From: Escherichia coli | GTDB lineage: Bacteria; Pseudomonadota; Gammaproteobacteria; Enterobacterales; Enterobacteriaceae | DNA: 64,000 bases | Assembly (NCBI RefSeq): GCF_030013595.1 | Contig: NZ_CP122768.1 | Strand: one strand, 5' to 3' | Position numbers and translations under genes: made by a program | Shown: piece after piece, positions 1-64,000 of the stretch | How the letters are laid out: each line of letters opens with the position of its first letter | How positions within the stretch are numbered: the stretch's first letter is position 1 | Notes under the pieces: generated by a model | The model's input: only the letters and a program-made list of their open reading frames with translations | What the model was told of the DNA's origin: nothing | Databases searched by the model: none

Positions 1-678
1 TGAGATTGGATTGCTTTTAGTCAGCCTCTTATAGCCTAAAGTCTTTGAGTGACTAGATGACATATCATGTAAGTTGCTGATAGGTTTCCAGTTTTCCGCT
101 CCTAGGTCTGCATATTGTACTTTTCCTCTTACTCGACTTAACCAGTACCAACCCAGCTTCTCAACGGATTTATACCATGGCACTTTAAAGCCAGCATCAC
201 TGACAATGAGCGGTGTGGTGTTACTCGGTAGAATGCTCGCAAGGTCGGCTAGAAATTGGTCATGAGCTTTCTTTGAACATTGCTCTGAAAGCGGGAACGC
301 TTTCTCATAAAGAGTAACAGAACGACCGTGTAGTGCGACTGAAGCTCGCAATACCATAAGTCGTTTTTGCTCACGAATATCAGACCAGTCAACAAGTACA
401 ATGGGCATCGTATTGCCCGAACAGATAAAGCTAGCATGCCAACGGTATACAGCGAGTCGCTCTTTGTGGAGGTGACGATTACCTAACAATCGGTCGATTC
501 GTTTGATGTTATGTTTTGTTCTCGCTTTGGTTGGCAGGTTACGGCCAAGTTCGGTAAGAGTGAGAGTTTTACAGTCAAGTAATGCGTGGCAAGCCAACGT
601 TAAGCTGTTGAGTCGTTTTAAGTGTAATTCGGGGCAGAATTGGTAAAGAGAGTCGTGTAAAATATCGAGTTCGCACAT
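1..678 (-). CDS. tnp: IS10 transposase, N-terminal ~226 codons (rest lies beyond window start)
   Basis: ATG at 676-678 (minus strand), translation begins MCELDILHDSLYQFCPELHLKRLNSL; frame stays open to position 1; not in the ORF track because it has no in-window stop. Confidence 0.88.
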   Translation of the reverse strand, partial: MCELDILHDSLYQFCPELHLKRLNSLTLACHALLDCKTLTLTELGRNLPTKARTKHNIKRIDRLLGNRHLHKERLAVYRWHASFICSGNTMPIVLVDWSDIREQKRLMVLRASVALHGRSVTLYEKAFPLSEQCSKKAHDQFLADLASILPSNTTPLIVSDAGFKVPWYKSVEKLGWYWLSRVRGKVQYADLGAENWKPISNLHDMSSSHSKTLGYKRLTKSNPIS

Positions 679-739
679 CTTGTTGTCTGATTATTGATTT
701 TTCGCGAAACCATTTGATCATATGACAAGATGTGTATCC
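671..739 (+). ncRNA. IS10 antisense RNA-OUT (placed by offset from the IS10 end)
   Basis: Opposite strand to the tnp start; 9-bp stem ACATCTTGT (675-683) pairs with ACAAGATGT (724-732); corresponds to IS10 bp 115 to 47 from the outside end. Confidence 0.5.
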
Positions 740-745
740 ACCTTA
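711..745 (-). promoter_or_regulatory. IS10 transposase promoter pIN region with Dam methylation site
   Basis: GATC at 716-719 sits at IS10 bp 67-70, where the Dam-regulated -10 of pIN is known to lie; placed by offset, not by promoter scoring. Confidence 0.4.
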
Positions 746-785
746 ACTTAATGATTTTTACCAAAATCATTAGGGGATTCATCAG

Positions 786-1343
786 CGCGCAGTGGGCGCG
801 GAGTTCAACCGTATCGCCGGGGAAAACTGTCTCTACTTCGAAACCGGGCAAGGCTCGGCGCTGTCCGCTGGCGCGAACTTCGGCGCAGACCAGGTGACGA
901 TGGAAGCGCGTAACTATGGGCTGGCGCGTCATTACGATCCGTTTATCGTCAACACCGTGGTCGGTTTTATTGGGCCGGAGTATCTCTACAACGACCGCCA
1001 GATTATCCGTGCGGGCTTAGAAGATCACTTTATGGGCAAGCTGAGCGGCATCTCGATGGGCTGTGACTGCTGCTACACCAACCACGCTGACGCTGATCAG
1101 AACCTCAACGAAAACCTGATGATCCTGCTCGCCATCGCAGGCTGTAACTACATCATGGGGATGCCGCTGGGCGATGACATCATGCTCAACTATCAGACCA
1201 CCGCATTCCACGACACTGCCACTGTGCGTCAGTTACTCAACCTGCGCCCGTCACCGGAGTTTGAACGCTGGCTGGAAAGCATGGGCATTATGGCAAACGG
1301 TCGCCTGACCAAACGGGCGGGCGATCCGTCACTGTTCTTCTGA
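786..1343 (+). pseudogene. eutB: eutB 3' fragment (ethanolamine ammonia-lyase large subunit, C-terminal ~185 codons), truncated by IS10
   Basis: Frame open from 786 immediately after the IS10 end; stop at 1341-1343; C-terminus ...LNLRPSPEFERWLESMGIMANGRLTKRAGDPSLFF; followed by eutC 21 bp downstream. Confidence 0.85.
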
Positions 1344-1363
1344 TGACGCGGAGATAACACATC

Positions 1364-2251
1364 ATGGATCAAAAACAGATTGAAGAAATTGTACGCAGCG
1401 TGATGGCGTCAATGGGACAAGCGGCCCCCGCGCCGTCAGAAGCAAAGTGCGCCACCACCACCTGTGCGGCACCGGTGACCTCTGAAAGCTGTGCGCTGGA
1501 TTTAGGTTCTGCGGAAGCAAAAGCGTGGATTGGTGTTGAAAACCCGCATCGCGCAGACGTATTAACAGAACTGCGTCGCAGCACCGTGGCCCGCGTTTGT
1601 ACCGGTCGTGCCGGTCCGCGTCCGCGCACCCAGGCGTTGCTGCGTTTCCTGGCCGATCACTCTCGTTCGAAAGATACCGTTCTGAAAGAAGTACCGGAAG
1701 AGTGGGTGAAAGCGCAGGGCTTGCTGGAAGTCCGCTCCGAAATCAGCGACAAAAATCTCTACCTGACTCGTCCGGATATGGGCCGCCGCCTGTGTGCAGA
1801 AGCTGTTGAAGCGCTGAAAGCACAGTGTGTTGCTAATCCGGACGTGCAGGTCGTTATTTCTGATGGCCTGTCAACTGATGCGATCACCGTGAACTACGAA
1901 GAGATCCTGCCGCCGCTGATGGCGGGCCTGAAGCAAGCCGGGCTGAAAGTCGGTACGCCATTCTTTGTACGTTATGGTCGCGTGAAGATTGAAGATCAGA
2001 TCGGTGAGATCCTAGGCGCGAAAGTAGTGATCCTGCTGGTGGGCGAACGTCCGGGGTTGGGGCAGTCAGAAAGCCTCTCCTGCTACGCCGTTTACTCGCC
2101 GCGTATGGCGACCACCGTTGAGGCCGATCGCACCTGTATCTCTAACATTCACCAGGGCGGCACGCCGCCGGTTGAAGCCGCAGCCGTCATTGTGGATTTG
2201 GCGAAACGTATGCTGGAGCAGAAAGCATCCGGCATCAACATGACCCGATAA
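1364..2251 (+). CDS. eutC: ethanolamine ammonia-lyase small subunit
   Basis: 295-aa ORF, N-terminus [19 protein letters not shown]; immediately downstream of eutB; operon synteny. Confidence 0.93.
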
Positions 2252-2260
2252 GGAGGCATC

Positions 2261-2920
2261 ATGCCAGCTTTAGATTTGATTCGACCGTCGGTAACCGCCA
2301 TGCGGGTGATTGCCTCCGTTAACGCCGAATTTGCACGTGAACTGAAATTGCCGCCGCATATTCGTAGCCTCGGGCTGATTTCTGCTGATTCAGATGACGT
2401 CACCTACATTGCGGCTGACGAAGCGACCAAGCAGGCGATGGTCGAAGTGGTATATGGTCGCTCGCTGTATGCGGGCGCTGCACACGGCCCGTCACCGACT
2501 GCCGGTGAGGTGCTGATTATGCTTGGTGGACCAAACCCGGCGGAAGTGCGTGCTGGTCTGGATGCGATGGTTGCGAATATTGAAAATGGCGCTGCTTTCC
2601 AGTGGGCAAATGACGCAGAAAACACAGCCTTCCTGGCACATGTAGTTTCGCGTACCGGTTCTTATCTCTCATCAACCGCCGGGATCACGCTTGGCGATCC
2701 GATGGCGTATCTGGTGGCACCGCCGCTGGAAGCGACCTACGGCATTGATGCAGCGTTGAAATCTGCCGACGTGCAGTTGGTGACCTATGTCCCGCCACCG
2801 TCTGAAACCAACTACTCGGCAGCATTTTTAACCGGTAGCCAGGCCGCGTGTAAAGCAGCCTGTAACGCCTTTACCGATGCAGTGCTGGAAATCGCGCGTA
2901 ATCCAATCCAGCGTGCGTAA
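2261..2920 (+). CDS. eutL: bacterial microcompartment shell protein EutL
   Basis: 219-aa ORF with RBS AGGAGG 6 nt upstream; tandem BMC-like fold; eut operon position. Confidence 0.92.
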
Positions 2921-2932
2921 CGGAGGTTGCCG

Positions 2933-3433
2933 ATGATCAATGCACTGGGATTGCTGGAAGTGGACGGCATGGTCGCCGCGATAGATGCAGCTGATGCCAT
3001 GCTCAAAGCAGCTAACGTTCGTCTGCTCAGTCACGAAGTGCTTGACCCTGGTCGCCTAACGCTGGTGGTGGAAGGCGATCTGGCGGCGTGTCGTGCGGCG
3101 CTGGACGCAGGTTGTGCTGCCGCGATGCGTACCGGGCGTGTCATCAGCCGTAAGGAGATCGGTCGGCCAGACGATGACACCCAGTGGCTGGTTACTGGCT
3201 TTAACCGCCAGCCGAAGCAACCCGTAAAGGAACCCGACGCGCCAGTTATCGTCGCGGAATCTGCTGACGAGTTGTTGGCGCTGTTAACATCAGTACGTCA
3301 GGGAATGACGGCAGGAGAAGTGGCTGCCCACTTTGGCTGGCCGCTGGAAAAAGCCAGAAATGCGCTCGAACAGCTCTTTTCTGCCGGGACGTTACGTAAA
3401 CGCAGTAGTCGTTACCGTCTCAAGCCCCATTAA
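2933..3433 (+). CDS. eutK: bacterial microcompartment shell protein EutK
   Basis: 166 aa from ATG 2933 (track ORF starts at an upstream TTG); BMC domain LGLLEVDGMVAAIDAADAMLKAANV; RBS GGAGG upstream. Confidence 0.9.
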   Translation: MINALGLLEVDGMVAAIDAADAMLKAANVRLLSHEVLDPGRLTLVVEGDLAACRAALDAGCAAAMRTGRVISRKEIGRPDDDTQWLVTGFNRQPKQPVKEPDAPVIVAESADELLALLTSVRQGMTAGEVAAHFGWPLEKARNALEQLFSAGTLRKRSSRYRLKPH

Positions 3434-3478
3434 CCTGTCGGAGGTGCCGGGTGTCCTACAACACCCGGCATTAACATC

Positions 3479-4531
3479 ATGAAAAAGACCCGTACAGCCA
3501 ATTTGCACCATCTTTATCATGAACCCTTACCCGAAAACCTGAAGCTCACGCCGAAGGTCGAAGTGGATAATGTTCATCAACGACAGACAACGGACGTCTA
3601 TGAACATGCTTTGACAATTACCGCCTGGCAGCAGATTTACGATCAGCTGCATCCGGGCAAGTTTCATGGTGAATTTACGGAAATTCTACTCGATGATATT
3701 CAGGTTTTTCGTGAATACACTGGTCTGGCGCTGCGTCAGTCGTGCCTGGTCTGGCCGAACTCGTTCTGGTTTGGCATTCCGGCGACGCGCGGTGAGCTGG
3801 GATTTATCGGTTCGCAATGTCTGGGAAGCGCAGAAATTGCGACGCGCCCGGGTGGAACTGAGTTTGAATTAAGTACGCCGGACGATTACACGATCCTTGG
3901 CGTAGTGCTTTCTGAAGATGTCATCACTCGTCAGGCTAACTTTTTGCATAATCCGGATCGGGTATTACATATGCTGCGTAGCCAGTCGGCGCTGGAAGTG
4001 AAAGAGCAGCATAAAGCCGCGCTGTGGGGCTTTGTCCAACAGGCGCTGGCGACGTTTTGCGAGAACCCGGAAAATCTCCATCAGCCTGCAGTGCGAAAAG
4101 TGCTGGGGGATAATTTGCTAATGGCGATGGGGGCGATGCTGGAAGAAGCGCAGCCGATGATGACGGCGGAAAGCATCAGTCATCAGAGTTACCGTCGATT
4201 GCTTTCCCGCGCCCGTGAATATGTGCTGGAAAACATGTCCGAACCGGTGACGGTGCTGGACTTGTGTAATCAACTGCATGTCAGCCGCCGCACGCTACAA
4301 AACGCGTTTCACGCCATTTTGGGCATTGGTCCGAACGCGTGGCTGAAACGTATTCGCCTGAACGCCGTGCGCCGCGAACTCATAAGTCCGTGGTCACAAA
4401 GCACAACGGTAAAAGACGCCGCCATGCAGTGGGGATTCTGGCATCTTGGGCAATTTGCCACGGATTATCAGCAACTGTTTGCCGAGAAGCCGTCACTGAC
4501 GCTGCATCAGCGGATGCGAGAGTGGGGGTGA
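3479..4531 (+). CDS. eutR: AraC-family transcriptional activator of the eut operon
   Basis: 350-aa ORF; C-terminal AraC-type HTH ([42 protein letters not shown]); last gene of eut cluster. Confidence 0.93.
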
Positions 4532-4536
4532 GGGAG

Positions 4537-5439
<903 letters not shown>

Positions 5440-6309
5440 TTACCGCTTTCTCGAGTGTGCTTTCTGGTTGTCAAACCAGTGGAAATAACTGATCACGCCT
5501 TCGGCAATCGCTGTGGCGATTTTCTGGCGAAACGCCGCAGTGCCTAACAGCCGCTCTTCTTCTGGGTTGGTGATAAACGAGGTTTCCACCAGCACCGAAG
5601 GAACCGACGGCGATTTCAACACCACAAACGCGGCTTGTTCGGTGTTGCGGCTGTGCAGTTTATGCACCGGCTTAATCTTTTTCAGAATATGCGAGCCGAG
5701 CGTCAGGCTGTTTTTAATAGTATCGGTTTGCACCAGATCAAACAGCACTTGCTGCAATAGGTGATCCTTGTCAGTCGCCTTTTTACCGGCAACTTCATCG
5801 GCGCGGTTTTCGCGTTCAGACAGGTATTTCGCCATTGCGCTACTTGCCCCACGGTTAGAGAGGGCAAATACCGAAGCACCGGCAGCTTTCGGGTTGGTAA
5901 AGCCGTCGGCATGAATTGACATAAACAGATCTGCGCCATGTTTATGGGCGATTTCAACGCGATCGTATAGTGGGATAAACGTATCGCCAGAACGCGTTAA
6001 ACGCGCATCAATGCCATGATTACGCAAAATGGAACGGACGTTTTTAGCAATCGCCAGCACCACATGTTTTTCTTTCGAACCGTTGCGCCCGATCGCTCCG
6101 GTATCAATCCCGCCGTGGCCTGGATCGAGAACAACGACACGTTTGCCGCCAGATTTTTTGGCTTTCGGCTTGCTGTGTCCGTTGCTGGTTTTTAAAGGTT
6201 CGTCTTTGGCGATGGCTTGCGACATTCCTGACAACGTCAGGGCAGCCAAACCGGCTTTCAGCACCTGGCGGCGCGAAGTGAGTGTTTTTAGTGGTTTAAA
6301 AGTGCTCAT
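5440..6309 (-). CDS. amiA: N-acetylmuramoyl-L-alanine amidase AmiA
   Basis: 289-aa ORF; twin-arginine signal SRRQVLKAGLAALTLSG; amidase domain; stop abuts hemF start. Confidence 0.93.
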   Translation of the reverse strand: MSTFKPLKTLTSRRQVLKAGLAALTLSGMSQAIAKDEPLKTSNGHSKPKAKKSGGKRVVVLDPGHGGIDTGAIGRNGSKEKHVVLAIAKNVRSILRNHGIDARLTRSGDTFIPLYDRVEIAHKHGADLFMSIHADGFTNPKAAGASVFALSNRGASSAMAKYLSERENRADEVAGKKATDKDHLLQQVLFDLVQTDTIKNSLTLGSHILKKIKPVHKLHSRNTEQAAFVVLKSPSVPSVLVETSFITNPEEERLLGTAAFRQKIATAIAEGVISYFHWFDNQKAHSRKR

Positions 6310-6522
6310 ACGGCCTGAGTTGTAATAATAAAGTTCCAGATGTTATATCGTATCGCGTAATCCGTTACGACCGTTTGCTGTTGAGAATTGTTTTACTTTT
6401 CATTTCAATAGTTGACAACTCCCCATTATGCCACTTTTTCAACCGATTTTCGTCAGATATTGGCTAATTCGACCGTTCACGCCATAATCAGCCTTTTAAC
6501 CCGCAAAAAGGTAACGAATACC

Positions 6523-6948
6523 ATGGAGATACGCGTATTTCGCCAGGAAGATTTCGAAGAGGTCATCACCCTTTGGGAGCGTTGCGACTTGCTGCGTCCG
6601 TGGAACGATCCGGAAATGGACATCGAGCGTAAGATGAACCATGACGTCAGTTTGTTTCTGGTCGCTGAGGTAAACGGTGAAGTGGTCGGAACGGTGATGG
6701 GCGGTTATGACGGGCATCGCGGGTCTGCTTATTATCTTGGCGTGCATCCAGAGTTTCGTGGGCGTGGGATTGCTAATGCGTTGCTTAATCGGTTGGAGAA
6801 AAAGCTGATTGCTCGCGGCTGCCCGAAAATTCAGATCAACGTGCCGGAAGATAACGACATGGTGCTCGGAATGTATGAACGCCTGGGATATGAACACGCC
6901 GACGTGCTGAGTCTGGGTAAGCGTTTGATTGAAGATGAAGAGTACTGA
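6523..6948 (+). CDS. ypeA: GNAT-family N-acetyltransferase
   Basis: 141 aa from ATG 6523 ([14 protein letters not shown]...); acetyl-CoA binding motif region VVGTVMGG...[10 protein letters not shown]. Confidence 0.88.
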
Positions 6949-7384
6949 GTTTCATCCTGTCCATTATGATGCACACGGTCGCCTGCGTTTACCCTTGCTC
7001 TTCTGGCTTGTGCTATTGCTTCAGGCGCGAACCTGGGTGCTGTTTGTCATTGCCGGTGCGTCGCGCGAGCAGGGTACTGCGCTGCTAAATCTGTTTTATC
7101 CCGATCACGATAATTTCTGGCTGGGGTTGATTCCCGGCATTCCGGCGGTGCTGGCGTTTTTGCTGAGTGGTCGGCGGGCTTCATTTCCCCGTATCTGGCA
7201 TGTGCTCTATTTTCTGTTGCTGTTGGCGCAGGTGGTTTTACTTTGCTGGCAACCGTGGCTGTGGCTGAACGGTGAATCCGTTAGCGGTATCGGGCTGGCG
7301 CTGGTAGTGGCGGATATTGTGGCGTTAATCTGGCTGCTGACCAATCGACGTTTACGCGCTTGTTTTAATGAAGAAAAAGAATAA
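6935..7384 (+). CDS. yfeZ: inner membrane protein YfeZ
   Basis: 149 aa from ATG 6935 ([12 protein letters not shown]...); several hydrophobic segments; overlaps ypeA 3' end. Confidence 0.85.
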
Positions 7385-7444
7385 CGGCACTTTTTGGTGA
7401 ATTTGCACTCCAAGCAACGTTATTGAATAACCAAAGGAAGTGAC

Positions 7445-8020
7445 ATGAAATCGCTGCGTTTAATGTTATGCGCTATGCCGTTGATGCTGACCGGCTGTTC
7501 CACGATGTCGTCAGTTAACTGGTCTGCCGCTAACCCGTGGAACTGGTTTGGGTCGTCCACCAAAGTGAGCGAGCAGGGCGTTGGTGAATTAACGGCGTCC
7601 ACACCACTGCAAGAACAAGCCATTGCTGATGCGCTTGATGGCGATTATCGCCTGCGCAGCGGAATGAAAACCGCGAACGGCAACGTGGTGCGCTTTTTTG
7701 AAGTGATGAAAGGCGACAACGTGGCGATGGTGATTAACGGTGATCAAGGCACGATCAGCCGCATTGATGTGCTGGATAGCGATATTCCTGCTGACACCGG
7801 TGTTAAAATCGGTACACCGTTTAGCGACCTTTACAGCAAAGCATTTGGCAATTGCCAAAAAGCTGATGGTGATGATAATCGTGCCGTCGAATGTAAAGCC
7901 GAAGGCAGTCAACATATTAGCTACCAGTTCAGCGGGGAATGGAGTGGTCCTGAAGGGTTAATGCCTTCGGACGATACCCTGAAAAACTGGAAAGTCAGTA
8001 AAATTATCTGGCGGCGTTAA
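7445..8020 (+). CDS. yfeY: lipoprotein YfeY
   Basis: 191-aa ORF; signal peptide with lipobox LTGCS. Confidence 0.9.
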   Translation: MKSLRLMLCAMPLMLTGCSTMSSVNWSAANPWNWFGSSTKVSEQGVGELTASTPLQEQAIADALDGDYRLRSGMKTANGNVVRFFEVMKGDNVAMVINGDQGTISRIDVLDSDIPADTGVKIGTPFSDLYSKAFGNCQKADGDDNRAVECKAEGSQHISYQFSGEWSGPEGLMPSDDTLKNWKVSKIIWRR

Positions 8021-8031
8021 TTTGCGTCTGA

Positions 8032-9015
<984 letters not shown>

Positions 9016-9038
9016 TCGTTTCTGATTCGATGATTAAA

Positions 9039-9072
9039 GGCCAGCCAGTATCACAACTGACTGGCCTTTTTA
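9039..9072. terminator. bidirectional intrinsic terminator between convergent yfeX and yfeW
   Basis: GGCCAG(9039-9044)...CTGGCC(9061-9066) stem flanked by A-run and T-run. Confidence 0.6.
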
Positions 9073-10374
9073 TTACTGCTTTAACGCCGCATACACCTGA
9101 TCAACCACCCAACCATAAGTTGCAATCGGCAACTGACCGCTTTCGAACATATTGGGATTCTTTTGTGGATCGGCAACTGGCGAATGTGGCTTGTTGCTTA
9201 ACATCACAATCGCCATATGATTCACCGGATCGATAACGGTCACCGTCCCGGTCCAGCCAGTGTGACCGTAGGTTTGCGGGCTTGCCAGCGTGCCAAACGT
9301 CGGCGTCATGGTGGCATTACCATTCACGCGCCAGCCAAGGCCAAAAGTGGCATCTTCCTTAGAGCTGGTGGTGAACATCTTCACCGTTTCTGCATTGAAC
9401 AGCTGCACATCGCCATAGCCGCCGCCGTTCAGCATCGTTTGCATTAACACCGCAATATCGCCGGTATTGGAAAACAACCCTGCATGCCCGGAAACGCCGC
9501 CCATCGAATAAAAGGCTTTTTCATCGTGCACCTGACCCCAGAGAGTGGAGGTGCGGATATTCGGGAAATGGATCACGCCATCGCGGGTATTGCCGTTGAG
9601 TTCCGTGGCGGCAATTTGTTGCGGTTTAAAGCCTTTCAGTAGCGGATTAAACACCGTATGCGTCAGGCCGAGCGGGCGATAAATCGACTCTTCAACATAG
9701 CGGTCAAGTGGCTGACCGGTAATCGACTCGACGATAAATCCAAGCAGCATATAATCGACATCGCTGTAGATATGCTTGCTGCCGGGCTGATACTCCAGCG
9801 GCGTGCGCTTGATCATCTCCAGCGTCTGGCCTTTATCCTGGGAATATAACGCGCCCGTGACCGCTTTATTCGGGTATTGCGGATCTGCCGGGAAACCGCC
9901 GCTGTGATGCAGCAGGTCAGAAATCCGCAGCGTGTTTTTGCCTTTGATGGTGTCATTTGGACTATCGGCAAATCCCGGAATATATTTCGCAATCCGATCG
10001 TCAGGATGCAGCTTGCCTTCGCTCATCAGCTTTTGCAGCGCGAAGTTAGTGGCGTACATCTTGGTGTTTGAGGCCAGATCATACAGCGTCCCGGTGGTGG
10101 CTTTTACAGGCTGCGCCATTAACGCGCTGCCATCGTACTTTTTCGCCGCGCCCCAGGCTTTGCGATAAACAATCTGATTATCTTTTATAATCAGCAGGTT
10201 TACTCCCGGATAACCGGCATCAACTTGCTGGCTTATCCAGCGATCCATCTGATTAAGCCGTTCGACGTTAAACCCTGCTTTCTCTGGCGAACTTTCTGTC
10301 AGAACAGGGTATTTTGCGGCGCTGACGCTACAACTAACAGCCAGCAGAGAAAGATAGAGCATTGTCCGTTTCAT
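9073..10374 (-). CDS. yfeW: penicillin-binding protein 4B (low-molecular-weight PBP, beta-lactamase fold)
   Basis: About 433 aa from ATG 10372-10374 (MKRTMLYLSLLAVSCSVSA signal); SxxK active-site motif SNTK; directly downstream of murP. Confidence 0.88.
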   Translation of the reverse strand: MKRTMLYLSLLAVSCSVSAAKYPVLTESSPEKAGFNVERLNQMDRWISQQVDAGYPGVNLLIIKDNQIVYRKAWGAAKKYDGSALMAQPVKATTGTLYDLASNTKMYATNFALQKLMSEGKLHPDDRIAKYIPGFADSPNDTIKGKNTLRISDLLHHSGGFPADPQYPNKAVTGALYSQDKGQTLEMIKRTPLEYQPGSKHIYSDVDYMLLGFIVESITGQPLDRYVEESIYRPLGLTHTVFNPLLKGFKPQQIAATELNGNTRDGVIHFPNIRTSTLWGQVHDEKAFYSMGGVSGHAGLFSNTGDIAVLMQTMLNGGGYGDVQLFNAETVKMFTTSSKEDATFGLGWRVNGNATMTPTFGTLASPQTYGHTGWTGTVTVIDPVNHMAIVMLSNKPHSPVADPQKNPNMFESGQLPIATYGWVVDQVYAALKQ

Positions 10375-10378
10375 GATA

Positions 10379-11803
<1,425 letters not shown>

Positions 11804-11806
11804 GGG

Positions 11807-12703
11807 TTATTCCTTGTCTAAAACCTGACGAATAAAGCCGCCGTGTTGATCAAGGCGTTTTTTAGCTTCTGCGGCATCGAGATTTTTCAGCACCATCACA
11901 ATGGCCGTTTTACAGTTGCGCTCGCAGGCAACCAATGCCGCTTCCGCTTGCTCTGCGCTACATCCGGTAGCGTTTTTGACGATATTGACCTGGCGCACAT
12001 GCAATTTTTCGTTGGTGGCGACCACATCGACCATCAGGTTGCCGAACACTTTGCCGGATTTAATCATCAGCCCGGTGGAGAGCATATTGAGCACCAGTTT
12101 CTGCGCCGTACCTGCTTTCATTCGCGAAGAACCTGTGACCACTTCGGCCCCAACAACTGGCGTAATGGCAAACTCAGCGGTGGCTGAAACGGCGCTCCCG
12201 GGATTACAGGAAATTCCCACTGTGCGGCAGCCGAGCTGGCGTGCGTATTCCAGTCCGGCAATTACATACGGCGTGCGACCACTGGCCGCAATGCCAACCA
12301 CCACATCCTGCGCGGTTAAGCCGATGTTTTTCAAATCATTAACACCACCTTCCCGGCTATCTTCAGCGCCTTCCACCGCGTGCTGAATGGCATATTCGCC
12401 TCCAGCAATCAAACCAACCACCAGACCCGGTTTAACGCCGTAGGTGGGCGGACATTCGCTGGCATCCAGAATCCCCAGACGACCGGATGTTCCCGCACCG
12501 AGATAAATCAGACGCCCGCCGCCGCTTACCTGGGCGTGGATAACATCGATCGCCGCGGCGATATCCGGCAGTACGCGCTCAACGGCGAGTGGTACAGTTT
12601 TATCTTCATCGTTGATAATCCGGCACATTTCCAGCGTCGATACGCGGTCAATTTCAGCCGAGGCGGCGTTCGAGCCTTCAGTAATCATCTTTTCAAGTTG
12701 CAT
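11807..12703 (-). CDS. murQ: N-acetylmuramic acid 6-phosphate etherase
   Basis: 298-aa ORF; SIS-domain protein; 3-bp gap to murP start. Confidence 0.93.
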
Positions 12704-12874
12704 CGGTGGTGACCTTACTATTTACGATCAAATAATTGCAGATGTATGGAATCATATATCTCAATTTGCTAGTTTTAAAGGAATCATTGAGTCTGAAATC
12801 ACAGAGTGTGAAGAGCGTCAAAGGGCAAAATCCGTGTGCTATGCTGCGCGCAGGATGTGGTGAGGGAGTGGAAG

Positions 12875-13732
12875 ATGTTGTACCTGACAAAATTACGCAA
12901 TGCAGAAAGTGACTTTACTGAAAATGAGCAAAAGATAGCCGACTTTCTGCAAGCCAGGGTGAGCGAACTGAAATCCGTTTCTTCACGAAATATGGCGAAA
13001 CAGCTCGGTATTAGCCAGTCGAGTATTGTGAAGTTTGCCCAGAAGCTCGGCGCGCAAGGATTTACTGAATTGCGTATGGCGTTAATTGGCGAATACAGTG
13101 CTAGCCGGGAGAAAACGAATGCCACGGCGCTGCACCTGCACAGTTCGATTACCAGTGATGATTCGCTGGAAGTGATTGCCCGCAAATTGAATCGCGAAAA
13201 AGAGCTGGCGCTGGAGCAAACCTGTGCGTTGTTCGACTACGCGCGGTTGCAAAAAATCATTGAGGTCATCAGTAAAGCACCGTTTATCCAGATAACGGGC
13301 CTGGGTGGGTCGGCGCTGGTGGGGCGCGATCTTTCATTCAAACTGATGAAAATTGGTTATCGTGTGGCCTGTGAAGCTGACACGCATGTACAAGCCACCG
13401 TTTCCCAGGCGCTGAAAAAAGGCGATGTACAAATCGCTATCTCTTACAGCGGCAGTAAAAAAGAGATTGTCTTGTGCGCCGAGGCAGCACGAAAGCAGGG
13501 GGCAACGGTGATTGCCATTACCTCGTTAACCGATTCCCCGCTGCGGCGGCTGGCGCATTACACCCTCGATACCGTTTCTGGCGAAACCGAATGGCGCAGC
13601 TCGTCGATGTCCACCCGCACGGCGCAAAATTCTGTTACCGATTTACTGTTTGTTGGCCTTGTGCAACTCAATGATGTGGAGTCATTGAAAATGATTGAGC
13701 GCAGCAGTGAGCTAACGCAACGCCTGAAATGA
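12875..13732 (+). CDS. murR: RpiR-family repressor of murQP
   Basis: 285 aa from ATG 12875 ([14 protein letters not shown]...); N-terminal HTH plus SIS domain; divergent from murQ. Confidence 0.9.
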
Positions 13733-13860
13733 TGCATAAAGCAGCGACTGGATTGAGATTTTCCTGAATTAGTGAGCTGATCCGCAGCAATATTTTGTTT
13801 ATCCTGTATTTTCAGAGGGAATGGAGTGTAACGCTCTGTATTAACAAGGAGAGCATTAAA

Positions 13861-14652
13861 ATGGGTAAACTCACGGGCAAGACAGCACTGATTACGGGCG
13901 CATTGCAGGGAATTGGCGAAGGAATTGCCAGAACTTTTGCGCGTCATGGCGCAAACCTAATCTTGCTGGATATCTCCCCTGAGATCGAAAAGCTGGCGGA
14001 CGAACTGTGTGGTCGTGGTCATCGCTGTACGGCGGTTGTCGCCGATGTGCGTGACCCGGCGTCGGTCGCCGCAGCTATCAAGCGCGCGAAGGAAAAAGAA
14101 GGGCGCATTGATATCCTGGTGAATAACGCAGGCGTTTGTCGTCTGGGCAGTTTCCTCGATATGAGCGATGAAGATCGCGATTTCCATATTGATATCAATA
14201 TTAAAGGCGTATGGAACGTCACGAAGGCGGTGCTGCCGGAGATGATTGCCCGCAAAGATGGTCGCATTGTGATGATGTCTTCAGTCACTGGCGATATGGT
14301 GGCCGATCCGGGTGAAACGGCGTATGCCTTAACGAAAGCGGCGATTGTTGGCCTGACTAAATCGCTGGCGGTGGAGTACGCGCAGTCTGGTATTCGCGTT
14401 AACGCCATCTGCCCGGGATACGTACGCACGCCAATGGCGGAAAGCATTGCCCGCCAGTCGAACCCGGAAGATCCAGAATCGGTGCTGACTGAAATGGCAA
14501 AAGCAATCCCGATGCGTCGCCTCGCCGATCCGCTGGAAGTCGGCGAACTGGCAGCCTTCCTCGCATCGGATGAATCAAGTTATTTAACCGGTACACAGAA
14601 TGTGATTGATGGCGGCAGCACACTGCCGGAGACGGTTAGCGTCGGCATCTGA
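13861..14652 (+). CDS. ucpA: short-chain dehydrogenase/reductase UcpA
   Basis: 263 aa from ATG 13861; SDR cofactor motif TGALQGIG and catalytic YALTKAA. Confidence 0.9.
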   Translation: MGKLTGKTALITGALQGIGEGIARTFARHGANLILLDISPEIEKLADELCGRGHRCTAVVADVRDPASVAAAIKRAKEKEGRIDILVNNAGVCRLGSFLDMSDEDRDFHIDINIKGVWNVTKAVLPEMIARKDGRIVMMSSVTGDMVADPGETAYALTKAAIVGLTKSLAVEYAQSGIRVNAICPGYVRTPMAESIARQSNPEDPESVLTEMAKAIPMRRLADPLEVGELAAFLASDESSYLTGTQNVIDGGSTLPETVSVGI

Positions 14653-14822
14653 TTCACCTCTGTTTCCTCCCTGCATTTGTGGGGAGGATTTCGTCTTGAA
14701 CCCGGTTCTTATTCCCTTTTCAACTTCCAAATCACCAAACGGTATATAAAACCGTTACTCCTTTCACGTCCGTTATAAATATGATGGCTATTAGAAAGTC
14801 ATTAAATTTATAAGGGTGCGCA

Positions 14823-15839
14823 ATGGCCGTTAACTTACTGAAAAAGAACTCACTCGCGCTGGTCGCTTCTCTGCTGCTGGCGGGCCATGTACAGGCAACG
14901 GAACTGCTGAACAGTTCTTATGACGTCTCCCGCGAGCTGTTTGCCGCCCTGAATCCGCCGTTTGAGCAACAATGGGCAAAAGATAACGGCGGCGACAAAC
15001 TGACGATAAAACAATCTCATGCAGGGTCATCAAAACAGGCGCTGGCGATTTTGCAGGGCTTAAAAGCAGACGTTGTCACTTATAACCAGGTGACCGACGT
15101 ACAAATCCTGCACGATAAAGGCAAGCTGATCCCGGCCGACTGGCAGTCGCGCCTGCCGAATAATAGCTCGCCGTTCTACTCCACCATGGGCTTCCTGGTG
15201 CGTAAGGGCAACCCGAAGAATATCCACGACTGGAACGACCTCGTGCGCTCCGACGTGAAGCTGATTTTCCCGAACCCAAAAACCTCCGGTAACGCGCGTT
15301 ATACCTATCTGGCGGCATGGGGCGCAGCGGATAAAGCTGACGGTGGCGACAAAGCCAAAACCGAACAGTTTATGACCCAGTTCCTGAAAAACGTTGAAGT
15401 GTTCGATACTGGCGGTCGTGGCGCGACCACCACTTTTGCCGAGCGCGGCCTGGGCGATGTGCTGATCAGCTTCGAGTCGGAAGTGAACAACATCCGCAAA
15501 CAGTATGAAGCGCAGGGCTTTGAAGTGGTGATTCCGAAAACCAACATTCTGGCGGAATTCCCGGTGGCGTGGGTCGATAAAAACGTGCAGGCCAACGGTA
15601 CGGAAAAAGCAGCAAAAGCCTACCTGAACTGGCTCTACAGCCCGCAGGCGCAGACCATCATCACCGACTATTACTACCGCGTAAATAACCCGGAAGTCAT
15701 GGACAAACTGAAAAACAAATTCCCGCAGACCGAACTGTTCCGCGTGGAAGACAAATTTGGCTCCTGGCCGGAAGTGATGAAAACCCACTTCACCAGCGGC
15801 GGCGAGTTAGACAAGCTGTTAGCGGCGGGGCGTAATTAA
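14823..15839 (+). CDS. cysP: periplasmic thiosulfate-binding protein
   Basis: 338-aa ORF with signal peptide; first gene of cysPUWAM. Confidence 0.93.
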
Positions 15840-16672
15840 TGTTTGCAGTTTCATCAAGACGCGTGCTGCCGGGCTTTACCTTAAGCCTCAGCACCAGTCT
15901 GCTGTTTGTGTGCCTGATTTTGCTGCTGCCGCTCTCCGCGCTGGTGATGCAGCTGGCTCAGATGAGCTGGGCGCAGTACTGGGAGGTGATCACCAACCCG
16001 CAGGTGGTCGCGGCCTACAAAGTGACGCTGCTGTCGGCGTTTGTGGCATCAATTTTTAACGGCGTTTTCGGCCTGCTGATGGCGTGGATTTTAACCCGTT
16101 ATCGCTTTCCGGGCCGCACGCTGCTTGATGCGCTGATGGATTTACCCTTTGCGCTGCCAACGGCAGTCGCCGGTTTAACGCTGGCCTCGCTCTTTTCTGT
16201 AAACGGTTTTTACGGTGAATGGCTGGCGAAGTTTGATATCAAAGTTACCTATACCTGGCTGGGGATTGCGGTGGCGATGGCCTTTACCAGTATTCCATTT
16301 GTGGTGCGTACCGTGCAGCCGGTGCTGGAAGAGTTAGGCCCGGAATATGAAGAAGCGGCAGAAACGCTCGGCGCAACGCGCTGGCAGAGTTTCTGCAAAG
16401 TGGTGCTGCCGGAGCTTTCTCCGGCGCTGGTGGCGGGCGTGGCGCTGTCGTTTACCCGCAGCCTCGGTGAGTTTGGCGCGGTAATTTTTATCGCCGGGAA
16501 CATTGCCTGGAAGACGGAAGTGACGTCGCTGATGATTTTTGTTCGCTTACAGGAGTTTGATTACCCGGCGGCGAGCGCGATTGCTTCGGTGATCCTCGCG
16601 GCATCCCTGCTGCTGCTGTTCTCAATTAACACTCTGCAAAGTCGCTTTGGTCGGCGTGTGGTAGGTCATTAA
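15839..16672 (+). CDS. cysU: sulfate/thiosulfate ABC transporter permease
   Basis: 277-aa polytopic ORF; start ATG overlaps cysP stop by 1 nt (TAATG). Confidence 0.93.
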   Translation: MFAVSSRRVLPGFTLSLSTSLLFVCLILLLPLSALVMQLAQMSWAQYWEVITNPQVVAAYKVTLLSAFVASIFNGVFGLLMAWILTRYRFPGRTLLDALMDLPFALPTAVAGLTLASLFSVNGFYGEWLAKFDIKVTYTWLGIAVAMAFTSIPFVVRTVQPVLEELGPEYEEAAETLGATRWQSFCKVVLPELSPALVAGVALSFTRSLGEFGAVIFIAGNIAWKTEVTSLMIFVRLQEFDYPAASAIASVILAASLLLLFSINTLQSRFGRRVVGH

Positions 16673-17547
16673 TGGCGGAAGTGACACAGTTGAAGCGTTA
16701 TGACGCGCGCCCGATTAACTGGGGCAAATGGTTTCTGATTGGCATCGGGATGCTGGTTTCGGCGTTCATCCTGCTGGTGCCGATGATTTACATCTTCGTG
16801 CAGGCGTTCAGCAAAGGGCTGATGCCGGTTTTACAGAATCTGGCCGATCCGGACATGCTGCACGCCATCTGGCTGACGGTGATGATTGCGCTGATTGCCG
16901 TGCCGGTGAACCTGGTGTTCGGCATTCTGCTGGCCTGGCTGGTGACGCGCTTTAACTTCCCCGGACGCCAGTTGCTGCTGACGCTGCTGGATATTCCGTT
17001 TGCCGTATCGCCGGTGGTTGCCGGTCTGGTGTATCTGCTGTTTTACGGCTCTAACGGCCCGCTCGGTGGCTGGCTGGATGAACATAATCTGCAAATTATG
17101 TTCTCCTGGCCGGGAATGGTGCTGGTCACCATCTTCGTGACGTGTCCGTTTGTGGTGCGTGAGCTGGTGCCGGTGATGTTAAGCCAGGGCAGCCAGGAAG
17201 ACGAAGCGGCAATTTTGCTTGGCGCGTCTGGCTGGCAGATGTTTCGCCGCGTCACGCTGCCGAACATCCGCTGGGCGCTGCTTTATGGCGTGGTGCTGAC
17301 CAACGCCCGCGCGATTGGCGAGTTTGGTGCGGTGTCGGTGGTTTCCGGCTCGATTCGCGGCGAAACACTTTCGCTGCCGTTACAGATTGAATTGCTGGAG
17401 CAGGACTACAACACCGTCGGCTCCTTTACCGCTGCCGCGTTGTTGACGCTGATGGCGATTATCACCCTGTTTTTAAAGAGTATGTTGCAGTGGCGTCTGG
17501 AGAATCAGGAAAAACGCGCGCAGCAGGAGGAACATCATGAGCATTGA
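16672..17547 (+). CDS. cysW: sulfate/thiosulfate ABC transporter permease
   Basis: 291-aa polytopic ORF; start overlaps cysU stop by 1 nt. Confidence 0.93.
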
Positions 17548-18634
17548 GATTGCCAATATTAAGAAGTCTTTTGGTCGCACCCAGGTGCTGAACGATATCT
17601 CACTGGATATTCCTTCTGGTCAGATGGTCGCATTGCTGGGGCCGTCTGGTTCCGGGAAAACCACGCTGCTGCGGATTATCGCCGGGCTGGAGCATCAAAC
17701 CAGCGGGCATATTCGCTTCCACGGCACCGACGTCAGCCGCCTGCATGCGCGCGATCGTAAAGTTGGTTTCGTGTTCCAGCACTATGCGCTGTTCCGCCAT
17801 ATGACGGTGTTCGACAATATCGCTTTCGGCCTGACGGTGCTGCCGCGTCGCGAGCGCCCGAATGCCGCAGCCATCAAAGCGAAAGTGACAAACTTGCTGG
17901 AGATGGTGCAGCTTGCGCATCTGGCGGATCGTTATCCGGCACAGCTTTCCGGCGGGCAGAAACAGCGCGTGGCGCTGGCGCGTGCGCTGGCTGTAGAACC
18001 GCAAATTCTGCTGCTTGATGAACCGTTTGGCGCGCTGGATGCGCAGGTGCGTAAAGAGCTGCGTCGCTGGTTGCGTCAACTGCATGAAGAACTGAAATTT
18101 ACCAGCGTATTCGTGACCCATGACCAGGAAGAAGCGACCGAAGTAGCCGATCGTGTAGTGGTGATGAGCCAGGGCAATATCGAGCAGGCTGATGCGCCGG
18201 ATCAGGTATGGCGCGAACCAGCGACCCGCTTTGTGCTCGAATTTATGGGCGAAGTGAACCGCCTGCAGGGAACCATTCGCGGCGGGCAGTTCCATGTTGG
18301 CGCACATCGCTGGCCGCTGGGCTATACACCTGCGTATCAGGGGCCGGTGGATCTCTTCCTTCGTCCGTGGGAAGTGGATATCAGCCGCCGTACCAGCCTC
18401 GATTCGCCGCTGCCGGTACAGGTACTGGAAGCCAGCCCGAAAGGCCACTACACCCAATTAGTCGTGCAGCCGCTGGGGTGGTACAACGAAGCGCTGACGG
18501 TCGTGATGCACGGCGACGACGCCCCGCAACGTGGCGAGCGTTTATTCGTTGGTCTGCAACATGCGCGGCTGTATAACGGCGACGAGCGTATTGAAACCCG
18601 CGATGAGGAACTTGCTCTCGCACAAAGCGCCTGA
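17537..18634 (+). CDS. cysA: sulfate/thiosulfate ABC transporter ATP-binding protein
   Basis: 365-aa ORF; Walker [13 protein letters not shown] signature [15 protein letters not shown]; overlaps cysW by 11 nt. Confidence 0.95.
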
Positions 18635-18700
18635 TAGGTTGAGTGAATGTTAAACGCCCGGAGGCGCTTCCCGCGATCCGGGCTTTTTAATGGCAAGGTT

Positions 18701-18750
18701 TGTAACCTGTAGGCCTGATAAGACGCGCAAGCGTCGCATCAGGCAACACC
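18701..18750. repeat. REP (repetitive extragenic palindromic) element
   Basis: GCCTGATAAGACGCG...CGTCGCATCAGGC imperfect palindrome between cysA and cysM. Confidence 0.8.
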
Positions 18751-18767
18751 ACGTATGGACAGAGATC

Positions 18768-19679
18768 GTGAGTACATTAGAACAAACAATTGGCAATACG
18801 CCTCTGGTGAAGTTGCAGCGAATGGGGCCGGATAACGGCAGTGAAGTGTGGTTAAAACTGGAAGGCAATAACCCGGCAGGTTCGGTGAAAGATCGTGCGG
18901 CGCTTTCGATGATCGTCGAGGCGGAAAAGCGCGGGGAAATTAAACCGGGTGACGTGCTGATCGAAGCCACCAGTGGTAACACCGGCATTGCGCTGGCAAT
19001 GATTGCCGCGCTTAAAGGCTATCGCATGAAATTGCTGATGCCCGACAACATGAGCCAGGAACGTCGTGCGGCGATGCTGGCATACGGTGCGGAACTGATT
19101 CTTGTCACCAAAGAGCAGGGCATGGAAGGTGCGCGCGATCTGGCGCTGGAGATGGCGAATCGTGGTGAAGGAAAGCTGCTCGATCAGTTCAATAATCCCG
19201 ATAACCCTTACGCCCATTACACCACTACCGGGCCGGAAATCTGGCAGCAAACTGGCGGGCGCATTACCCATTTTGTCTCCAGCATGGGAACAACCGGCAC
19301 CATCACCGGCGTGTCACGCTTTATGCGCGAACAATCCAAACCGGTGACCATTGTCGGCCTGCAACCGGAAGAGGGCAGCAGCATTCCCGGCATTCGCCGC
19401 TGGCCTGCGGAATATCTGCCGGGGATTTTCAACGCTTCGCTGGTGGATGAGGTGCTGGATATTCATCAGCGCGATGCAGAAAACACCATGCGCGAACTGG
19501 CAGTGCGGGAAGGAATATTCTGTGGCGTCAGCTCCGGCGGCGCGGTTGCCGGAGCACTGCGCGTGGCAAAAGCTAACCCCGGCGCGGTGGTTGTGGCGAT
19601 CATCTGCGATCGCGGCGATCGCTACCTCTCCACCGGCGTGTTTGGGGAAGAACACTTTAGCCAGGGGGCGGGGATTTAA
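18768..19679 (+). CDS. cysM: cysteine synthase B (O-acetylserine sulfhydrylase B)
   Basis: 303 aa from GTG 18768 (MSTLEQTIGNTPLV...); PLP-lysine motif GSVKDRAA. Confidence 0.92.
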   Translation: MSTLEQTIGNTPLVKLQRMGPDNGSEVWLKLEGNNPAGSVKDRAALSMIVEAEKRGEIKPGDVLIEATSGNTGIALAMIAALKGYRMKLLMPDNMSQERRAAMLAYGAELILVTKEQGMEGARDLALEMANRGEGKLLDQFNNPDNPYAHYTTTGPEIWQQTGGRITHFVSSMGTTGTITGVSRFMREQSKPVTIVGLQPEEGSSIPGIRRWPAEYLPGIFNASLVDEVLDIHQRDAENTMRELAVREGIFCGVSSGGAVAGALRVAKANPGAVVVAIICDRGDRYLSTGVFGEEHFSQGAGI

Positions 19680-19681
19680 GA

Positions 19682-20141
<460 letters not shown>

Positions 20142-20154
20142 GAGAAAAAATTAA

Positions 20155-21006
20155 ATGAGTAGTTTGTTGTTGTTTAACGATAAGAGCAGGGCGCTGCAGG
20201 CGGATATCGTCGCCGTGCAGTCGCAGGTGGTTTACGGCAGCGTGGGCAACAGCATTGCCGTGCCTGCTATCAAACAGAACGGCCTGAATGTCTTTGCCGT
20301 GCCGACGGTATTGCTGAGCAATACGCCGCATTATGACACTTTCTACGGTGGTGCGATTCCGGACGAATGGTTTAGCGGCTATTTGCGTGCGCTTCAGGAG
20401 CGTGATGCGCTGCGCCAACTTCGTGCTGTAACCACGGGCTATATGGGAACGGCATCGCAAATCAAAATCCTTGCCGAGTGGCTGACTGCGCTACGCAAAG
20501 ACCATCCTGACCTATTGATCATGGTCGATCCGGTGATTGGCGATATTGACAGCGGAATTTATGTCAAACCTGACCTTCCCGAGGCGTATCGACAATATTT
20601 ACTGCCGCTGGCGCAGGGAATTACCCCCAATATCTTTGAGCTGGAAATCCTGACCGGTAAAAATTGCCGCGATCTCGACAGTGCCATTGCTGCCGCAAAA
20701 AGTCTGCTTTCAGACACATTAAAATGGGTGGTGATTACCAGCGCCTCCGGTAATGAAGAAAATCAGGAGATGCAGGTGGTGGTGGTGAGTGCCGACAGCG
20801 TGAATGTCATTTCCCATTCACGGGTAAAAACCGACCTGAAAGGGACTGGCGACCTGTTTTGTGCTCAGCTTATCAGTGGTTTGCTGAAAGGGAAGGCGTT
20901 AAACGATGCGGTGCACCGTGCGGGGTTGCGCGTACTGGAAGTGATGCGCTACACCCAGCAGCATGAGAGCGATGAATTGATTTTGCCGCCGTTGGCGGAA
21001 GCATAA
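20155..21006 (+). CDS. pdxK: pyridoxal/pyridoxine/pyridoxamine kinase
   Basis: 283-aa ORF ([33 protein letters not shown]...); ribokinase-like PdxK family. Confidence 0.92.
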
Positions 21007-21036
21007 AAAATGGCGCCGATGGGCGCCATTTTTCAC
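21005..21036. terminator. bidirectional intrinsic terminator between convergent pdxK and crr
   Basis: AAAAAATGGCGCCGATGGGCGCCATTTTT palindrome with flanking A and T runs. Confidence 0.65.
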
Positions 21037-21047
21037 TGCGGCAAGAA

Positions 21048-21557
21048 TTACTTCTTGATGCGGATAACCGGGGTTTCACCCACGGTTACGCTACCGGACA
21101 GTTTGATCAGTTCTTTGATTTCGTCCATGTTGGAGATAACAACCGGAGTCAGGGTAGACTTGGCTTTCTCTTCCAGCAGCGGCAGATCAAATTCAATGAC
21201 AGTATCGCCAACTTTCACGCGCTGACCTTCTTCAGCAATACGCTTGAAGCCTTCGCCTTTCAGTTCAACGGTGTCGATACCGAAGTGGACGAACAGTTCA
21301 ACGCCGCTATCAGATTCGATAGAGAACGCGTGGTTGGTTTCAAAGATTTTACCAATGGTGCCGTCTACAGGCGCGACCATTTTGTTTCCAGTTGGTTTGA
21401 TAGCAATGCCATCACCAACGATTTTTTCCGCAAAAACGACATCCGGCACGTCTTCGATATTGACGATCTCGCCAGAGAGCGGAGCAATGATCTCAATAGT
21501 TCCGGTATCCTTCTTGTCGTCGGAAACCAGAGATTTCAGTTTATCGAACAAACCCAT
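21048..21557 (-). CDS. crr: PTS glucose-specific EIIA component
   Basis: 169-aa ORF beginning [16 protein letters not shown]; downstream of ptsI. Confidence 0.95.
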
Positions 21558-21597
21558 GATCTTCTCCTAAGCAGTAAATTGGGCCGCATCTCGTGGA

Positions 21598-23325
21598 TTA
21601 GCAGATTGTTTTTTCTTCAATGAACTTGTTAACCAGCGTCATTAACTCGTCCGTTGTCGGTTGAGCAAGAGCCTGCTCTGCTAACACCTTCGCATCTTCG
21701 AAGTTCGTGTTACGGATAATCTTCTTAATGCGCGGGATAGAAATGGCGCTCATAGAGAATTCGTCCAGACCCATCCCCAGCAACAGAAGTGTAGCACGTT
21801 CGTCGCCTGCAAGCTCACCACACATGCCAGTCCATTTGCCTTCAGCATGAGAAGCATCAATAACTTGCTTGATCAAGTTCAGCACGGACGGTGACATTGG
21901 CTGGTAAAGGTGTGAAATCATATCATTACCACGGTCAACTGCCAGAGTGTACTGCGTTAAATCATTGGTGCCGATACTAAAGAAATCAACTTCTTTGGCT
22001 AAATGACGTGCAATTGTTGCGGCAGCCGGTGTTTCCACCATTACGCCGATTTCAATTGACTCGTCAAACGCTTTACCTTCGTCGCGCAGTTCCTGTTTGT
22101 AGATTTCGATCTCTTTGCGCAGTGCACGTACTTCTTCAACAGAGATGATCATCGGGAACATAATGCGCAATTTACCGAAAGCCGAGGCACGCAGGATAGC
22201 GCGGAGCTGATCGCGCAGGATCTCTTTACGATCCATCGCGATACGGATAGCGCGCCAGCCGAGGAACGGGTTCTCTTCTTTCGGGAAGTTCATGTATGGC
22301 AGCTCTTTGTCGCCGCCGATGTCCATGGTACGAACGATAACCGCCTGCGAGCCACACGCTTCAGCCACTGCTTTGTAAGCAGCAAACTGTTCTTCTTCAG
22401 TGGGCAGCGCGTCGCGGTCCATGAACAGAAACTCAGTACGATACAGACCAACGCCTTCAGCGCCGTTACGCTCTGCACCTTCAACGTCACGAACCGTACC
22501 AATGTTAGCGCACACTTCTACCTGGTGACCGTCCAGCGTAATAGCTGGCAGATCTTTCAGTTTAGCAAGCTCTGCTTTTTCAGAAGCCACTTGCTCCTGA
22601 ACAGCGCGCATTTTATCAATAACTTCGTTGGTTGGATTGACGTAAACCTGATTATTTACGGCATCCAGAATCAGATAGTCGTCATTTTTCACCTGAGAGG
22701 TGACGCTACCGGTACCCACGATAGCAGGCAGTTCCAGAGAACGCGCCATGATAGAGGTGTGGGAAGTACGGCCACCCGCGTCGGTGATGAAACCCAGCAC
22801 CTTCTTCAGGTTCAGCTGTGCAGTTTCGGACGGCGTCAGGTCAGCGGCAACCAGAATGACTTCATCCTGAATGGCGCTCAGGTCGATAATCTTCAGGCCC
22901 AGGATGTTGCGCAGCAGGCGCTTACCGATATCACGTACGTCAGCCGCACGTTCTTTCAGGTATTCATCATCCAGCTCTTCCAGGGCAGAAGCCTGACCTT
23001 CGATAACTTCATGAGCAGCTGCGTCCGCTGTCATGTGCTTATCTTTAATCAGGGCTATGATTTCCTGCTCCAGCTCCTCATCTTCGAGCAGCATAATATG
23101 CCCTTCAAAGATGGCTTCTTTTTCTTCACCGAACGTTTCACCAGCTTTCGTTTTGATCGTTTCCAGCTGGGCTGATGCCTTGGCACGACCGCTCAGAAAA
23201 CGTTCAACTTCCTGATCAACCTGGTCGGCAGAAATTTTTTTCCGGTCAATGACAATTTCGTCTTCTTTCAGAAGCAGAGCTTTACCGAAAGCGATACCCG
23301 GGGATGCTAAAATGCCTGAAATCAT
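21598..23325 (-). CDS. ptsI: PTS enzyme I (phosphoenolpyruvate-protein phosphotransferase)
   Basis: 575-aa ORF; active-site His region [21 protein letters not shown]. Confidence 0.95.
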
Positions 23326-23369
23326 AACCCTACCTTACTTGTGACTGATTTTTAAAAGAACCCGGGAAA

Positions 23370-23627
23370 TTACTCGAGTTCCGCCATCAGTTTAACCAGA
23401 TGTTCAACCGCTTTCTGCTCGTCTTCGCCTTCTGCGGAGATAGTCACAACGGTACCTTGAGTCAGGCCCAGAGTCTGCAGTTTAAACAGGCTTTTCGCGC
23501 TGGCGCTTTTGCCGTTGGAAGTCACAGTAATTTCAGAAGTGAAGCCCTTAGCTTCTTTTACAAACTGGGCAGCAGGGCGGGTGTGCAGACCGTTCGGAGC
23601 GGTAATGGTAACTTCTTGCTGGAACAT
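23370..23627 (-). CDS. ptsH: phosphocarrier protein HPr
   Basis: 85-aa ORF; His15 motif [11 protein letters not shown]. Confidence 0.95.
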
Positions 23628-23959
23628 TGTATTTCCCCAACTTATAGGTTTAGTGTTGTGGAACTAAAGTCTAGCCTGGCGGTTCGACTTTAGCCTGTAT
23701 TGTTAGCGCCAGTTTTTAACAGACGCGACGCACGAAGAGCGCAATACAGTCCATTGCTGGCGGGTGTTGACCGCTGACGTTTCGTACGTCATTAAACATT
23801 ATGCCGCTAAAGGAAGAATTGAACCAAATCATAAAATCGATTCAGCTTTGGCTTTTCCTGTAACGATTAATTTCGCGCATCAAAATAATTAGTCTGGTTA
23901 AATACCAGTTCCGACAGGCTGAATCAATGCCAGGAGGAGCGAAAGTTTGAAGCAGGCCA

Positions 23960-23990
23960 CAAAAAAGCACCTGAAAAGGTGCTTTTTTAC
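23960..23990. terminator. intrinsic terminator downstream of cysK (bidirectional hairpin)
   Basis: AGCACCT-GAAA-AGGTGCT stem-loop flanked by A-run and T-run, 20 bp past the cysK stop. Confidence 0.6.
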
Positions 23991-24010
23991 GCATTTTTAA
24001 CAAGCTGGCA

Positions 24011-24982
24011 TTACTGTTGCAATTCTTTCTCAGTGAAGAGATCGGCAAACAATGCGGTGCTTAAATAACGCTCACCCGATGACGGTAGAATAACCACAAT
24101 ATTCTTGTTGGTAAAGCTTTCATCTTCTTGTAGTTTCAACGCCGCGGCAACAGCTGCTCCAGAAGAGATACCTGCAAGAATACCTTCTTCTTCCATCAGA
24201 CGACGGGCGGTAGAAATGGCTTCTTCATTGGTAATGCCAATGACTTTATCGACCAGCTTGAGATCGAGGTTAGCCGGGATAAAACCAGCGCCAATACCCT
24301 GAATTTTATGCGGGCCAGGTTTAATCTCTTCACCTGCCAGCGCCTGGGCGATAACTGGAGAATCGGTTGGCTCAACGGCGACAGAGATAAGATCGGTCTT
24401 GCCTTTGGTGCCTTTAATGTAGCGGCTGACGCCAGTCAGCGTACCGCCAGTCCCAACGCCAGCAATAAATACATCAACCTGACCGTCGGTATCTTCCCAG
24501 ATCTCCGGACCGGTGGTTTTTTCGTGAATTTCAGGGTTTGCCGGATTGCTGAATTGTTGCAGCAGCAGGTATTTCTCTGGATTGCTGGCGACAATTTCTT
24601 CTGCTTTTTGGATTGCGCCTTTCATGCCTTTAGCACCTTCGGTCAGCACCAGGTTTGCACCTAACGCTTTCAGCAGCTTGCGGCGTTCAATACTCATGGT
24701 TTCTGGCATGGTCAGGGTAAGTTTGTAACCGCGAGCGGCAGCGACATAGGCCAGTGCAATCCCGGTATTACCGCTGGTTGGTTCAACCAGTTCAACGCCT
24801 GGTTTCAGCACGCCGCGCTTTTCGGCATCCCAAATCATGTTAGCACCGATACGGCACTTAACGCTGAAGCTGGGGTTACGAGATTCCACCTTCGCCAGAA
24901 TGCGTCCGTTACCGATGCGATTCAGGCGAACCAGCGGCGTGTGACCGATAGTCAGCGAGTTATCTTCAAAAATCTTACTCAT
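24011..24982 (-). CDS. cysK: cysteine synthase A (O-acetylserine sulfhydrylase A)
   Basis: 323-aa ORF; PLP-lysine motif [10 protein letters not shown]. Confidence 0.95.
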
Positions 24983-25166
24983 GGCCTGTCCTTAACTGTA
25001 TGAAATTGGGATACAACAGGTAGCATACCCGCTCAGAGAATATGCGGAAGTAAGGATTTAGCATATCTATATGCAGAAGGGAAATAATGACATGCAAGAT
25101 GGAATAAGGGGCGGCATAAGCCACCCCTGTTTCACACAAACGGTTTACAAAATAACCGGTAGATTG

Positions 25167-25928
25167 TTACCGCCACATCGCGTGTTTATCGCGATAGCAA
25201 TCGACCCACATCGCCGTCGCACCACAAACGGCAACGGGCATGATGAACAGATTAAGCAGAGGGATCATCGTAAACAGGCTGGTTAAAGCACCAAACTGCA
25301 TATTGGTGATTTTGCGTGTGCGCAGGGCGGTGCGCATCTCTTTAAACGGCACTTTGTGGTTATCGAAGGGGTAATCGCAATACTGGATGGCTAACATCCA
25401 GGCGCTAAACAGGAACCACAGTACCGGCGCGACGGTTTGCCCAATACCAGGGATGAAGTAAAGAATTAGCAATACAATTGCGCGCGGCAGATACCAGGCA
25501 AATTTTTGCCATTCGCGTTTCATGATTCGCGGCACATCTTTCATGATACCGAAAATCCCGGTATCTGGCGGTGTAGCGCCAGTCAATCGTGCTTCCAGTT
25601 GTTCAGCCAATAAACCATTGAACGGAGCGGCAATCCAGTTAGCAATCGTTGAGAAGAAATAGCCAAACACTAACAGCACAGAGATGACAGCCAGAGGCCA
25701 CAACAGATAGCTCAGCCATTGTAACCAGTCCGGAACATAACTCATGAGAGTCGGGATCCAGACATCGAGTTGCGTAAAGAGCCACCAGAATGCGCCCCCC
25801 ATCAACAAAATATTGACCAGCAGCGGTAAAATAACGAAACGCCGAATCCCAGGTTGCGAGACGAGCTTCCAGCCTTGCGCAAAATAGTAAAAACCGCTGC
25901 GTGGGGCAGATGTGAATGATGAAACCAT
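25167..25928 (-). CDS. cysZ: sulfate transporter CysZ
   Basis: 253-aa polytopic membrane ORF; position between cysK and zipA. Confidence 0.9.
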
Positions 25929-26157
25929 AATCAGGATGAGCTCCTTTTGACCAATCCCAGGAAAATTCTGCGTATTTTACCGGGTAATTGCGCAATGGAC
26001 AGTTAGGATATGTTCGAAAAAACAGCAAAAAGCACGATTTCATCTATCTTTGTGCTGTGAAAGTTAATAGTGCACTTGCACTTGAGGTAATCGGCAAATA
26101 CTCTTAGTGAGTAAATGTTTGCCGTGGTGGCAAGGTGTTAGAACAACAGAGAATATA

Positions 26158-27144
26158 ATGATGCAGGATTTGCGTCTGATATTAATCATTGTTGGCGCGA
26201 TCGCCATAATCGCTTTACTGGTACATGGTTTCTGGACCAGCCGTAAAGAACGATCTTCTATGTTCCGCGATCGGCCATTAAAACGAATGAAGTCAAAACG
26301 TGACGACGATTCTTATGACGAGGATGTCGAAGATGATGAGGGCGTTGGTGAGGTTCGTGTTCACCGCGTGAATCATGCCCCGGCTAACGCCCAGGAGCAT
26401 GAGGCTGCTCGTCCGTCGCCGCAACACCAGTACCAACCGCCTTATGCGTCTGCGCAGCCGCGTCAACCGGTCCAGCAGCCGCCTGAAGCGCAGGTATCGC
26501 CGCAACATGCTCCGCGTCCAGCGCAGCCGGTGCAGCAGCCTGCCTATCAGCCGCAGCCTGAACAGCCGTTGCAGCAGCCAGTTTCGCCACAAGTCGCGTC
26601 AGCGCCGCAGCCAGTGCATTCAGCACCGCAACAGGCACAACAGGCTTTCCAGCCTGCAGAACCCGTAGCGGCACCACAGCCTGAGCCTGTAGCGGAACCG
26701 GCTCCAGTTATGGATAAACCGAAGCGCAAAGAAGCGGTGATTATCATGAACGTCGCGGCGCATCACGGTAGCGAGCTAAACGGTGAACTGCTTCTTAACA
26801 GCATTCAACAAGCGGGCTTCATTTTTGGCGATATGAATATTTACCATCGTCATCTTAGCCCGGATGGCAGCGGCCCGGCGTTATTTAGCCTGGCGAATAT
26901 GGTGAAACCGGGAACCTTTGATCCTGAAATGAAGGATTTCACTACTCCGGGTGTCACTATCTTTATGCAGGTACCTTCTTACGGTGACGAGCTGCAGAAC
27001 TTCAAGCTGATGCTGCAATCTGCGCAGCATATTGCCGATGAAGTGGGTGGTGTAGTGCTTGACGATCAGCGCCGTATGATGACTCCGCAGAAATTGCGCG
27101 AGTACCAGGACATCATCCGCGAAGTCAAAGACGCCAACGCCTGA
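26158..27144 (+). CDS. zipA: cell division protein ZipA
   Basis: 328 aa from ATG 26158 ([27 protein letters not shown]-terminal TM); long P/Q-rich linker; C-terminal FtsZ-binding domain. Confidence 0.92.
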
Positions 27145-27205
27145 TACACTTAAGGCAAATTAACTCCTCTTCGAACCCCCGCTTGTCGGGGGTTTTTAGC
27201 ATTGA

Positions 27206-29230
<2,025 letters not shown>

Positions 29231-29232
29231 AG

Positions 29233-29451
29233 ATGGAAAAAGAGCAGCTGATTGAAATAGCCAATACGATAATGCCGTTTGGCAAATACAAAGGGCGTCG
29301 CTTAATCGACCTACCGGAGGAGTATCTGCTGTGGTTTGCCCGCAAAGATGAGTTCCCGGCAGGGAAGCTCGGTGAGCTAATGCAAATCACGCTGCTGATT
29401 AAAACCGAGGGGCTGACGCAACTGGTCCAGCCCCTGAAGCGTCCGCTTTAA
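29233..29451 (+). CDS. ypeB: small protein YpeB
   Basis: 72-aa ORF starting 3 bp after ligA stop. Confidence 0.85.
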   Translation: MEKEQLIEIANTIMPFGKYKGRRLIDLPEEYLLWFARKDEFPAGKLGELMQITLLIKTEGLTQLVQPLKRPL

Positions 29452-30446
29452 GCTTTATCGGCGATGCTTTCCTGCTGCGCCTGTAACTGTTCGGTCTGGC
29501 GTTTGTATCGACGCGCCAGCACCGCACAGACCATCAATTGGATCTGATGGAAAATCATCAGAGGCAGCACCATCATACCGATCACCGATGTGGGGAACAG
29601 AATGTTTGCCATCGGGATGCCATTTGCCAGACTCTTTTTCGAACCACAAAAGACGATAGTAATTTCATCTGCTTTATTGAAGCCTAGTCGGCGTGCCATA
29701 AAGACGTTAACTACAATCACGATAGCCAGAAGAACGCAGCTGACCACCACGATAAACAGCAATGATCCCCAGCCAACTTTATGCCAGATACCATTAACAA
29801 CGGCTTCGCTGAACGCTGTATAAACCACCAACAGAATGGACGTCTGGTCAGTTTTCGCAATCCATTTTTTATTGCGCGACACCCAGTCACCAATCCACGG
29901 CCGGGAAAGATGCCCCAACACAAACGGCAGCAGCAGTTGCAGCATAATTTTACCGACCTGCTCAAGGCTGCCCCCTGCACCGTGAACATTCATCACCAGA
30001 CCAACCAGCAATGGTGAAAGGAAAATACCCAGCAGGCTCGATGCTGATGCAGAACAAACCGCCGCCGCAACGTTACCGCCCGCCATTGACGTGAAGGCGA
30101 TTGCAGACTGCACGGTAGCGGGGAGAATGCACAAGTAGAGAAAACCGGAGTAGAGCATCGGGTCGACATTTACCGGTTTCCACCAGGCAAACAGCACGCC
30201 CAGAATCGGAAACAATACGAAGGTGCTGCACATTACCCACAAATGCAGTCGCCAGTGCCCACCGCCAGCAATAATCGCCTCACGCGACAACTTCGCGCCG
30301 TGCATAAAAAACAGCAGGGCAATCGCTGCGGTGGTCAGATTTTCAAAGAAGGGGACGAAATCGCCTCTGGCCGGAAAGAAAGAGGCCAGCAACACCACCG
30401 TGATCAGGGTTAAGGTGAAAGGATCGAGGATACGAAAAAGTTTCAT
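29448..30446 (-). CDS. yfeH: putative membrane transporter YfeH
   Basis: 332-aa polytopic ORF (bile acid:sodium symporter-like by recollection). Confidence 0.85.
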   Translation of the reverse strand: MKLFRILDPFTLTLITVVLLASFFPARGDFVPFFENLTTAAIALLFFMHGAKLSREAIIAGGGHWRLHLWVMCSTFVLFPILGVLFAWWKPVNVDPMLYSGFLYLCILPATVQSAIAFTSMAGGNVAAAVCSASASSLLGIFLSPLLVGLVMNVHGAGGSLEQVGKIMLQLLLPFVLGHLSRPWIGDWVSRNKKWIAKTDQTSILLVVYTAFSEAVVNGIWHKVGWGSLLFIVVVSCVLLAIVIVVNVFMARRLGFNKADEITIVFCGSKKSLANGIPMANILFPTSVIGMMVLPLMIFHQIQLMVCAVLARRYKRQTEQLQAQQESIADKA

Positions 30447-30535
30447 AAAGACTCCAGATGATCGATGGTTCTATTGTGCTTCTTCCAGTTTGAGAAATAA
30501 AATTGATTTATTGCATCCATTCATGAAGAAAACAG

Positions 30536-31462
30536 ATGAATTATTCTTTAAAACAATTAAAGGTTTTCGTCACAGTAGCGCAGGAGAAAAGTTTTAGTCG
30601 TGCAGGAGAGCGTATCGGCCTGAGCCAGTCGGCAGTGAGTCACAGTGTGAAGGAGCTGGAAAATCATACTGGTGTTCGCCTGCTGGACAGAACCACGCGT
30701 GAAGTGGTGCTTACAGATGCAGGGCAGCAGTTGGCTTTGCGTCTTGAGCGACTGCTGGATGAACTTAACAGCACGTTGCGCGATACCGGGCGTATGGGGC
30801 AACAACTGAGCGGAAAAGTTCGGGTCGCTGCCAGCCAGACCATTTCCGCGCATCTTATTCCGCAATGCATTGCTGAAAGCCATCGCCGCTATCCAGATAT
30901 TCAGTTTGTCCTGCACGATCGTCCGCAGCAGTGGGTGATGGAAAGTATTCGCCAGGGAGATGTCGATTTTGGCATCGTCATCGATCCAGGCCCAGTGAGC
31001 GATCTGCAATGTGAAGCGATTCTTTCCGAGCCTTTCTTCTTGCTTTGCCATCGCGATAGCGCTTTGGCCGCGGAAGATTATGTACCCTGGCAGGCATTAC
31101 AGGGAGCGAAATTGGTGTTGCAGGATTACGCGTCAGGCAGCCGACCGCTGATTGACGCAGCGCTGGCGCGCAATGGTATTCAGGCGAATATTGTGCAGGA
31201 GATTGGTCATCCGGCGACGCTGTTCCCGATGGTAGCCGCAGGCATCGGCATCAGTATTCTTCCCGCACTGGCGCTACCATTGCCTGAAGGTAGCCCACTG
31301 GTGGTAAAGCGCATTACGCCGGTGGTGGAACGCCAGTTGATGCTGGTGCGCAGAAAGAACCGTTCACTTTCCACCGCCGCACAAGCGTTATGGGACGTGG
31401 TACGAGGCCAGGGCCGTGCGCTAATGGCTGGGCGGGAAGGGGAGCCGCTGTATCAGATATAG
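30536..31462 (+). CDS. yfeR: LysR-family transcriptional regulator YfeR
   Basis: 308-aa ORF; N-terminal LysR HTH ([38 protein letters not shown]). Confidence 0.9.
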
Positions 31463-31499
31463 AGCTATTCATACTGCCGGGAGCCCCGGCAGTAATCAA

Positions 31500-32264
31500 T
31501 CAGAAATTAAATTTGATGGAGTAGATTATTGCATCCTGGTAAAAATCTTCGCCCAGTTTGTCATCCGCATAACGATACTGAATCCCTGTGGTGATGTGTG
31601 AAGTTGCATTCCACCAAAGTGCGACGGCACCGTTCAGACCTTCTTTGCCGCCATTACCTGCCGCGTAGGTGGCATCACGATCAAACTCGTACTCGTTCCA
31701 GTTGGTGAGGGTGAATTTCTCATTGCCCAGCATAAAGCTGTAACCTGCAACCCAACCGGCTACATAGCCGTTGTCGCCAGTGTAATAGGTTTGATCTGTA
31801 TAACGCTTAGCAAAGAACGGTTTGAACCACCAACCGCTGCCGGTGAAATTGTAGCCGATCCCGTAAAGGAACATATCGTCATGGAAATTCACACGATTCG
31901 CAGAACCGTAGGTGCCATACGCATGCAAGTAGAGATTAAATCCGGTGTCACCCAGGTAAATACGGTTGGTATTTTTAAATGTATAACGCTGCTCGCTACC
32001 CGGTTTATCATGACGATCATTATAAAAGTTTTCCCAGTCGAAGAACCCGTACATTTCTCCCCAACTAAAGTTAGCGCCGCCTTCCAGTTCCAGATATCCA
32101 AAATCATCTTTGTGTGATTTGGTCGACGATTTCTCAGTGGTTCTGCTAGTCCAGTCAAGATAATGAATACCTATATCAGCAAAACCGCCTTTAAATTCTG
32201 CATGGGATACTGCTGGTATCGCCAATACAGAAGAGAGTGTCAGAGTAAAAAGATGTTTTTTCAT
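31500..32264 (-). CDS. yfeN: putative outer membrane protein YfeN
   Basis: 254-aa ORF; signal peptide MKKHLFTLTLSSVLAIPAVSHA; aromatic-rich with C-terminal ...YSIKFNF typical of beta-barrels. Confidence 0.88.
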   Translation of the reverse strand: MKKHLFTLTLSSVLAIPAVSHAEFKGGFADIGIHYLDWTSRTTEKSSTKSHKDDFGYLELEGGANFSWGEMYGFFDWENFYNDRHDKPGSEQRYTFKNTNRIYLGDTGFNLYLHAYGTYGSANRVNFHDDMFLYGIGYNFTGSGWWFKPFFAKRYTDQTYYTGDNGYVAGWVAGYSFMLGNEKFTLTNWNEYEFDRDATYAAGNGGKEGLNGAVALWWNATSHITTGIQYRYADDKLGEDFYQDAIIYSIKFNF

Positions 32265-32512
32265 AGCATAATTCCCTATGCCGATCGTTATTAGTTGATT
32301 GCTTAATAAAAAGGTTGATTAAAAGCGGCATATTGTTAATGCAAGGGAAAGGAGAGTACCAATACAGTTTTTTCAGCCTATTAATAGTGAAAAAATATAA
32401 ATATATCGATATCGAATAACTATCGGATACAAGAAAAAAGTGTATTGGTATGAGGTAGGGCAATCTCGTTATAAAAAGGCGTTAGATTCCACCCTACAAA
32501 AAAAGGATATAT

Positions 32513-33346
32513 ATGTCTCAGGCTCAGTTTTCTCATAACCAACTGTATTGCGTAGATATTATCAAGACTTATAAACCTGATTTCACGCCACGAGTGGCCT
32601 TTATTTTAGGTTCCGGGCTGGGCGCGCTGGCCGATCAGATTGAGAACTCGGTCGCAATTTCCTACGAAAAGCTGCCTGGGTTCCCGGTAAGTACCGTACA
32701 CGGTCATGCGGGTGAGCTGGTGCTGGGTTATCTTCAGGGGGTGCCAGTGGCGTGCATGAAAGGTCGCGGACATTTCTACGAAGGTCGTGGGATGACCATC
32801 ATGATGGATGCAATCCGTACCTTTAAGTTGCTGGGCTGCGAGTTGCTGTTCTGCACCAATGCGGCTGGCTCACTGCGTCCTGAAGTGGGGGCCGGCAGTC
32901 TGGTCGCATTGAAAGATCACATCAACACCATGCCGGGAACGCCGATGGTGGGTCTTAATGATGAACGTTTTGGTGAGCGCTTCTTCTCGCTGGCGAATGC
33001 CTACGATGCGGAATACCGCGCACTGTTACAAAAAGTGGCGAAAGAAGAGGGGTTCCCTCTGACGGAGGGCGTGTTCGTCTCGTATCCGGGTCCGAATTTC
33101 GAGACTGCGGCGGAAATTCGCATGATGCAAATTATTGGTGGGGATGTTGTTGGTATGTCTGTGGTGCCTGAGGTTATTTCTGCTCGCCATTGCGAACTTA
33201 AAGTCGTTGCGGTCTCTGCGATTACCAACATGGCGGAAGGTTTAAGCGATGTGAAATTGTCACATGCGCAAACGCTGGCGGCTGCGGAGCTCTCTAAGCA
33301 GAACTTCATCAACCTTATTTGTGGCTTTCTGCGCAAAATTGCCTGA
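32513..33346 (+). CDS. xapA: xanthosine (purine nucleoside) phosphorylase II
   Basis: 277-aa ORF of PNP family; followed by xapB and xapR. Confidence 0.92.
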   Translation: MSQAQFSHNQLYCVDIIKTYKPDFTPRVAFILGSGLGALADQIENSVAISYEKLPGFPVSTVHGHAGELVLGYLQGVPVACMKGRGHFYEGRGMTIMMDAIRTFKLLGCELLFCTNAAGSLRPEVGAGSLVALKDHINTMPGTPMVGLNDERFGERFFSLANAYDAEYRALLQKVAKEEGFPLTEGVFVSYPGPNFETAAEIRMMQIIGGDVVGMSVVPEVISARHCELKVVAVSAITNMAEGLSDVKLSHAQTLAAAELSKQNFINLICGFLRKIA

Positions 33347-33405
33347 GAAAAACAATAAGAAACGGCCTCGCGGGTGAGGCCAAATGATGCGACAAGGAAA
33401 CGATT

Positions 33406-34662
33406 ATGAGCATCGCTTTGCGCTTAAAGGTAATGTCCTTTTTGCAATATTTTATCTGGGGGAGCTGGCTGGTTACCCTCGGTTCTTACATGATTAATAC
33501 CCTTCATTTCACCGGCGCTAATGTTGGCATGGTTTACAGTTCCAAAGGGATCGCCGCGATTATTATGCCTGGTATAATGGGGATCATCGCAGACAAATGG
33601 CTGCGTGCAGAACGTGCATACATGCTGTGTCACCTGGTGTGTGCAGGCGTACTTTTTTATGCGGCATCCGTAACTGATCCGGATATGATGTTTTGGGTGA
33701 TGTTAGTCAATGCGATGGCGTTTATGCCGACTATTGCGTTATCGAACAGCGTCTCTTATTCCTGTCTTGCCCAGGCAGGGCTTGACTCGGTGACCGCTTT
33801 CCCGCCCATTCGCGTTTTTGGTACGGTGGGGTTCATTGTCGCCATGTGGGCAGTAAGCCTGCTGCATCTGGAATTGAGTAGTCTGCAGCTGTATATCGCG
33901 TCCGGTGCGTCATTGCTGCTGTCGGCTTATGCGCTGACTTTGCCGAAGATTCCGGTTGCGGAGAAAAAAGCGACTACATCGCTTGCCAGCAAGCTGGGTC
34001 TGGATGCCTTCGTGCTGTTTAAAAATCCACGCATGGCTATCTTTTTCCTCTTCGCCATGATGCTGGGCGCGGTGCTGCAAATTACCAACGTTTTTGGCAA
34101 CCCGTTCCTGCATGATTTCGCCCGTAATCCTGAGTTTGCTGATAGCTTCGTGGTGAAATACCCGTCCATTTTACTGTCAGTTTCACAGATGGCTGAAGTC
34201 GGTTTCATTCTGACGATACCGTTCTTTTTGAAGCGTTTCGGTATTAAAACCGTCATGCTGATGAGTATGGTGGCGTGGACGCTGCGCTTTGGCTTCTTCG
34301 CCTATGGCGATCCGTCAACAACCGGATTTATTTTGCTGCTGCTGTCGATGATTGTTTATGGCTGTGCATTCGATTTCTTCAATATTTCTGGTTCGGTATT
34401 TGTCGAACAGGAAGTTGATTCCAGCATTCGTGCCAGCGCGCAGGGCCTTTTTATGACGATGGTAAATGGCGTCGGCGCATGGGTTGGCTCGATTCTGAGC
34501 GGTATGGCAGTGGATTACTTCTCGGTGGATGGCGTAAAAGATTGGCATACCATTTGGCTGATGTTTGCAGGGTATGCTCTTTTCCTCGCAGTGATATTTT
34601 TCTTTGGGTTTAAATATAACCATGACCCTGAAAAGATAACGCATCGTTCAGTTACACATTAA
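33406..34662 (+). CDS. xapB: xanthosine MFS permease
   Basis: 418-aa polytopic ORF (NupG/XapB nucleoside:H+ symporter family). Confidence 0.92.
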   Translation: MSIALRLKVMSFLQYFIWGSWLVTLGSYMINTLHFTGANVGMVYSSKGIAAIIMPGIMGIIADKWLRAERAYMLCHLVCAGVLFYAASVTDPDMMFWVMLVNAMAFMPTIALSNSVSYSCLAQAGLDSVTAFPPIRVFGTVGFIVAMWAVSLLHLELSSLQLYIASGASLLLSAYALTLPKIPVAEKKATTSLASKLGLDAFVLFKNPRMAIFFLFAMMLGAVLQITNVFGNPFLHDFARNPEFADSFVVKYPSILLSVSQMAEVGFILTIPFFLKRFGIKTVMLMSMVAWTLRFGFFAYGDPSTTGFILLLLSMIVYGCAFDFFNISGSVFVEQEVDSSIRASAQGLFMTMVNGVGAWVGSILSGMAVDYFSVDGVKDWHTIWLMFAGYALFLAVIFFFGFKYNHDPEKITHRSVTH

Positions 34663-34714
34663 AAGGATTCGCAGCTCTGTTCCTTGGGGCTGCTTTTATG
34701 ATAAAGGTTAATTA

Positions 34715-34873
34715 GTGAAAGATATTTTATTTTCTTCTGGCGTTGGTTTTGGCATTGGTGCTTTGTTTACAATCGTGCGCTTGCCTATTCCTGTACCAAA
34801 TGTATTACCGGGTATATTATCCATTGTGTTTATGTATGTCGGATATCTGGTGGTGAAATACTTTATGCCATGA
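34715..34873 (+). CDS. candidate small hydrophobic protein (52 aa), XapX-like
   Basis: GTG 34715 preceded by AAGG about 8 nt upstream; MKDILFSSGVGFGIGALFTIVRLPIPVPNVLPGILSIVFMYVGYLVVKYFMP; stop TGA 34871-34873; lies between xapB and xapR; below the 60-aa track cut-off. Confidence 0.5.
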   Translation: MKDILFSSGVGFGIGALFTIVRLPIPVPNVLPGILSIVFMYVGYLVVKYFMP

Positions 34874-34913
34874 TAATTTAATACGATGTATTTATTATAT
34901 GGAGCACTTAATT

Positions 34914-35798
34914 ATGGAACGCGTATACAGAACAGATCTTAAGTTGCTCCGTTATTTTCTTGCCGTAGCGGAAGAGTTGCATTTTGGTCGCGCAGCAGCG
35001 CGTTTAAATATGTCTCAGCCTCCGCTCAGCATTCATATTAAAGAGCTGGAAAATCAACTCGGCACGCAGCTTTTTATTCGCCATTCGCGCAGCGTCGTAC
35101 TGACACACGCGGGCAAAATCTTGATGGAAGAATCGCGTCGATTGCTGGTGAATGCAAATAATGTATTGGCTCGGGTTGAACAAATAGGTCGGGGAGAAGC
35201 AGGGCGGATTGAACTCGGGGTTGTGGGAACGGCAATGTGGGGACGGATGCGCCCGGTTATGCGGCGATTCCTCAGGGAAAATCCTAACGTTGACGTTCTT
35301 TTTCGCGAAAAGATGCCCGCGATGCAAATGGCCCTGCTGGAACGACGTGAACTCGATGCCGGGATCTGGAGAATGGCGACAGAACCACCGGCAGGTTTTA
35401 CCAGCTTACGGTTGCATGAATCGGCGTTTCTGGTGGCGATGCCTGAAGAGCATCATCTCTCATCATTTTCCACCGTTCCGCTGGAAGCGCTACGTGACGA
35501 GTATTTTGTTACAATGCCGCCCGTGTACACTGACTGGGATTTTTTGCAGCGAGTTTGCCAGCAGGTGGGATTTTCACCGGTTGTTATTCGCGAAGTTAAT
35601 GAACCGCAAACGGTACTCGCCATGGTCAGTATGGGCATTGGTATCACATTGATAGCGGACAGCTACGCACAAATGAACTGGCCAGGTGTCATTTTCCGTC
35701 CGCTCAAACAGCGCATCCCTGCAGATTTATATATTGTTTATGAAACACAGCAGGTGACGCCCGCGATGGTTAAGCTGTTGGCTGCATTGACACAGTAG
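34914..35798 (+). CDS. xapR: LysR-family activator of xapAB
   Basis: 294 aa from ATG 34914 (MERVYRTDLKLLRYFLAVAEELHFGRAAARLNMSQPPLS...). Confidence 0.9.
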   Translation: MERVYRTDLKLLRYFLAVAEELHFGRAAARLNMSQPPLSIHIKELENQLGTQLFIRHSRSVVLTHAGKILMEESRRLLVNANNVLARVEQIGRGEAGRIELGVVGTAMWGRMRPVMRRFLRENPNVDVLFREKMPAMQMALLERRELDAGIWRMATEPPAGFTSLRLHESAFLVAMPEEHHLSSFSTVPLEALRDEYFVTMPPVYTDWDFLQRVCQQVGFSPVVIREVNEPQTVLAMVSMGIGITLIADSYAQMNWPGVIFRPLKQRIPADLYIVYETQQVTPAMVKLLAALTQ

Positions 35799-35875
35799 GT
35801 GAGGAGACAGGAATTGCCGGAAATAGTAGTCTGCTAAGTGAAGCGCATCAGGCAATTTCGCAAATCGCAGATAGC

Positions 35876-35902
35876 AAAAAAGCGCCTTTAGGGCGCTTTT
35901 TT
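35876..35902. terminator. bidirectional intrinsic terminator (xapR / tRNA operon)
   Basis: AAAAAAGCGCC-TTTAG-GGCGCTTTTTT hairpin with A and T runs. Confidence 0.65.
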
Positions 35903-35906
35903 ACAT

Positions 35907-35982
35907 TGGTGGGTCGTGCAGGATTCGAACCTGCGACCAATTGATTAAAAGTCAACTGCTCTACCAACTGAGCTAACGACCC
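35907..35982 (-). tRNA. lysV: tRNA-Lys (anticodon UUU)
   Basis: Reverse complement reads GGGTCGTTAGCTCAGTTGGTAGAGCAGTTGACTTTTAATCAATTGGTCGCAGGTTCGAATCCTGCACGACCCACCA, 76 nt with encoded CCA. Confidence 0.95.
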
Positions 35983-35986
35983 GAAG

Positions 35987-36062
35987 TGGTGGGTGATGAC
36001 GGGATCGAACCGCCGACCCCCTCCTTGTAAGGGAGGTGCTCTCCCAGCTGAGCTAATCACCC
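35987..36062 (-). tRNA. tRNA-Val (anticodon UAC)
   Basis: Reverse complement reads GGGTGATTAGCTCAGCTGGGAGAGCACCTCCCTTACAAGGAGGGGGTCGGCGGTTCGATCCCGTCATCACCCACCA, 76 nt. Confidence 0.95.
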
Positions 36063-36108
36063 ACTTCGGTACTTCACATTTTTACAAGAAATTTAGCTGG
36101 CGAGAAAG

Positions 36109-36184
36109 TGGTGGGTGATGACGGGATCGAACCGCCGACCCCCTCCTTGTAAGGGAGGTGCTCTCCCAGCTGAGCTAATCACCC
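36109..36184 (-). tRNA. tRNA-Val (anticodon UAC), second identical copy
   Basis: Identical 76-nt sequence to 35987-36062, separated by a 46-bp spacer. Confidence 0.95.
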
Positions 36185-36442
36185 CCGCTGTGTGGAGTCG
36201 CATTATAGGGAGAGTTCAAAATGAGTCAACGCATTTTCTAAAGAAATTGTTCGTTCGTCGTAAATTTAAGCAAGATGATCGCAAAACAGACCGTTTTGCG
36301 CAATTTGTCAACGAAAACAATAATGCGTAAGGTTGCAACCCGAACTACATTGAGGAATCAGGCGGGAGTGATAGAATATCGCCCACTCAATTTTTCCAGG
36401 ATTTGCCGGTTGTCGGCATCTTTCTAAACGTAAGGCCATTTC

Positions 36443-37858
36443 ATGAAAATCAAAACTCGCTTCGCGCCAAGCCCAACAGGCTATCTGCACGTTGGCGGCG
36501 CGCGTACTGCTCTTTACTCCTGGCTTTTTGCACGTAACCACGGCGGTGAGTTCGTGCTGCGTATTGAAGACACCGATCTTGAGCGTTCCACGCCGGAAGC
36601 TATCGAAGCCATTATGGATGGCATGAACTGGCTGAGCCTGGAGTGGGATGAAGGTCCGTACTACCAGACCAAACGTTTTGATCGCTACAACGCGGTGATC
36701 GATCAGATGCTGGAAGAGGGCACAGCTTATAAATGTTATTGCTCTAAAGAGCGCCTGGAAGCGCTGCGCGAAGAGCAAATGGCGAAAGGTGAGAAGCCGC
36801 GTTATGACGGTCGCTGCCGCCACAGCCATGAGCATCATGCTGATGATGAACCGTGCGTTGTACGTTTTGCTAACCCGCAGGAAGGTTCTGTTGTTTTTGA
36901 CGATCAGATCCGTGGCCCGATTGAGTTCAGCAACCAGGAGCTGGATGATCTGATTATCCGTCGTACCGATGGTTCTCCAACCTATAACTTCTGTGTGGTG
37001 GTTGACGACTGGGATATGGAAATCACCCACGTTATCCGTGGCGAAGACCATATCAACAACACGCCACGCCAGATCAACATTCTTAAAGCACTGAAAGCGC
37101 CGGTACCGGTTTACGCGCACGTTTCTATGATCAACGGCGATGACGGCAAAAAACTGTCCAAACGTCACGGGGCGGTCAGCGTAATGCAGTATCGTGATGA
37201 CGGTTATTTGCCAGAAGCACTGCTGAACTATCTGGTGCGTCTGGGCTGGTCCCACGGCGATCAGGAAATCTTCACTCGTGAAGAGATGATCAAATACTTC
37301 ACCCTGAATGCCGTCAGCAAATCTGCCAGTGCGTTCAACACCGACAAGCTGCTGTGGCTGAACCATCACTACATTAACGCGCTGCCGCCGGAGTATGTTG
37401 CTACTCACTTACAGTGGCACATTGAGCAGGAAAATATCGATACCCGTAACGGCCCGCAGCTGGCTGATCTGGTGAAACTGCTGGGCGAACGCTGCAAGAC
37501 GCTGAAAGAGATGGCACAGAGCTGCCGTTATTTCTACGAAGATTTTGCTGAGTTCGATGCCGACGCCGCGAAAAAACATCTGCGTCCGGTAGCGCGTCAG
37601 CCGCTGGAAGTAGTTCGTGACAAACTGGCCGCGATTACTGACTGGACCGCTGAAAACGTTCATCACGCTATTCAGGCGACGGCGGATGAGCTGGAAGTGG
37701 GCATGGGTAAAGTTGGTATGCCGCTGCGTGTCGCCGTAACCGGTGCGGGGCAGTCTCCGGCGCTGGATGTTACCGTTCACGCAATCGGTAAGACCCGCAG
37801 TATCGAGCGTATCAACAAAGCGCTGGCTTTTATTGCTGAACGCGAAAATCAGCAGTAA
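36443..37858 (+). CDS. gltX: glutamyl-tRNA synthetase
   Basis: 471-aa ORF; class I motifs [12 protein letters not shown] (HIGH-type) and KLSKR (KMSKS-type). Confidence 0.95.
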
Positions 37859-37876
37859 TTAGCGCATAAAAGATAA

Positions 37877-37908
37877 ACGGCAGGAGAGATACCCCTGCCG
37901 TTTTTTAT
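37877..37908. terminator. intrinsic terminator after gltX (bidirectional with yfeD)
   Basis: ACGGCAGG...CCTGCCGT stem followed by TTTTTTATTT. Confidence 0.7.
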
Positions 37909-38301
37909 TTATTCTGATTCATCTATGTCGAGACGAGCAAGGAAATGACGAATTCCTTCGCGTGACAAAAATTGCGCAACTTTTTCCTGCTCACTGTGAG
38001 TCATATTGTCTATTGCGCTGATGATTTGCCGATAAGCAGGGGTGCGAATACCCGGTGCGTATTCGGCAAGGGGTTCTTCGGCTTCCAGAAGCATCGGTGT
38101 GTTATGGAAGGCTGGCGTGTTCTGAATAAACTCGCAAACTTGCGTATCGACCAGAATAAGTCTGGCACGACCGCCTTTCACGCCGGGAAATTTTTCCGTT
38201 TTCCAGCCTTTTTCTCTGATCCAACGGTTAACAGTTTGTTTAGCCACACCGAGGCATTCAGCCAGTTCTTCGGTGGTCATTTTATTGCGTAATCTTTTCA
38301 T
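37909..38301 (-). CDS. yfeD: putative DNA-binding protein YfeD
   Basis: 130-aa ORF (MKRLRNKMTTEELAECLGVAKQTVNRWIREKGW...); paralog of adjacent yfeC. Confidence 0.88.
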   Translation of the reverse strand: MKRLRNKMTTEELAECLGVAKQTVNRWIREKGWKTEKFPGVKGGRARLILVDTQVCEFIQNTPAFHNTPMLLEAEEPLAEYAPGIRTPAYRQIISAIDNMTHSEQEKVAQFLSREGIRHFLARLDIDESE

Positions 38302-38302
38302 A

Positions 38303-38647
38303 TTATTTGCTATCGCGAATCCCTAAGCGTTGTAACAATCCGATAATCCCTTCCCGCAGAAGCAAGGATGTAAACTGTTTTTGTTCAACTGGCGTCATCT
38401 CTTTCGCCAGTGTCACCAGCAATACTTCAAGCGGCGCATCACCAGAAAGGGCAGGCGCTTCTCCCTGACCTTCTGGACGTTCAGCATTGCGAATATATTC
38501 ACGAACCTGTTCATTGACGTGAACCAGTCGGGCTTTGCCACCCTGGACGCCAGGTTTTGGTGACGTTGTCCAGCCTTCCTTGCGTACCCATTTATTAATG
38601 GTCTGGCGGCTATAGCCGGTCAGTCTGGCAAGTTCATCTGGCGTCAT
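38303..38647 (-). CDS. yfeC: putative DNA-binding protein YfeC
   Basis: 114 aa from ATG 38645-38647 (MTPDELARLTGYSRQTINKWVRKEGW...); track ORF extends 5 codons further to 38662. Confidence 0.85.
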   Translation of the reverse strand: MTPDELARLTGYSRQTINKWVRKEGWTTSPKPGVQGGKARLVHVNEQVREYIRNAERPEGQGEAPALSGDAPLEVLLVTLAKEMTPVEQKQFTSLLLREGIIGLLQRLGIRDSK

Positions 38648-38882
38648 CCTCTCCTTGAACATAACAATTCCCTGAATGTATGTGGGTCTATTAGTAGTTC
38701 ATTTTATAACACCACTTTACAGGAAACCGTGACATGAATAACTACTGAATGCGAGCGGTTTTCCAAAATTGTTCATTTGCCTGATTTTTCAGCGATTGAA
38801 ACTACACGTTGCAATTTGCCGTTGACACATTCGGGCGGAATTCATATGATGCCGCCCGTCAACTCGACAAGCTTTACGTGAC

Positions 38883-38958
<76 letters not shown>

Positions 38959-38997
38959 AATTTTGCACCCAACAAATTTGGTACGTAAACGCATCGT

Positions 38998-39073
<76 letters not shown>

Positions 39074-39079
39074 AATTTC

Positions 39080-39110
39080 AAACCCTCGCTGTAAAGCGGG
39101 GGTTTTTTGT
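39080..39110 (+). terminator. intrinsic terminator after tRNA-Ala pair
   Basis: CCCTCGCTGTAAAGCGGGGG hairpin followed by TTTTTTG. Confidence 0.65.
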
Positions 39111-39280
39111 CTCTGCTTTTTGCCGCTTTTGTAATACAGTCTACGTCCGGGTTAGCGCCGCCTGGTGAAAACATCATTGGATGAAAAATCGGCAACAGGC
39201 TGGCCTCTGTTTGCTTCGCGATGCGAATAAACTTATTATTTGTGTGCCTGAAAACCCCGATCAGTGAGAGTAGTGTACTC

Positions 39281-41470
39281 ATGTTTGTGGAGCATAACCT
39301 GATAAAAAATATCAAGATATTCACACTAGCGTTTACGCTCACCGTGGTACTTATTCAGCTATCCCGTTTTATTTCGCCACTTGCCATTATCCATTCCAGT
39401 TATATCTTTCTGGCGTGGATGCCACTGTGCGTAATGCTGTCAATCTTGTTTATCTTTGGCTGGCGCGGTGTCGTTCCCGTTTTATGCGGGATGTTTTGCA
39501 CCAATCTGTGGAACTTTCATCTCTCTTTTTTACAGACTGCGGTCATGCTCGGCAGCCAGACGTTTGTCGTGTTGTGTGCCTGCGCAATATTACGCTGGCA
39601 GCTGGGGACGCGTTGGCGTTATGGATTGACCAGCCGATATGTCTGGCAACGTCTTTTCTGGCTTGGTTTGGTGACGCCTATCGGCATCAAATGCAGCATG
39701 TATCTTGTGGGGAGCTTTTTTGATTTCCCGCTAAAGATATCCACCTTTTTCGGCGATGCGGATGCCATTTTCACAGTCGTTGATTTACTAAGCCTTTTCA
39801 CCGCTGTGCTGATTTACAACATGCTTTTCTACTATCTCACTCGCATGATTGTAAGTCCCCACTTTGCGCAGATATTGTGGCGCAGGGATATCGCTCCGTC
39901 GTTGGGCAAAGAGAAACGCGCATTTACCTTAAGCTGGCTGGCAGCGTTAAGCGTGCTGCTACTTCTGCTGTGCACACCGTATGAAAATGACTTTATTGCC
40001 GGTTACCTGGTGCCCGTTTTCTTCATTATCTTCACCCTCGGGGTCGGTAAGCTCCGCTATCCGTTTTTAAATCTCACCTGGGCTGTTTCAACGCTTTGCC
40101 TTCTGAATTACAACCAGAACTTTTTGCAAGGGGTGGAAACCGAATATTCGCTGGCATTTATTCTCGCGGTGCTAATTTCCTTTAGCGTTTGCCTGCTCTA
40201 TATGGTGCGCATTTATCATCGCAGTGAATGGCTTAATCGCCGCTGGCATTTGCAGGCGCTGACCGATCCGTTAACGCTCCTACCCAACTTTCGTGCGTTA
40301 GAACAAGCGCCGGAGCAAGAGGCGGGCAAGAGTTTTTGCTGCCTGCGCATTGATAATCTTGAGTTTATGAGTCGTCATTACGGCTTAATGATGCGCGTTC
40401 ACTGTATCCGATCAATTTACCGTACGCTGCTGCCGTTGATGCAGGAAAACGAAAAGTTGTATCAATTGCCGGGTAGTGAACTGCTGTTAGTGCTGAGTGG
40501 ACCGGAAACGGAAGGGCGACTCCAGCATATGGTTAACATCCTGAATAGTCGGCAAATTCACTGGAACAATACCGGGCTGGATATGGGCTATGGTGCTGCC
40601 TGGGGGCGTTTTGATGGAAATCAGGAAACCCTGCAACCCTTGTTGGGGCAGTTAAGCTGGCTGGCGGAGCAATCCTGCGCACATCATCATGTGCTGGCGC
40701 TGGATAGCAGAGAGGAGATGGTTTCCGGGCAGACCACTAAACAGGTGCTATTGCTGAATACCATTCGCACGGCGTTAGATCAGGGGGATTTGCTGCTCTA
40801 CGCCCAGCCAATTCGCAACAAAGAGGGTGAAGGTTATGATGAGATCCTCGCGCGACTGAAATATGACGGCGGCATTATGACCCCGGATAAGTTTCTGCCC
40901 CTTATTGCTCAGTTTAACCTTAGCGCGCGTTTTGATTTGCAAGTGCTGGAATCCTTGTTGAAGTGGCTGACAACACACCCTTGCGACAAAAAAGGTCCGC
41001 GCTTTTCAGTCAATTTAATGCCGCTCACGCTGCTGCAAAAGAATATTGCCGGGCGGATTATTCGTCTGTTTAAGCGTTATCACATCTCCCCGCAGGCGGT
41101 CATTCTTGAGATCACCGAGGAGCAGGCGTTTTCTAACGCAGAAAGCAGCATGTACAACATCGAGCAACTGCATAAGTTTGGTTTCCGGATTGCGATTGAT
41201 GACTTTGGCACCGGCTATGCCAACTACGAACGGTTAAAGCGTTTGCAGGCTGATATCATCAAAATTGATGGCGTCTTTGTGAAAGATATTGTCACGAATA
41301 CGCTGGATGCGATGATTGTGAGATCAATTACCGATCTGGCGAAAGCGAAGTCATTGAGTGTGGTCGCGGAGTTTGTCGAGACGCAACAGCAGCAGGCGCT
41401 ATTGCATAAGCTCGGGGTGCAATATCTGCAAGGGTATTTGATTGGTCGCCCGCAGCCATTAGCTGATTAA
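39281..41470 (+). CDS. pdeA: c-di-GMP phosphodiesterase (membrane sensor domain plus degenerate GGDEF plus EAL)
   Basis: 729 aa from ATG 39281 (MFVEHNLIKNIK...); multi-TM N-terminus; EAL-domain segment ...VILEITEEQAFS... Confidence 0.88.
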   Translation: MFVEHNLIKNIKIFTLAFTLTVVLIQLSRFISPLAIIHSSYIFLAWMPLCVMLSILFIFGWRGVVPVLCGMFCTNLWNFHLSFLQTAVMLGSQTFVVLCACAILRWQLGTRWRYGLTSRYVWQRLFWLGLVTPIGIKCSMYLVGSFFDFPLKISTFFGDADAIFTVVDLLSLFTAVLIYNMLFYYLTRMIVSPHFAQILWRRDIAPSLGKEKRAFTLSWLAALSVLLLLLCTPYENDFIAGYLVPVFFIIFTLGVGKLRYPFLNLTWAVSTLCLLNYNQNFLQGVETEYSLAFILAVLISFSVCLLYMVRIYHRSEWLNRRWHLQALTDPLTLLPNFRALEQAPEQEAGKSFCCLRIDNLEFMSRHYGLMMRVHCIRSIYRTLLPLMQENEKLYQLPGSELLLVLSGPETEGRLQHMVNILNSRQIHWNNTGLDMGYGAAWGRFDGNQETLQPLLGQLSWLAEQSCAHHHVLALDSREEMVSGQTTKQVLLLNTIRTALDQGDLLLYAQPIRNKEGEGYDEILARLKYDGGIMTPDKFLPLIAQFNLSARFDLQVLESLLKWLTTHPCDKKGPRFSVNLMPLTLLQKNIAGRIIRLFKRYHISPQAVILEITEEQAFSNAESSMYNIEQLHKFGFRIAIDDFGTGYANYERLKRLQADIIKIDGVFVKDIVTNTLDAMIVRSITDLAKAKSLSVVAEFVETQQQQALLHKLGVQYLQGYLIGRPQPLAD

Positions 41471-41480
41471 CAGGCGTAAA

Positions 41481-41512
41481 AAAACCGGGGAATTATCCCC
41501 GGCTTTTTTATG
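41481..41512. terminator. bidirectional intrinsic terminator between convergent pdeA and nupC
   Basis: AAAAAAACCGGGGAATTATCCCCGGCTTTTTT. Confidence 0.7.
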
Positions 41513-41519
41513 TATGGTC

Positions 41520-42722
41520 TTACAGCACCAGTGCTGCGATTGACGCAGACAGCACACTCACCAGGGTAGAGCCGTAAACCAGTTTCAGACCGAAGCGAGA
41601 AACCACGTTACCTTGCTCTTCATTCAGGCCTTTAACTGCACCTGCGATAATCCCGATTGAAGAGAAGTTAGCGAAGGAAACCAGGAACACAGAGATGATG
41701 CCTTCAGCACGCGGAGAAAGTGTAGAGGCAATTTTCTGCAGATCCATCATCGCAACGAACTCGTTGGAAACCAGTTTGGTCGCCATGATACTGCCCACTT
41801 GCAGTGCTTCACTGGAAGGAACACCCATCACCCATGCAATCGGATAGAAGATGTAGCCCAGGATGCCCTGGAAGGAGATGCTGTAGCCAAACCAGCCAGT
41901 CACGGTGGCAAACAGTGCGTTCAGCGCGGCGATCAGGGCGATAAAGCCGATCAGCATCGCGGCAACGATAATGGCGACTTTGAAACCTGCCAGAATGTAT
42001 TCACCCAGCATTTCGAAGAAGCTCTGACCTTCGTGTAGGTTGGACATCTGAATGTTTTCTTCACTGGCATCAACACGGTAAGGGTTGATCAGCGACAGCA
42101 CGATAAAGGTGCTGAACATGTTCAGTACCAGTGCCGCAACGACGTATTTCGGTTCCAGCATGGTCATGTATGCACCAACGATGGACATCGACACGGTGGA
42201 CATCGCCGTGGCAGCCATGGTGTACATGCGATTGCGGGAGATTTTGCCGAGGATATCTTTATAGGCAATAAAGTTTTCAGACTGACCCAGAATCAGGGAG
42301 CTGACGGCGTTAAAGGATTCCAGTTTGCCCATGCCGTTGACTTTGGAGAGCAGGAAACCAATTGCGCGGATAATCACCGGCAACACGCGAATGTGCTGGA
42401 GAATACCGATCAGTGCAGAGATAAAGACAATTGGGCACAGCACTTTCAGGAAGAAGAATGCCAGGCCTTGATCATTCATGCTACCAAAGACGAAGTTAGT
42501 CCCTTCGTTGGCAAATCCGAGCAGTTTTTCGAACATTTCGGAGAAGCCTTTCACGAAGCCTAAACCAACGTCGGAGTTCAGGAAGAACCACGCCAGTAAC
42601 ACTTCGATAACAAGCAGTTGAATAACATAACGGATACGAATTTTTTTGCGGTCGCTGCTTACCAGCAGTGCGAGAATCGCAACAACGGCAAGTGCCAGTA
42701 CAAAATGAAGGACGCGGTCCAT
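41520..42722 (-). CDS. nupC: concentrative nucleoside:H+ symporter NupC
   Basis: 400 aa from ATG 42720-42722 ([20 protein letters not shown]...); polytopic CNT family. Confidence 0.92.
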
Positions 42723-42987
42723 ATTTGCTCCAAATATGAGGCAGGTTAAATTTCCGTGCACATTCTATGTAACATGGTTAAGGAAAACGAGATCTGACAC
42801 ACACTATAATGACGTCCTGTGACAAGCTTCAAAAATAGTGAGCTGTCATACATTTCTGCTATGTTGTGTATGGAAGCTGAAAGTTATGTAAATGTGCTAA
42901 CATTAAACATAACCATAACATTCAAGTCATCAATCTTTTCGTAGTCATAATCCTGGTCTATCAGAGAAATCACCACAATCCATTTAA

Positions 42988-43046
42988 ATGAATTTGATAA
43001 TCATTCTCGTTTGGCATAGCATGAAACATAGCAAAGGCTATGTTTT
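42988..43046 (+). promoter_or_regulatory. mntH operator region: Fur-box-like and MntR-box-like sites
   Basis: AATGAATTTGATAATCATTCTC (Fur-like, about 42988-43009) and palindrome AAACATAGCAAAGGCTATGTTT (43024-43045) just upstream of mntH ATG 43058. Confidence 0.55.
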
Positions 43047-43048
43047 AG

Positions 43049-44296
<1,248 letters not shown>

Positions 44297-44323
44297 TTGA
44301 ATGAGCGTCGCATCTGGCACTAT

Positions 44324-44412
<89 letters not shown>

Positions 44413-44436
44413 ATTGTGCTCCATTGGCAAATGTGT

Positions 44437-44763
44437 TTAATGGCGGTGTCCATGTCCGCGGCCTTTTCCGCGATGATCGTCACGATCGCGCCAGCCTTCA
44501 CGATAGCCACGCTCATACGCTTTACGCTTATCCCAGCCACGATGGTAGCCATTATCATGACGCCACCAGCGGTTCTTACGCCATTCATAATTGCGATGCC
44601 AGTAGTCACGGTCGCGCCAGTGACCACCGTCCCAGTAATTACCGTAATGATCGCGATCGCCAATTTGTAATTTGATTGATGGCAGTAGGGTGATTTCACC
44701 TGCGTTTGCCGCAAGCGGGGTAAATGCCATCAGGGCGGCCGCCAGAAACAGTGACCTGAACAT
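44437..44763 (-). CDS. ypeC: secreted low-complexity protein YpeC
   Basis: 108-aa ORF; signal peptide [21 protein letters not shown]; mature part rich in R/D/H/W/Y repeats ending [10 protein letters not shown]. Confidence 0.85.
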
Positions 44764-44877
44764 TGTTATTCTCCTTCACGATCGAAGCCGTCAGCGGCCT
44801 GTTAACGCAATATTACGGGGAGGTAAAGCCCCGTATCATCGCCATAACTCTTAAATCATAAAGGAGAGCATTTTTTG

Positions 44878-46134
44878 CTAAACGTTATCGTGGGGTGGCT
44901 GTTGCTTCGGACGATTGACCATCATCATCGGCTTACCTGCTAATAACAGCCATGCCGGAAGCATGACGATACAGAGCAGCGGTAGCAATGTGGTATTGGG
45001 TACAACGACTGCCGCCATAAAAAGACTTAACCAGCCATCGCGTGTTACCACCAGCACGATGCCGAGAATAGCGCAGGAAACGGTTATTGCCGCTGGAACG
45101 GCGGGAACGTGCTCATGCAGCATCAACCCTAATGCCACGCCGACAAACACTGCCGGGAAGATTCGCCCACCGCGAAAGCCACTGGCGGCAGCAACGACCA
45201 GGGCGGCAAGTTTAATTACCGCCAGCAAAAAGTAATCGCTGGTGCTGAAAGCCTGATTTGCCACCATCTGCTGCATCTCATCCAGCCCTTTAAACAGCGA
45301 AACTGGTCCACCAATAACCCCCAGAATACCGAGAATAAATCCGCCAATACCCAGCACGAGCACCGGATTTTTCATTTGATGCATCATCGCGTGCAACCGT
45401 GGTAAGCACCATACGGCGACCATCCCTGCTGCGATGGCAATCGCCGCGACAATTGCACCGCTGAGAATATCGGTCATTTCCATTTGTCCGTAATGCGCAA
45501 TGGGCAGTGAAAAATGGGGATGGAAAAATAATCCGGTAGTAAGTGCACCAGCTGCTGCCGCCATTAACGGCGCAAAAAGACGATCCCATAGCGGAACTTC
45601 ACTACTACCATTTAAGGTTTGCGAAAATATCAACGCCGCCGCAACAGGTGTGCCAAACAGCGCGCCGATGGTTCCGGCAGAGGCTAAAATAGTCCACTCC
45701 ATTCGGTTGACGCGCGGTAACAGACGAGCGCCAATGGCAACCGCAAGGGCGATATTGACGGTCATGATCGGATGTTCTGGCCCCAGGCTGACGCCACCAG
45801 CAAGACCAAGAATTAATGCTACGATAAGTCCTGGTAGCGCAGAGGGCGGAACTGGTGCGCCGATCAGCGGTTCACAGGCGGGGTCTGGTCCGGCATGACC
45901 CTGGCTGAAACGGATAACCAACCCCACCGCAATACCTGTTAGCGTTAATATGGCGATGATCCAGAAAGGTGAATCCTGAGCTATCCCCAGAGTTCCCGGC
46001 AGTCGTTGCCAGAGCAAATTCTGTAATACCGAGGCGATTTTCATCACCACAATCAGAATAAGACTGGACGCAATCCCAATTGCCACGGCGGGGAGCGATA
46101 ATAACAACATGGTTCTGGCTCGCGGATGGAGCAT
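44878..46134 (-). CDS. yfeO: putative ion channel/transporter YfeO (ClC-like)
   Basis: 418-aa polytopic ORF. Confidence 0.85.
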
Positions 46135-46337
46135 GTTCTATTCCTTATGCGGGGTCAGATACTTAGTTTGCCCAGCTTGCAAAAAGGCATCGCTGCAATT
46201 GGTGCTGAAACGATAAAGTAATTGTGTGACCCAGATCGATATTTACAGGGAGCCTGCCTTTCCGGCGTTGTTGTTATGCCCCCAGGTATTTACAGTGTGA
46301 GAAAGAATTATTTTGACTTTAGCGGAGCAGTTGAAGA

Positions 46338-47303
46338 ATGACAAAGTATGCATTAGTCGGTGATGTGGGCGGCACCAACGCACGTCTTGCTCTGTGTGAT
46401 ATTGCCAGTGGTGAAATCTCGCAGGCTAAGACCTATTCAGGGCTTGATTACCCCAGCCTCGAAGCGGTCATTCGCGTTTATCTTGAAGAACATAAGGTCG
46501 AGGTGAAAGACGGCTGTATTGCCATCGCTTGCCCAATTACCGGTGACTGGGTGGCAATGACCAACCATACCTGGGCGTTCTCAATTGCCGAAATGAAAAA
46601 GAATCTCGGTTTTAGCCATCTGGAAATTATTAACGATTTTACCGCTGTATCGATGGCGATCCCGATGCTGAAAAAAGAGCATCTGATTCAGTTTGGTGGC
46701 GCAGAACCGGTCGAAGGTAAGCCTATTGCGGTTTACGGTGCCGGAACGGGGCTTGGGGTTGCGCATCTGGTCCATGTCGATAAGCGTTGGGTAAGCTTGC
46801 CAGGCGAAGGCGGTCACGTTGATTTTGCGCCGAATAGTGAAGAAGAGGCCATTATCCTCGAAATACTGCGTGCAGAAATTGGTCATGTTTCGGCAGAGCG
46901 CGTGCTTTCTGGTCCTGGGCTGGTGAATTTGTATCGCGCGATTGTGAAAGCCGACAACCGCCTGCCAGAAAATCTCAAGCCAAAAGATATTACCGAACGT
47001 GCGCTGGCTGACAGCTGCACCGATTGCCGCCGCGCGTTGTCGCTGTTTTGCGTCATTATGGGCCGTTTTGGCGGCAATCTGGCGCTCAATCTCGGGACAT
47101 TTGGCGGCGTGTTTATTGCGGGTGGTATCGTGCCGCGCTTCCTTGAGTTCTTCAAAGCCTCTGGTTTCCGTGCCGCATTTGAAGATAAAGGGCGCTTTAA
47201 AGAATATGTCCATGATATTCCGGTGTATCTCATCGTCCATGACAATCCGGGCCTTCTTGGTTCCGGTGCACATTTACGCCAGACCTTAGGTCACATTCTG
47301 TAA
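46338..47303 (+). CDS. glk: glucokinase
   Basis: 321-aa ORF; N-terminal ATP-binding [14 protein letters not shown]. Confidence 0.95.
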
Positions 47304-47521
47304 CTCCTTCCTGTTATATCGGGAGGTAACTCTCCCGATAATCTTTTAAATCATACAGTTAATTCAATTTTTCTTTGTGTCCCCTCACAAGGCCGACCTG
47401 CGTCACACTTCCGTACAGCGGGATTAATTCTCCAGTAAATGCATTATTTGTCTGGTAACGGCGATTTGTTTTGCACGTTCATAATTTCACTCGTCAACTA
47501 TCACTGAATGAGGAATTAACG

Positions 47522-47848
47522 ATGAGTAAGAAACTGATTGCCTTATGTGCCTGCCCGATGGGCCTGGCTCACACCTTTATGGCCGCTCAGGCGCTGGAAG
47601 AAGCGGCGGTAGAAGCCGGTTATGAAGTGAAAATTGAAACCCAGGGCGCGGACGGCATCCAGAATCGTCTGACCGCGCAGGATATCGCCGAAGCGACCAT
47701 CATCATCCACTCCGTGGCGGTTACCCCGGAAGATAACGAACGTTTCGAATCACGCGACGTTTATGAAATCACTTTGCAGGATGCAATTAAAAACGCTGCG
47801 GGCATCATCAAAGAAATCGAAGAGATGATTGCCTCTGAACAACAGTAA
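47522..47848 (+). CDS. fryB: PTS fructose-like EIIB component
   Basis: 108 aa from ATG 47522; active-site Cys in LIALCACPMGLAHTFMAA. Confidence 0.88.
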   Translation: MSKKLIALCACPMGLAHTFMAAQALEEAAVEAGYEVKIETQGADGIQNRLTAQDIAEATIIIHSVAVTPEDNERFESRDVYEITLQDAIKNAAGIIKEIEEMIASEQQ

Positions 47849-47869
47849 TATTCGACAGGGATAATTGTT

Positions 47870-49117
47870 ATGGCCATTAAAAAACGCAGTGCAACCGTTG
47901 TGCCTGGCGCATCCGGTGCGGCAGCGGCAGTTAAGAATCCGCAGGCCTCTAAAAGCAGCTTCTGGGGTGAACTCCCGCAGCATGTGATGTCAGGGATTTC
48001 ACGCATGGTGTCGACCTTAATTATGGGCGGTGTGATCCTCGCTTTCAGCCAGCTTATTGCTTATAGCTGGCTTAAAATTCCTGCTGATATCGGCATCATG
48101 GATGCTCTTAATAGCGGGAAATTCTCCGGTTTCGACCTTTCCTTACTGAAATTTGCCTGGCTGTCGCAGTCCTTCGGCGGCGTGTTGTTTGGTTTCGCCA
48201 TTCCGATGTTTGCCGCTTTTGTGGCGAACTCTATCGGCGGCAAACTGGCGTTCCCGGCTGGTTTTATTGGCGGCTTGATGTCTACCCAGCCGACGCAACT
48301 GCTGAACTTCGATCCCAGCACTATGCAATGGGCGACCTCTTCGCCGGTGCCGTCCACCTTCATTGGTGCGCTGATTATTTCTATCGTTGCTGGTTACCTT
48401 GTGAAATGGATGAACCAGAAAATCCAGTTACCGGATTTCCTGTTAGCGTTCAAAACCACTTTTTTGCTACCGATTCTTTCCGCCATTTTTGTCATGCTGG
48501 CGATGTACTACGTCATCACCCCCTTTGGCGGCTGGATCAACGGCGGTATTCGTGCCGTGCTGACTGCCGCAGGTGAGAAGGGCGCGCTAATGTATGCGAT
48601 GGGGATCGCCGCGGCGACAGCAATCGACCTTGGTGGCCCGATCAACAAAGCAGCTGGTTTCGTTGCCTTCAGCTTTACCACGGACCACGTATTACCGGTC
48701 ACCGCACGTTCTATCGCTATCGTTATTCCGCCGATTGGTCTGGGTCTGGCGACCATTATTGACCGTCGTTTAACCGGCAAACGCCTGTTCAACGCTCAAC
48801 TTTATCCGCAGGGTAAGACCGCGATGTTCCTGGCCTTTATGGGGATTAGTGAGGGTGCGATTCCGTTTGCGCTGGAAAGCCCCATCACCGCCATCCCGTC
48901 GTATATGGTCGGCGCGATTGTCGGCTCAACTGCAGCTGTCTGGCTGGGCGCAGTGCAATGGTTCCCGGAATCCGCTATCTGGGCATGGCCGCTGGTCACT
49001 AACCTGGGCGTCTATATGGCGGGGATCGCGCTGGGGGCAGTCATTACTGCGCTGATGGTGGTGTTCCTGCGTCTGATGATGTTCCGTAAAGGCAAATTGT
49101 TAATCGATAGCCTGTAA
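47870..49117 (+). CDS. fryC: PTS fructose-like EIIC component
   Basis: 415-aa polytopic ORF downstream of fryB. Confidence 0.88.
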
Positions 49118-49131
49118 GAAGGAAAATCCAG

Positions 49132-50217
49132 ATGACATTACTCGCTTCGCTGCGTGACTGGCTTAAGGCGCAACAACTGGATGCGGTGCTTCTCTCCTCA
49201 CGGCAGAACAAACAGCCGCATCTGGGGATCTCCACCGGATCAGGCTATGTGGTGATTAGCCGTGAAAGTGCGCACATTCTGGTGGACTCGCGCTATTACG
49301 CGGATGTCGAAGCCCGCACGCAAGGTTACCAGCTACATTTGCTTGACGCGACGCACACGCTTGCAACCATCGTCAATAAAATCATTGCCGATGAGCAGTT
49401 GCAAACGCTCGGTTTTGAAGGCCAGCAGGTAAATTGGGAAACCGCGCACCGCTGGCAGTCTGAACTCAATGCGAAACTGGTAAGCGCCACGCCGGATGTG
49501 CTGCGGCAAATCAAAACGCCAGAGGAGGTGGAGAAAATCCGCCTCGCCTGTGGGATTGCCGATCGCGGAGCGGAGCATATTCGCCGCTTTATTCAGGCGG
49601 GGATGAGCGAATGCGAGATTGCTGCTGAACTGGAGTGGTTTATGCGCCAGCAGGGCGCAGAAAAAGCCTCTTTCGATACCATTGTCGCCAGTGGCTGGCG
49701 TGGGGCGCTGCCGCACGGCAAAGCCAGCGACAAGATTGTTGCAGCGGGCGAGTTTGTCACTCTCGATTTCGGTGCGCTGTATCAGGGTTACTGCTCTGAT
49801 ATGACGCGTACCTTGCTTGTGAATGGCGAAGGGGTGAGCGCCGAATTTCACCCGCTGTTTGACGTCTATCAGATTGTTTTGCAGGCACAGCTCGCAGCAA
49901 TCTCCGCGATTCGCCCCGGCGTGCGCTGCCAGCAGGTTGACGACGCCGCGCGCCGGGTGATTACCGAGGCTGGATTTGGCGACTATTTCGGTCATAACAC
50001 CGGTCATGCTATCGGTATTGAAGTCCATGAAGATCCGCGTTTTTCACCGCGGGACACCACGACGCTACAGCCAGGCATGTTACTGACCGTGGAGCCGGGG
50101 ATTTATTTGCCAGGGCAAGGGGGCGTGCGCATCGAAGATGTTGTGCTGGTCACCCCGCAAGGCGCAGAAGTGCTCTACGCCATGCCGAAAACAGTGTTGC
50201 TCACGGGAGAGGCATAA
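49132..50217 (+). CDS. ypdF: Xaa-Pro aminopeptidase (M24 family)
   Basis: 361-aa ORF; creatinase/prolidase N-terminal part plus M24 catalytic domain with metal ligands (…[16 protein letters not shown]…[13 protein letters not shown]…). Confidence 0.88.
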
Positions 50218-51254
50218 TGGATTTATCGTTATTAAAAGCGTTGAGCGAGGCAGATGCGATCGCCTCCTCGGAACAGGAAGTACGGCAGATCCTGCTGGAA
50301 GAAGCGGATCGCCTGCAAAAAGAAGTGCGATTTGATGGGCTGGGATCGGTGCTGATCCGACTCAATGAGTCGACAGGTCCGAAGGTGATGATCTGTGCGC
50401 ATATGGACGAAGTGGGATTTATGGTGCGCAGCATCTCCCGCGAAGGGGCGATTGATGTGCTGCCAGTTGGCAACGTGCGCATGGCTGCCCGACAGCTTCA
50501 GCCGGTGCGGATCACCACCCGTGAAGAGTGCAAAATACCTGGCCTGCTTGACGGCGACCGGCAGGGGAATGATGTCAGCGCCATGCGCGTGGACATTGGT
50601 GCGCGCTCGTATGACGAAGTGATGCAGGCGGGAATTCGTCCAGGCGATCGCGTCACCTTCGATACCACTTTTCAGGTTCTACCCCACCAGCGAGTGATGG
50701 GGAAAGCCTTTGATGACCGCCTCGGTTGCTACCTGCTGGTGACGTTACTGCGCGAACTACACAGCGCCGAACTGCCTGCGGAAGTGTGGCTGGTGGCCAG
50801 TTCCAGCGAAGAGGTGGGATTACGCGGCGGGCAAACCGCTACCCGTGCGGTTTCACCGGACGTTGCGATTGTGCTGGATACCGCCTGCTGGGCGAAAAAC
50901 TTTGATTATGGCGCGGCTAACCATCGTCAGATTGGTAACGGGCCGATGCTGGTGTTAAGCGACAAGTCGCTGATTGCGCCGCCAAAACTTACCGCGTGGA
51001 TTGAAACCGTGGCGGCAGAAATTGGCGTACCGTTGCAGGCGGATATGTTCAGCAACGGTGGCACGGACGGTGGGGCGGTGCACTTAACCGGCACTGGCGT
51101 ACCCACAGTGGTGATGGGGCCTGCCACCCGCCACGGACATTGCGCCGCATCGATTGCCGATTGCCGCGACATTTTGCAGATGCAGCAACTTTTATCTGCC
51201 CTTATTCAACGTCTTACCCGTGAGACGGTTGTTCAACTGACGGATTTCAGATGA
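50217..51254 (+). CDS. ypdE: M42-family aminopeptidase
   Basis: 345-aa ORF; start overlaps ypdF stop by 1 nt (TAATG). Confidence 0.88.
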
Positions 51255-51278
51255 TCTCCTGATTAACCCGGAGCGGTT

Positions 51279-53774
51279 ATGTTAACGATTCAATTTCTCT
51301 GTCCTTTGCCTAACGGTATTCATGCTCGTCCGGCGTGGGAACTTAAAGAACAGTGCAGCCAGTGGCAAAGCGAAATCACTTTTATTAACCATCGCCAGAA
51401 CGCAAAGGCCGATGCGAAAAGTTCGCTGGCGCTGATTGGCACCGGCACTTTATTTAATGACAGTTGCAGCCTGAACATTAGCGGCAGCGATGAAGAGCAG
51501 GCGCGGCGCGTGCTGGAAGAGTACATCCAGGTGCGCTTTATCGACAGCGACAGCATCCAGCCAACACAGGCAGAACTGACGGCGCATCCGCTGCCGCGTT
51601 CATTAAGCCGTCTGAATCCTGATTTACTGTACGGCAATGTGCTGGCAAGCGGCGTCGGCGTGGGTACGCTGACCCTGTTACAGAGCGACAGCCTCGATAG
51701 TTATCGGGTAATCCCTGCCAGTGCGCAAGACTCCACCCGGCTGGAGCACAGCCTGGCAACGCTTGCCGAGCAACTGAACCAGCAACTGCGCGAGCGTGAC
51801 GGCGAAAGCAAAACTATCCTCAGCGCCCATTTGTCGCTGATCCAGGATGATGAATTTGCAGGCAATATCCGTCACCTGATGGCAGAACAGCATCAGGGGC
51901 TGGGGGCGGCGGTCATCAGCAATATGGAGCAGGTTTGTGCCAAACTTTCTGCTTCTGCCAGCGATTATCTGCGCGAGCGGGTCAGCGACATTCGCGATAT
52001 CAGCGAACAGCTGCTGCATATCACCTGGCCGGAACTGAAGCCGCGCAACAATCTGGTGCTGGAAAAACCGACTATTCTGGTGGCCGAGGATTTAACCCCA
52101 AGCCAGTTTTTGAGCCTCGATCTAAAAAATCTTGCGGGCATGATTCTGGAGAAAACCGGGCGCACCTCGCATACACTGATTCTGGCCCGCGCCTCGGCGA
52201 TCCCGGTTCTTAGCGGCCTGCCGCTGGATGCGATTGCCCGTTATGCCGGGCAACCGGCGGTGCTTGACGCCCAGTGCGGCGTGCTGGCGATTAACCCGAA
52301 TGACGCGGTGAGCGGTTATTATCAGGTCGCGCAGACGCTGGCGGATAAACGCCAAAAACAACAGGCGCAGGCTGCCGCGCAGCTGGCCTATTCCCGTGAT
52401 AACAAGCGTATTGATATTGCGGCGAATATCGGCACCGCTCTGGAAGCGCCAGGCGCGTTTGCCAACGGCGCGGAAGGCGTTGGGCTGTTTCGTACCGAAA
52501 TGCTCTATATGGATCGCGACAGCGCGCCGGACGAGCAGGAGCAATTTGAAGCCTACCAGCAGGTGCTACTGGCAGCGGGCGACAAGCCGATTATCTTCCG
52601 CACGATGGACATCGGCGGCGATAAAAGCATTCCTTATCTGAATATTCCCCAGGAAGAGAACCCGTTCCTCGGCTATCGCGCGGTACGTATTTACCCGGAA
52701 TTTGCTGGCCTGTTCCGCACTCAACTGCGGGCCATTTTGCGCGCCGCCAGTTTCGGCAACGCCCAGTTGATGATCCCAATGGTTCACAGCCTCGATCAGA
52801 TCTTATGGGTGAAGGGCGAGATCCAAAAAGCGATCGTTGAGCTTAAGCGCGATGGCCTGCGTCATGCAGAGACGATTACGCTGGGTATCATGGTGGAAGT
52901 GCCGTCGGTGTGCTACATCATCGACCACTTCTGCGATGAGGTCGATTTCTTCAGTATCGGTTCTAACGATATGACCCAGTATCTGTATGCGGTCGATCGT
53001 AATAACCCGCGCGTATCGCCGCTGTATAACCCGATTACGCCATCGTTCCTGCGCATGTTGCAGCAGATTGTTACCACTGCGCATCAGCGCGGCAAATGGG
53101 TAGGTATTTGCGGTGAACTGGGCGGTGAAAGTCGTTATCTGCCTCTACTGCTTGGGCTGGGCCTGGACGAGTTAAGCATGAGTAGCCCGCGCATTCCGGC
53201 GGTGAAAAGCCAGCTTCGTCAACTGGATAGCGAGGCGTGTCGGGAACTGGCGCGTCAGGCGTGCGAGTGCCGCAGTGCGCAGGAAATTGAAGCGTTACTC
53301 ACCGCCTTTACGCCGGAAGAAGACGTTCGCCCACTGCTGGCGCTGGAGAATATCTTTGTTGATCAGTACTTTAGTAATAAAGAGCAGGCGATCCAGTTCC
53401 TGTGCGGCAACCTTGGTGTTAACGGGCGTACTGAACATCCGTTTGAGCTGGAAGAAGATGTCTGGCAGCGGGAAGAGATTGTTACTACTGGCGTTGGTTT
53501 TGGCGTGGCGATCCCGCACACCAAATCTCAGTGGATCCGTCATTCCAGTATCAGCATTGCCCGGCTGGTGAAACCGGTTGACTGGCAGTCAGAGATGGGC
53601 GAAGTCGAACTGGTGATCATGCTGACGTTGGGTGCTAACGAAGGGATGAACCATGTGAAAGTCTTCTCGCAGCTGGCGCGCAAATTGGTGAATAAAAACT
53701 TCCGCCAGTCGTTGTTTGCCGCGCAAGATGCGCAAAGCATCCTGACGCTGCTGGAAACGGAATTAACCTTCTGA
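51279..53774 (+). CDS. fryA: PTS multiphosphoryl transfer protein (HPr-like, enzyme I-like and EIIA domains fused)
   Basis: 831-aa ORF; N-terminal HPr-like PNGIHARPAWELKE, EI-like active site GRTSHTLILARASAIPVLSG, C-terminal EIIA-like region. Confidence 0.9.
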   Translation: MLTIQFLCPLPNGIHARPAWELKEQCSQWQSEITFINHRQNAKADAKSSLALIGTGTLFNDSCSLNISGSDEEQARRVLEEYIQVRFIDSDSIQPTQAELTAHPLPRSLSRLNPDLLYGNVLASGVGVGTLTLLQSDSLDSYRVIPASAQDSTRLEHSLATLAEQLNQQLRERDGESKTILSAHLSLIQDDEFAGNIRHLMAEQHQGLGAAVISNMEQVCAKLSASASDYLRERVSDIRDISEQLLHITWPELKPRNNLVLEKPTILVAEDLTPSQFLSLDLKNLAGMILEKTGRTSHTLILARASAIPVLSGLPLDAIARYAGQPAVLDAQCGVLAINPNDAVSGYYQVAQTLADKRQKQQAQAAAQLAYSRDNKRIDIAANIGTALEAPGAFANGAEGVGLFRTEMLYMDRDSAPDEQEQFEAYQQVLLAAGDKPIIFRTMDIGGDKSIPYLNIPQEENPFLGYRAVRIYPEFAGLFRTQLRAILRAASFGNAQLMIPMVHSLDQILWVKGEIQKAIVELKRDGLRHAETITLGIMVEVPSVCYIIDHFCDEVDFFSIGSNDMTQYLYAVDRNNPRVSPLYNPITPSFLRMLQQIVTTAHQRGKWVGICGELGGESRYLPLLLGLGLDELSMSSPRIPAVKSQLRQLDSEACRELARQACECRSAQEIEALLTAFTPEEDVRPLLALENIFVDQYFSNKEQAIQFLCGNLGVNGRTEHPFELEEDVWQREEIVTTGVGFGVAIPHTKSQWIRHSSISIARLVKPVDWQSEMGEVELVIMLTLGANEGMNHVKVFSQLARKLVNKNFRQSLFAAQDAQSILTLLETELTF

Positions 53775-53776
53775 CG

Positions 53777-54634
53777 TTAGCCCTGAAAACGGGCGCTGTA
53801 CTCTCCCGGCGTCAGGCCAAACTGACGCCGGAAGACGCGACAAAAATAGTCGCTGTCCGGAAAGCCGCAACGCTGCGCCACTTCATGAATCGACAGATGA
53901 TATTTCTGCAAAATCATCCTCGCCTTCGCCATTCGCACCCAACGCACATATTCGATAAAACGCATTGTTCCATGCTGCGCAAACAGTTTTGACAGATGAT
54001 TGGGCGTGATATTAAAAAACAGCGCCACGCTCTCACGGGTGAGCGGCTGGGCATAATTATCCTGAACCCAGTTACAAATGCTGTGATAAAGAAAATCGCC
54101 GCGCGGCTGCGAATTGCCCGGCGGCATATTCACCACGTTGCGGCAAAGATGCAGCAAACTTAACACCAGCGGCTGAATGATATTCTGCTCCAGCGGCGAA
54201 CGGCTAAGATGGGTGAGGGCAGTAAGCATTGCTTCACCTTCGCCGCGTTGCAGGCTGGGAAGTTGGATCTGGCGAGCAGGATGCAACAACGACGTGGTGC
54301 GGCTATCGTAAAACGATAACCCAAGCCAGGTCGGCGCGAATACCAGGCTTAACAGCATTACCGGTTTGTTGTTGACCGGTAAATTAGCCGCGCGTGCCGG
54401 AATAAACAGCATTTCTCCTTCCACCATACGTTGCTGCTTTGCTTCCAGCAGATTGCCGTATTCGCCGCGTAGCACGATATCCAGACGGGGAAAATCAATA
54501 CATAAACTGCCCACTGGCAATGAGGCAGGCTGGCTGGCAAACCAGACGCGCCCCAGTAGTTGCGGGTTAAGCACCAGGCCGCTGAACAGATCGGCGAAAA
54601 ATTGTTGATCGGCGGGCAAGCCTGGTGCTTTCAT
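53777..54634 (-). CDS. ypdC: AraC-family transcriptional regulator
   Basis: 285-aa ORF; C-terminal AraC HTH (...IHEVAQRCGFPDSDYFCRVFRRQFGLTPGEY). Confidence 0.88.
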   Translation of the reverse strand: MKAPGLPADQQFFADLFSGLVLNPQLLGRVWFASQPASLPVGSLCIDFPRLDIVLRGEYGNLLEAKQQRMVEGEMLFIPARAANLPVNNKPVMLLSLVFAPTWLGLSFYDSRTTSLLHPARQIQLPSLQRGEGEAMLTALTHLSRSPLEQNIIQPLVLSLLHLCRNVVNMPPGNSQPRGDFLYHSICNWVQDNYAQPLTRESVALFFNITPNHLSKLFAQHGTMRFIEYVRWVRMAKARMILQKYHLSIHEVAQRCGFPDSDYFCRVFRRQFGLTPGEYSARFQG

Positions 54635-54646
54635 GAAAGTTCCCGA

Positions 54647-55381
54647 TTAAAGATGCATTAACTGGCGGAATTCTTTAACTTTGCTGCGGCTGACCGGCAC
54701 TTCAAAATCCAGATCTTTCAGCCGCAGAATATAGGTGTTATTAAACCACGGTTCGATCTCGCGGATTTTGTTCAGATTGACACAAAATGAGCGATGGCAG
54801 CGGAAAAAATGCGACGGCGGCAGCTTGCTGCAAAACTCGGTAATGTTCATCGGCATTACGTAGGATTCACGCCGCGTATAGACAAAGGTCATTTTCTCGT
54901 GCGCTTCGGCGTAATAGATATCGTTAATTGGCGTGACAATGATTCGCTCATCTTTCACCAGATTAATGGTGTCATTCTCACGCGTTACCGTCGCGGCAGG
55001 CGTACTGCTGGTCTGCTGTTGTTGCCAGGCTGCTTCCAGTTTTTGCAGCATCCCGGTAATGCGTGACTCCTGATACGGTTTGAGAATGTAGTCAAACGCC
55101 TCCAGTTCAAACGCTTCTACCGCATGTTCTTTCCACGCGGTGATAAACACAATAAATGGTTTATGGGCGAACTGGCTGATGTTTTGTGCCAGCAACACAC
55201 CATCCAGCGACGGAATATTGATATCCAGAAAAATGGCGTCGACGCGGTTATGCTGCAAAAACTTCAACACGTCCAGACCGTCGTCAAAGGTGCCGACAAT
55301 CTCCATCTGGCTGTGCTCTTTAATTAGCCAGCTCAGTTCCTGTTGTGCCAGGAATTCGTCTTCAACAATGATGACTTTCAC
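54647..55381 (-). CDS. ypdB: LytTR-family response regulator
   Basis: 244 aa from GTG 55379-55381 (MKVIIVEDEFLAQQ...); receiver domain with D at FLDINIP; C-terminal LytTR DNA-binding domain. Confidence 0.88.
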   Translation of the reverse strand: MKVIIVEDEFLAQQELSWLIKEHSQMEIVGTFDDGLDVLKFLQHNRVDAIFLDINIPSLDGVLLAQNISQFAHKPFIVFITAWKEHAVEAFELEAFDYILKPYQESRITGMLQKLEAAWQQQQTSSTPAATVTRENDTINLVKDERIIVTPINDIYYAEAHEKMTFVYTRRESYVMPMNITEFCSKLPPSHFFRCHRSFCVNLNKIREIEPWFNNTYILRLKDLDFEVPVSRSKVKEFRQLMHL

Positions 55382-55395
55382 AATATCACTCCGGC

Positions 55396-57093
55396 TCAAA
55401 GCAATAATGTAGCCTGTGAGGCGACTGGGGTGCGTTGGTTAGGAATGTAAAACGCAATTTCCGTTCCTGGTTCCAGGCGGCGGATATGCAGCCCCTCGCC
55501 ATACAATAACTTCACACGATGATGGACATTCAGCAGGCCAATTTTATTGCCCGGCATTTCATTCGCTTCGACCCGCTCAATCACCTTTGGATCGATGCCG
55601 TGCCCGGTATCTCGCACCGCAATACGTACCCGATTACCGCACTCTGCAACGCTGATGGTGACAACGCCTTTACCTTTGCAAGGCTGGATACCGTGGACAA
55701 TGGCGTTTTCCACCAACGGCTGGATCAGCAGGCTGGGAATGCAGCAATTCACCTCTTCATCAATATCATAGATAACCGTCAGCTTGTCGCCAAAGCGGGC
55801 CTGCTCAATGGCAATATAGTCTTTAATTTGATACAGCTCTTTTTTGATATCGATTTGCTCATCGTCTTTTAATTCAATGTTATAGCGCAGATAACGCGAC
55901 AGATTAAAGATCAGCTGGCGAGCGGTATCCGGATTCAGACGGATTGACGATGAAATAGCGTTCAAAGCGTTAAACAGGAAATGGGGATTAATTTTGCTTT
56001 GCAGGGCGCGAAGCTCTGCCTTATTTGCCATTTCACGTAGCTGCTCGGCGCGTGAAACCTCCAGTTGCGTGGAGATGATTTGCGACAGACCGACCGCCAT
56101 TTCCTGTAATGATGACGTAATCTGATGCGCGTGGCAGTAGTAAATTTTCAGTGTTCCGGTCACAACGCCTTTCTCCCACAATGGGATCACCAGCATGGAA
56201 TGAATCTCTGGTGTGCGGTGGGCTTCATCATTGTTTTTAATGATGATTTTTCCGTAATTCATCGCCTGTCGGGTAGTCGGGCTAATGAAGTCATCGCCAT
56301 TCTGATAGTTGTGTTCACCCACGCCAACATAGGCCAGCACATGATCGGTATTGGTAATCGCCACCGCATCGGCATGAATATCATCGCGGATAATTTCACA
56401 AACTTTGCGTAATGACTCGCTATTGACATGGCGAAACAGCGGCAGCGTTTTGTTGGCGATATCCAGCGCCAGCTTGGCCTGCCGCGCGGCGCTGGCCTCT
56501 TTTTCGCCCTCAACGCTTTGCACCAGCAGCACAATAAAGCCGATACAGACGCTACCGAGGATCATCGGAATCCCGATTTTAGAGACGATATCGATCCCCA
56601 ACGCGGTAGTTGGTGCCCAGACAATCACCAGAATCATGGTCAACGTTTCACATAACATGCCGCCGAGAATACCGACGCGCCAGCGCTGTGCTTTGGGGAT
56701 TTTCAGGTTGATCCAGCCCGATATACAACCCGCCAGAATGCTGGTGATAAAGCAGGGGATCGCCGTCACGCCGCCGATATCAATTAAATACCGGTGAATA
56801 CCCGCAATCACGCCGGTAATGATGCCTACCCACGGGCCAAACAGAATCCCGCCTGACATCACCGCGATAATACGAACGTTCACTAGCGAGCCTTCTACGG
56901 GAACGCCGGACCAGGTGCTGAACAGGGCAAACAGCGAGAAAATGGCGGTAACAGCGAGCAACTCTTTTGGGGAGTGCGCCGACTTGTGCAACAGTTCGCG
57001 AAACAGGCGGATACGGATGAGAAAGAACAGGCAGATAAGCATTAACGCTGCCCGATCGAAGACCGCCAGCAGCATGTTGAATATTTCGTGCAC
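55396..57093 (-). CDS. ypdA: LytS-type sensor histidine kinase
   Basis: 565-aa ORF from GTG; multi-TM N-terminus, GAF-like middle, His-kinase H-box region [18 protein letters not shown] and ATPase domain. Confidence 0.88.
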
Positions 57094-57469
57094 GGGTGAC
57101 TCTGAATAAGGATTAAACCTCTATGATAGGTAACCTGAAGGCTGATGACCAGCAGGCCGTTTTTGAGGAAAAACCACAATTTTAAAAGGGGATTGAAAGA
57201 TAAATGGTGTATTAGCAATGCATCTCTTGATAATGCACATCTGCTTGGTAAATTTATTGAAATTATAATGTTAATAAAATGAGTGGTAATTTTCTTGTTA
57301 GCGCAGATAAATTTCCTGTTTTTGAAGTGGAGTTCCTCATTTAAAGCCATTGATAAAAATGTTCTAAAACGCTGGACAGACAGAAATTAATCAGGCTATT
57401 TTCAAAACAGCCACCATCGTGGCAGCGTCGCTCGGACGGTCCGGGCGCTAACGTTAATCTGAGGAAATT

Positions 57470-58708
57470 ATGGCTGACACTCGCCCTGAACGTCGCTTTA
57501 CGCGCATTGATCGTCTCCCGCCCTACGTTTTTAATATTACCGCTGAACTGAAAATGGCTGCGCGTCGGCGCGGCGAAGATATTATCGATTTCAGTATGGG
57601 TAACCCGGACGGTGCGACTCCGCCGCATATCGTCGAAAAATTATGTACGGTGGCCCAGCGCCCGGACACGCATGGTTACTCCACGTCACGCGGCATTCCG
57701 CGGCTACGTCGCGCCATTTCCCGCTGGTATCAGGATCGCTACGACGTCGAGATCGACCCGGAATCAGAAGCCATCGTCACCATTGGTTCGAAAGAGGGAC
57801 TGGCGCATCTGATGCTGGCGACGCTGGATCATGGTGACACTGTACTAGTGCCTAATCCAAGCTACCCGATTCATATTTACGGCGCGGTGATTGCCGGGGC
57901 GCAGGTACGCTCAGTGCCGCTGGTGGAAGGTGTCGATTTCTTCAACGAACTGGAACGCGCCATTCGCGAAAGTTATCCGAAACCGAAGATGATGATCCTC
58001 GGCTTCCCGTCGAACCCAACCGCGCAATGCGTGGAACTGGAATTCTTTGAGAAGGTTGTGGCGCTGGCAAAACGCTACGATGTGCTGGTGGTCCATGACC
58101 TGGCCTATGCCGATATCGTCTACGATGGCTGGAAAGCGCCGTCAATCATGCAGGTGCCGGGCGCACGCGACGTGGCGGTCGAGTTCTTTACCCTGTCGAA
58201 AAGTTACAACATGGCGGGCTGGCGTATCGGCTTTATGGTTGGCAACAAAACGCTGGTCAGCGCGTTGGCACGTATTAAAAGCTATCACGATTACGGCACC
58301 TTTACGCCGTTGCAGGTGGCAGCGATTGCGGCGCTGGAGGGCGATCAACAGTGCGTGCGCGACATTGCTGAACAGTACAAACGCCGCCGTGATGTACTGG
58401 TAAAAGGGCTGCATGAAGCGGGCTGGATGGTCGAAATGCCGAAGGCTTCGATGTATGTCTGGGCGAAAATCCCGGAACCGTATGCTGCCATGGGCTCGCT
58501 GGAATTTGCCAAGAAGCTGCTGAACGAAGCGAAGGTCTGTGTCTCTCCGGGGATTGGCTTTGGCGACTACGGCGACACGCATGTTCGCTTTGCACTGATT
58601 GAAAACCGCGACCGTATTCGTCAGGCGATTCGTGGGATTAAAGCGATGTTCCGTGCCGATGGTTTACTACCCGCCAGCAGCAAACATATTCACGAAAACG
58701 CGGAATAA
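57470..58708 (+). CDS. alaC: glutamate-pyruvate aminotransferase
   Basis: 412-aa ORF; fold-type I aminotransferase with PLP-lysine in [14 protein letters not shown]. Confidence 0.9.
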
Positions 58709-58726
58709 ACACCGACCTCAAAAATG

Positions 58727-58756
58727 CAAACAGGAGCCTGATGGCTCCTGTTTTTC
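58727..58756 (+). terminator. intrinsic terminator after alaC
   Basis: CAGGAGCC-TGAT-GGCTCCTG hairpin followed by TTTTTCATT. Confidence 0.7.
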
Positions 58757-58772
58757 ATTGCACAGTTTGCTT

Positions 58773-58844
58773 TTAGATCATCAGGGCAAAAGTACCGGCC
58801 CAAACGATGACCATAAAAGAAATGCCCATAAAGAAATATTTCAC
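58773..58844 (-). CDS. ypdK: 23-aa small membrane protein YpdK
   Basis: GTG 58842-58844 with GGAGAG RBS upstream; translation MKYFFMGISFMVIVWAGTFALMI; stop TAA 58773-58775; below the 60-aa track cut-off. Confidence 0.65.
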   Translation of the reverse strand: MKYFFMGISFMVIVWAGTFALMI

Positions 58845-59129
58845 TTTACATCTCTCCGCGTAATTACTGTTACGCCTGAATGACTTCATTACACCTGATA
58901 CAGTGAGTTGACACCGGGCAAAACGACCTTAAAAGTCCTGTATTTTACCGTGGGCATCACCCCAGAATTCTGAGCTAAACTGCTCCAGACGGCGCTAATG
59001 TACGCCTAAAACTGAAACGAGACAAGAGGCATTTTCTTATTTACTTTTAGTAACTTACAGGTGTCTCATATCGGCGACAGTTTAATTTCTGACGGTAATA
59101 ATTAGAGATTCAGCGAAGGAAAAAACCTT

Positions 59130-59167
59130 AAGAAAAAAGCCATAAAAACCATGAGGTTATTATGGCT
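59130..59167 (-). terminator. intrinsic terminator after lpxP
   Basis: 8-bp stem AGCCATAA (59138-59145) / TTATGGCT (59158-59165), followed on the minus strand by a U-run (plus-strand A-run 59132-59137). Confidence 0.55.
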
Positions 59168-59199
59168 GATTTGAGGAGGGAAAGAGTAAGAGCAGTTTG

Positions 59200-60120
59200 T
59201 TAAATGTATAGCGACGATTCTCCCACCGGGCGCGTTTTAAAGCGACGGTGGATCCAGAGGTACTGCTCCGGTGCGCGCATGATCTCTTTTTCGATAATCT
59301 TGTTCATATAGGCAGCGGCTTGATTTTCATCTGCCGGGTAGCCTTCCATCTCTGGGGTGATGTACAAACGATATCCGCTGTAATCCGCTTTTCTTACCAT
59401 CGTTACGGTTAACATGGCTGCGCCAGAGAGACGTGAAAGGACATACGTACCATTGGTTGTGGCGACATTTTCCACCGCAAAGAACGGCGCGAAGGAGCTG
59501 CCTTTACGACCATAATCCTGATCGGGAGCAAACCATACCGCTTCACCTTTCTTCAGTGCACCAACAATGCCGCGCAGATTATTTCTGCCGATCATCGCTT
59601 TGTTAGAGCGCATGCGCCCACGGGTCTGCACCCATTCCATCAGCTGATTATTATGTGGACGATAGGTAGCCATCATTGGTTGACACAGTCCCATCACGCG
59701 GCCGCCCAGTTCCAGCGACATAAAATGGACGCCGACAACCATTACGCCGCGATTTTGCATTTGTGCGTGTTTAAGGTTATCCAGCCCTTCAACATCAAAC
59801 CATTTGCGTACGCGACTGTCGGGCCAGAACCACGCCATGCCGGTTTCTACCAGCGCCATGCCGAGTGAACGAAAGTTTTCGGCGATCATCTTCTCGCGCT
59901 CTTCAGCAGAATGCTGCGGGAAACAAAGTTCCAGGTTTTTACGGGCGATAGATTCACGCCGTTTCAGGAATGGTCGCGCCATTGCGCCAATACGCGTGCC
60001 GAGAAAGCAGAGAACAGGATAAGGAAGCTGTACCCAAAGCCAGAGTACACCAAGCCCAAACCATGTGAGCCAGTAGCGAGGATGCAGAAACTCGCGGGAA
60101 AATTTGCATTTTGGAAACAT
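59200..60120 (-). CDS. lpxP: lipid A palmitoleoyl-ACP acyltransferase (cold-induced)
   Basis: 306 aa from ATG 60118-60120 (MFPKCKFSREFLHPRYWLTWFGLGVLWLW...); LpxL/LpxP late acyltransferase family. Confidence 0.9.
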   Translation of the reverse strand: MFPKCKFSREFLHPRYWLTWFGLGVLWLWVQLPYPVLCFLGTRIGAMARPFLKRRESIARKNLELCFPQHSAEEREKMIAENFRSLGMALVETGMAWFWPDSRVRKWFDVEGLDNLKHAQMQNRGVMVVGVHFMSLELGGRVMGLCQPMMATYRPHNNQLMEWVQTRGRMRSNKAMIGRNNLRGIVGALKKGEAVWFAPDQDYGRKGSSFAPFFAVENVATTNGTYVLSRLSGAAMLTVTMVRKADYSGYRLYITPEMEGYPADENQAAAYMNKIIEKEIMRAPEQYLWIHRRFKTRPVGESSLYI

Positions 60121-60472
60121 AGTTACCTTCTGTAGATACGAATTGTTGTATCGCAGAAGATTCCATGTCGACAGCGGTACACTCAATTGGTTGGGCCATC
60201 ATGTACGACAATGGTTCCTGTAAAGAGTGTAAAGACTAGTCAGGACATAACCACGAGGAGCATGAATGCGGTATCTGTACTTTATCACTGGCTGACTGCT
60301 TTCAGCTACTGATTATTAATCGTGCAAAGTAAATATTTTTCCGTACGCAACAGTCTTGCATTTAACATGCTGTTTTCATTGATGCTTAGCAAAAATTGCC
60401 AGAGGTTAAGGATTGTCTTACTATTAAAGTGACTGAAGTTACAGGTTTTTTAGCGCGGCAGGAGGTTGAGCT

Positions 60473-60715
60473 ATGATTTATTTATGGATGTTTCTCGCCC
60501 TGTGTATTGTCTGCGTAAGCGGATACATCGGTCAGGTACTGAACGTGGTCTCGGCGGTCTCTTCTTTCTTCGGCATGGTGATCCTCGCTGCACTCATTTA
60601 CTACTTCACCATGTGGTTAACAGGCGGTAATGAACTAGTGACGGGGATATTTATGTTTCTTGCCCCGGCTTGTGGCTTGATGATTCGCTTTATGGTGGGG
60701 TATGGCAGGCGGTAG
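60473..60715 (+). CDS. yfdY: small inner membrane protein YfdY
   Basis: 80-aa ORF with RBS GGAGG upstream; predicted TM helices. Confidence 0.85.
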   Translation: MIYLWMFLALCIVCVSGYIGQVLNVVSAVSSFFGMVILAALIYYFTMWLTGGNELVTGIFMFLAPACGLMIRFMVGYGRR

Positions 60716-60791
60716 TAGTTCAGGATGGATCATTTGGGCAGGTGCTCACATCATCAACAGATATGATTGTTCACCTGCCATGTGACAGACG

Positions 60792-61067
60792 CTATCGCAC
60801 AGGATGAATAAGATAATTCGCCTTTGTCGGAAAAGGGGGCGTGATGTCTTCTGTGAGATTTAATGGTGGCGCATCTTCTCTCATCTTAAACAAAATCGCC
60901 TGTGATGGCTGAAGTTTTGTAGAATGAGTTGTCGTCATCACTGACGTTTTTTCTGTCTCTTTATAGCTCGTCTCACTTCCACCACCAGAAATGGAAAATG
61001 CAAAAACATTGCATGCCATAATAGAGACCAATAAAAATAAGCTAAAAAGCATTAAGTTTACTTTCAT
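60792..61067 (-). CDS. ypdI: putative lipoprotein YpdI
   Basis: 91-aa ORF; signal peptide with lipobox-like IMACN. Confidence 0.85.
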   Translation of the reverse strand: MKVNLMLFSLFLLVSIMACNVFAFSISGGGSETSYKETEKTSVMTTTHSTKLQPSQAILFKMREDAPPLNLTEDITPPFPTKANYLIHPVR

Positions 61068-61209
61068 AGAAAGTTATCCTGAGAATGGCTCACTGAGAAC
61101 CTACGATGTTATGGCTGTATTTACATTTAATTAATCAGTATTTACATCGATATAATAAATGACATCTCTTTGTGGTATATAAGAATAGTTCTCTGCGACA
61201 GGAAGCATA

Positions 61210-61227
61210 TTCCTACAATTGTAAGAC
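61210..61227 (+). promoter_or_regulatory. EvgA-box-like inverted repeat upstream of yfdX
   Basis: TTCCTACAATTGTAAGAC fits the remembered EvgA consensus TTCYTACA-NN-TGTARGAA at 16 of 18 positions; a second partial copy CTACAACTGTAAGAT lies about 61253-61267. Confidence 0.5.
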
Positions 61228-61362
61228 TAAAATACTTCTTGCGATAATAACTACAACTGTAAGATAACCCTTTCAAAATGACCGTTGCTCTCTGATTTCT
61301 CATTTCATGCTCACCCAATATGATGGCGGCGTTTTCTAAAACTGTTAAAGAATGAGGTAAGT

Positions 61363-61995
61363 ATGAAACGTTTAATTATGGCTACGATGGTCACAGCAAT
61401 TCTGGCATCTTCAACTGTATGGGCGGCTGATAATGCACCGGTAGCGGCACAACAGCAAACTCAGCAAGTTCAGCAAACCCAGAAAACGGCAGCAGCAGAG
61501 CGTATCTCTGAACAAGGTTTATATGCGATGCGTGACGTGCAGGTAGCGCGCCTGGCTCTGTTTCATGGCGATCCGGAAAAGGCAAAAGAACTGACCAATG
61601 AAGCTTCAGCTTTGTTGTCAGATGACAGTACCGAATGGGCAAAGTTCGCTAAGCCAGGTAAAAAAACCAATGTCAATGATGACCAATATATTGTCATTAA
61701 TGCATCTATCGGAATTTCTGAGAGTTATGTAGCGACACCCGAAAAAGAAGCCGCGATAAAAATTGCCAACGAAAAAATGGCGAAAGGGGATAAAAAGGGC
61801 GCAATGGAAGAGCTTCGCCTGGCCGGTGTTGGCGTAATGGAAAACCAATATCTGATGCCGCTCAAACAGACTCGTAATGCACTTGCTGATGCGCAGAAAC
61901 TGCTTGATAAAAAGCAATACTACGAGGCAAACCTGGCGCTTAAAGGTGCGGAAGATGGAATCATCGTCGATAGCGAAGCACTGTTTGTGAACTAA
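61363..61995 (+). CDS. yfdX: periplasmic protein YfdX
   Basis: 210-aa ORF; signal peptide [21 protein letters not shown]. Confidence 0.9.
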
Positions 61996-62238
61996 TGCTG
62001 ACAGGCAGTATATTGAGGTAAAGGATTTAACTCCCTCCAGCCGACAATTTTTTATGACCACAATACGACAGATTGTGGTCATAAAATTATTTGGCGCTCG
62101 CGGTTCTATAAACTCGCATTTTATCTTCCTCAAAGTAAACCGCAATAATCCCGTGTCATCACAAATCATTTATTATGTTATGTTTTATGGTACGCTTTAA
62201 AAAGCGTAATCATACCCTTACTTGTAAATCACCGGCGC

Positions 62239-62256
62239 TTCTTACAGTTGTAAGAA
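62239..62256 (+). promoter_or_regulatory. EvgA-box-like inverted repeat upstream of frc
   Basis: TTCTTACAGTTGTAAGAA is a perfect 8-NN-8 inverted repeat matching the remembered consensus TTCYTACA-NN-TGTARGAA. Confidence 0.5.
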
Positions 62257-62507
62257 TAACATCACAAATGTCGCGGCTCTCTCTGATTACCGCGAACCAA
62301 TATTTATCATATTCTTCTTTTCGTCCTCACTACTTACCATGCAGAAAGGAATTGGAAGTGGCGATGAAATAATTTTCAGCACTTGATACAGGAATTTAAA
62401 AATATCGAGTGCAGCTACGACGATATTTTGCGGATTATTTATAGAGGGCGTTATGCCTTAAATAAACGCTAAATTAACATATATTTAATTAACTAATAGG
62501 TATTGCT

Positions 62508-63758
62508 ATGTCAACTCCACTTCAAGGAATTAAAGTTCTCGATTTCACCGGTGTGCAATCTGGCCCATCTTGTACTCAAATGCTGGCCTGGTTTGGCGCT
62601 GACGTCATTAAAATTGAACGTCCCGGCGTTGGTGACGTAACGCGTCACCAGCTGCGAGATATTCCTGATATCGATGCGCTTTACTTCACCATGCTTAACA
62701 GTAACAAACGTTCTATTGAATTAAATACCAAAACAGCGGAAGGCAAAGAGGTAATGGAAAAGCTGATCCGCGAAGCTGATATCTTAGTCGAGAACTTTCA
62801 TCCTGGGGCCATTGATCACATGGGCTTCACCTGGGAGCATATTCAAGAAATCAATCCACGTCTGATTTTTGGTTCGATCAAAGGGTTTGATGAGTGTTCG
62901 CCTTATGTGAATGTAAAAGCCTATGAAAACGTTGCTCAGGCAGCGGGTGGCGCGGCATCCACTACGGGTTTTTGGGACGGTCCGCCGCTGGTAAGCGCTG
63001 CAGCGTTGGGTGACAGCAACACCGGAATGCATTTACTGATCGGTTTACTTGCTGCTTTGCTGCATCGCGAAAAAACGGGGCGTGGGCAACGAGTCACCAT
63101 GTCAATGCAGGATGCCGTATTGAACCTTTGCCGCGTGAAATTACGCGACCAGCAGCGTCTCGATAAATTGGGTTATCTGGAAGAATACCCGCAGTATCCG
63201 AATGGCACATTTGGTGATGCAGTTCCCCGCGGAGGTAATGCGGGTGGTGGCGGTCAGCCTGGCTGGATCCTGAAATGTAAAGGCTGGGAAACCGATCCTA
63301 ACGCCTATATTTATTTCACTATTCAGGAGCAAAACTGGGAAAACACCTGTAAAGCCATCGGCAAACCAGATTGGATTACCGATCCGGCATACAGTACAGC
63401 CCATGCCCGACAGCCACATATTTTCGATATTTTTGCTGAAATCGAAAAATACACTGTCACTATTGATAAACATGAAGCGGTGGCCTATTTGACTCAGTTT
63501 GATATTCCTTGTGCACCGGTTTTAAGTATGAAAGAAATTTCACTTGATCCCTCTTTGCGCCAAAGTGGCAGTGTTGTTGAAGTGGAACAACCGTTGCGTG
63601 GAAAATATCTGACAGTTGGTTGTCCAATGAAATTCTCTGCCTTTACGCCGGATATTAAAGCTGCGCCGCTATTAGGTGAACATACCGCTGCTGTATTGCA
63701 GGCGCTGGGTTATAGCGACGATGAAATTGCTGCAATGAAGCAAAACCACGCCATCTGA
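62508..63758 (+). CDS. frc: formyl-CoA:oxalate CoA-transferase
   Basis: 416-aa ORF ([40 protein letters not shown]...), family III CoA-transferase. Confidence 0.92.
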
Positions 63759-63811
63759 TATTAACGGGGGCTTCTGGCTCCCAATTTATAAAAATTTCGA
63801 GGTTATTAATC

Positions 63812-64000
63812 ATGTCAGATCAACTTCAAATGACAGATGGTATGCATATCATCGTTGAAGCATTAAAACAGAATGATATTGACACTATTTATGGTGTTGT
63901 AGGTATTCCTGTGACGGATATGGCACGCCATGCCCAGGCGGAAGGCATTCGTTATATTGGTTTTCGTCATGAGCAGTCGGCAGGCTATGCCGCTGCGGCA
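63812..64000 (+). CDS. oxc: oxalyl-CoA decarboxylase, 5' end only (continues beyond window end)
   Basis: ATG 63812; [62 protein letters not shown], the N-terminal domain of a ThDP-dependent enzyme; downstream of frc. Confidence 0.85.

What the first reader, a model, noticed from the sequence alone, without database searches (positions are those of the whole stretch)
37909..38647. Tandem paralogous small DNA-binding proteins YfeD/YfeC between gltX and a tRNA-Ala pair
The two adjacent minus-strand ORFs are clearly paralogous (compare MTTEELAECLGVAKQTVNRWIREKGWKTEKFPGVKGGRARLILVDTQV with MTPDELARLTGYSRQTINKWVRKEGWTTSPKPGVQGGKARLVHVNEQV). They have HTH-like N-termini and unknown function, and sit flanked by tRNA genes, which are classic integration sites. 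No integrase or other island genes are nearby, so at most this is an ancient relic or a dedicated regulator pair.
Basis: seen in the sequence. Interest (0 to 1): 0.25.

Follow-up and report, generated by a model that had tools for sequence, protein, structure and literature searches.

The report
Known YfeC/YfeD regulator gene pair
These are the already annotated E. coli genes yfeC and yfeD, two tandem paralogs encoding small DNA-binding regulators that are core chromosomal genes rather than a mobile island; the one new point is that they look like shortened copies of the phage Mu repressor.

Summary
Window 37909-38301 (-) is yfeD and 38303-38662 (-) is yfeC. They are 37% identical (BLASTP E 2e-26), and both match Pfam PF07037 "YfeC-like" far above threshold. 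The pair sits between gltX and two tRNA-Ala(GGC) genes in 5,244 of 5,426 complete E. coli genomes and in all 80 Enterobacteriaceae species examined. Both genes are under purifying selection, have ordinary GC content, and have no integrase nearby. This is a core operon, not a tRNA-linked island.

Function is not wholly unknown. Published ChIP-exo gives 50 YfeC sites and 36 YfeD sites, YfeC acts mostly as a repressor, and yfeC mutants have extracellular-DNA and gut-colonisation phenotypes.

Both proteins are predicted to have an N-terminal winged helix-turn-helix (wHTH), a disordered linker and a C-terminal helical hairpin. Profile comparison shows collinear homology to about the first 130 of the 171-196 residues of Mu/D108-type phage repressors (E 8e-17), and the C-terminal domain alone scores E 1e-5. 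In Yersinia, Pragia, Budvicia and one unnamed Enterobacterales contig, relatives lie next to ispB and are transcribed divergently from a Ner-like gene, as c and ner are in Mu; Photorhabdus has the pair at ispB but a Tn3 insertion hides the flank. E. coli keeps only the Ner-like gene sfsB at that position.

Verdict: already known and low interest, with a modest evolutionary lead.

The parts
38303..38662 (-). yfeC coding sequence (119 aa from the conserved upstream ATG; the K-12 annotation starts at 38647, giving 114 aa). Predicted layout: winged HTH at residues ~1-55, disordered linker, C-terminal helical hairpin.
   Evidence: ORF. PF07037 E 3.6e-51. The 114-aa form is 100% identical to K-12 YfeC. 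Start-codon conservation. AlphaFold model, pLDDT 69.5.
37909..38301 (-). yfeD coding sequence (130 aa), paralog of yfeC with the same two-domain layout. Its ATG lies 1 nt after the yfeC stop codon.
37875..37903 (.). GC-rich hairpin between the convergent genes gltX and yfeD; a likely bidirectional terminator.
   Evidence: Terminator scan reports a 12-pair stem on the minus strand. The plus strand shows the same stem followed by a T run just after the gltX stop.
38703..38733 (-). Candidate yfeC promoter: extended -10 TGTTATAAA (38703-38711) and the invariant upstream box GTCACGGTTTCC (38722-38733). Inferred only, not mapped.
   Evidence: These columns are invariant or nearly invariant in the 19-genus alignment of the yfeC/tRNA-Ala spacer. 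The consensus scanner did not call a promoter here.
38822..38850 (+). Promoter of the divergent tRNA-Ala operon: TTGACA, 17 nt, TATGAT, followed by a GC-rich discriminator.
   Evidence: Promoter scan, 11 of 12 matches. Invariant across 19 genera.
38883..39073 (+). Two identical tRNA-Ala(GGC) genes (alaW and alaX of K-12), transcribed divergently from yfeC. They are neighbours of the pair, not part of it.
   Evidence: ARAGORN, Rfam, K-12 annotation.
39051..39084 (.). Approximate position of the published YfeC ChIP-exo peak that the authors assigned to 'yfeC' (NC_000913.2 2516052-2516085). It maps to the 3' end of the distal tRNA-Ala gene and its terminator, not to the yfeC promoter.
   Evidence: Dataset S4 of PMC8464067, mapped through the K-12 record using a +1978 offset between genome versions that I inferred and estimate to be good to +/-2 nt.
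37800..38099 (.). Divergent allele patch covering the 3' half of yfeD (linker plus C-terminal domain) and the terminator: 46 differences from K-12 in 300 nt, against 0-1 per 100 nt across the rest of yfeD, all of yfeC and the promoter.
   Evidence: Population split of this segment in 5,426 genomes.

Best explanation
This is the yfeC-yfeD operon, a vertically inherited core gene pair of Enterobacteriaceae. It encodes two paralogous small transcription factors of the YfeC-like family (PF07037).

Each protein has three parts:
- an N-terminal winged helix-turn-helix (wHTH) of the Mu-repressor/MuA-I-alpha/excisionase (MerR-like) class;
- a disordered acidic linker;
- a C-terminal two-helix hairpin with the motif MTxxEQ...LLxREGIxGLLxRLGI.

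Both domains are homologous, in the same order, to the N-terminal two-thirds of Mu/D108-type phage repressors. The family lacks the last ~60 residues of those repressors, which from my own knowledge is the ClpXP-sensitive regulatory tail.

Shown here or in published data:
- paralogy, family membership, fold and synteny;
- purifying selection on both genes;
- in vivo DNA binding by both proteins (published ChIP-exo);
- mostly repressive effects of YfeC (published RNA-seq).

Inferred:
- The hairpin is the oligomerisation module, so the proteins bind short palindromic sites as dimers or higher oligomers. The strongest YfeC sites carry TTCCGGAA-like cores.
- YfeC represses its own operon. yfeD rises 20-fold in a yfeC deletion.
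- YfeD has its own targets. ybaQ carries a YfeD site and falls 36-fold when yfeD is de-repressed.
- The duplication arose within Enterobacteriaceae from a single gene at the same gltX locus, as still seen in Chimaeribacter.
For: - Paralogy: E 2e-26.
- PF07037 above threshold for both proteins.
- YfeC is identical and YfeD 92% identical to K-12 b2398/b2399.
- Present in 5,244 of 5,426 E. coli genomes.
- The order tRNA-Ala, yfeC, yfeD, gltX is conserved in most of the 80 species loci; Kosakonia loci lack gltX in the flank.
- A single-copy gene sits at the same locus in Chimaeribacter.
- Neighbour-joining tree: gltX-locus clade 75%, YfeC clade 87-97%, YfeD core clade 74%.
- dN/dS is 0.04-0.2.
- YfeC N-terminus against the MuA I-alpha domain (1tns), E 0.013.
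- Family profile against Mu c, 95.8% probability, E 8e-9.
- Family profile against a four-repressor profile, 98.8%, E 7.9e-17. The C-terminal domain alone gives 81.6%, E 1.1e-5, against cross-domain controls of 1.5%.
- Published data (PMC8464067): 50 YfeC and 36 YfeD ChIP-exo sites; 16 of 20 direct YfeC targets are repressed; yfeD +4.33 log2 and ybaQ -5.16 log2 in the yfeC deletion; a YfeD site at ybaQ.
- TTCCGGAA-like cores at the mukF, fdoG, chaB-chaC and araJ sites.
Against: - Oligomerisation through the hairpin was not tested. The models are monomers, and the Mu repressor C-terminal region has no solved structure to compare with.
- Several YfeC ChIP sites lie at very highly expressed genes (rpmH, rpmB, rpsU, lpp, a tRNA gene), which can be ChIP artefacts. 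40% of the sites are intragenic.
- The peak the authors assigned to yfeC maps about 400 nt from its start, at the tRNA-Ala terminator.
- yfeD up-regulation in the yfeC deletion could be read-through from the deletion cassette rather than loss of repression.
- Matches to TTTCCGGAAA with up to 2 mismatches are not clearly enriched in the window (51 against 35 +/- 6).
- Tree support is moderate, and distances to Mu c are near saturation.
Confidence: 0.75

Rival explanations
1. A type II toxin-antitoxin pair, as RASTA-Bacteria predicted in 2007 and later papers repeated.
For: Two small adjacent co-oriented genes, one of them with an HTH, gave a high RASTA score (PMC2374986). The prediction is repeated in PMC5847654.
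Against: - The two proteins are paralogs of each other (E 2e-26), with the same HTH-plus-hairpin layout.
- Neither has a toxin-domain hit in Pfam, NCBIfam or PADLOC.
- The pair is core and syntenic rather than patchy.
- Single-copy relatives exist.
- A yfeC deletion is viable even though yfeD is then 20-fold up.
Confidence: 0.03
2. A remnant of a genomic island or prophage that integrated at the adjacent tRNA genes.
For: tRNA genes lie on both sides. The proteins are homologous to a phage repressor. GC3 is lower than in the neighbours (0.43-0.47 against 0.58).
Against: - The genes lie upstream of the tRNA-Ala promoter, not at a tRNA 3' end, and gltX separates them from the tRNA-Val/Lys cluster.
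- There is no integrase or other island gene nearby.
- Flanks are identical in 80 species and in a Yersiniaceae genus.
- Overall GC is 0.47-0.50 against 0.51 for the window.
- From my own knowledge, Mu-type phages transpose and do not use tRNA attachment sites.
Confidence: 0.03
3. Local regulators dedicated to their neighbours: the divergent tRNA-Ala(GGC) operon and/or gltX, linking tRNA supply to some signal.
For: The divergent arrangement, with a constant ~220-nt spacer and invariant blocks, is conserved in 19 genera. A YfeC ChIP-exo peak maps to the distal tRNA-Ala gene.
Against: - The invariant blocks coincide with the tRNA promoter itself.
- In Chimaeribacter a transporter gene sits between the tRNA genes and the yfeC-like gene.
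- Sister-family members lie at unrelated loci.
- The 50 and 36 ChIP sites are spread across the genome.
- tRNA genes are prone to ChIP artefacts.
Confidence: 0.1
4. Orphan chromosomal repressors that act as immunity against Mu-like transposable phages by occupying their operators.
For: Collinear homology to Mu/D108 repressors across the DNA-binding and central domains. Loss of the C-terminal tail would, from my own knowledge of Mu c, make such a repressor resistant to ClpXP-mediated induction.
Against: - From my own knowledge, E. coli K-12 carries both genes and is fully sensitive to Mu.
- Identity to Mu c is only ~19-23%.
- There is no PADLOC defence-system hit beyond a generic HTH.
- tblastn against 50,697 phage records finds no close phage relative.
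- Conservation as a core gene over long times suits a housekeeping regulatory role better.
Confidence: 0.05
5. Low-specificity, nucleoid-associated-type DNA binders with no defined regulon; the published sites would be mostly ChIP noise.
For: - Many sites are intragenic or at hyper-expressed genes.
- Gene assignments in the published table are loose (the 'chaA' site lies between chaB and chaC; the 'yfeC' site lies at a tRNA terminator).
- The motif has a modest MEME E-value of 7e-10.
- YciT has a peak within about 70 bp upstream of the YfeC/YfeD peak at the sfsB 5' end.
Against: - Signal-to-noise reaches 2057 at single sharp sites.
- Top sites share a TTCCGGAA-like palindrome.
- 20 of the 50 bound genes change expression.
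- Strong conservation of the recognition helix QT(I/V)N(K/R)W argues for specific contacts.
Confidence: 0.12

Closest known systems
E. coli K-12 YfeC (b2398) and YfeD (b2399), Pfam PF07037 'YfeC-like'
   Same: The same genes. YfeC is 100% and YfeD 92% identical, and the flanks are the same (pdeA, alaX, alaW, yfeC, yfeD, gltX, valU operon). Full-length PF07037 matches.
   Different: This strain carries the minority allele of the yfeD 3' half, which is 81% identical in nucleotides to K-12 over 193 nt. It also has two rather than three tRNA-Val genes beyond gltX.
Repressor c of transposable phages Mu, D108, SfMu and PhiR68_1
   Same: Collinear homology of the N-terminal Mu-type winged HTH and of the following helical segment. 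For example, YfeC EMTPVEQKQFTSLLLREGIIGLL aligns with D108 FLTPDEQAAAVEIIRVAGIKGLM. Profile-profile E 7.9e-17, and the C-terminal domain alone E 1.1e-5. The DNA-binding domain fold matches the solved structure 1qpm.
   Different: - YfeC and YfeD are 114-130 aa against 171-196 aa, and lack the last ~60 residues, including the conserved tail ending VKKAV.
- They are not in a prophage.
- No ner or transposase gene is adjacent in the window.
- Identity is only ~19-23%.
- Their operators are unrelated as far as known.
MuA transposase I-alpha (enhancer-binding) domain, Pfam PF02316 HTH_Tnp_Mu_1
   Same: The same winged-HTH subtype with the GW...GV.GGKA wing motif: 1tns E 0.013, PF02316 E 0.04. A Mu-type transposase N-terminus matches the family profile at E 5.5e-6.
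   Different: There is no transposase core. The PF02316 score is below its gathering threshold for the E. coli proteins.
Excisionase/MerR-like winged-HTH DNA-binding domains (mycobacteriophage Pukovnik Xis, BldC, RacA, pSK1 Par)
   Different: This is similarity of fold class only. Scores for the MerR and excisionase families are below their cut-offs, so the PGAP name 'MerR family transcriptional regulator' given to YfeD in many genomes overstates the case.
Chromosomal 'Mu DNA-binding domain' proteins next to ispB in Yersinia, Photorhabdus, Pragia and Budvicia, with the Ner-like protein SfsB/Nlp
   Same: A sister subfamily (115-133 aa, hitting both PF07037 and PF02316) with the same two-domain layout, often also present as tandem pairs.
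   Different: They lie at a different locus (mdh ... ispB), and where the flank can be read they are transcribed divergently from a Ner-like gene that is 63% identical to Mu Ner and to E. coli SfsB. E. coli has sfsB next to ispB but no c-like gene there.

Membership tests
Pfam PF07037 YfeC-like transcription regulators | Full-length match to the family HMM above the gathering score (22.9 bits) | tested here: met
   YfeD 204.4 bits over profile positions 1-122 of 122; YfeC 173.0 bits over 1-122 of 122.
Pfam PF07037 YfeC-like transcription regulators | N-terminal winged HTH plus a C-terminal helical hairpin carrying the MTxxEQ...REGIxGLLxRLGI motif | tested here: met
Pfam PF07037 YfeC-like transcription regulators | Orthology with E. 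coli K-12 b2398/b2399, shown by sequence and conserved gene order | tested here: met
   100% and 92% identity with the same neighbours. 5,244 of 5,426 genomes. 80 species loci.
Mu-type transposable-phage repressor (Mu c / D108 c) | N-terminal Mu-type winged-HTH DNA-binding domain | tested here: met
Mu-type transposable-phage repressor (Mu c / D108 c) | Central leucine-rich helical segment following the DNA-binding domain (from my own knowledge, the oligomerisation region of Mu c) | tested here: inconclusive
   Homology of this segment alone is 81.6% probability, E 1.1e-5 over 29 columns, with cross-domain controls at 1.5%. Whether it oligomerises was not testable.
Mu-type transposable-phage repressor (Mu c / D108 c) | C-terminal ~60-residue regulatory region ending in the conserved tail (...VKKAV) | tested here: not met
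   YfeC and YfeD end right after the hairpin. The alignment covers Mu c residues ~13-133 only.
Mu-type transposable-phage repressor (Mu c / D108 c) | Encoded at the left end of a transposable prophage, divergent from ner and upstream of the transposase genes | tested here: not met
   The neighbours in the window are gltX and tRNA-Ala. Compare the Mu, D108, SfMu and PhiR68_1 layouts. A divergent Ner-like partner is found only in the sister subfamily.
Type II toxin-antitoxin system | Two different proteins, one of them with a toxin fold or domain | tested here: not met
   The two proteins are paralogs. There is no toxin family hit; YdaS_toxin at E 0.0015-0.04 is below its cut-off and covers only the HTH.
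Type II toxin-antitoxin system | Growth arrest by one partner, neutralised by the other | not testable with these tools
   Indirect evidence only: the yfeC deletion strain is viable with yfeD 20-fold up.
tRNA-linked genomic island | Integrase or other mobility genes, and insertion at the 3' end of a tRNA gene | tested here: not met
   There is no integrase within +/-6 kb. The pair lies on the 5' (promoter) side of the tRNA-Ala genes.
tRNA-linked genomic island | Variable presence among strains and atypical base composition | tested here: not met
   Present in 97% of complete E. coli genomes and in all 80 species loci. GC is 0.50 and 0.47 against 0.51 for the window.
tRNA-linked genomic island | Flanking direct repeats derived from the tRNA 3' end | not tested
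   No dedicated direct-repeat search was run; only inverted repeats in 38640-38900 were listed.
MerR family (the PGAP name for YfeD in many genomes) | Match to MerR-family HMMs above their cut-offs | tested here: not met
   PF13411 MerR_1 E 0.15-0.17, 12.5 bits against a cut-off of 21.6. Only the fold class is shared.

The most novel reading that the evidence does not exclude
YfeC/YfeD and the Ner-like protein SfsB (Nlp) may be the dispersed halves of an anciently domesticated Mu-like c/ner immunity switch.

- In Yersinia, Pragia, Budvicia and an unnamed Enterobacterales contig, the c-like gene or genes and the ner-like gene still sit back to back next to ispB, as c and ner do in Mu. Frischella has the same divergent pair at another locus. 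Photorhabdus has the pair at ispB, but a Tn3 insertion hides the flank.
- In Enterobacteriaceae the c-like genes are at the gltX locus, while sfsB stays next to ispB.
- Published ChIP-exo places the strongest YfeD peak and a YfeC peak about 23-52 nt inside the sfsB reading frame. The old repressor-to-ner wiring may therefore survive across 0.8 Mb.

A second unexplored point is that E. coli carries two deeply divergent alleles of the YfeD C-terminal domain, which could alter partner choice if the hairpin mediates homo- or hetero-oligomerisation.
Probability: 0.3. Interest if true: 0.5.

Novelty: already known. Interest (0 to 1): 0.22.

Why it matters

The added value is modest:
- It removes a long-repeated toxin-antitoxin label and an inaccurate 'MerR family' name.
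- It corrects the probable yfeC start codon.
- It gives a concrete evolutionary frame, a truncated Mu-type repressor possibly paired historically with the Ner-like SfsB. That frame suggests specific, cheap experiments on two poorly understood E. coli regulators, one of which affects gut colonisation and extracellular DNA release.

If the c/ner wiring were confirmed, it would be a tidy example of a phage lysis-lysogeny switch recruited into host regulation.

Tried and rejected
- The search for related loci with the 23-sequence alignment failed because no stretch was conserved enough. The 8-sequence alignment worked, but the 80 loci kept are all Enterobacteriaceae, so the other 197 relatives were not seen.
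- tblastn of YfeC against 50,697 phage records gave no match.
- The 13 'plasmid' hits are megabase-sized or chromosome-like records carrying the same locus, not evidence of mobility.
- phmmer of YfeD against PDB sequences gave nothing.
- The BFVD viral fold search gave no hit at E <= 0.001, only generic MerR/excisionase HTH matches.
- PADLOC gave only a weak generic HTH hit, mad1.
- Rfam found only the five tRNAs.
- Biopython bootstrapping timed out. A first custom neighbour-joining run had NaN distances and was redone.
- The search for an operator in the yfeC promoter was inconclusive. TTTCCTGTAA (38717-38726, minus strand) resembles the TTCCGGAA core of the top ChIP sites, but matches with up to 2 mismatches are not clearly enriched in the window. 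Inverted repeats in the spacer coincide with the tRNA promoter.
- sfsB is not among the differentially expressed genes of the yfeC deletion, so the proposed YfeC/YfeD-to-sfsB link has binding evidence only.
- Full-text searches for a described YfeC/Mu-repressor or SfsB connection found none. This library misses most subscription-journal papers.
Full report
**Observation**

The window carries two adjacent minus-strand ORFs at 37909-38301 (130 aa) and 38303-38662 (119 aa; 114 aa from the internal ATG at 38647). gltX lies at 36443-37858 on the plus strand, convergent with them. Two identical tRNA-Ala(GGC) genes lie at 38883-38958 and 38998-39073 on the plus strand, divergent from them.

BLASTP between the two proteins gives 37% identity over 125 columns, E 2e-26. 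Both match Pfam PF07037 'YfeC-like' over the whole profile, at 204 and 173 bits against a cut-off of 22.9. One nucleotide separates the first stop codon from the second ATG. A GC-rich hairpin at 37875-37903 sits between yfeD and gltX.

**Identity**

The region matches 5,425 of 5,426 complete E. coli genomes, 5,244 of them over at least 80% of the 1.5-kb query, where it is annotated yfeD, yfeC, gltX and tRNA-Ala x2. Against K-12 MG1655, YfeC is identical and YfeD differs at 10 of 130 residues.

The 5-codon extension MFKER is probably real. The upstream ATG and a Shine-Dalgarno-like CAGG(G/A)AAT are conserved in 19 genera. The Arg codon is AGG in Escherichia and CGA elsewhere, a multi-base change that leaves the amino acid unchanged. 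PGAP also aa.

**Not an island**

A scan of one genome per species found 277 genomes with a relative. The 80 best, all Enterobacteriaceae, carry yfeC and a second paralog downstream of one to three tRNA-Ala(GGC) genes, and most of them show gltX and the valU-type tRNA cluster beyond. Kosakonia loci lack gltX in the flank.

yfeC is 68-94% identical across these species. The second gene is only 29-96% identical. One Enterobacter genome has three tandem copies, and in Atlantibacter the second copy is closer to yfeC.

Chimaeribacter (Yersiniaceae) has a single yfeC-like gene at the same locus: tRNA-Ala x2, an inserted transporter gene, the yfeC-like gene, gltX, then tRNA-Val.

Other evidence points the same way:
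- dN/dS is 0.04-0.2 for both genes, and yfeD accumulates about twice the non-synonymous change of yfeC.
- GC is 0.50 and 0.47 against 0.51 for the window.
- There is no integrase nearby.
- The genes lie on the promoter side of the tRNA-Ala operon, whose promoter TTGACA-17-TATGAT is at 38822-38850.
- YfeC has no phage match by tblastn, and the 'plasmid' matches are chromosome-like records.

The whole family is small: 189 cluster representatives at E <= 0.001 among 1.84 billion proteins.

**What is already known**

Gao et al. 2021 (PMC8464067) tagged both proteins and reported 50 YfeC and 36 YfeD ChIP-exo sites. They described a YfeC motif as TTC-rich inverted repeats, found 205 differentially expressed genes in a yfeC deletion, and counted 20 direct targets, 16 of them repressed.

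An earlier screen linked yfeC to extracellular DNA release (cited). A yfeC::kan mutant of E. coli K1 colonises the neonatal rat small intestine poorly and is less lethal (PMC5847654). Deleting yfeC in EHEC did not reduce LEE transcription (PMC11508082). The K-12 record now names YfeC a dual regulator.

**Caveats on those data**

Using a +1978 offset between NC_000913.2 and .3 (my inference from the known insertions, good to about 2 nt), the peak the authors assigned to 'yfeC' maps to the 3' end and terminator of the distal tRNA-Ala gene (window ~39051-39084), about 400 nt from the yfeC start. Several other sites lie at very highly expressed genes, and gene assignments in the table are loose.

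The strongest sites do share a TTCCGGAA-like palindrome: mukF, fdoG, chaB-chaC and araJ. A related TTTCCTGTAA lies in the conserved yfeC promoter spacer (38717-38726, minus strand), but such two-mismatch matches are not clearly enriched in the window (51 against 35 +/- 6). An operator in the yfeC promoter is therefore not established.

In the yfeC deletion, yfeD rises by 4.33 log2 (padj 5e-133) and ybaQ falls by 5.16 log2, and ybaQ carries a YfeD site with signal-to-noise 29.7. The simplest reading is that YfeC represses the operon and YfeD represses ybaQ. Read-through from the deletion cassette cannot be excluded.

**Fold**

The AlphaFold model of YfeC (8-sequence alignment, pLDDT 69.5) and the model of YfeD (37 sequences, pLDDT 81.7) agree on the layout:
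- a helix-turn-helix with a two-strand wing at residues ~1-55, with pLDDT around 90 in YfeD;
- a disordered linker;
- a two-helix hairpin, with pLDDT 91-96 in YfeD.

**Relationship to Mu repressors**

phmmer of YfeC against PDB sequences finds the MuA I-alpha domain (1tns, E 0.013) and Mu c. A 23-sequence family profile aligns with Mu c residues 16-132 at 95.8% probability, E 8e-9.

I then built a profile from Mu c, PhiR68_1, D108 c and SfMu c and compared it with a 38-sequence family profile:

| Comparison | Probability | E-value | Columns |
|---|---|---|---|
| Full length | 98.8% | 7.9e-17 | 105 |
| N-terminal domains only | 98.5% | 2.7e-15 | 56 |
| C-terminal segments only | 81.6% | 1.1e-5 | 29 |
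| Mismatched N-versus-C controls | 1.5-1.6% | ~0.03 | 17-20 |

By eye, D108 '...FLTPDEQAAAVEIIRVAGIKGLM' matches '...QLTPEERQKIISLIVRIGVRGLI' of a family member. The family ends about 60 residues before the phage repressors do, and so lacks their conserved C-terminal region and tail.

YfeC-like proteins are therefore homologs of the N-terminal two-thirds of Mu-type repressors. They are not members of that functional class, because the tail and the prophage context are absent. UniProt-derived names such as 'HTH Mu-type domain-containing protein' show that the N-terminal relationship is already annotated. I found no paper describing the C-terminal relationship.

**Sister subfamily and the Ner link**

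Weak hits from the deep search led to a sister group of 115-133-aa proteins that hit both PF07037 and PF02316. They occur in Photorhabdus, Yersinia, Serratia, Budvicia, Pragia and Frischella.

In Y. entomophaga, Y. aldovae, Pragia, Budvicia and an unnamed Enterobacterales contig, the order is argR, mdh, ner-like (minus strand), one or two c-like genes (plus strand), ispB (minus strand), rplU. Photorhabdus has the tandem pair next to ispB, with a Tn3 insertion on the other side. Frischella has a divergent ner-like/c-like pair at another locus, and one Serratia copy stands alone.

The ner-like protein is 63% identical to Mu Ner (E 2e-30) and 63% identical to E. coli SfsB. SfsB in turn is 64% identical to Mu Ner. 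In Mu, D108, SfMu and PhiR68_1, c and ner are likewise divergent neighbours. E. coli K-12 has sfsB immediately after ispB in the matching orientation, with no c-like gene there.

With the +1978 offset, the peak shared by YfeC (signal-to-noise 28.6) and YfeD (57.6, its strongest site) maps to positions +23 to +52 of the sfsB reading frame. sfsB is not among the differentially expressed genes of the yfeC deletion, though yfeD is over-expressed in that strain.

**Order of duplications**

A neighbour-joining tree on 122 columns, rooted on Mu c, gives these bootstrap supports:
- the split between gltX-locus proteins and the ispB-locus group plus Mu c, 75%;
- Chimaeribacter outside the Enterobacteriaceae clade, 68%;
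- the YfeC clade, 87-97%;
- the core YfeD clade, 74%.

The ispB-locus pairs are 35-68% identical within a genome and do not sort into two orthologous lineages. The YfeC/YfeD duplication therefore most likely arose within Enterobacteriaceae from a single gene at the gltX locus, and tandem duplication recurred independently elsewhere. Support is moderate, and the method is simple.

**Mechanism**

Shown: two paralogous Mu-type winged-HTH proteins expressed from one operon, both binding chromosomal DNA in vivo.

Inferred:
- oligomerisation through the hairpin, by homology with the central region of Mu c;
- recognition of short palindromes;
- autorepression by YfeC;
- partly distinct target sets for the two paralogs, with one shared site at sfsB.

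The recognition helix is nearly the same in the two proteins (SRQTINKWVRKEGW against AKQTVNRWIREKGW). The wing, the linker and the hairpin surface differ.

**Rivals**

- The toxin-antitoxin label fails, because the partners are paralogs with no toxin domain and a core distribution.
- The island reading fails on geometry, distribution and composition.
- A dedicated role at the neighbouring tRNA operon remains possible but weak.
- Phage immunity and non-specific DNA binding also remain possible but weak.

**Verdict**

The finding is real and correctly read, but it is already known. Interest is low. The homology to Mu-type repressors across both domains and the c-like/ner-like synteny are a modest new lead, not a new kind of system.

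Noticed in passing
window 37800-38099: The 3' half of yfeD (linker plus C-terminal hairpin) and the terminator differ from K-12 at 46 of 300 nt. The 5' 200 nt of yfeD, all of yfeC and the promoter are identical. Across 5,426 complete E. coli genomes the 241-nt segment splits into two deep classes: at least 95% identity in 2,136 genomes and 80-90% in 3,184. The K-12 type matches E. whittamii and cryptic clades (97-98%). The window type is nearest to E. albertii, at only 86.5%. This is either an imported segment or an old polymorphism.
   Followed up: partly
window 35907-36184: Only two tRNA-Val(UAC) genes precede tRNA-Lys here, whereas K-12 and strain GF60 have three (valU-valX-valY-lysV). The span from gltX to lysV is 536 nt against 656 nt. 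Copy number varies from 1 to 5 among the 80 species loci.
   Followed up: partly
window 38647-38662: The K-12 annotation starts yfeC at the internal ATG (114 aa). Cross-genus conservation of the upstream ATG, its Shine-Dalgarno-like sequence and the KER codons (AGG and CGA both encode Arg) favours the 119-aa form used by PGAP.
   Followed up: yes
L089 4546-5775; L106 2542-3747; L105 1725-3375; L104 2072-3396; L083 4525-6182; L090 4555-5363: A chromosomal module conserved in several Enterobacterales and in Frischella: a Ner-like gene (63% identical to Mu Ner) divergent from one or two small Mu-c-like genes. In most cases it lies between mdh and ispB. E. coli keeps only the Ner-like sfsB next to ispB.
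   Followed up: partly
L093 ~1433-1462 (K-12 NC_000913.3 ~3334932-3334961, inside the sfsB 5' end): The strongest published YfeD ChIP-exo peak and a YfeC peak coincide here when the coordinates are shifted by the inferred +1978 offset. The sequence contains the inverted repeat CCCGC-N11-GCGGG. sfsB does not change expression in the yfeC deletion.
   Followed up: partly
PMC8464067, Datasets S4 and S6 (K-12 genes b0483 and b2399): In the yfeC deletion, yfeD is up 4.33 log2 and ybaQ is down 5.16 log2, and ybaQ has a YfeD ChIP site. Part of the published 'YfeC regulon' may therefore be an indirect effect of YfeD over-expression.
   Followed up: partly
L049 4001-5126 (Enterobacter sp. BIGb0383): There are three tandem YfeC-like paralogs instead of two between tRNA-Ala and gltX. 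In Atlantibacter (L055, L060, L063, L068) the second gene resembles yfeC more than yfeD.
   Followed up: no
window 38748-38770 (minus-strand sense); alignment A3 columns ~128-150: Most genera have a perfect palindrome TTGCGAG-N4-5-CTCGCAA in the spacer between tRNA-Ala and yfeC. In Escherichia the left arm has decayed (TTTTGGAAAACCGCTCGCA). It could be an operator or an RNA hairpin lost in Escherichia.
   Followed up: no
window 38821-38863: The tRNA-Ala promoter is bracketed by the inverted repeat GTTGAC...GTCAAC, invariant in 19 genera. In Escherichia a GC-rich repeat CGGGCGGAAT/ATGCCGCCCG also flanks the -10 element.
   Followed up: no
annotation column (RefSeq PGAP names): Many E. coli genomes name YfeD 'MerR family transcriptional regulator', but MerR-family HMM scores are well below their cut-offs (12.5 bits against 21.6). 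The name reflects fold class only.
   Followed up: yes

Follow-up and report, generated by a model that had tools for sequence, protein, structure and literature searches.

The short region upstream of mntH in Escherichia coli raises the question of which of its closely packed blocks are regulatory sites, which proteins they serve, and whether they lie where they could act on transcription of the gene. A first-pass annotation of this DNA, made from the letters alone, had pointed to an MntR-type palindrome just before the gene and to an element resembling a Fur box further upstream. Our reading, to which we give a probability of about 0.93, is that the site is the control region of E. coli mntH, in which a single sigma-70-type promoter is combined with two independent metal-dependent repressor sites. 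All positions refer to the window, by which we mean the whole 64-kb stretch of DNA that was analysed.

The mntH control system is already known and is textbook material. Patzer and Hantke reportedly described it in 2001 (J Bacteriol 183:4806) under the title "Dual repression by Fe2+-Fur and Mn2+-MntR of the mntH gene", and Kehres et al., to go by the title of their 2002 work (J Bacteriol 184:3151), are said to have found mntH of Salmonella enterica Typhimurium to be regulated by H2O2, Fe2+ and Mn2+. Repression by both Fe-Fur and Mn-MntR is stated in the literature (PMC4361602 and PMC11647493 among the sources), which bears out the Mn- and Fe-responsive control that the first-pass annotation had invoked, and both sites are found here on the core promoter.

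Identity of the locus

Of 5426 complete E. coli genomes, 5424 contain a match of at least 95% identity to the 601 bp around the site, and the annotation of the matched records at that place names nupC, mntH and, in some, "protein YpeD" (RefSeq). The downstream gene is mntH, at 43058–44296 on the plus strand, which encodes an Nramp-family Mn2+/H+ symporter of 412 amino acids according to the list of open reading frames and the RefSeq annotation of matching E. coli records. Its Shine-Dalgarno sequence, AGAGG, was read off the sequence at 43047–43051 of the same strand, and the GG at 43050–43051 is invariant in an alignment of 81 sequences.

From 42930 to 43075 the window is identical base for base to K-12 MG1655, with which it shares the locus, a regulatory region without any difference and the gene order nupC and mntH. 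Published coordinates were transferred to the window using the relation that the NC_000913.3 position equals 2,555,764 minus the window position. Coordinates in NC_000913.2 are 1978 lower than those in NC_000913.3 at the mntH locus, an offset that agrees with the site placed by Chen et al. (2007) at −56 from the start codon. The window strain differs from MG1655 beyond nupC, where MG1655 carries IS186C (2514273–2515617) and the window strain is without that copy; at 41470–41520 nupC adjoins pdeA (yfeA) directly, so the window is not MG1655 despite the identical mntH promoter.

The 59-bp element itself (42988–43046) matches 5234 of the 5426 E. coli genomes, 3334 of the matching records being identical, 1046 at 95–99% and 853 at 90–95% identity. 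In two divergent E. coli strains that were inspected the changes cluster at 43009–43016, in the promoter spacer, and leave the MntR operator untouched; one of the two carries ATTATC, which is nearer the Fur consensus. In S. enterica subsp. arizonae and diarizonae the MntR palindrome is identical to that of E. coli, and the TTGATAATCATT core, the −10 hexamer and the CTATCA block are the same. Salmonella differs in having ATTATC in place of ATTCTC, AATAAA in the spacer and other flanks. The Fur, MntR and promoter blocks are near-invariant across about 25 enterobacterial genera, represented by 80 orthologous promoters.

Promoter and transcription start

A promoter scan found a sole sigma-70-like match on the mntH strand, TTGATA and TAGCAT separated by 17 bp. 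The −35 hexamer TTGATA (42994–42999) lies within the Fur box and is invariant in the 81 sequences, while the −10 hexamer TAGCAT (43017–43022) has its T1, A2 and T6 invariant in the same set. The transcription start was taken from SMRT-Cappable-seq, which gives a single start for b2392, at 2512734 on the reverse strand (PMC6131387, supplement file 4). Mapped to the window this is the A at 43030 on the plus strand, 8 nt past the −10 hexamer, leaving a 5′ UTR of 28 nt. The Cappable-seq supplement (PMC4782308) lists no transcription start for the mntH locus.

With the start at 43030 both operators fall on the core promoter, which is the position needed for repression. The Fur array contains the −35 hexamer and the spacer, and the MntR site covers −6 to +16, with the start itself inside the left arm of the palindrome. 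The geometry suggests how each repressor might act. Fe2+-Fur bound to overlapping boxes at about 42984–43014 would cover the −35 hexamer and most of the spacer and would exclude RNA polymerase sterically, while Mn2+-MntR, a DtxR-family dimer bound to the 9-4-9 inverted repeat at 43024–43045, would block the formation of an open complex or escape from the promoter. One metal by itself would then be enough to lower synthesis of the Mn2+ importer.

The MntR operator

The palindrome AAACATAGCAAAGGCTATGTTT lies at exactly 43024–43045 and consists of two perfect 9-bp arms around a non-symmetric 4-bp spacer, AAACATAGC-AAAG-GCTATGTTT, with an ATAGC-N4-GCTAT core. As the first-pass annotation had noted, 12 nt separate it from the mntH start, the ATG being at 43058. 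The pattern AAACATAGC-N4-GCTATGTTT, searched with up to three mismatches, matches once in 64 kb, where 0.04 matches would be expected by chance.

A perfect 9-bp inverted repeat near the ribosome-binding site might also be thought to work in RNA, as a 5′-UTR hairpin or attenuator of mntH translation or termination and not as a DNA operator. With the start inside the left arm all but 3 nt of that arm stay out of the transcript, so the hairpin cannot form. The 5′ UTR together with the early coding region folds at −8.7 kcal/mol (z = +0.95), no better than shuffled sequence, and it matches no Rfam family. The palindrome also occurs far upstream of mntP and across the start of rybA, which fits recognition as DNA. 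On the position of the start, the unstructured 5′ UTR and the lack of an Rfam match we rejected action at the RNA level, which we consider hardly credible.

For the DNA operator, the DNA near other described MntR targets in K-12 was compared. Variants of the ATAGC-N4-GCTAT core are present at dps, at rybA/mntS and, twice, at mntP; they have three or four mismatches to the 18 specified bases of the mntH site. The core is common to these sites, and perfect arms are found at mntH only. The three genes are stated MntR targets (PMC11647493, PMC4361602). The dps site lies 46–67 bp upstream of the gene. The mntS site (7055–7076 of K-12 piece L003) straddles the transcript start, the rybA 5′ end being at 7065, and this position fits repression. 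The two mntP sites lie about 360–420 bp upstream of the ATG, where MntR is an activator (PMC11647493), whereas the mntH site is on the core promoter.

An MntR matrix was trained on only these four sites (dps, mntS and the two of mntP), with the mntH site left out. It gives the mntH palindrome 28.98 bits, against 13.15 bits for the runner-up in the window and a best score of 17.8 bits in 100 first-order-Markov random sequences of 64 kb. A site scoring at least 26.9 bits is present in all 80 orthologous mntH promoters, 9–13 nt before the ATG in 79 of them. In the alignment of 81 sequences AAACATAGCA and AGGCTAT are invariant, and the left arm and GCTAT are kept throughout. The right arm reads GCTATATTT in most genera, and the fully symmetric GCTATGTTT is found in Escherichia, Salmonella and some Citrobacter and Kluyvera.

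A literature search for the operator string found ATAGCAAAGGCTAT printed nowhere among the papers retrieved, the 8-mer matches listed being to unrelated papers. The assignment of 43024–43045 to MntR, as a predicted operator, is supported by the sharing of the motif across the regulon, by conservation and by secondary statements. That this evidence is indirect is what could be cited in favour of a regulator other than MntR. Against this, the motif recurs at exactly the described MntR regulon (mntS, mntP and dps), no other site in the window has a comparable score, and it is MntR that the primary work, in its titles and statements, names as the manganese repressor of mntH. We therefore regard an operator for a different regulator as extremely unlikely and keep MntR as the putative ligand of the palindrome.

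Two further sequences were considered as auxiliary MntR sites and rejected. GCTATGTT at 42858–42865 has no partner arm (0 of 9 positions at the correct spacing), is outside the top ten of the MntR matrix and lies inside the conserved nupC control module. AAACATAACC at 42905–42914 is not conserved.

The Fur box

The AT-rich element GATAATCATTCTC is present at 42996–43008, and the Fur-box likeness proposed for it in the first-pass annotation stands. Its distance from the palindrome had been put at about 20 bp and has to be corrected, the gap being 15 bp (28 bp from start to start). The best 19-bp register is GAATTTGATAATCATTCTC at 42990–43008, which shares 15 of 19 positions with the classical Fur consensus GATAATGATAATCATTATC. 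Two other sites in the window do as well, making three where 0.1 would be expected. The sequence TGATAATCATTCTCG (42995–43009) is the sole match in the window, at up to one mismatch, to the ChIP-exo consensus TGAnAATnATTcTCA, with 12 of 13 positions agreeing and 0.12 matches expected.

A first Fur matrix, trained on narrow ChIP-exo peak windows, was dropped, three of its six training sites agreeing with the consensus at only 8–11 of 19 positions. The matrix used here was trained on 11 intergenic sites from nine other Fur-repressed promoters (fepA-fes, fepD-entS, fepB-entC, fhuA, cirA, fecA, fecI, fiu and exbB). Its top score in the window, 18.0 bits, goes to 42990–43008 and falls inside the range of the training sites (10.9–20.9 bits); 3.7% of random 64-kb sequences attain this score. 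A second register shifted by 6 bp, GATAATCATTCTCGTTTGG at 42996–43014, scores 12.9 bits and is the one that scores best in most other genera, GATAATCATTCTCATTTTG being the top Fur match in 33 of the 80 orthologous promoters; a register at 42984 scores 10.7 bits. Registers 6 bp apart, at 42984, 42990 and 42996, form an overlapping array as expected of Fur. Of the 80 orthologous promoters, 76 contain a Fur site of at least 13.7 bits.

Published binding data place Fur on the same bases. In the ChIP-exo study of Gao et al. 2023 (PMC10164565) the iron-replete peak P75, with mntH as target, covers NC_000913.2 2510767–2510798. Applying the +1978 offset and then subtracting from 2555764 puts this region of in vivo occupancy at 42988–43019. 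Chen et al. 2007 list a Fur cluster at mntH of two sites over 25 bp, with 19.9 bits at −56, so the comparison with footprint-type data that had been proposed as a check comes out in favour of the Fur site. Gao et al. 2023 (PMC10164565) also count mntH among the 36 genes of the core Fur regulon and give log2 fold changes of 1.16–3.30 on fur deletion in nine E. coli strains (RNA-seq).

The element contains the −35 hexamer, so conservation alone cannot separate a promoter function from a Fur function, and the consensus match is not unique in the window. On these grounds the AT-rich element might be only the −35 or UP part of the promoter, with no functional Fur site and with iron acting on mntH indirectly. 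The ChIP-exo peak at 42988–43019 under iron-replete conditions and the derepression of mntH in fur deletions of nine strains are against this, as are the first rank given to the site by an independent Fur matrix and a conservation that reaches well past the hexamer, through ATCATTCTC. A purely promoter function for the element is highly improbable, and we retain the Fur box.

In its overlapping 19-bp boxes on the core promoter mntH resembles the classical Fur-repressed promoters, and its 18.0 bits fall among their scores. Its derepression on fur deletion is modest (log2 1.2–3.3) compared with that of fepA (6–10), which is consistent with a second repressor still being active.

The Fur matrix gives its second and third scores in the window to 32159–32177 (15.6 bits) and 27263–27281 (13.7 bits), both at 15 of 19 positions of the consensus. 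The former overlaps the listed open reading frames 31500–32264 and 31889–32158, both on the minus strand. Gao et al. (2023) report a W3110 Fur peak labelled "yfeN, intergenic" some 12 kb away from the one at mntH; allowing for IS186 it lands roughly 170–190 bp from 32159, a correspondence that is tentative.

The mntP upstream region of K-12 contains a further Fur-like box, CCAAATGAAAATCGTTATC (5377–5395 of piece L004; 14 of 19), about 300 bp upstream of the gene and close to its two MntR sites. It corresponds to the yebN Fur cluster of Chen et al. (2007), which has 22.8 bits at −300. With a Fur-like box next to MntR sites at mntP, both manganese transporter genes have paired Fur and MntR sites.

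An OxyR-type block upstream of the promoter

OxyR sites follow the pattern ATAG-N7-CTAT-N7-ATAG-N7-CTAT. A candidate OxyR activator site, ATAA-N7-CTAT-N7-ATCA-N7-CCAT, lies at 42947–42983, upstream of the −35 hexamer and separated from it by 10 bp. It agrees with the pattern at 12 of 16 core positions, a weak match that ties for best with two other positions in the window. In the 81 sequences the conserved columns of this block coincide with the positions of the tetranucleotides, and CTATCAGAGAAATCA is conserved in at least 80% of sequences at most of its positions.

OxyR is stated to induce mntH (PMC4361602), and a literature search found no OxyR ChIP-exo paper mentioning the gene. It is likely that 42947–42983 is the OxyR site carrying the known induction by H2O2, with OxyR predicted to contact this block. 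The three-input logic of OxyR, Fur and MntR is the same in Salmonella Typhimurium mntH, going by the title of Kehres et al. and by PMC4361602.

When a 20-position form of the OxyR pattern was used, the best match in the window was at 31785–31821 (ATAGGTTTGATCTGTATAACGCTTAGCAAAGAACGGT), with 15 of 20 positions.

The small open reading frame ypeD

The same DNA is annotated as a gene. ypeD, a small open reading frame of 29 codons at 42988–43077 on the plus strand (RefSeq annotation of K-12 and of some other records; Stringer et al., bioRxiv 10.1101/2021.07.02.450978), begins at 42988, crosses the Fur box, the −35 and −10 hexamers, the transcription start and the MntR operator, and terminates 20 nt inside mntH. 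If the block were kept for encoding YpeD, its likeness to operators would be secondary. This possibility has the RefSeq annotation behind it, as well as the work of Stringer et al. (bioRxiv 10.1101/2021.07.02.450978), in which ypeD comes from ribosome profiling, was detected by western blot according to the naming rule, and has homologues in Salmonella and Citrobacter koseri.

The orthologous loci do not preserve such a protein. The ypeD ATG is present in 72 of the 81 sequences, but it lies within the flank of the Fur box, has no Shine-Dalgarno sequence and is 42 nt upstream of the only mapped transcription start. The open reading frame at this position encodes 11 amino acids in 40 of 81 sequences, 23 in 12 and 29 in only 12, with 24, 25 and other lengths also found, a variation that comes from a frame shift caused by a 1-bp indel in the promoter spacer. 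UPEC132-type E. coli has TAA at codon 9. The variable columns 43009, 43013, 43015, 43042 and 43046 fall at ypeD codon positions 1 or 2 and not 3, and the shared N-terminus MNLIIIL is the translated Fur box. Neither the frame nor the length of ypeD is preserved across orthologous loci, and its variation is not concentrated at third codon positions. On the varying length and the codon-9 stop in UPEC132-type E. coli we rejected protein constraint as the source of conservation; that the block is kept for YpeD seems to us very unlikely. The conservation of ypeD appears to come from constraint on the operators as DNA and not from the protein.

It is conceivable, and in our judgement improbable, that ypeD is translated from a separate, unmapped upstream or leaderless transcript crossing both operators, the transcription or translation of which would be coupled to mntH expression, in which case Fur and MntR would also act as roadblocks.

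PGAP calls at this position vary by strain and comprise "YpeD", a 19-codon "hypothetical protein" from the internal ATG at 43021, or no call.

The adjacent nupC control region

A second strongly conserved intergenic module, the nupC control region, occupies 42712–42900. The published transcription starts of nupC, on the minus strand, are at 42896 and 42755/42756, and two CRP-like sites were recognised, by eye only, at 42818–42833 (TGTGAcaagctTCAAA) and 42838–42853 (AGTGAgctgtcATACA). The copy of GCTATGTT at 42858–42865, which is not an MntR site, sits in this module. For the start of nupC the list of open reading frames gives GTG 42761 (413 aa) and RefSeq gives ATG 42722 (400 aa, MDRVLH...); the RefSeq start agrees with the conserved Shine-Dalgarno sequence and with the proximal transcription start at 42755/42756.

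The Fur ChIP-exo peak P76 of Gao et al. (2023), at NC_000913.2 2511044–2511073 and with no assigned target, maps to 42713–42742, at the nupC start. A perfect 8-3-8 palindrome, CATATTTG-CTC-CAAATATG, lies at 42720–42738 over the nupC start codon and Shine-Dalgarno sequence; it is highly conserved and unlike a Fur box, and could be a translation-initiation hairpin or the site of another protein.

Discussion

The evidence for a doubly repressed mntH promoter agrees from several directions. Position weight matrices trained on other loci, the check suggested with the first-pass annotation, rank the mntH Fur and MntR sites first in the window, at 18.0 and 29.0 bits respectively; the latter score, from the matrix that left mntH out, supports the reading of the palindrome as an MntR-type operator. 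Together with the ChIP-exo peak, the mapped transcription start and the conservation across 80 promoters, the matrices uphold the view that the regulatory sites are intact and that the locus is a good positive control. Features that the first-pass annotation had not mentioned are the OxyR-type block at 42947–42983, the placing of the −35 hexamer inside the Fur box, and ypeD starting at 42988. In Salmonella mntH expression is still sigma-S-dependent with fur and mntR both deleted, so control of the gene extends beyond Fur and MntR.

The mntH site serves as a calibration point, its operator and Fur box having been recognised from raw sequence alone. For annotators, the ypeD call overlaps the mntH operators, and its apparent conservation is explained by constraint at the level of DNA; the coupling of a ypeD transcript to mntH, if true, would be an extra layer on a textbook promoter. 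For E. coli itself, mntH is the classic promoter that reads iron via Fur, manganese via MntR and peroxide via OxyR.

What the first reader, a model, noticed from the sequence alone, without database searches (positions are those of the whole stretch)
44437..44763. YpeC: secreted, highly repetitive R/D/H/W/Y-rich small protein next to mntH
After a signal peptide the protein is dominated by short repeats ([59 protein letters not shown]) and ends with a His-rich tail. This composition suggests metal or envelope-polyanion binding, and it is divergently placed relative to the metal transporter mntH. Function is unknown.
Basis: partly seen in the sequence, partly recalled or inferred. Interest (0 to 1): 0.25.

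Follow-up and report, generated by a model that had tools for sequence, protein, structure and literature searches.

The report
YpeC, a stress-induced periplasmic mini-protein
This is the already annotated E. coli gene ypeC, a small exported protein of unknown function that published data show is switched on by cell-envelope and antibiotic/oxidative stress regulators; its position next to the manganese transporter gene mntH shows no sign of shared regulation.

Summary
The ORF is real. Window 44437-44763, minus strand, encodes 108 aa, and its protein is identical to E. coli K-12 YpeC (DUF2502, PF10697). It is present in about 5,391 of 5,426 complete E. coli genomes and is under strong purifying selection.

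The composition claim holds. A Sec signal peptide is followed by a region that is 68% R/D/H/W/Y and ends in a His-rich tail. "Highly repetitive" is overstated, because self-similarity is no higher than in shuffled sequences. "Divergent from mntH" is wrong. The two genes are tail-to-tail, separated by a REP-filled spacer, and the MntR box lies 1.7 kb away at the other end of mntH.

AlphaFold2 predicts a compact Trp/Arg-rich mini-domain of about 40 residues (32-71) with no PDB fold match. A disordered, cationic, His-rich tail follows it.

Published data place ypeC in the Rcs envelope-stress regulon (42-60x up on LolCDE inhibition, 24x down in an rcsB mutant). They also show it is a MarA/SoxS target, and the marbox is at 44868-44882. 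The paralog yaaX is Rcs-regulated too. I found no data on metal-responsive regulation of ypeC itself.

My best reading is a periplasmic envelope-stress effector that binds anionic envelope components. Metal binding by the tail remains a live rival. The gene is known, its function is still open, and interest is low.

The parts
44437..44763 (-). ypeC coding sequence (108 codons plus TAA stop)
   Evidence: ORF list. Pfam DUF2502 E=3e-24. Annotated as ypeC in E. coli genomes. Protein identical to K-12 YpeC. dN/dS 0.02-0.13 against other genera.
44701..44763 (-). Predicted Sec signal peptide, residues 1-21 ([21 protein letters not shown], cleavage after A-N-A)
   Evidence: Read directly from the sequence. 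M1, R3, S4, L5, A19 and A21 are invariant in 16 orthologs. No lipobox Cys and no twin-arginine motif. Cleavage was not shown experimentally here.
44671..44700 (-). Conserved N-terminal strand-turn-strand of the mature protein, residues 22-31 ([10 protein letters not shown])
   Evidence: E23, I24, T25, L26 and P28 are invariant in orthologs. An alternating hydrophobic pattern with P(G) is kept across the family. AF2 predicts strands, but with pLDDT of only about 58.
44551..44670 (-). DUF2502 core mini-domain, residues 32-71 ([40 protein letters not shown]). It carries the family motif GDRDxxGxYWDGxxWRDxxWW.
44440..44550 (-). Predicted disordered, cationic, His-rich C-terminal tail, residues 72-108 ([37 protein letters not shown])
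   Evidence: pLDDT below 50 in both models. Length varies between genera through indels of RGWDK-like and GWGRG units. Across the family, sequence after the core is 10.5% His and 17.7% Arg.
44771..44776 (-). Shine-Dalgarno AAGGAG, 7 nt before the ATG
   Evidence: Read from the sequence. GAAGGAGA is conserved in Citrobacter, Klebsiella and Cronobacter, and GGAGA is invariant including Pantoea.
44810..44815 (-). Candidate -10 hexamer TAATAT (inferred, not mapped)
   Evidence: CCGTAATAT is conserved in four Enterobacteriaceae genera. The generic sigma-70 scan found no full promoter, which fits an activator-dependent promoter. The transcription start site was not determined here.
44868..44882 (+). 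marbox GCATTTTTTGCTAAA (MarA/SoxS/Rob site). It overlaps the yfeO stop codon, lies 105-119 nt upstream of the ypeC ATG, and is in backward orientation relative to ypeC.
   Evidence: Exact match to the site reported for ypeC in the MarA ChIP-seq study (PMC5684230) and for SoxS in Salmonella (PMC10268841). Located by pattern search. Conserved at the same distance in Klebsiella, Cronobacter and Citrobacter.
44304..44420 (.). REP/BIME palindromic elements filling the spacer between the 3' ends of mntH and ypeC. They are context and probably act as a transcript-end structure.
   Evidence: Sub-threshold Rfam naRNA4 (REP-derived) matches at 44304-44355 and 44380-44451. Nested inverted repeats. The same spacer is only 57-88 bp in other genera.
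43025..43044 (+). MntR box AACATAGCAAAGGCTATGTT upstream of mntH. This is context that shows where the Mn-responsive control sits.
   Evidence: It is the only match in the 64-kb window, with 0 mismatches. It lies 13 nt before the mntH ATG at 43058, at the far end of mntH from ypeC.

Best explanation
This is ypeC, a core E. coli gene for a small Sec-exported periplasmic protein of the DUF2502 family.

After signal-peptide removal the 87-residue protein is predicted to consist of three parts: a short conserved beta-hairpin, a compact Trp/Tyr/Arg/Asp-rich mini-domain of about 40 residues with almost no aliphatic core, and a disordered tail of about 37 residues. I infer that Trp-Arg stacking and Asp-Arg salt bridges hold the mini-domain together. 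The tail is cationic and His-rich.

The gene has its own activator-dependent promoter. It is silent in unstressed cells and is strongly induced when the Rcs phosphorelay senses outer-membrane, lipoprotein or peptidoglycan damage. MarA/SoxS also bind a marbox upstream of it.

My committed mechanism is inferred, not shown. The protein accumulates in the periplasm during envelope damage. There it binds anionic or glycan envelope components, which could be peptidoglycan, phospholipid headgroups, LPS or colanic acid in transit, or osmoregulated glucans. The aromatic/Arg surface and the cationic tail would do the binding, and the protein would stabilise or shield the envelope. The His residues would make its charge, and perhaps its cation binding, sensitive to pH and metal.

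Its position next to mntH is inherited synteny in a tail-to-tail arrangement, not co-regulation.
For: Identity, which is effectively certain:
- The ORF is present, it matches DUF2502, and it is annotated as ypeC.
- The protein is identical to K-12 YpeC.
- dN/dS is 0.02-0.13.

Export:
- A canonical signal peptide with an invariant A-x-A site.

Architecture:
- Two independent AF2 runs agree on a confident core at residues 32-71 and a disordered 72-108.
- The family-wide invariant motif lies in that core.
- The module is duplicated in some relatives, which suggests an autonomous unit.

Charge and composition:
- Net charge is +7 before counting 9 His, and there are 15 aromatic residues in 87.

Regulation, from papers:
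- 42-60x induction alongside osmB, bdm, wca and rcsA on LolCDE inhibition (PMC5105897).
- 23.7x lower expression in an rcsB-disrupted O157 isolate (PMC5343319).
- The paralog yaaX is in the RcsB regulon and is induced by colicin M (PMC2731931, PMC3599342, PMC8470065).
- MarA ChIP target (PMC5684230).
- SoxS target in Salmonella (PMC10268841).
- The marbox was found and is conserved.

Separation from mntH control:
- Convergent orientation.
- The MntR box occurs only at 43025-43044.
Against: - No binding partner has been shown for any DUF2502 protein. The ligand is inferred from composition and regulon membership only.
- No structural or sequence relative with a known function exists.
- No RcsB box within 1 mismatch of TNRGAN4TCYNA was found in the promoter, so Rcs control may be indirect.
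- The conserved His-rich, and in distant members His/Asp-rich, tails are explained at least as well by metal binding.
- Periplasmic localisation and signal-peptide cleavage rest on sequence alone.
Confidence: 0.4

Rival explanations
1. Periplasmic metal-binding protein (buffer or chaperone). The C-terminal (H-G/H-R)n tail, possibly together with the conserved Asp residues of the DRDxxG...WDG core, would bind Zn2+, Ni2+, Cu2+ or similar ions and protect the envelope during metal stress.
For: - H104 is invariant, and GHGHGH-type tails are present in 16 orthologs.
- Intact distant members have unrelated but still His-rich or His/Asp-rich tails, with 10.5% His after the core.
- yaaX appears alongside zraP and cus genes among transcripts changed in cusS mutants (PMC10920338).
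- A DUF2502 gene rises together with zraP in soil-incubated E. coli (PMC10667640).
- One Pantoea member is named 'Zinc ABC transporter substrate-binding protein' by a source. This is probably a composition-driven misnomer.
Against: - None of the papers found reports metal-responsive regulation of ypeC itself. The strong signals are Rcs and MarA/SoxS.
- There is no MntR or Fur box at its promoter.
- There is no homology to RcnB, ZraP/CpxP/Spy, CusF or ZinT families; only DUF2502 is hit in Pfam at E up to 10.
- Some family members replace the His tail with CPPGQAKKGxC.
- The most conserved part is the Trp/Arg core, not the tail.
Confidence: 0.25
2. Conditionally disordered periplasmic holdase or anti-aggregation protein. 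It would work like other small basic periplasmic stress proteins such as Asr (comparison from my own knowledge), with His protonation tuning its activity under acid or envelope stress.
For: - 37 of 87 mature residues are predicted disordered and basic.
- It is induced together with spy, cpxP and degP in the LolCDE-inhibitor data set.
- It shows mild induction after rapid acid shift (PMC2270276).
- It is listed among multi-stress 'core perturbome' genes (PMC12389024; PMC9501238).
Against: - The family-defining part is a folded, highly conserved mini-domain. This suggests a specific ligand rather than promiscuous client binding.
- There is no sequence or fold relation to known periplasmic chaperones.
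Confidence: 0.15
3. Functional partner of MntH in manganese/iron or peroxide homeostasis. The idea rests on conserved adjacency, for example via antisense or read-through interplay of the convergent transcripts.
For: - The tail-to-tail ypeC/mntH pair is kept from Escherichia to Klebsiella, Cronobacter and Chimaeribacter with only 57-88 bp between the stops.
- The paralog yaaX is likewise tail-to-tail with yaaA. yaaA is an OxyR-regulon gene that lowers free iron (Liu et al. 2011, as cited in 10.1101/575134).
- mntH is OxyR-induced, from my own knowledge of the literature.
Against: - Convergent genes share no promoter, and the MntR box is at the far end of mntH.
- Insertions separate the two genes in Pantoea and Citrobacter braakii without loss of ypeC.
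- Distant members in Azonexus and in a metagenome contig have no Nramp neighbour.
- The whole ipdC-AKR-ypeC-mntH-nupC block is syntenic (PMC5770404), so adjacency carries little information.
Confidence: 0.05

Closest known systems
YaaX (E. coli b0005), the DUF2502 paralog
   Same: 62% identity over residues 2-66, covering the signal peptide, the [16 protein letters not shown] strand and the YWDGGHWRD...YEWRxNRW core. It also has a His-rich tail, is Rcs-regulated and is tail-to-tail with a stress gene.
   Different: The C-terminal half is unrelated: Pro/His-rich in YaaX, against the GW/RD-rich and GHGH half of YpeC. Induction is weaker in the same data set, 8-12x against 42-60x. No marbox or MarA binding was reported for yaaX in the papers read.
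Small Rcs-induced envelope proteins of unknown or partly known role (OsmB, YcfJ, Bdm, YpfG, YaiY, YmgD/YmgG, Ivy)
   Same: They are co-induced to similar extremes by LolCDE inhibition and lost in the rcsB mutant. They are small, exported and restricted to enterobacteria.
   Different: There is no sequence relationship. YpeC is soluble (no lipobox, no TM segment) and uniquely Trp/Arg/His-rich. For Ivy a target (lysozyme) is known; for YpeC none is.
His-rich periplasmic metal proteins (ZraP, RcnB/YohN, ZinT, the ZnuA His-loop)
   Same: They are periplasmic, small and carry clustered His residues. That makes them a plausible model for how the tail could work.
   Different: No Pfam or PDB sequence similarity. 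No metal-responsive regulation of ypeC was found in the papers I could search, and there is no MntR or Fur site at the promoter. Membership was tested and not met.
Aromatic beta-hairpin ligand-binding repeats (choline/cell-wall-binding repeats, GW-type modules). This is an analogy only, recalled from memory.
   Same: A short module of about 20-25 residues has an aromatic-aromatic-Asp-Gly turn (YWDG) and is sometimes duplicated in tandem in relatives. Aromatic plus Asp/Arg chemistry is typical of glycan or amine binding.
   Different: There is no detectable homology; Pfam gives only DUF2502 even at E up to 10. No fold match was found. The resemblance is a lead, not a test.

Membership tests
DUF2502 (Pfam PF10697) | Score above the Pfam gathering threshold over the whole model | tested here: met
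   85.4 bits against a cut-off of 27, E=3.1e-24, model positions 1-90 of 90. The mature protein alone scores 86.6 bits.
DUF2502 (Pfam PF10697) | Signal peptide followed by the conserved motif P-x-[VIL]-x-L-x-I-G-D-R-D-x-x-G-x-Y-W-D-G-x-x-W-R-D-x-x-W | tested here: met
   G35 and G41 are invariant, and P28, D38, Y43, W44, D45, G46, W49, R50 and W55 are at least 90% conserved, in a 71-sequence family alignment with YpeC as reference.
Rcs (RcsB) regulon | Expression depends on RcsB and rises with Rcs-activating envelope damage | not testable with these tools
   Literature only. 42-60x up with a LolCDE inhibitor, alongside canonical Rcs genes (PMC5105897). 23.7x down in an rcsB-disrupted O157 isolate (PMC5343319).
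Rcs (RcsB) regulon | RcsB box (TNRGAN4TCYNA, recalled from the literature) just upstream of the -35 region | tested here: not met
   There is no match within 1 mismatch in the 157 nt upstream of the ATG. The only 2-mismatch match (TAACAGGCCGCTGA) lies 28-41 nt before the ATG, too close to act as an activator site. Control may be indirect, or may act through a divergent site.
MarA/SoxS/Rob regulon | marbox upstream of the promoter | tested here: met
   GCATTTTTTGCTAAA lies at 44868-44882. It is identical to the published site and is conserved at the same distance in Klebsiella, Cronobacter and Citrobacter.
MarA/SoxS/Rob regulon | In vivo binding by the regulator | not testable with these tools
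   Literature only. A MarA ChIP-seq peak scored '+++' in ETEC, with ypeC also listed among the SoxS ChIP-exo targets (PMC5684230). A SoxS ChIP-seq peak in Salmonella (PMC10268841).
MntR/Fur metal regulons (co-regulation with mntH) | MntR or Fur operator in the ypeC promoter region, or a regulatory region shared with mntH | tested here: not met
   The single MntR box in the window is at 43025-43044, upstream of mntH. No Fur consensus was found within 3 mismatches anywhere in the window. The genes are convergent.
Known periplasmic metal or stress protein families (RcnB, CpxP/Spy/ZraP, ZinT, CusF) | Sequence or fold similarity to a family member | tested here: not met
Tandem-repeat protein | Internal self-similarity above what the composition gives | tested here: not met
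   The best self-alignment scores 45, against 35.4 +/- 6.5 for shuffles of the mature protein (p=0.09) and 44.7 +/- 7.7 for shuffles of the core (p=0.44).
His-rich metal-binding tail | Clustered His at the terminus, and measured metal binding | tested here: inconclusive
   The His cluster is present and conserved in composition. Metal binding itself cannot be tested with these tools.

The most novel reading that the evidence does not exclude
The DUF2502 core would be a previously undescribed Trp/Arg-ladder mini-fold that recognises a specific envelope glycan or cation. YpeC and YaaX together would be real effectors of the Rcs response, for instance by binding peptidoglycan or colanic-acid intermediates. 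A further possibility is that the conserved tail-to-tail pairing of both paralogs with peroxide/metal genes (mntH, yaaA) reflects real regulatory coupling through convergent transcription.
Probability: 0.1. Interest if true: 0.45.

Novelty: already known. Interest (0 to 1): 0.2.

Why it matters
ypeC is one of the most strongly Rcs-induced genes in E. coli and a conserved MarA/SoxS target, yet no function is known for it or for any DUF2502 protein. Working out what it binds would fill a gap in how enterobacteria repair or shield a damaged envelope. That in turn bears on intrinsic tolerance to beta-lactams, polymyxins and lipoprotein-trafficking inhibitors. As a scan finding it adds nothing new. 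The gene, its family and its regulation are already on record, and the suggested link to mntH does not hold.

Tried and rejected
Searches that found nothing:
- NCBIfam and PADLOC.
- The PDB sequence profile search; its best hits were His-tag and low-complexity artefacts at E of at least 0.5.
- Foldseek against the PDB, best E=7.8.
- The afdb50 fold library was not available.

Other dead ends:
- An exhaustive HMM search of 1.84 billion representatives returned only 114 hits. The four large multi-domain hits (P0185, P0228-P0230) match only a short beta-hairpin-like stretch such as 'NYWDGGAW'. I rejected them as relatives.
- Tandem-repeat reading: rejected by the shuffle test. An earlier version of that script timed out.
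- RcsB box: none found in a convincing position.
- Fur box: none.
- A generic sigma-70 promoter or intrinsic terminator near ypeC: none.
- ORFs overlapping ypeC (44416-44670 +, 44424-44675 +, 44355-44714 -): rejected as by-products of the biased codon usage. Only the ypeC frame has homologs and purifying selection.
- Locus-tag literature search (b2390 and similar) gave nothing new.
- The RcsB ChIP-seq literature search gave nothing naming ypeC.
- Laubacher & Ades 2008 (PMC2258881) is not held.
- One contig look-up failed and was repeated.

Full report
**1. What is at the coordinates**

The ORF list shows an ATG-initiated open reading frame at 44437-44763 on the minus strand, 108 codons plus stop. 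Its translation is [108 protein letters not shown].

The protein matches Pfam DUF2502 (PF10697) end to end, with E=3.1e-24 and 85 bits against a cut-off of 27. It has no NCBIfam model. A 601-bp query around it is found in 5,425 of 5,426 complete E. coli genomes and covered at 80% or more in 5,391. There it is annotated 'ypeC: DUF2502 domain-containing protein YpeC'.

Aligned with K-12 MG1655 (b2390), the coding sequence differs at nine positions, all synonymous, so the protein is identical to K-12 YpeC. Against Citrobacter, Klebsiella and Cronobacter orthologs dN/dS is 0.02, 0.13 and 0.12. This is a real, constrained gene and part of the E. coli core genome.

**2. Checking the observation**

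The N-terminus has a positively charged start, a hydrophobic core and an A-N-A cleavage motif. A19 and A21 are invariant in 16 orthologs. There is no lipobox cysteine and no twin-arginine motif, so a Sec/SPase I signal is the natural reading, although cleavage was not shown here.

The predicted mature protein has these properties:
- 87 residues and pI about 10.
- 16 Arg, 13 Gly, 10 Asp, 9 His, 8 Trp and 7 Tyr.
- R/D/H/W/Y make up 68% of residues 36-108.
- Four of the last twelve residues are His.

So the composition claim and the His-rich tail are confirmed.

The phrase 'highly repetitive' is not confirmed. The best internal self-alignment scores 45. Shuffles of the same composition give 35.4 +/- 6.5 for the mature protein (p=0.09) and 44.7 +/- 7.7 for the biased core (p=0.44). 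Only WRDRD and GY[HR][RE]GW occur twice. This is a compositionally biased protein with short recurring motifs. Orthologs do gain or lose RGWDK-like and GWGRG units in the tail.

**3. The neighbourhood, and the error about mntH**

The genes around the finding, with Pfam support, are:

| Gene | Strand | Coordinates | Pfam family |
|---|---|---|---|
| nupC | - | 41520-42761 | Nucleoside transporter |
| mntH | + | 43058-44296 | Nramp |
| ypeC | - | 44437-44763 | DUF2502 |
| yfeO | - | 44878-46134 | CLC-type channel |
| glk | + | 46338-47303 | Glucokinase |

mntH and ypeC therefore point toward each other. They are convergent, not divergent.

The 140-bp spacer between their stop codons is built of REP/BIME palindromes. 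The evidence is sub-threshold naRNA4 matches at 44304-44355 and 44380-44451 and nested inverted repeats.

The only MntR operator in the whole window (AACATAGCAAAGGCTATGTT, 0 mismatches) is at 43025-43044, 13 nt before the mntH start and 1.7 kb from the ypeC promoter. No Fur consensus is found within three mismatches.

The block AKR -> ypeC -> <- mntH, nupC -> is kept in several lineages:
- Klebsiella, Cronobacter, Chimaeribacter and a metagenomic enterobacterial contig keep it intact.
- Pantoea has a methyltransferase inserted between ypeC and mntH.
- Citrobacter braakii has a PTS/lyase block there instead.
- A published synteny analysis of the ipdC region says the same (PMC5770404).
- Distant DUF2502 genes in Azonexus and in a metagenome contig have no Nramp neighbour.
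- The E. coli paralog yaaX sits between thrC and yaaA.

The adjacency is thus inherited synteny. It offers no shared control region.

**4. The ypeC promoter region**

ypeC has a strong Shine-Dalgarno sequence (AAGGAG, 44771-44776) seven bases before the ATG.

An alignment of upstream regions from four Enterobacteriaceae genera shows conserved blocks, even though the upstream gene differs (yfeO in E. coli, an aldo-keto reductase elsewhere). This argues for an own promoter. The blocks include CCGTAATAT, a candidate -10 at 44810-44815, and TTTAGCAAAAA(A/G)TGC.

The second block is the reverse complement of GCATTTTTTGCTAAA at 44868-44882. That is exactly the marbox reported for ypeC in the MarA ChIP-seq study of E. 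coli (PMC5684230) and for SoxS in Salmonella (PMC10268841). It sits at the same distance from the ATG in Klebsiella, Cronobacter and Citrobacter, and is absent in Pantoea and Chimaeribacter.

A generic sigma-70 scan finds no full consensus promoter, as expected for an activator-dependent one. I found no RcsB box within one mismatch of the consensus I recalled (TNRGAN4TCYNA). The only two-mismatch match lies too close to the ATG to be an activator site.

**5. What the literature says about expression**

- ypeC is among the most strongly induced genes (42x and 60x) when lipoprotein trafficking is blocked with a LolCDE inhibitor. It appears next to osmB, ycfJ, bdm, wca genes, rcsA, spy and cpxP (PMC5105897).
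- In an E. coli O157:H7 isolate with a disrupted rcsB it is 23.7-fold lower, again next to ycfJ (PMC5343319).
- The paralog yaaX is listed in the RcsB regulon (PMC2731931), is induced by colicin M with other Rcs genes (PMC3599342) and is 8-12x up in the LolCDE data set.
- A Serratia DUF2502 gene is used as an Rcs reporter (PMC8470065).
- ypeC also appears in multi-stress meta-analyses, after RP4 conjugation and, modestly, after rapid acid shift.
- I found no paper reporting that metals control ypeC. The nearest hints concern yaaX in cusS mutants and an unnamed DUF2502 gene rising with zraP in soil.

**6. The family and the predicted structure**

The family is small. A word-indexed search gave 278 hits. 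An exhaustive HMM search of 1.84 billion cluster representatives gave 114 at E of 0.001 or better. Named members are Enterobacterales (Enterobacteriaceae, Erwiniaceae, Yersiniaceae, Pectobacteriaceae) plus a few Betaproteobacteria such as Azonexus.

What is conserved across all of them is the signal peptide, an alternating hydrophobic strand with a Pro(-Gly) turn, and the motif IGDRDxxGxYWDGxxWRDxxWW. G35 and G41 are invariant. P28, D38, Y43, W44, D45, G46, W49, R50 and W55 are at least 90% conserved. Some relatives carry this module twice.

After the core, sequences diverge but remain Arg-, His-, Gly-, Asp-, Trp- and Tyr-rich, with 10.5% His and 17.7% Arg. A subgroup ends in CPPGQAKKGxC.

AlphaFold2 was run with a 71-sequence alignment of full-length proteins and again with a 43-sequence alignment of mature proteins. 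Both runs agree:
- Residues 32-71 are predicted with pLDDT 80-93. They form short strands, a helix at 52-58 and a hairpin at 59-68.
- The N-terminal strands are uncertain.
- Residues 72-108 are below 50, which I read as disorder.

**7. How it most likely works**

| Status | Claim |
|---|---|
| Shown, or close to it | A conserved, exported small protein. |
| Shown, or close to it | Its own promoter, with a conserved MarA/SoxS site. |
| Shown, or close to it | Very strong Rcs-dependent expression, for the paralog as well. |
| Shown, or close to it | No regulatory link to mntH. |
| Inferred | On envelope damage the protein fills the periplasm and binds anionic or glycan envelope material, stabilising or shielding it. 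Candidates are peptidoglycan, phospholipid headgroups, LPS or colanic acid in transit, and OPGs. Binding would be through an aromatic/Arg surface and a cationic tail. |

The inference rests on two facts. The protein has a net charge of +7, nine additional titratable His and fifteen aromatic side chains. The Rcs system responds to peptidoglycan, LPS and lipoprotein defects. I put this at about 0.4.

The main rival is metal binding by the His-rich tail (about 0.25). Its best support is the family-wide retention of His or His/Asp tails despite sequence turnover. Its weaknesses are the lack of any metal-responsive regulation and of any homology to known metal proteins. A chaperone-like role of the disordered tail (about 0.15) and a real functional tie to MntH (about 0.05) are less likely.

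**8. Comparison with what is known, and verdict**

The closest known entity is the paralog YaaX, with 62% identity over the first 66 residues. The closest functional company is the set of small Rcs-induced envelope proteins. Membership in DUF2502 and in the MarA/SoxS marbox class was tested and met. Membership in metal regulons, in known periplasmic metal or chaperone families, and in the class of true repeat proteins was tested and not met.

The gene, its family and its regulation are already on record, so the finding is 'already known'. The function is still open, which keeps a little interest.

One thing stands out beyond the finding. Both DUF2502 paralogs lie tail-to-tail with a peroxide/metal-related gene: ypeC with mntH, and yaaX with yaaA. 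yaaA's OxyR membership is as cited; mntH's is from my own knowledge. This may be plain synteny and was not tested further.

Noticed in passing
window 43058-44763; K-12 locus L001 435-1201; L011 and L012 3001-4141: Both E. coli DUF2502 paralogs are convergent (stop to stop) with a peroxide/metal-related gene: ypeC with mntH, and yaaX with yaaA. yaaA has Pfam H2O2_YaaD and is in the OxyR regulon, as cited in 10.1101/575134. Both pairings are conserved in other genera with only 37-88 bp between the stops. This could be plain synteny or a convergent-transcription relationship.
   Followed up: partly
window 42988-43077 (+): The 29-codon small ORF ypeD (annotated b4819 in K-12) is intact here ([29 protein letters not shown]). 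It overlaps the mntH start, and the MntR box (43025-43044) lies inside it.
   Followed up: partly
window 44304-44420: The spacer between mntH and ypeC is a cluster of REP/BIME palindromes. They give sub-threshold matches to Rfam naRNA4 on both strands. Other genera have only 57-88 bp here, so the REP cluster is an Escherichia-lineage insertion.
   Followed up: partly
proteins P0172, P0181, P0192, P0207, P0210, P0212, P0215, P0232 (for example locus L006 4001-4324): A subgroup of distant DUF2502 proteins, including one from Azonexus, replaces the His-rich end with a C-terminal CPPGQAKKGxC motif containing two Cys. From memory this motif resembles one seen in RcnB/CigR-like periplasmic proteins, but Pfam gave no such hit.
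   Followed up: partly
proteins P0141, P0145, P0148, P0171, P0175, P0188, P0190, P0192: Several relatives carry the GDRDxxGxYWDGxxWRDxxWW module twice in tandem. This suggests it is an autonomous structural unit of about 25-40 residues.
   Followed up: no
window 44355-44714 (-), 44416-44670 (+), 44424-44675 (+); proteins such as P0124, P0128, P0141, P0161, P0217: The biased codon usage of ypeC leaves long open alternative frames. Many metagenomic 'homologs' have I/T/M/A-rich tails that look like frameshifted translations of the same DNA. They inflate the apparent diversity of the family.
   Followed up: partly
window 44764-44900 compared with L002-L004 3845-4000: E. coli lacks the ipdC and aldo-keto-reductase genes that lie between yfeO/glk and ypeC in Citrobacter, Klebsiella, Cronobacter and Pantoea. 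As a result the ypeC marbox now overlaps the yfeO stop codon. A GC-rich hairpin-like element (GGGGCTTTACCTCCCC, 44819-44834) just upstream of the candidate -10 is partly conserved, with some compensating changes.
   Followed up: partly
window 41520-42761 (-): The mechanical ORF for nupC starts at a GTG and is 413 aa, whereas K-12 annotates 400 aa. The real start is probably the downstream ATG.
   Followed up: no
protein P0243 (Pantoea stewartii): One source names a DUF2502 protein 'Zinc ABC transporter substrate-binding protein'. There is no SBP domain, so this is probably a misannotation driven by the His-rich composition.
   Followed up: no

Follow-up and report, generated by a model that had tools for sequence, protein, structure and literature searches.

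The fry operon of Escherichia coli is the enterobacterial version of a IIB-IIC-M24-M42/M20 gene cassette shared with Firmicutes, in which a PatB-type β-lyase usually follows. The operon was analyzed in a stretch of 64,000 nucleotides of E. coli DNA (contig NZ_CP122768.1 of assembly GCF_030013595.1), referred to here as the window. The pairing of transporter and peptidases, which E. coli has in common even with gut clostridia, suggests a nutrient made of a sugar and an amino acid or peptide, and the chances appear about even that the system imports and phosphorylates a small conjugate of this kind, which is later trimmed by the peptidases. More tentatively, and with somewhat less than an even chance, fry may be the E. 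coli member of an undescribed cross-phylum PTS pathway for small glyco-amino-acids or glycopeptides, in which M24 and M42/M20 peptidases, mostly together with a PatB-type β-lyase, supplant a glycosidase and the sugar head group is common with the α-mannoside/GH38 systems.

Organization of the fry operon

The ORF list placed five genes on the plus strand between positions 47522 and 53774, and RefSeq lists the same five in an E. coli genome with 100% identity. The locus is a genuine gene cluster, a chance pattern being excluded, and it is already known, being annotated in E. coli K-12 as the operon b2387-b2383. The coordinates and Pfam domains agreed exactly with the original prediction of the order fryB-fryC-ypdF-ypdE-fryA with M24 and M42 peptidases amid PTS genes, as did the start/stop overlap of ypdF and ypdE, which have one base in common (TAATG, gap of -1 nt), and the terminal three-domain fusion, the Pfam order of FryA being HPr-EI-IIA. 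The coordinates of all features are listed in Table 1.

Table 1. Genes and regulatory elements of the fry region, in window coordinates
Feature	Position	Strand	Evidence or remark
glk intrinsic terminator	47317..47340	+	10-bp GC-rich stem, then T-run; upstream limit of the fry transcription unit
Direct repeat TCCAGTAA-N12-TCTGGTAA, candidate operator	47431..47458	+	Abuts the -35 position
Putative -10 hexamer CATAAT	47480..47485	+	Invariant in cross-genus alignment
fryB, PTS enzyme IIB (fructose family)	47522..47848	+	PF02302 1e-19; TIGR00829; phospho-Cys C11
fryC, PTS enzyme IIC permease, divergent fructose-family member	47870..49117	+	PF02378
ypdF, M24B Xaa-Pro-type aminopeptidase	49132..50217	+	PF00557 and PF01321; PRK09795 809 bits; PDB 5CNX
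ypdE, M42 aminopeptidase	50217..51254	+	PF05343; PRK09961 680 bits; PDB 1YLO
fryA, multiphosphoryl transfer protein HPr-EI-IIA(Fru)	51279..53774	+	Five Pfam domains
ypdC, AraC-family regulator	53777..54634	-	PF12833 and PF00165

Direct reading of the sequence gave junctions of 21 nt between fryB and fryC, 14 nt between fryC and ypdF and 24 nt between ypdE and fryA, and every start codon of the five genes was preceded by a Shine-Dalgarno sequence. A σ70 consensus scan found no internal σ70-like site upstream of ypdF or ypdE, and the sole terminator was located ahead of fryB. From this arrangement the fry genes are probably co-transcribed as one operon, and the five genes have been listed as a single transcription unit (PMC2731931). 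The stop codons of fryA and the convergent ypdC were separated by 2 bp.

PTS proteins and aminopeptidases

The phospho-cysteine C11 of FryB was located in the motif CACPMGLAHTFMAA, corresponding to the IIB pattern CPxGxAHT, and the protein matched Pfam PTS_IIB and TIGR00829 (92.2 bits, cutoff 76.85). FryC matched PTS_EIIC (PF02378, 49.8 versus 30.7 bits), whereas its score against the fructose-specific IIC model TIGR01427 (152.6 bits) was slightly under the cutoff of 157.55, indicating that FryC belongs to a divergent branch. It was 27-28% identical to MngA, FrvB and FrwC of E. coli and 62-64% identical to its Firmicute homologs. In FryA, Pfam assigned residues 6-84 to HPr, 119-650 to EI and 687-826 to EIIA_2, and all active sites were kept, namely H15 in HPr, H298 and C611 in EI and H747 in IIA. 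The EI domain scored 505 bits against TIGR01417 (cutoff 341.7) with the motifs GRTSH(298)T and C611GELGG, and the IIA domain, with H747 within GVAIPH, scored 109.8 bits against PF00359 and 140.7 bits against TIGR00848 (cutoff 103.5). The HPr domain contained GIH(15)ARPA and passed PF00381 (52.9 bits, cutoff 23) but missed the stricter TIGR01003 (39.1 versus 47.9 bits).

YpdF consisted of Creatinase_N and Peptidase_M24 domains (PF00557, 246 bits), and its five metal ligands D212, D223, H292, E321 and E335 aligned with the ligand columns of the prolidase 1PV9; its structure has been solved as "Aminopeptidase YpdF" (PDB 5CNX). YpdE matched Peptidase_M42 (PF05343) with 286 bits and PDB 1YLO with E = 8e-225. 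The residues H62, D166, E198/E199, D221 and H308 of YpdE were invariant across YpdE, FrvX and SgcX, the three M42 paralogs of E. coli, all of which sit within PTS operons. Both YpdF and YpdE are reported to cleave ordinary peptides in vitro (Zheng 2005, cited in PMC3511314).

Distribution of the cassette and phylogeny of the transporter

The comparison covered 80 species with a FryC relative of 50-99% identity. The IIB-IIC-M24-M42 cassette was found in 34 Enterobacterales and in 15 Firmicute species, giving 49 species from two phyla, with median gaps of 16 nt from IIC to M24 and -1 nt from M24 to M42, and the Firmicute M24 and M42 proteins had the YpdF and YpdE models as their best NCBIfam matches (352 and 393 bits). 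In the type C variant, a sister group of 12 species, a PepV-type M20 dipeptidase stood in place of M42 (M20...IIC-M24), and in locus L004 the IIABC gene physically overlapped the M24 gene. The PTS-peptidase pairing thus occurred in at least 61 sampled species as well as with all three E. coli M42 paralogs, and its earlier description as unusual was overstated.

In the Firmicute cassettes, the gene after M24/M42 encoded a PLP-dependent C-S β-lyase of the PatB/MalY family (TIGR04350, 307-357 bits), with PatB, cystalysin and MalY among its PDB homologs. Among the 24 PRD-regulated Firmicute-type loci, 23 encoded this lyase and the remaining one, L062, is truncated; L046 encoded the lyase as well. 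It was absent from the window, from 33 of the 34 complete enterobacterial loci and from the three Rahnella loci. No further recurrent gene family was found in the gene runs of the 80 loci. The cassette was also present in gut clostridia, including C. difficile, and in the non-host anaerobes Pelosinus, Caloramator and Geosporobacter, which makes a host-mucin-specific substrate unlikely.

All 80 IICs together with P0123 formed one clade (bootstrap 100). In 17 species of this clade, the IIC gene was followed by an MngB-like GH38 α-mannosidase instead of peptidases; the GH38 of the sister loci was a full-length MngB homolog (E = 9e-114), and no GH38 was found beside fryC in the window. The GH38-linked IICs were interleaved with the peptidase-linked IICs in the tree, and the type B and Hungatella GH38 loci grouped with a bootstrap of 83, or 88 once Enterobacterales were added. 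The peptidase-linked IICs were not monophyletic in this crude NJ tree, which counts against a conjugate substrate.

Proposed pathway and alternative substrates

In the pathway that we propose from the sequence features, one activator-dependent operon would encode a self-contained PTS phosphorelay and two cytoplasmic metallo-aminopeptidases. The phosphoryl group is predicted to pass from PEP through H298 of EI, H15 of HPr and H747 of IIA, all of them in FryA, to C11 of FryB and finally to the FryC-bound substrate. FryC would bring in a hexose-type sugar joined to an amino acid or short peptide, to which FryB would add the phosphate, and the head group of the sugar may be α-mannoside-like because the closest transporters pair with MngB-like GH38 α-mannosidases. 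YpdE, with its broad specificity, and YpdF, acting on Xaa-Pro bonds, would then act in the cytoplasm on the phosphorylated conjugate and remove its amino acids, so that the two enzymes would form a "deconjugating" module in the position held by GH38 in the sister systems. In Firmicutes, the PLP β-lyase may carry out the last step, for which the E. coli operon has no counterpart.

Several points count against such a conjugate. The E. coli operon contained no glycosidase, deglycase or lyase for the release of the sugar phosphate, and we know of no PTS permease that carries a peptide-bearing substrate. Unmodified peptides were reportedly hydrolyzed in vitro by YpdE and YpdF in the work of Zheng et al. 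in 2005, which implies that the two enzymes do not require a sugar-phosphate substrate. The glycopeptide or amino-sugar conjugate originally suggested is a candidate substrate, of which the amino-acid or peptide moiety is supported by the IIB-IIC-M24-M42 synteny, the M20 swap and the PatB-type lyase; PMC5364489, like the original prediction, calls the substrate unknown.

It is rather unlikely, though less so than the other alternatives, that the substrate of FryBC is an ordinary hexose or hexitol and that YpdF and YpdE serve as aminopeptidases of general function in the cytoplasm, merely co-expressed with the transporter, for instance through coordination of carbon and nitrogen supply or as a selfish-operon accident. 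The reported cleavage of ordinary peptides in vitro by both enzymes (Zheng 2005, cited in PMC3511314) would fit mere co-expression, as would the scoring of FryB, FryC and the IIA of FryA as fructose-family components and an E. coli operon devoid of a sugar-releasing enzyme. Mere co-expression, however, accords poorly with a gene order and near-zero gaps maintained in 49 species of two phyla, with the replacement of M42 in the type C loci by another peptidase rather than its loss, and with the IIABC/M24 overlap in L004. Moreover, no sugar-catabolic gene (kinase, aldolase or isomerase) ever accompanied the cassette among the recurrent families of the 80 loci.

A glycated substrate was considered improbable. 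The PTS would here phosphorylate the fructosyl group of Amadori (fructosamine-type) peptides or amino acids, the peptidases would trim them to a fructosyl-amino-acid phosphate, and Frl-type deglycases encoded elsewhere would finish the degradation. Salmonella Gfr and E. coli Frl set a precedent for a sugar-amino-acid PTS pathway, the fry components are of the fructose family, and such substrates were part of the original prediction. Nevertheless, a SIS-domain deglycase or amadoriase was found in or beside none of the 63 peptidase-type loci, and neither a SIS-domain deglycase nor a fructosamine kinase was found among the nine window proteins or the recurrent families of the 80 loci. The accompanying β-lyase does not cut Amadori C-N bonds, and the partners of the nearest transporters were α-mannosidases, not fructosamine enzymes.

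Regulation and conservation of the operon

Upstream of fryB, the σ70 consensus scan detected no complete promoter. In most loci the distance between the CATAAT hexamer and the ATG was a constant 29-36 nt, and the -35 element was not recognizable, suggesting an activator-dependent promoter. The direct repeat at 47431-47458 occurred once in the window. Of 36 Enterobacterales loci, 35 had kept it with no more than 4 mismatches and at a fixed distance to the fryB ATG, irrespective of the upstream gene; it is a candidate operator of the AraC-type activator YpdC. Among 32 Enterobacterales species, ypdC adjoined fryA in 29; ypdAB was nearby in only 11 and missing from the vicinity in 18 of those 29. 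YpdC, rather than YpdAB, is therefore the likely activator of the operon, probably responding to the substrate through the conserved repeat, and the YpdA/YpdB control that had been envisaged is unlikely. YpdC gave zero ChIP-exo peaks (PMC8464067) and no inducer is known, both of which count against the proposed pathway.

The locus was present in 5424 of 5426 complete E. coli genomes. The K-12 operon and ypdC (b2382) were orthologous to those of the window, with identical order, lengths and junctions and with proteins of 96.7-100% identity, while the window allele was locally divergent from K-12 at the nucleotide level (95.5-96.9% identity at 48.5-54.5 kb, compared with 98-99% in the flanks). 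The dN/dS values against K-12 of 0-0.09, at dS of 0.07-0.20, indicated purifying selection. Fused or truncated fryC-ypdF products were seen in some assemblies. In UPEC, ypdE is a validated fitness gene for bladder colonization, its deletion giving a competitive index of 0.30 (PMC8767336). The label "cryptic" accordingly holds for the laboratory silence of the operon but not for the purifying selection and the fitness effect of ypdE.

Slightly less probable still than a glycated substrate is a regulatory phosphorelay of the PTS-Ntr kind, in which the main task of FryA and FryB would be signaling, for instance the control of YpdC or of the activity of the peptidases. Such a role would suit the dedicated EI-HPr-IIA protein, which is confined to the enterobacterial version of the cassette, and the altered fitness after long LB culture caused by an in-frame fryA deletion (PMC5364489). 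It fits less well with a complete IIC permease whose motifs are conserved and which is kept by purifying selection (dN/dS 0.036 for FryC), or with the PRD-type regulators of the Firmicute versions, which are typical of ordinary catabolic PTS operons. That the operon is a silent, functionless relic in present-day E. coli, as the absent -35 element, the lack of a known inducing condition, the inactivity of YpdC in ChIP-exo (PMC8464067), the missing lyase step of other taxa and the fused or truncated fryC-ypdF of some assemblies might suggest, was already disfavored and is very improbable in view of its near-universal presence, its low dN/dS, its intact catalytic residues, its conserved promoter footprint and the in vivo phenotype of ypdE.

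Significance and comparison with known systems

The fry operon is part of the E. coli "y-ome" of conserved, selected genes awaiting a function. If its substrate were identified, PTS nutrients would gain a new class, sugars bearing amino acids or peptides, and M42 and YpdF-type M24 peptidases, now filed as generic peptide scavengers, would gain a physiological role. A glyco-amino-acid or glycopeptide pathway, if true, would also account for the location of every E. coli M42 "aminopeptidase" within a PTS operon. The function of the operon could lie behind the fitness effect in urinary-tract infection and the presence of the cassette in gut clostridia such as C. difficile. The comparisons narrow the search to YpdC as candidate regulator, to one candidate operator and to a short list of substrate chemistries.

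Within E. coli, frvABXR and sgcXBCQAER likewise combine PTS components with an embedded M42 peptidase, whose gene there overlaps a PTS gene. FrvX and SgcX share 37% and 33% identity with YpdE, and their metal ligands are the same. Unlike fry, both operons are without an M24 partner and an EI/HPr fusion; frvABXR contains no enzyme gene besides frvX, and sgc has a galactitol-family IIC and the extra enzymes SgcE and SgcQ. The HPr-EI-IIA fusion of FryA is not unique, the K-12 paralog PtsA (b3947), encoded with frwCBD, being a multiphosphoryl transfer protein 45% identical over the full length; its neighbors are pflD/pflC-type genes, whereas those of FryA are peptidases.

Salmonella gfr and E. coli frl serve the uptake and catabolism of fructoselysine and glucoselysine conjugates, with uptake by a PTS in Gfr; unlike fry, they encode SIS-domain deglycases and use a mannose-family PTS (Gfr) or a kinase (Frl). 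In Staphylococcus hominis, thioalcohols are released by a dipeptidase and a PatB C-S lyase acting on cysteine conjugates. The cassettes outside E. coli resemble this pathway in that a peptidase, either PepV/Sapep-type or M42, is paired with a lyase of the PatB/MalY family, the shared logic being peptide trimming followed by β-elimination, and the E. coli malX-malY pair of a PTS and the MalY lyase is comparable to the lyase-bearing cassettes. The fry operon of the window differs in being without a lyase and in using a PTS, whereas S. hominis uses a peptide transporter.

A further parallel in logic is MngA/MngB (b0731-b0732), the 2-O-α-mannosyl-D-glycerate PTS with its GH38 hydrolase, together with the GH38-linked IIA-IIB-IIC clusters of Firmicutes and Fusobacteria, in which a fructose-family PTS imports a sugar conjugate and a cytoplasmic hydrolase splits the phospho-conjugate. 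The IICs of these clusters are 50-62% identical to FryC and belong to the same clade, whereas E. coli MngA itself is merely 27% identical. Compared with MngA/MngB, the fry system has split FryB and FryC domains and a dedicated EI and HPr, and its hydrolase module would consist of two peptidases rather than a glycosidase.

Organization of the fry operon and its status in E. coli

The five-gene fry operon of the original prediction was borne out in all details, with the open reading frames on the + strand at exactly the predicted coordinates. As read from the sequence, the gap was 21 nt between fryB and fryC, 14 nt between fryC and ypdF, and 24 nt between ypdE and fryA, and ypdF and ypdE overlapped by one base (TAATG). 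The full set of residues for phosphorelay and metal binding was present in the encoded proteins. The operon contains a complete private phosphorelay together with the permease, as well as two active-looking aminopeptidases, YpdF (M24) and YpdE (M42), which are translationally coupled to one another. PDB entries 5CNX and 1YLO are the structures of YpdF and of the Shigella ortholog of YpdE. In most E. coli genomes, the last gene was named "ptsP" by RefSeq/PGAP (10280-12775 in locus L001), but it is fryA, coding for the HPr-EI-IIA fusion rather than for EI(Ntr) of the nitrogen PTS. The actual ptsI of the general PTS is located elsewhere in the window (20000-27000), about 25 kb upstream.

Features of the fry locus in window coordinates
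Feature	Position	Strand	Assignment
glk terminator	47317-47340	+	terminator scan; end of glk
Repeat TCCAGTAA-N12-TCTGGTAA	47431-47458	+	candidate operator; conserved in cross-genus alignment of fryB upstream region
CATAAT	47480-47485	+	putative -10, without -35 element; invariant in the same alignment
fryB	47522-47848	+	Pfam PTS_IIB; RefSeq fryB
fryC	47870-49117	+	Pfam PTS_EIIC; RefSeq fryC
ypdF	49132-50217	+	Pfam Creatinase_N + Peptidase_M24; RefSeq ypdF
ypdE	50217-51254	+	Pfam Peptidase_M42; RefSeq ypdE
fryA	51279-53774	+	Pfam HPr (residues 6-84), EI (119-650), EIIA_2 (687-826); RefSeq "ptsP"

The locus is the known and already annotated K-12 operon b2387-b2383. The window is E. coli chromosomal DNA; its region 47000-54500 was 100% identical to two pig isolates, and of 5426 complete E. 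coli genomes, 5424 carried it. The five genes have been listed as a single transcription unit (PMC2731931). PMC5364489 describes them as having no assigned function or known substrate and reports better fitness after long LB culture upon in-frame deletion of fryA. Compared with K-12, the five genes showed dS of 0.07-0.20 and dN/dS of 0-0.09, which implied that they are maintained by selection and do not decay. Given these ratios and the validation of ypdE as a fitness gene in the mouse bladder (competitive index 0.30; PMC8767336), the proposed description of the operon as cryptic was not supported.

The fry-ypdC allele of the window was locally divergent, with 95.5-96.9% identity to K-12 over 48500-54500 (and also over 57500-59000) versus 98-99% in the flanks. 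Identity of at least 99% over 47000-54500 was found in only 2 of about 5400 genomes, and over 20000-27000 in 3514 genomes. This pattern points to either an old import by recombination or balanced alleles. In some E. coli assemblies, FryC was fused to YpdF (products of 657-688 aa) or to M42 (653 aa; proteins P0081, P0082, P0111, and P0085), implying that the permease became joined to a peptidase by natural frameshifts or deletions.

A cassette shared between phyla

FryC scored 152.6 bits on TIGR01427, versus a cutoff of 157.55, and shared only 27-28% identity with E. coli MngA, FrvB, and FrwC; judged by sequence, it appears to be a divergent IIC of the fructose family. The FryC family is small: when 1.84 billion representative proteins were searched exhaustively, 51 of them matched at E < 1e-30. 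The nearest non-ortholog, the IIABC fusion P0123 (54% identity), was encoded in a contig with overlapping genes in the order RidA, alanine-dehydrogenase-like, RpiR, IIABC, M24, M20, and "aminotransferase". The next relatives (39-44% identity) were followed by a GH38 alpha-mannosidase, GH13, and glycerate kinase. Scanning one genome per species gave 80 loci that encode a FryC relative (50-99% identity), and these loci were typed by ORF/BLASTP and by tblastn.

Gene neighbourhoods of FryC relatives in the species sample
Type	Taxa	Loci	Gene order
A	Enterobacterales	36 (34 long enough)	IIB-IIC-M24-M42-FryA
B	Firmicutes: Enterocloster, Hungatella, Ruminococcaceae, Lachnospiraceae, Breznakia, Caproiciproducens and others	15	PRD regulator-IIA-IIB-IIC-M24-M42-"aminotransferase"
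C	C. difficile, Clostridium, Pelosinus, Lucifera, Caloramator, Geosporobacter, Anaerosolibacter (9); Rahnella (3)	9 + 3	M20-PRD regulator-IIA-IIB-IIC-M24-"aminotransferase"; Rahnella without regulator, IIA and lyase
D	Hungatella, Leptotrichia/Sebaldella, S. suis, Tissierellia, Peptoniphilaceae, BVAB1	17	IIA-IIB-IIC-GH38

The gene order of the cassette is conserved between phyla, with median gaps of 16 nt for IIC-M24 and -1 nt for M24-M42 in the sampled loci, and no further recurrent gene family was found in their cassette gene runs. The best NCBIfam matches of the Firmicute M24 and M42 proteins were the YpdF and YpdE models. The "aminotransferase" scored 307-357 bits on TIGR04350 (cutoff 340), and its PDB homologs were PatB, cysteine-S-conjugate lyases, cystalysin, and MalY; it is a C-S beta-lyase of the PatB/MalY family. 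The M20 protein is a dipeptidase of the PepV/Sapep type. The GH38 of type D was homologous to E. coli MngB over its full length (29% identity, E = 9e-114). No description of the PatB-lyase cassette across phyla and its GH38-linked sister systems was found in the literature searched, where the gene names occurred as incidental mentions, and this cassette is the most interesting by-product of the analysis.

The IIC tree (neighbour joining, 413 columns, 100 bootstraps) placed the 80 loci and P0123 in one clade (bootstrap 100), apart from the group with GH38, GH13, and glycerate kinase and from E. coli MngA, FrwC, and FrvB. Type A and type B were recovered with bootstraps of 100 and 98, and type B joined the Hungatella GH38-linked loci at 83, or 88 with type A added; the deeper nodes are unreliable because the tree is distance-based and crude. 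A single peptidase-linked clade was ruled out (bootstrap 0). The GH38-linked and peptidase-linked permeases are therefore interleaved close relatives rather than separate families, and FryC shared 50-62% identity with the GH38-linked ones.

Several loci carried additional genes. In L046, from a divergent Enterobacterales MAG, two extra M20 hydrolases and an Ldh_2-family dehydrogenase were located 5' of the cassette and a PatB-like lyase 3' of it (3078-8231), which may represent a fuller ancestral pathway. In Hungatella, the GH38 gene was followed by lactate-utilisation genes (lactate permease, EtfAB, and FAD-oxidase; L048, 14273-20383) or by a D-2-hydroxyacid dehydrogenase (L051, 14099-15055), a suggestive but ambiguous sign that the aglycone of these clusters is a 2-hydroxy acid.

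Upstream region, regulation and neighbouring genes

A scan of 46200-57600 for sigma-70 promoters and terminators gave no more sites than shuffled sequence, and neither a full promoter before fryB nor a terminator past fryA was found in it. In 35 of the 36 type A loci, the candidate operator repeat kept its distance from the fryB start codon, and this held also where another gene was upstream. A CRP consensus search gave 31 matches versus 26 expected, and a weak CRP site at 47374-47389 was set aside as Escherichia-specific. An Rfam scan of 44-59 kb gave no match.

Of 32 species, 29 had a YpdC homolog beside the operon and only 11 had YpdAB there (L012-L047); YpdC occurred without YpdAB in 18 species, and YpdAB without YpdC in none. 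Because YpdC and not YpdAB co-occurs with the operon, YpdC is the probable dedicated activator of fry, and the adjacency of YpdA/YpdB is lineage-specific. The proposed control by YpdA/YpdB was not supported. Under laboratory conditions, YpdC showed no ChIP-exo peaks (PMC8464067). The K-12 annotation puts ypdC into ypdA-ypdB-ypdC (53777-57093), and current K-12 RefSeq names for ypdA and ypdB are pyrS and pyrR. The stop codons of fryA and ypdC were convergent, 2 bp apart (53772-53779), with no terminator between them; the transcripts of the two units must enter each other's coding regions.

In Escherichia, Citrobacter, Salmonella, and Kluyvera, the glk gene (46338-47303) directly preceded fryB in the same orientation. 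Since dcuC and rna (RNase I) replaced it in Enterobacter-type genomes, its adjacency is not functional; dcuC and RNase I were themselves discounted as unrelated, as were the genes separating fryA from ypdC in Citrobacter and Kluyvera.

Substrate and mechanism

In a PTS, the IIC component takes up its substrate and phosphorylates it. In the MngA/MngB system, mannosyl-glycerate is imported and the phospho-conjugate is then split in the cytoplasm, and in staphylococci a dipeptidase and PatB lyase take apart Cys-Gly conjugates. The Fry-type permease would take up a small conjugated sugar with an amino acid or a short peptide as the aglycone, with YpdE and YpdF in the position held by GH38 in the sister systems. 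Outside E. coli, the PLP lyase would finish the release, which fits the RidA and alanine-dehydrogenase-like genes adjoining the P0123 cluster. The identity of up to 62% between FryC and GH38-linked permeases suggests that the head group may be common to both systems, possibly an alpha-mannoside-like one. Among the candidate substrates are O-glycosyl-Ser/Thr peptides, S-glycosyl-Cys conjugates, and N-aminoacyl-hexosamines.

This reading has its weak points. No PTS is known to carry peptides, and in the work of Zheng and co-workers plain peptides were reportedly accepted by both YpdE and YpdF. The E. coli operon has no lyase. The cassette was also found in non-host anaerobes from soil and sediment, and a host-mucin-specific substrate was down-weighted for that reason. 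At about even chances, the best reading is still a substrate that carries an amino acid or peptide. The interpretation in the original prediction was thus supported in part; its remarks on crypticity, unusual coupling, and YpdAB control were not. The substrate question is directly testable.

Comparison with other PTS operons of E. coli

PMC3511314 counts three M42 enzymes in E. coli and credits Zheng et al. 2005 with the characterisation of YpdE. The coupling of a PTS to peptidases, considered unusual in the original prediction, is not so within E. coli, as both other M42 genes also lie within PTS operons with gene overlaps: frvX in frvA-frvB-frvX-frvR and sgcX in sgcX-sgcB-sgcC-sgcQ-sgcA-sgcE-sgcR. 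YpdE shared 37% identity with FrvX and 33% with SgcX, and the metal ligands were identical in all three. FryA likewise has a paralog, PtsA, which adjoins frwCBD and is also an HPr-EI-IIA fusion (45% identity over the full length). In frvABXR the M42 peptidase is the only enzyme, which suggests that such a peptidase alone is able to yield a central metabolite, for example by cleavage of an aminoacyl-sugar bond.

Follow-up and report, generated by a model that had tools for sequence, protein, structure and literature searches.

YpdC as a predicted regulator of the adjacent fry operon in Escherichia coli

The Escherichia coli genes ypdA, ypdB and ypdC probably bring together two unrelated modules that were joined in the Escherichia/Citrobacter lineage: ypdA-ypdB, the PyrSR system, which would have no direct role at fry, and ypdC, which would encode a dedicated fry regulator. 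Fry belongs to the 'cryptic' fructose-like PTS systems of E. coli, and to our knowledge YpdC is among the few K-12 AraC-family factors without a known target. Both gene groups were analyzed within a 64,000-nucleotide stretch of E. coli DNA (the window).

Results

A sequence-only reading of the window had placed a LytS-type YpdA, a LytTR-type YpdB and an AraC-type YpdC on the minus strand after fryA. The ORF coordinates proved exact and Pfam agreed (Table 1). All three are real, core and already annotated E. coli genes rather than chance ORFs: a 5-kb stretch was matched in 5,422 of 5,426 complete E. coli genomes, with the annotation ypdA, ypdB, ypdC, ptsP(fryA) and alaC, and the RefSeq names in K-12 are pyrS, pyrR and ypdC. 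In the mechanical ORF list ypdB is longer, with a TTG start at 55399 in place of the annotated GTG. The ATG of ypdC lies 12 nt behind ypdB. The interval that had been taken as the fryB promoter, 47304–47521, is exactly the glk–fryB intergenic region. Within the alaC–ypdA intergenic region, the best sigma70-like match in a consensus scan was TTACCA-16-TATAAT (57289–57262, minus strand). An Rfam scan of positions 44000–60000 returned no RNA families at gathering thresholds.

Table 1. Genes and sequence elements of the fry–ypdABC locus (positions in the window)
Feature	Position	Strand	Description and basis
fry operon (fryB-fryC-ypdF-ypdE-fryA)	47522–53774	+	
fryB	47522–47848	+	PTS IIB; ORF, annotation, NCBIfam/Pfam context
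fryC	47870–49117	+	PTS IIC; ORF, annotation, NCBIfam/Pfam context
ypdF	49132–50217	+	M24 aminopeptidase; ORF, annotation, NCBIfam/Pfam context
ypdE	50217–51254	+	M42 aminopeptidase; ORF, annotation, NCBIfam/Pfam context
fryA	51279–53774	+	fused HPr-EI-IIA protein; ORF, annotation, NCBIfam/Pfam context
ypdC	53777–54634	-	AraC/XylS-family regulator, 285 aa; ORF and Pfam
ypdB (pyrR)	54647–55381	-	LytTR-type response regulator, 244 aa from annotated GTG; Pfam and RefSeq annotation
ypdA (pyrS)	55396–57093	-	LytS-type sensor histidine kinase, 565 aa; Pfam, YpdA cluster match
alaC–ypdA intergenic region	57094–57469		presumed ypdABC promoter; consensus scan only
CRP-like site	47389–47410	+	strong right half TCACACTT (47403–47410), weak left half
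Candidate YpdC operator	47421–47459	+	direct repeat; phylogenetic footprint
Operator half-site 1	47421–47439	+	GGATTAATTCTCCAGTAAA
Operator half-site 2	47441–47459	+	GCATTATTTGTCTGGTAAC
-10 hexamer	47480–47485	+	CATAAT; invariant in 20/20 aligned promoters
Convergent junction	53772–53779		fryA stop TGA 53772–53774, 2-bp gap, ypdC stop TAA 53777–53779
Perfect 10-bp inverted repeat	53806–53831		CCGGCGTCAG-GCCAAA-CTGACGCCGG; within ypdC 3' end, 32 nt downstream of fryA stop

Pfam assigned the kinase domain set to YpdA (5TM-5TMR_LYT 2.1e-42, GAF 5.8e-7, His_kinase PF06580 4.4e-25, HATPase_c 7.4e-11), which falls in the 100% identical cluster named YpdA, and a receiver plus LytTR to YpdB (Response_reg E 2.1e-24, LytTR E 1e-34), placing both proteins in the LytS/LytTR group. 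YpdA/YpdB (PyrSR) is a pyruvate sensor, and yhjX has been described as the sole YpdB target (PMC4847170, PMC7660256), with a direct-repeat operator, GGCATTTCAT-N11-GGCATTTCAT (PMC4847170). No match to this operator was found in 47304–47521 with up to 2 mismatches allowed, and the YpdB motif was not enriched window-wide (69 matches against 83.5 expected). A perfect motif copy at 55553 lies inside ypdA without a partner repeat and was therefore treated as chance. Enterobacter and Cronobacter carry alaC-ypdA-ypdB-glk without ypdC or fry, their ypdAB orthologues being 88–92% identical.

YpdC possesses the C-terminal domain of approximately 100 residues with two helix-turn-helix (HTH) motifs that is characteristic of the AraC/XylS family (PF12833, HTH_18, E 3.6e-20; PF00165, HTH_AraC, E 1.2e-12; residues 207–281), and its sequence matches in the PDB are the DNA-binding domains of AraC, SoxS, MarA and GadX. 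An AF2 model (pLDDT 82) has beta-barrel strands at residues 30–126, helices at 132–168 and HTH helices at 178–281. Using this model, Foldseek gave full-length Rns, CsvR and ToxT and the RhaR regulatory domain as best PDB folds, with TM values of 0.8–0.9 for the DNA-binding domain matches. YpdC is accordingly predicted to combine an N-terminal cupin-like domain, linker helices and a double HTH, as in effector-responsive AraC activators. The protein is 99% identical to K-12 YpdC. Orthology to a named AraC-family group was rejected, best scores against the NCBIfam equivalogs (AraC, RhaR, RhaS, MelR, FeaR and others) being 54–70 bits, far under the cut-offs of 208–850. Shigella and some E. coli carry truncated ypdC alleles without the HTH. 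In K-12, ChIP-exo detected no YpdC peak at any position, fryB included, and its authors suggest that the protein was inactive under the conditions used (PMC8464067). Fry is a PTS without a known substrate, and YpdC likewise has no known ligand (PMC5364489).

A genome scan seeded solely on YpdC found ypdC adjacent and convergent to fryA in approximately 30 of 35 species-level loci, with a stop-to-stop gap of -4 to +13 bp in 24 of the 35. The pair occupies two chromosomal sites: alaC/glk in Escherichia, Citrobacter, Salmonella, Pseudocitrobacter and Kluyvera, and rnk/rna in Enterobacter, Lelliottia, Pluralibacter, Superficieibacter, Huaxiibacter and Buttiauxella. The pairing persists through this relocation, and also where YpdC identity has fallen as low as 58%. 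About 20 loci contain ypdC-fry without ypdAB. Depending on the locus, the upstream neighbor of ypdC is ypdB, a flavin reductase gene, an alpha/beta hydrolase gene or a divergent alaC, and ypdC is the sole AraC-type gene common to all these fry loci. Salmonella kept ypdC-fry after ypdAB deletion, and upstream of its ypdC there remain 76 nt from the 3' end of ypdB and parts of the alaC–ypdA intergenic region. In C. amalonaticus, the genes that follow ypdABC are unrelated for at least 10 kb and do not include fry, and other Citrobacter and Kluyvera genomes have 0.3–8 kb inserted between ypdC and fryA. Over the loci as a whole, ypdC travels with fry, and ypdAB and ypdC-fry are doubly dissociated. 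The comparative evidence comes down to essentially a single relocation besides vertical conservation, and hence does not amount to many independent events.

Footprinting of 20 aligned fryB promoters from at least 10 genera revealed the candidate YpdC operator, two half-sites of 18–19 bp in 20-bp phase (consensus GCATyAwTTnTCyrGTAA) that are identical in K-12. Between-clade identity of this element was 0.73, against 0.27–0.34 in the spacers on either side. When a PWM was built from the other clade alone, it scored 50.3 bits there, compared to 10.0 for the next best position in the 64-kb window, and within approximately 20 kb of each locus half-site pairs were seen exclusively at fryB promoters. 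The CATAAT hexamer follows 20 nt downstream of the proximal half-site (19 nt in four loci), and the fryB promoter has no recognizable -35. Relative to a transcription start near 47492, which was deduced from the -10 alone, as therefore are these positions, the operator would span approximately -71 to -33, its proximal half-site abutting the -35 position. A further conserved block, nGA-N6-TCACAyTT (between-clade identity 0.74), is a putative CRP site by comparison with the CRP consensus: the right half TCACAyTT is kept, the left half is only GA, and the TGTGA-N6-TCACA core has 3 mismatches. On the same deduced start it would be centered at about -92.5. A non-palindromic direct repeat overlapping the -35 is a signature of AraC/XylS regulators, and the fryB promoter appears to have the classic AraC/RhaS layout. 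The conserved repeat geometry, with two half-sites and the proximal one at the missing -35, would fit class-II activation by YpdC; the YpdC ChIP-exo was negative (PMC8464067). No autoregulatory YpdC-type site was found upstream of ypdC or ypdA. A weak resemblance at 54638–54676 (4.7 bits) is not kept in the Salmonella remnant and was dismissed.

A paralogous module is present in K-12, where YijO aligns with YpdC over its full length (35% identity, E 1e-47). There yijO is convergent with frwD, with a 14-bp overlap, and PtsA and FryA are paralogues with 45% identity. The frwC promoter contains a similar repeat core, TCCAGTAA...TCCACTGT, in the same 20-bp phase as PfryB. Among distant FryA relatives, the context of one (P0243) pointed to the frw/yijO parallel; the contig of another (P0242), at 5.5 kb, was too short to be of use.

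The convergence of ypdC on fryA, remarked on in the sequence-only reading, was borne out, with stop codons only 2 bp apart. This leaves no room for an intergenic terminator, and a terminator scan found no canonical intrinsic terminator around the junction on either strand. RNA folding of 53760–53860 on the plus strand gave -42.3 kcal/mol (z = -5.6). The nucleotide sequence of the inverted repeat within this region is kept in most genera, and it may form a structure at the 3' end of the fry transcript. Codon identity over ypdC codons 261–280 was 0.67, against a gene mean of 0.51; synonymous conservation was only modestly raised and similar peaks occur in fryA, making RNA-level constraint on the repeat unconvincing. 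One speculative and, in our estimate, unlikely reading is that stop-to-stop convergence serves a function in this family of regulator/PTS modules. The induced fry transcript, unable to end before ypdC, would pass the conserved hairpin and enter ypdC antisense, lowering YpdC by polymerase collision or antisense RNA and so providing negative feedback or a pulse generator. If true, fry induction in E. coli could also disturb the distal end of the ypdABC transcript.

Discussion

The sequence-only reading had raised two possible controllers of fry, YpdC or the two-component system, and these halves fared differently. Control by YpdB is largely refuted, and direct binding of the fryB promoter by YpdB~P is highly improbable. 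ypdABC does adjoin fryA in E. coli, and a thematic link is imaginable, pyruvate being the product of PTS phosphotransfer. Against this, the literature names yhjX alone as a target of YpdB (PMC4847170; PMC7660256), the fryB promoter lacks the operator even at 2 mismatches, the window shows no enrichment, and ypdAB and fry separate in both directions between genera. The YpdC half gains support by inference from the convergent pair at two sites, the conserved promoter repeat and the yijO-frw paralogues. We also find it quite doubtful that YpdC is the third part of the YpdAB pyruvate pathway, for example as a modulator of yhjX or ypdAB, with its adjacency to fry incidental. The short ypdB–ypdC spacing in E. 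coli, with no evident promoter between, would suit such a role, and the literature treats ypdABC as one operon (PMC2731931; deletion strains in PMC10653868). However, the closely similar ypdAB of Enterobacter and Cronobacter do without ypdC, ypdC orthologues are kept without ypdAB and always with fry, and no half-site-like element lies upstream of ypdA.

It is unlikely, in our view, that there is no regulatory link at all, the gene order being inherited, the PfryB repeat bound by another factor, and YpdC acting elsewhere or decaying. The ChIP-exo result without peaks (PMC8464067), the alleles lacking the HTH in Shigella and some E. coli, the insertions tolerated between ypdC and fryA in Citrobacter and Kluyvera, and the C. 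amalonaticus ypdC with no fry within 10 kb are all consistent with this, and the direct repeat could be the site of a different regulator. No published YpdC–fry link was found in the literature searched, which does not prove its absence elsewhere. A missing link is nevertheless hard to square with a pair that stayed together through a site change and considerable YpdC divergence, with an AraC/XylS-type repeat at the -35 of loci whose sole common AraC-type gene is ypdC, or with the same layout in the paralogous yijO-frw pair.

We therefore favor YpdC as the fry regulator, and its role as an activator is well supported by inference from sequence. A YpdC dimer would receive an effector in its cupin-like N-terminal domain, bind the two direct-repeat half-sites and, from the proximal one by the missing -35, recruit RNA polymerase to the CATAAT hexamer. 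CRP at approximately -92.5 probably assists YpdC at PfryB, as at araBAD and rhaBAD. PyrSR activates yhjX elsewhere on the chromosome. As ypdC follows ypdB so closely in E. coli, the two are probably transcribed together from the ypdA promoter, which would tie the level of YpdC, not its specificity, to the two-component operon.

The gain is incremental. Neither the genes nor the two-component system nor the AraC mechanism is of a new kind; the modest new functional prediction at this known locus is YpdC as fry regulator. Assignment of YpdC to fry, together with the candidate operator, would provide a handle: YpdC overexpression or activation could switch the operon on, with a substrate search to follow; glycated or fructosyl peptides would be one guess, prompted by the pair of aminopeptidases. 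The assignment would also make 'ypdABC' a chimeric operon, so that ypdABC deletion strains in pyruvate-sensing work also lose an unrelated regulator.

By RefSeq names and domain sets, ypdA and ypdB of the window are the same system as E. coli PyrSR, a low-affinity pyruvate-sensing LytS/LytTR two-component system whose known output is yhjX, not fry; no difference was seen. YpdC can be likened, from sequence and model, to AraC at araBAD and RhaS/RhaR at rhaBAD/rhaSR in its cupin-like N-terminal domain and double HTH, although it is not an orthologue of either. PfryB likewise resembles AraC/RhaS promoters in its two candidate direct-repeat half-sites at a missing -35 and in a putative CRP-like site upstream. 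The half-site phase is 20 bp at PfryB, compared to 21 for AraC and 33 for RhaS, and ypdC is convergent with the operon 3' end, whereas the regulator gene is divergent from the promoter in AraC/RhaS systems. YijO, like YpdC, is uncharacterized (PMC4797297). In its frw cluster (ptsA/frwCB-pflDC-frwD, a fructose-like PTS) the regulator gene likewise converges on the last gene of the operon and abuts or overlaps it. The two modules differ in their enzymes, pyruvate formate-lyase-like PflD/PflC in frw and the aminopeptidases YpdE/YpdF in fry, and in gene order, ptsA being divergent from the frw operon whereas fryA is the last gene of fry.

Locus organization

The interval 53000–58000 was matched in 5,422 of 5,426 complete E. 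coli genomes, identifying the window as E. coli chromosome. Identity was 100% to two pig isolates and 95–99% to the remaining matched genomes. Those isolates, both complete genomes from Winchester, UK, were the sole 100% matches among those listed; identity peaked at ~98.7% among the other 5,421 matching records in the list, so this strain's allele of the interval is unusually divergent. The annotated order in matching genomes is mntH, ypeC, yfeO, glk, fryB, fryC, ypdF, ypdE, fryA (named ptsP by PGAP), ypdC, ypdB, ypdA and alaC. K-12 RefSeq uses pyrS, pyrR and "putative AraC-type regulator YpdC", and K-12 YpdC is 99% identical to that of the window. Pfam E-values were strong for the family assignment of all three regulators. 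The mechanical ypdB ORF extends to a TTG at 55399, overlapping the ypdA stop; the annotated GTG start leaves a 14-nt gap behind ypdA. fryA ends at 53774, two base pairs from the facing ypdC stop. ORFs, annotation, Pfam families and this gap confirm the sequence-only reading's placement of ypdC–ypdB–ypdA opposite fry, convergent directly past fryA; the locus and its two-component system are already known. The annotation of a genome identical to the window (L001) places an IS4-like ISVsa5-family transposase between yfdY and yfdX (L001 16861–18069). Read from that annotation, it would correspond to window ~60860–62068.

Features of the ypd genes, the fryB promoter and the fryA/ypdC junction (window positions; promoter conservation from the 20-locus alignment)
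Feature	Position	Strand	Basis or description	Between-clade identity
ypdC	53777–54634	-	ORF and Pfam family	
ypdB	54647–55381	-	Annotated GTG start; Pfam family	
ypdA	55396–57093	-	ORF and Pfam family	
Upstream block nGA-N6-TCACAyTT	TCACACTT at 47403–47410		Conserved	0.74
39-nt block (direct repeat), candidate operator	47421–47459		Conserved	0.73
-10 hexamer CATAAT	47480–47485		Invariant	1.00
Intervening spacers and 5' UTR				0.27–0.34
Perfect 10-bp inverted repeat	53806–53831		Inside ypdC codons for RRQFGLTPG, 32 nt past the fryA stop	

Conservation of ypdC with fry

A scan seeded on a YpdC alignment and covering one genome per species returned 35 orthologous loci (58–98% identity to window YpdC), in which window proteins were placed by tblastn. 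Escherichia, most Citrobacter, Pseudocitrobacter and Kluyvera carry alaC-ypdA-ypdB-ypdC, convergent fryA-ypdE-ypdF-fryC-fryB, then glk. Salmonella enterica subsp. arizonae and diarizonae and one further S. enterica assembly show alaC-ypdC-fry-glk without ypdAB. Their alaC–ypdC spacer retains fragments of the sequence upstream of ypdA, along with 76 nt left over from the 3' end of ypdB, indicating that ypdAB was deleted there while ypdC–fry was kept. In 18 further loci lacking ypdAB (Enterobacter, Lelliottia, Pluralibacter, Superficieibacter, Huaxiibacter, Buttiauxella and unnamed Enterobacteriaceae), ypdC is convergent with the same five fry genes at another chromosomal site, between rnk and rna. 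What lies upstream of ypdC differs between loci: ypdB, divergent alaC, or a gene for a flavin reductase or an alpha/beta hydrolase. The convergent downstream neighbor is invariably fryA, except in C. amalonaticus, with at least 10 kb of unrelated genes past ypdC, and in other Citrobacter and Kluyvera genomes with 0.3–8 kb inserts between ypdC and fryA, for example of formate dehydrogenase genes. The conserved unit is thus ypdC plus fry and, as judged from gene order, "ypdABC" is a chimeric juxtaposition of two modules.

In some Citrobacter and Kluyvera genomes, the ypdC/fryA junction seems to act as an insertion point for unrelated genes. The inserts (L036 10856–17700, L016 6519–14742 and L007 10859–20855) include formate dehydrogenase subunits, cytochrome b561 and dienelactone hydrolase in L036, and LysR, IclR, a dehydratase and a GntP permease in L007.

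The fryB promoter

The 220-nt fryB upstream regions of 20 loci, drawn from both chromosomal contexts, were compared; most of the sequence could not be aligned outside three conserved blocks, throughout which the K-12 promoter is identical to that of the window. The 39-nt block comprises two half-sites in direct repeat, GGATTAATTCTCCAGTAAA and GCATTATTTGTCTGGTAAC (consensus GCATyAwTTnTCyrGTAA, phase 20 bp). A weight matrix trained solely on rnk/rna-clade promoters scored 50.3 bits at this block, the next best site on either strand of the whole 64-kb window reaching 10.0 bits; the reciprocal test behaved likewise. Half-site pairs were confined to fryB promoters, both in the window and in the roughly 20 kb searched per locus. 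The proximal half-site ends 20 nt from the -10, and no -35 hexamer was recognizable in the fryB promoter. Placing the start ~7 nt past the -10, near 47492, would put the half-sites at about -33 to -71 and center the TCACA block at about -92.5.

Control of fry

The sequence-only reading had offered either YpdC or the YpdA/YpdB system as controller of fry. Its YpdC half is probably right, given synteny, the promoter repeat and the paralogous regulator/PTS pair discussed below; its YpdA/YpdB half is wrong. YpdA/YpdB, or PyrSR, is a LytS/LytTR system that responds to pyruvate. YpdB binds a direct repeat of GGCATTTCAT at the yhjX promoter, and yhjX is described as its sole target (PMC4847170, PMC7660256, PMC9504724). 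Allowing up to two mismatches, the YpdB motif had no match in the fryB promoter, and it was not enriched across the window (69 matches against 83.5 expected). YpdA orthologues (88–92% identical) are present in Enterobacter, Cronobacter, Phytobacter and Atlantibacter; the first two genera have the order alaC-ypdA-ypdB-glk, with ypdC and fry both absent between ypdB and glk. Direct control of fry by YpdB is accordingly very improbable, and a role for YpdC as an accessory of the pyruvate pathway is quite unlikely. On balance, YpdC is the likely direct, effector-dependent activator of PfryB, predicted to act via the 39-nt repeat.

The E. coli ypdC start, preceded by a weak GGGA ribosome-binding site, lies 12 nt past the ypdB stop, and ypdC is probably transcribed from the predicted ypdA promoter (best consensus-scan match 57289–57262). 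The level of YpdC would then depend on ypdAB expression, with fry still not a target of YpdB. No published YpdC–fry link was found in the literature searched; the Fry PTS substrate is not known (PMC5364489). The analysis adds a specific, testable candidate operator for YpdC and recognition of ypdABC as chimeric.

Evolutionary rates differ greatly between the two modules, as seen in Enterobacter loci L028, L030 and L042, where identity to E. coli is ~92% for YpdA but just 65–68% for YpdC and 73–76% for FryA.

The fryA/ypdC junction

A terminator scan found no terminator-like site at the junction; with stops 2 bp apart, each transcript must end within the other gene. Across both chromosomal contexts, 24 of the 35 loci have their two stops -4 to +13 bp apart. 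The inverted repeat inside ypdC uses a rare CGG codon and is kept at nucleotide level in most genera, and fry-sense (+ strand) RNA from 53760–53860 folds with z = -5.6. No U-tract follows the repeat on either strand, and its synonymous-site conservation is modestly raised (0.67 versus a mean of 0.51), with similar peaks elsewhere. A role of the junction or repeat in 3'-end formation or transcriptional interference is putative and of low probability.

YpdC and related systems

YpdC is among the uncharacterized AraC-family factors of K-12 (PMC4797297). A 40-factor ChIP-exo study recorded zero YpdC peaks, its authors suggesting inactivity under the conditions used (PMC8464067). The AlphaFold model (pLDDT 82) comprises a beta-barrel (30–126), two long helices (132–168) and a double HTH (178–281). 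Its fold matches Rns, CsvR and ToxT over the full length, and the N-terminal part resembles cupins and the RhaR regulatory domain; sequence matches to solved structures were restricted to the DNA-binding domain. YpdC reaches no NCBIfam equivalog. The modeled fold and this result place YpdC in the effector-responsive two-domain class of AraC/XylS, as orthologue of no named regulator. Shorter alleles (about 170–250 aa) occur in many Shigella and some E. coli protein clusters (P0074, P0078, P0093–P0119), are 97–99% identical to window YpdC over 59–66% coverage and mostly lack the HTH Pfam domain, which suggests recurrent ypdC pseudogenization.

A distant FryA relative (45% identity) sits in a frw-like cluster whose end is marked by a convergent AraC-type gene, its product 35% identical to YpdC in an alignment spanning both domains. 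In K-12, YijO and YpdC share 35% identity over residues 16–284 (E 1e-47), and PtsA and FryA share 45%. yijO is convergent with frwD, the last operon gene, overlapping it by 14 bp (L047, the K-12 frw/yijO region, 11467–11480), much as ypdC and fryA converge 2 bp apart. From this paralogy and shared layout, regulator and PTS appear to have been duplicated together, which independently supports their functional pairing, and the abutting convergent layout seems a conserved trait of the family. The frwC promoter carries TCCAGTAA...TCCACTGT at the same 20-bp phase as the fryB repeat, with an 11-nt core in common with the distal half-site of fry. The K-12 ptsA–frwC intergenic region (L047 6222–6530) contains GTCCAGTAAATGG...TATCCACTGT, with two TCCAG/TCCAC cores 20 bp apart, and resembles the fryB repeat; this may be the YijO operator.

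At araBAD and rhaBAD, a non-palindromic direct repeat abuts the -35, with a CRP site one step upstream. PfryB would share this arrangement, its direct repeat abutting the -35 position downstream of a CRP-like site, as a resemblance of layout only.
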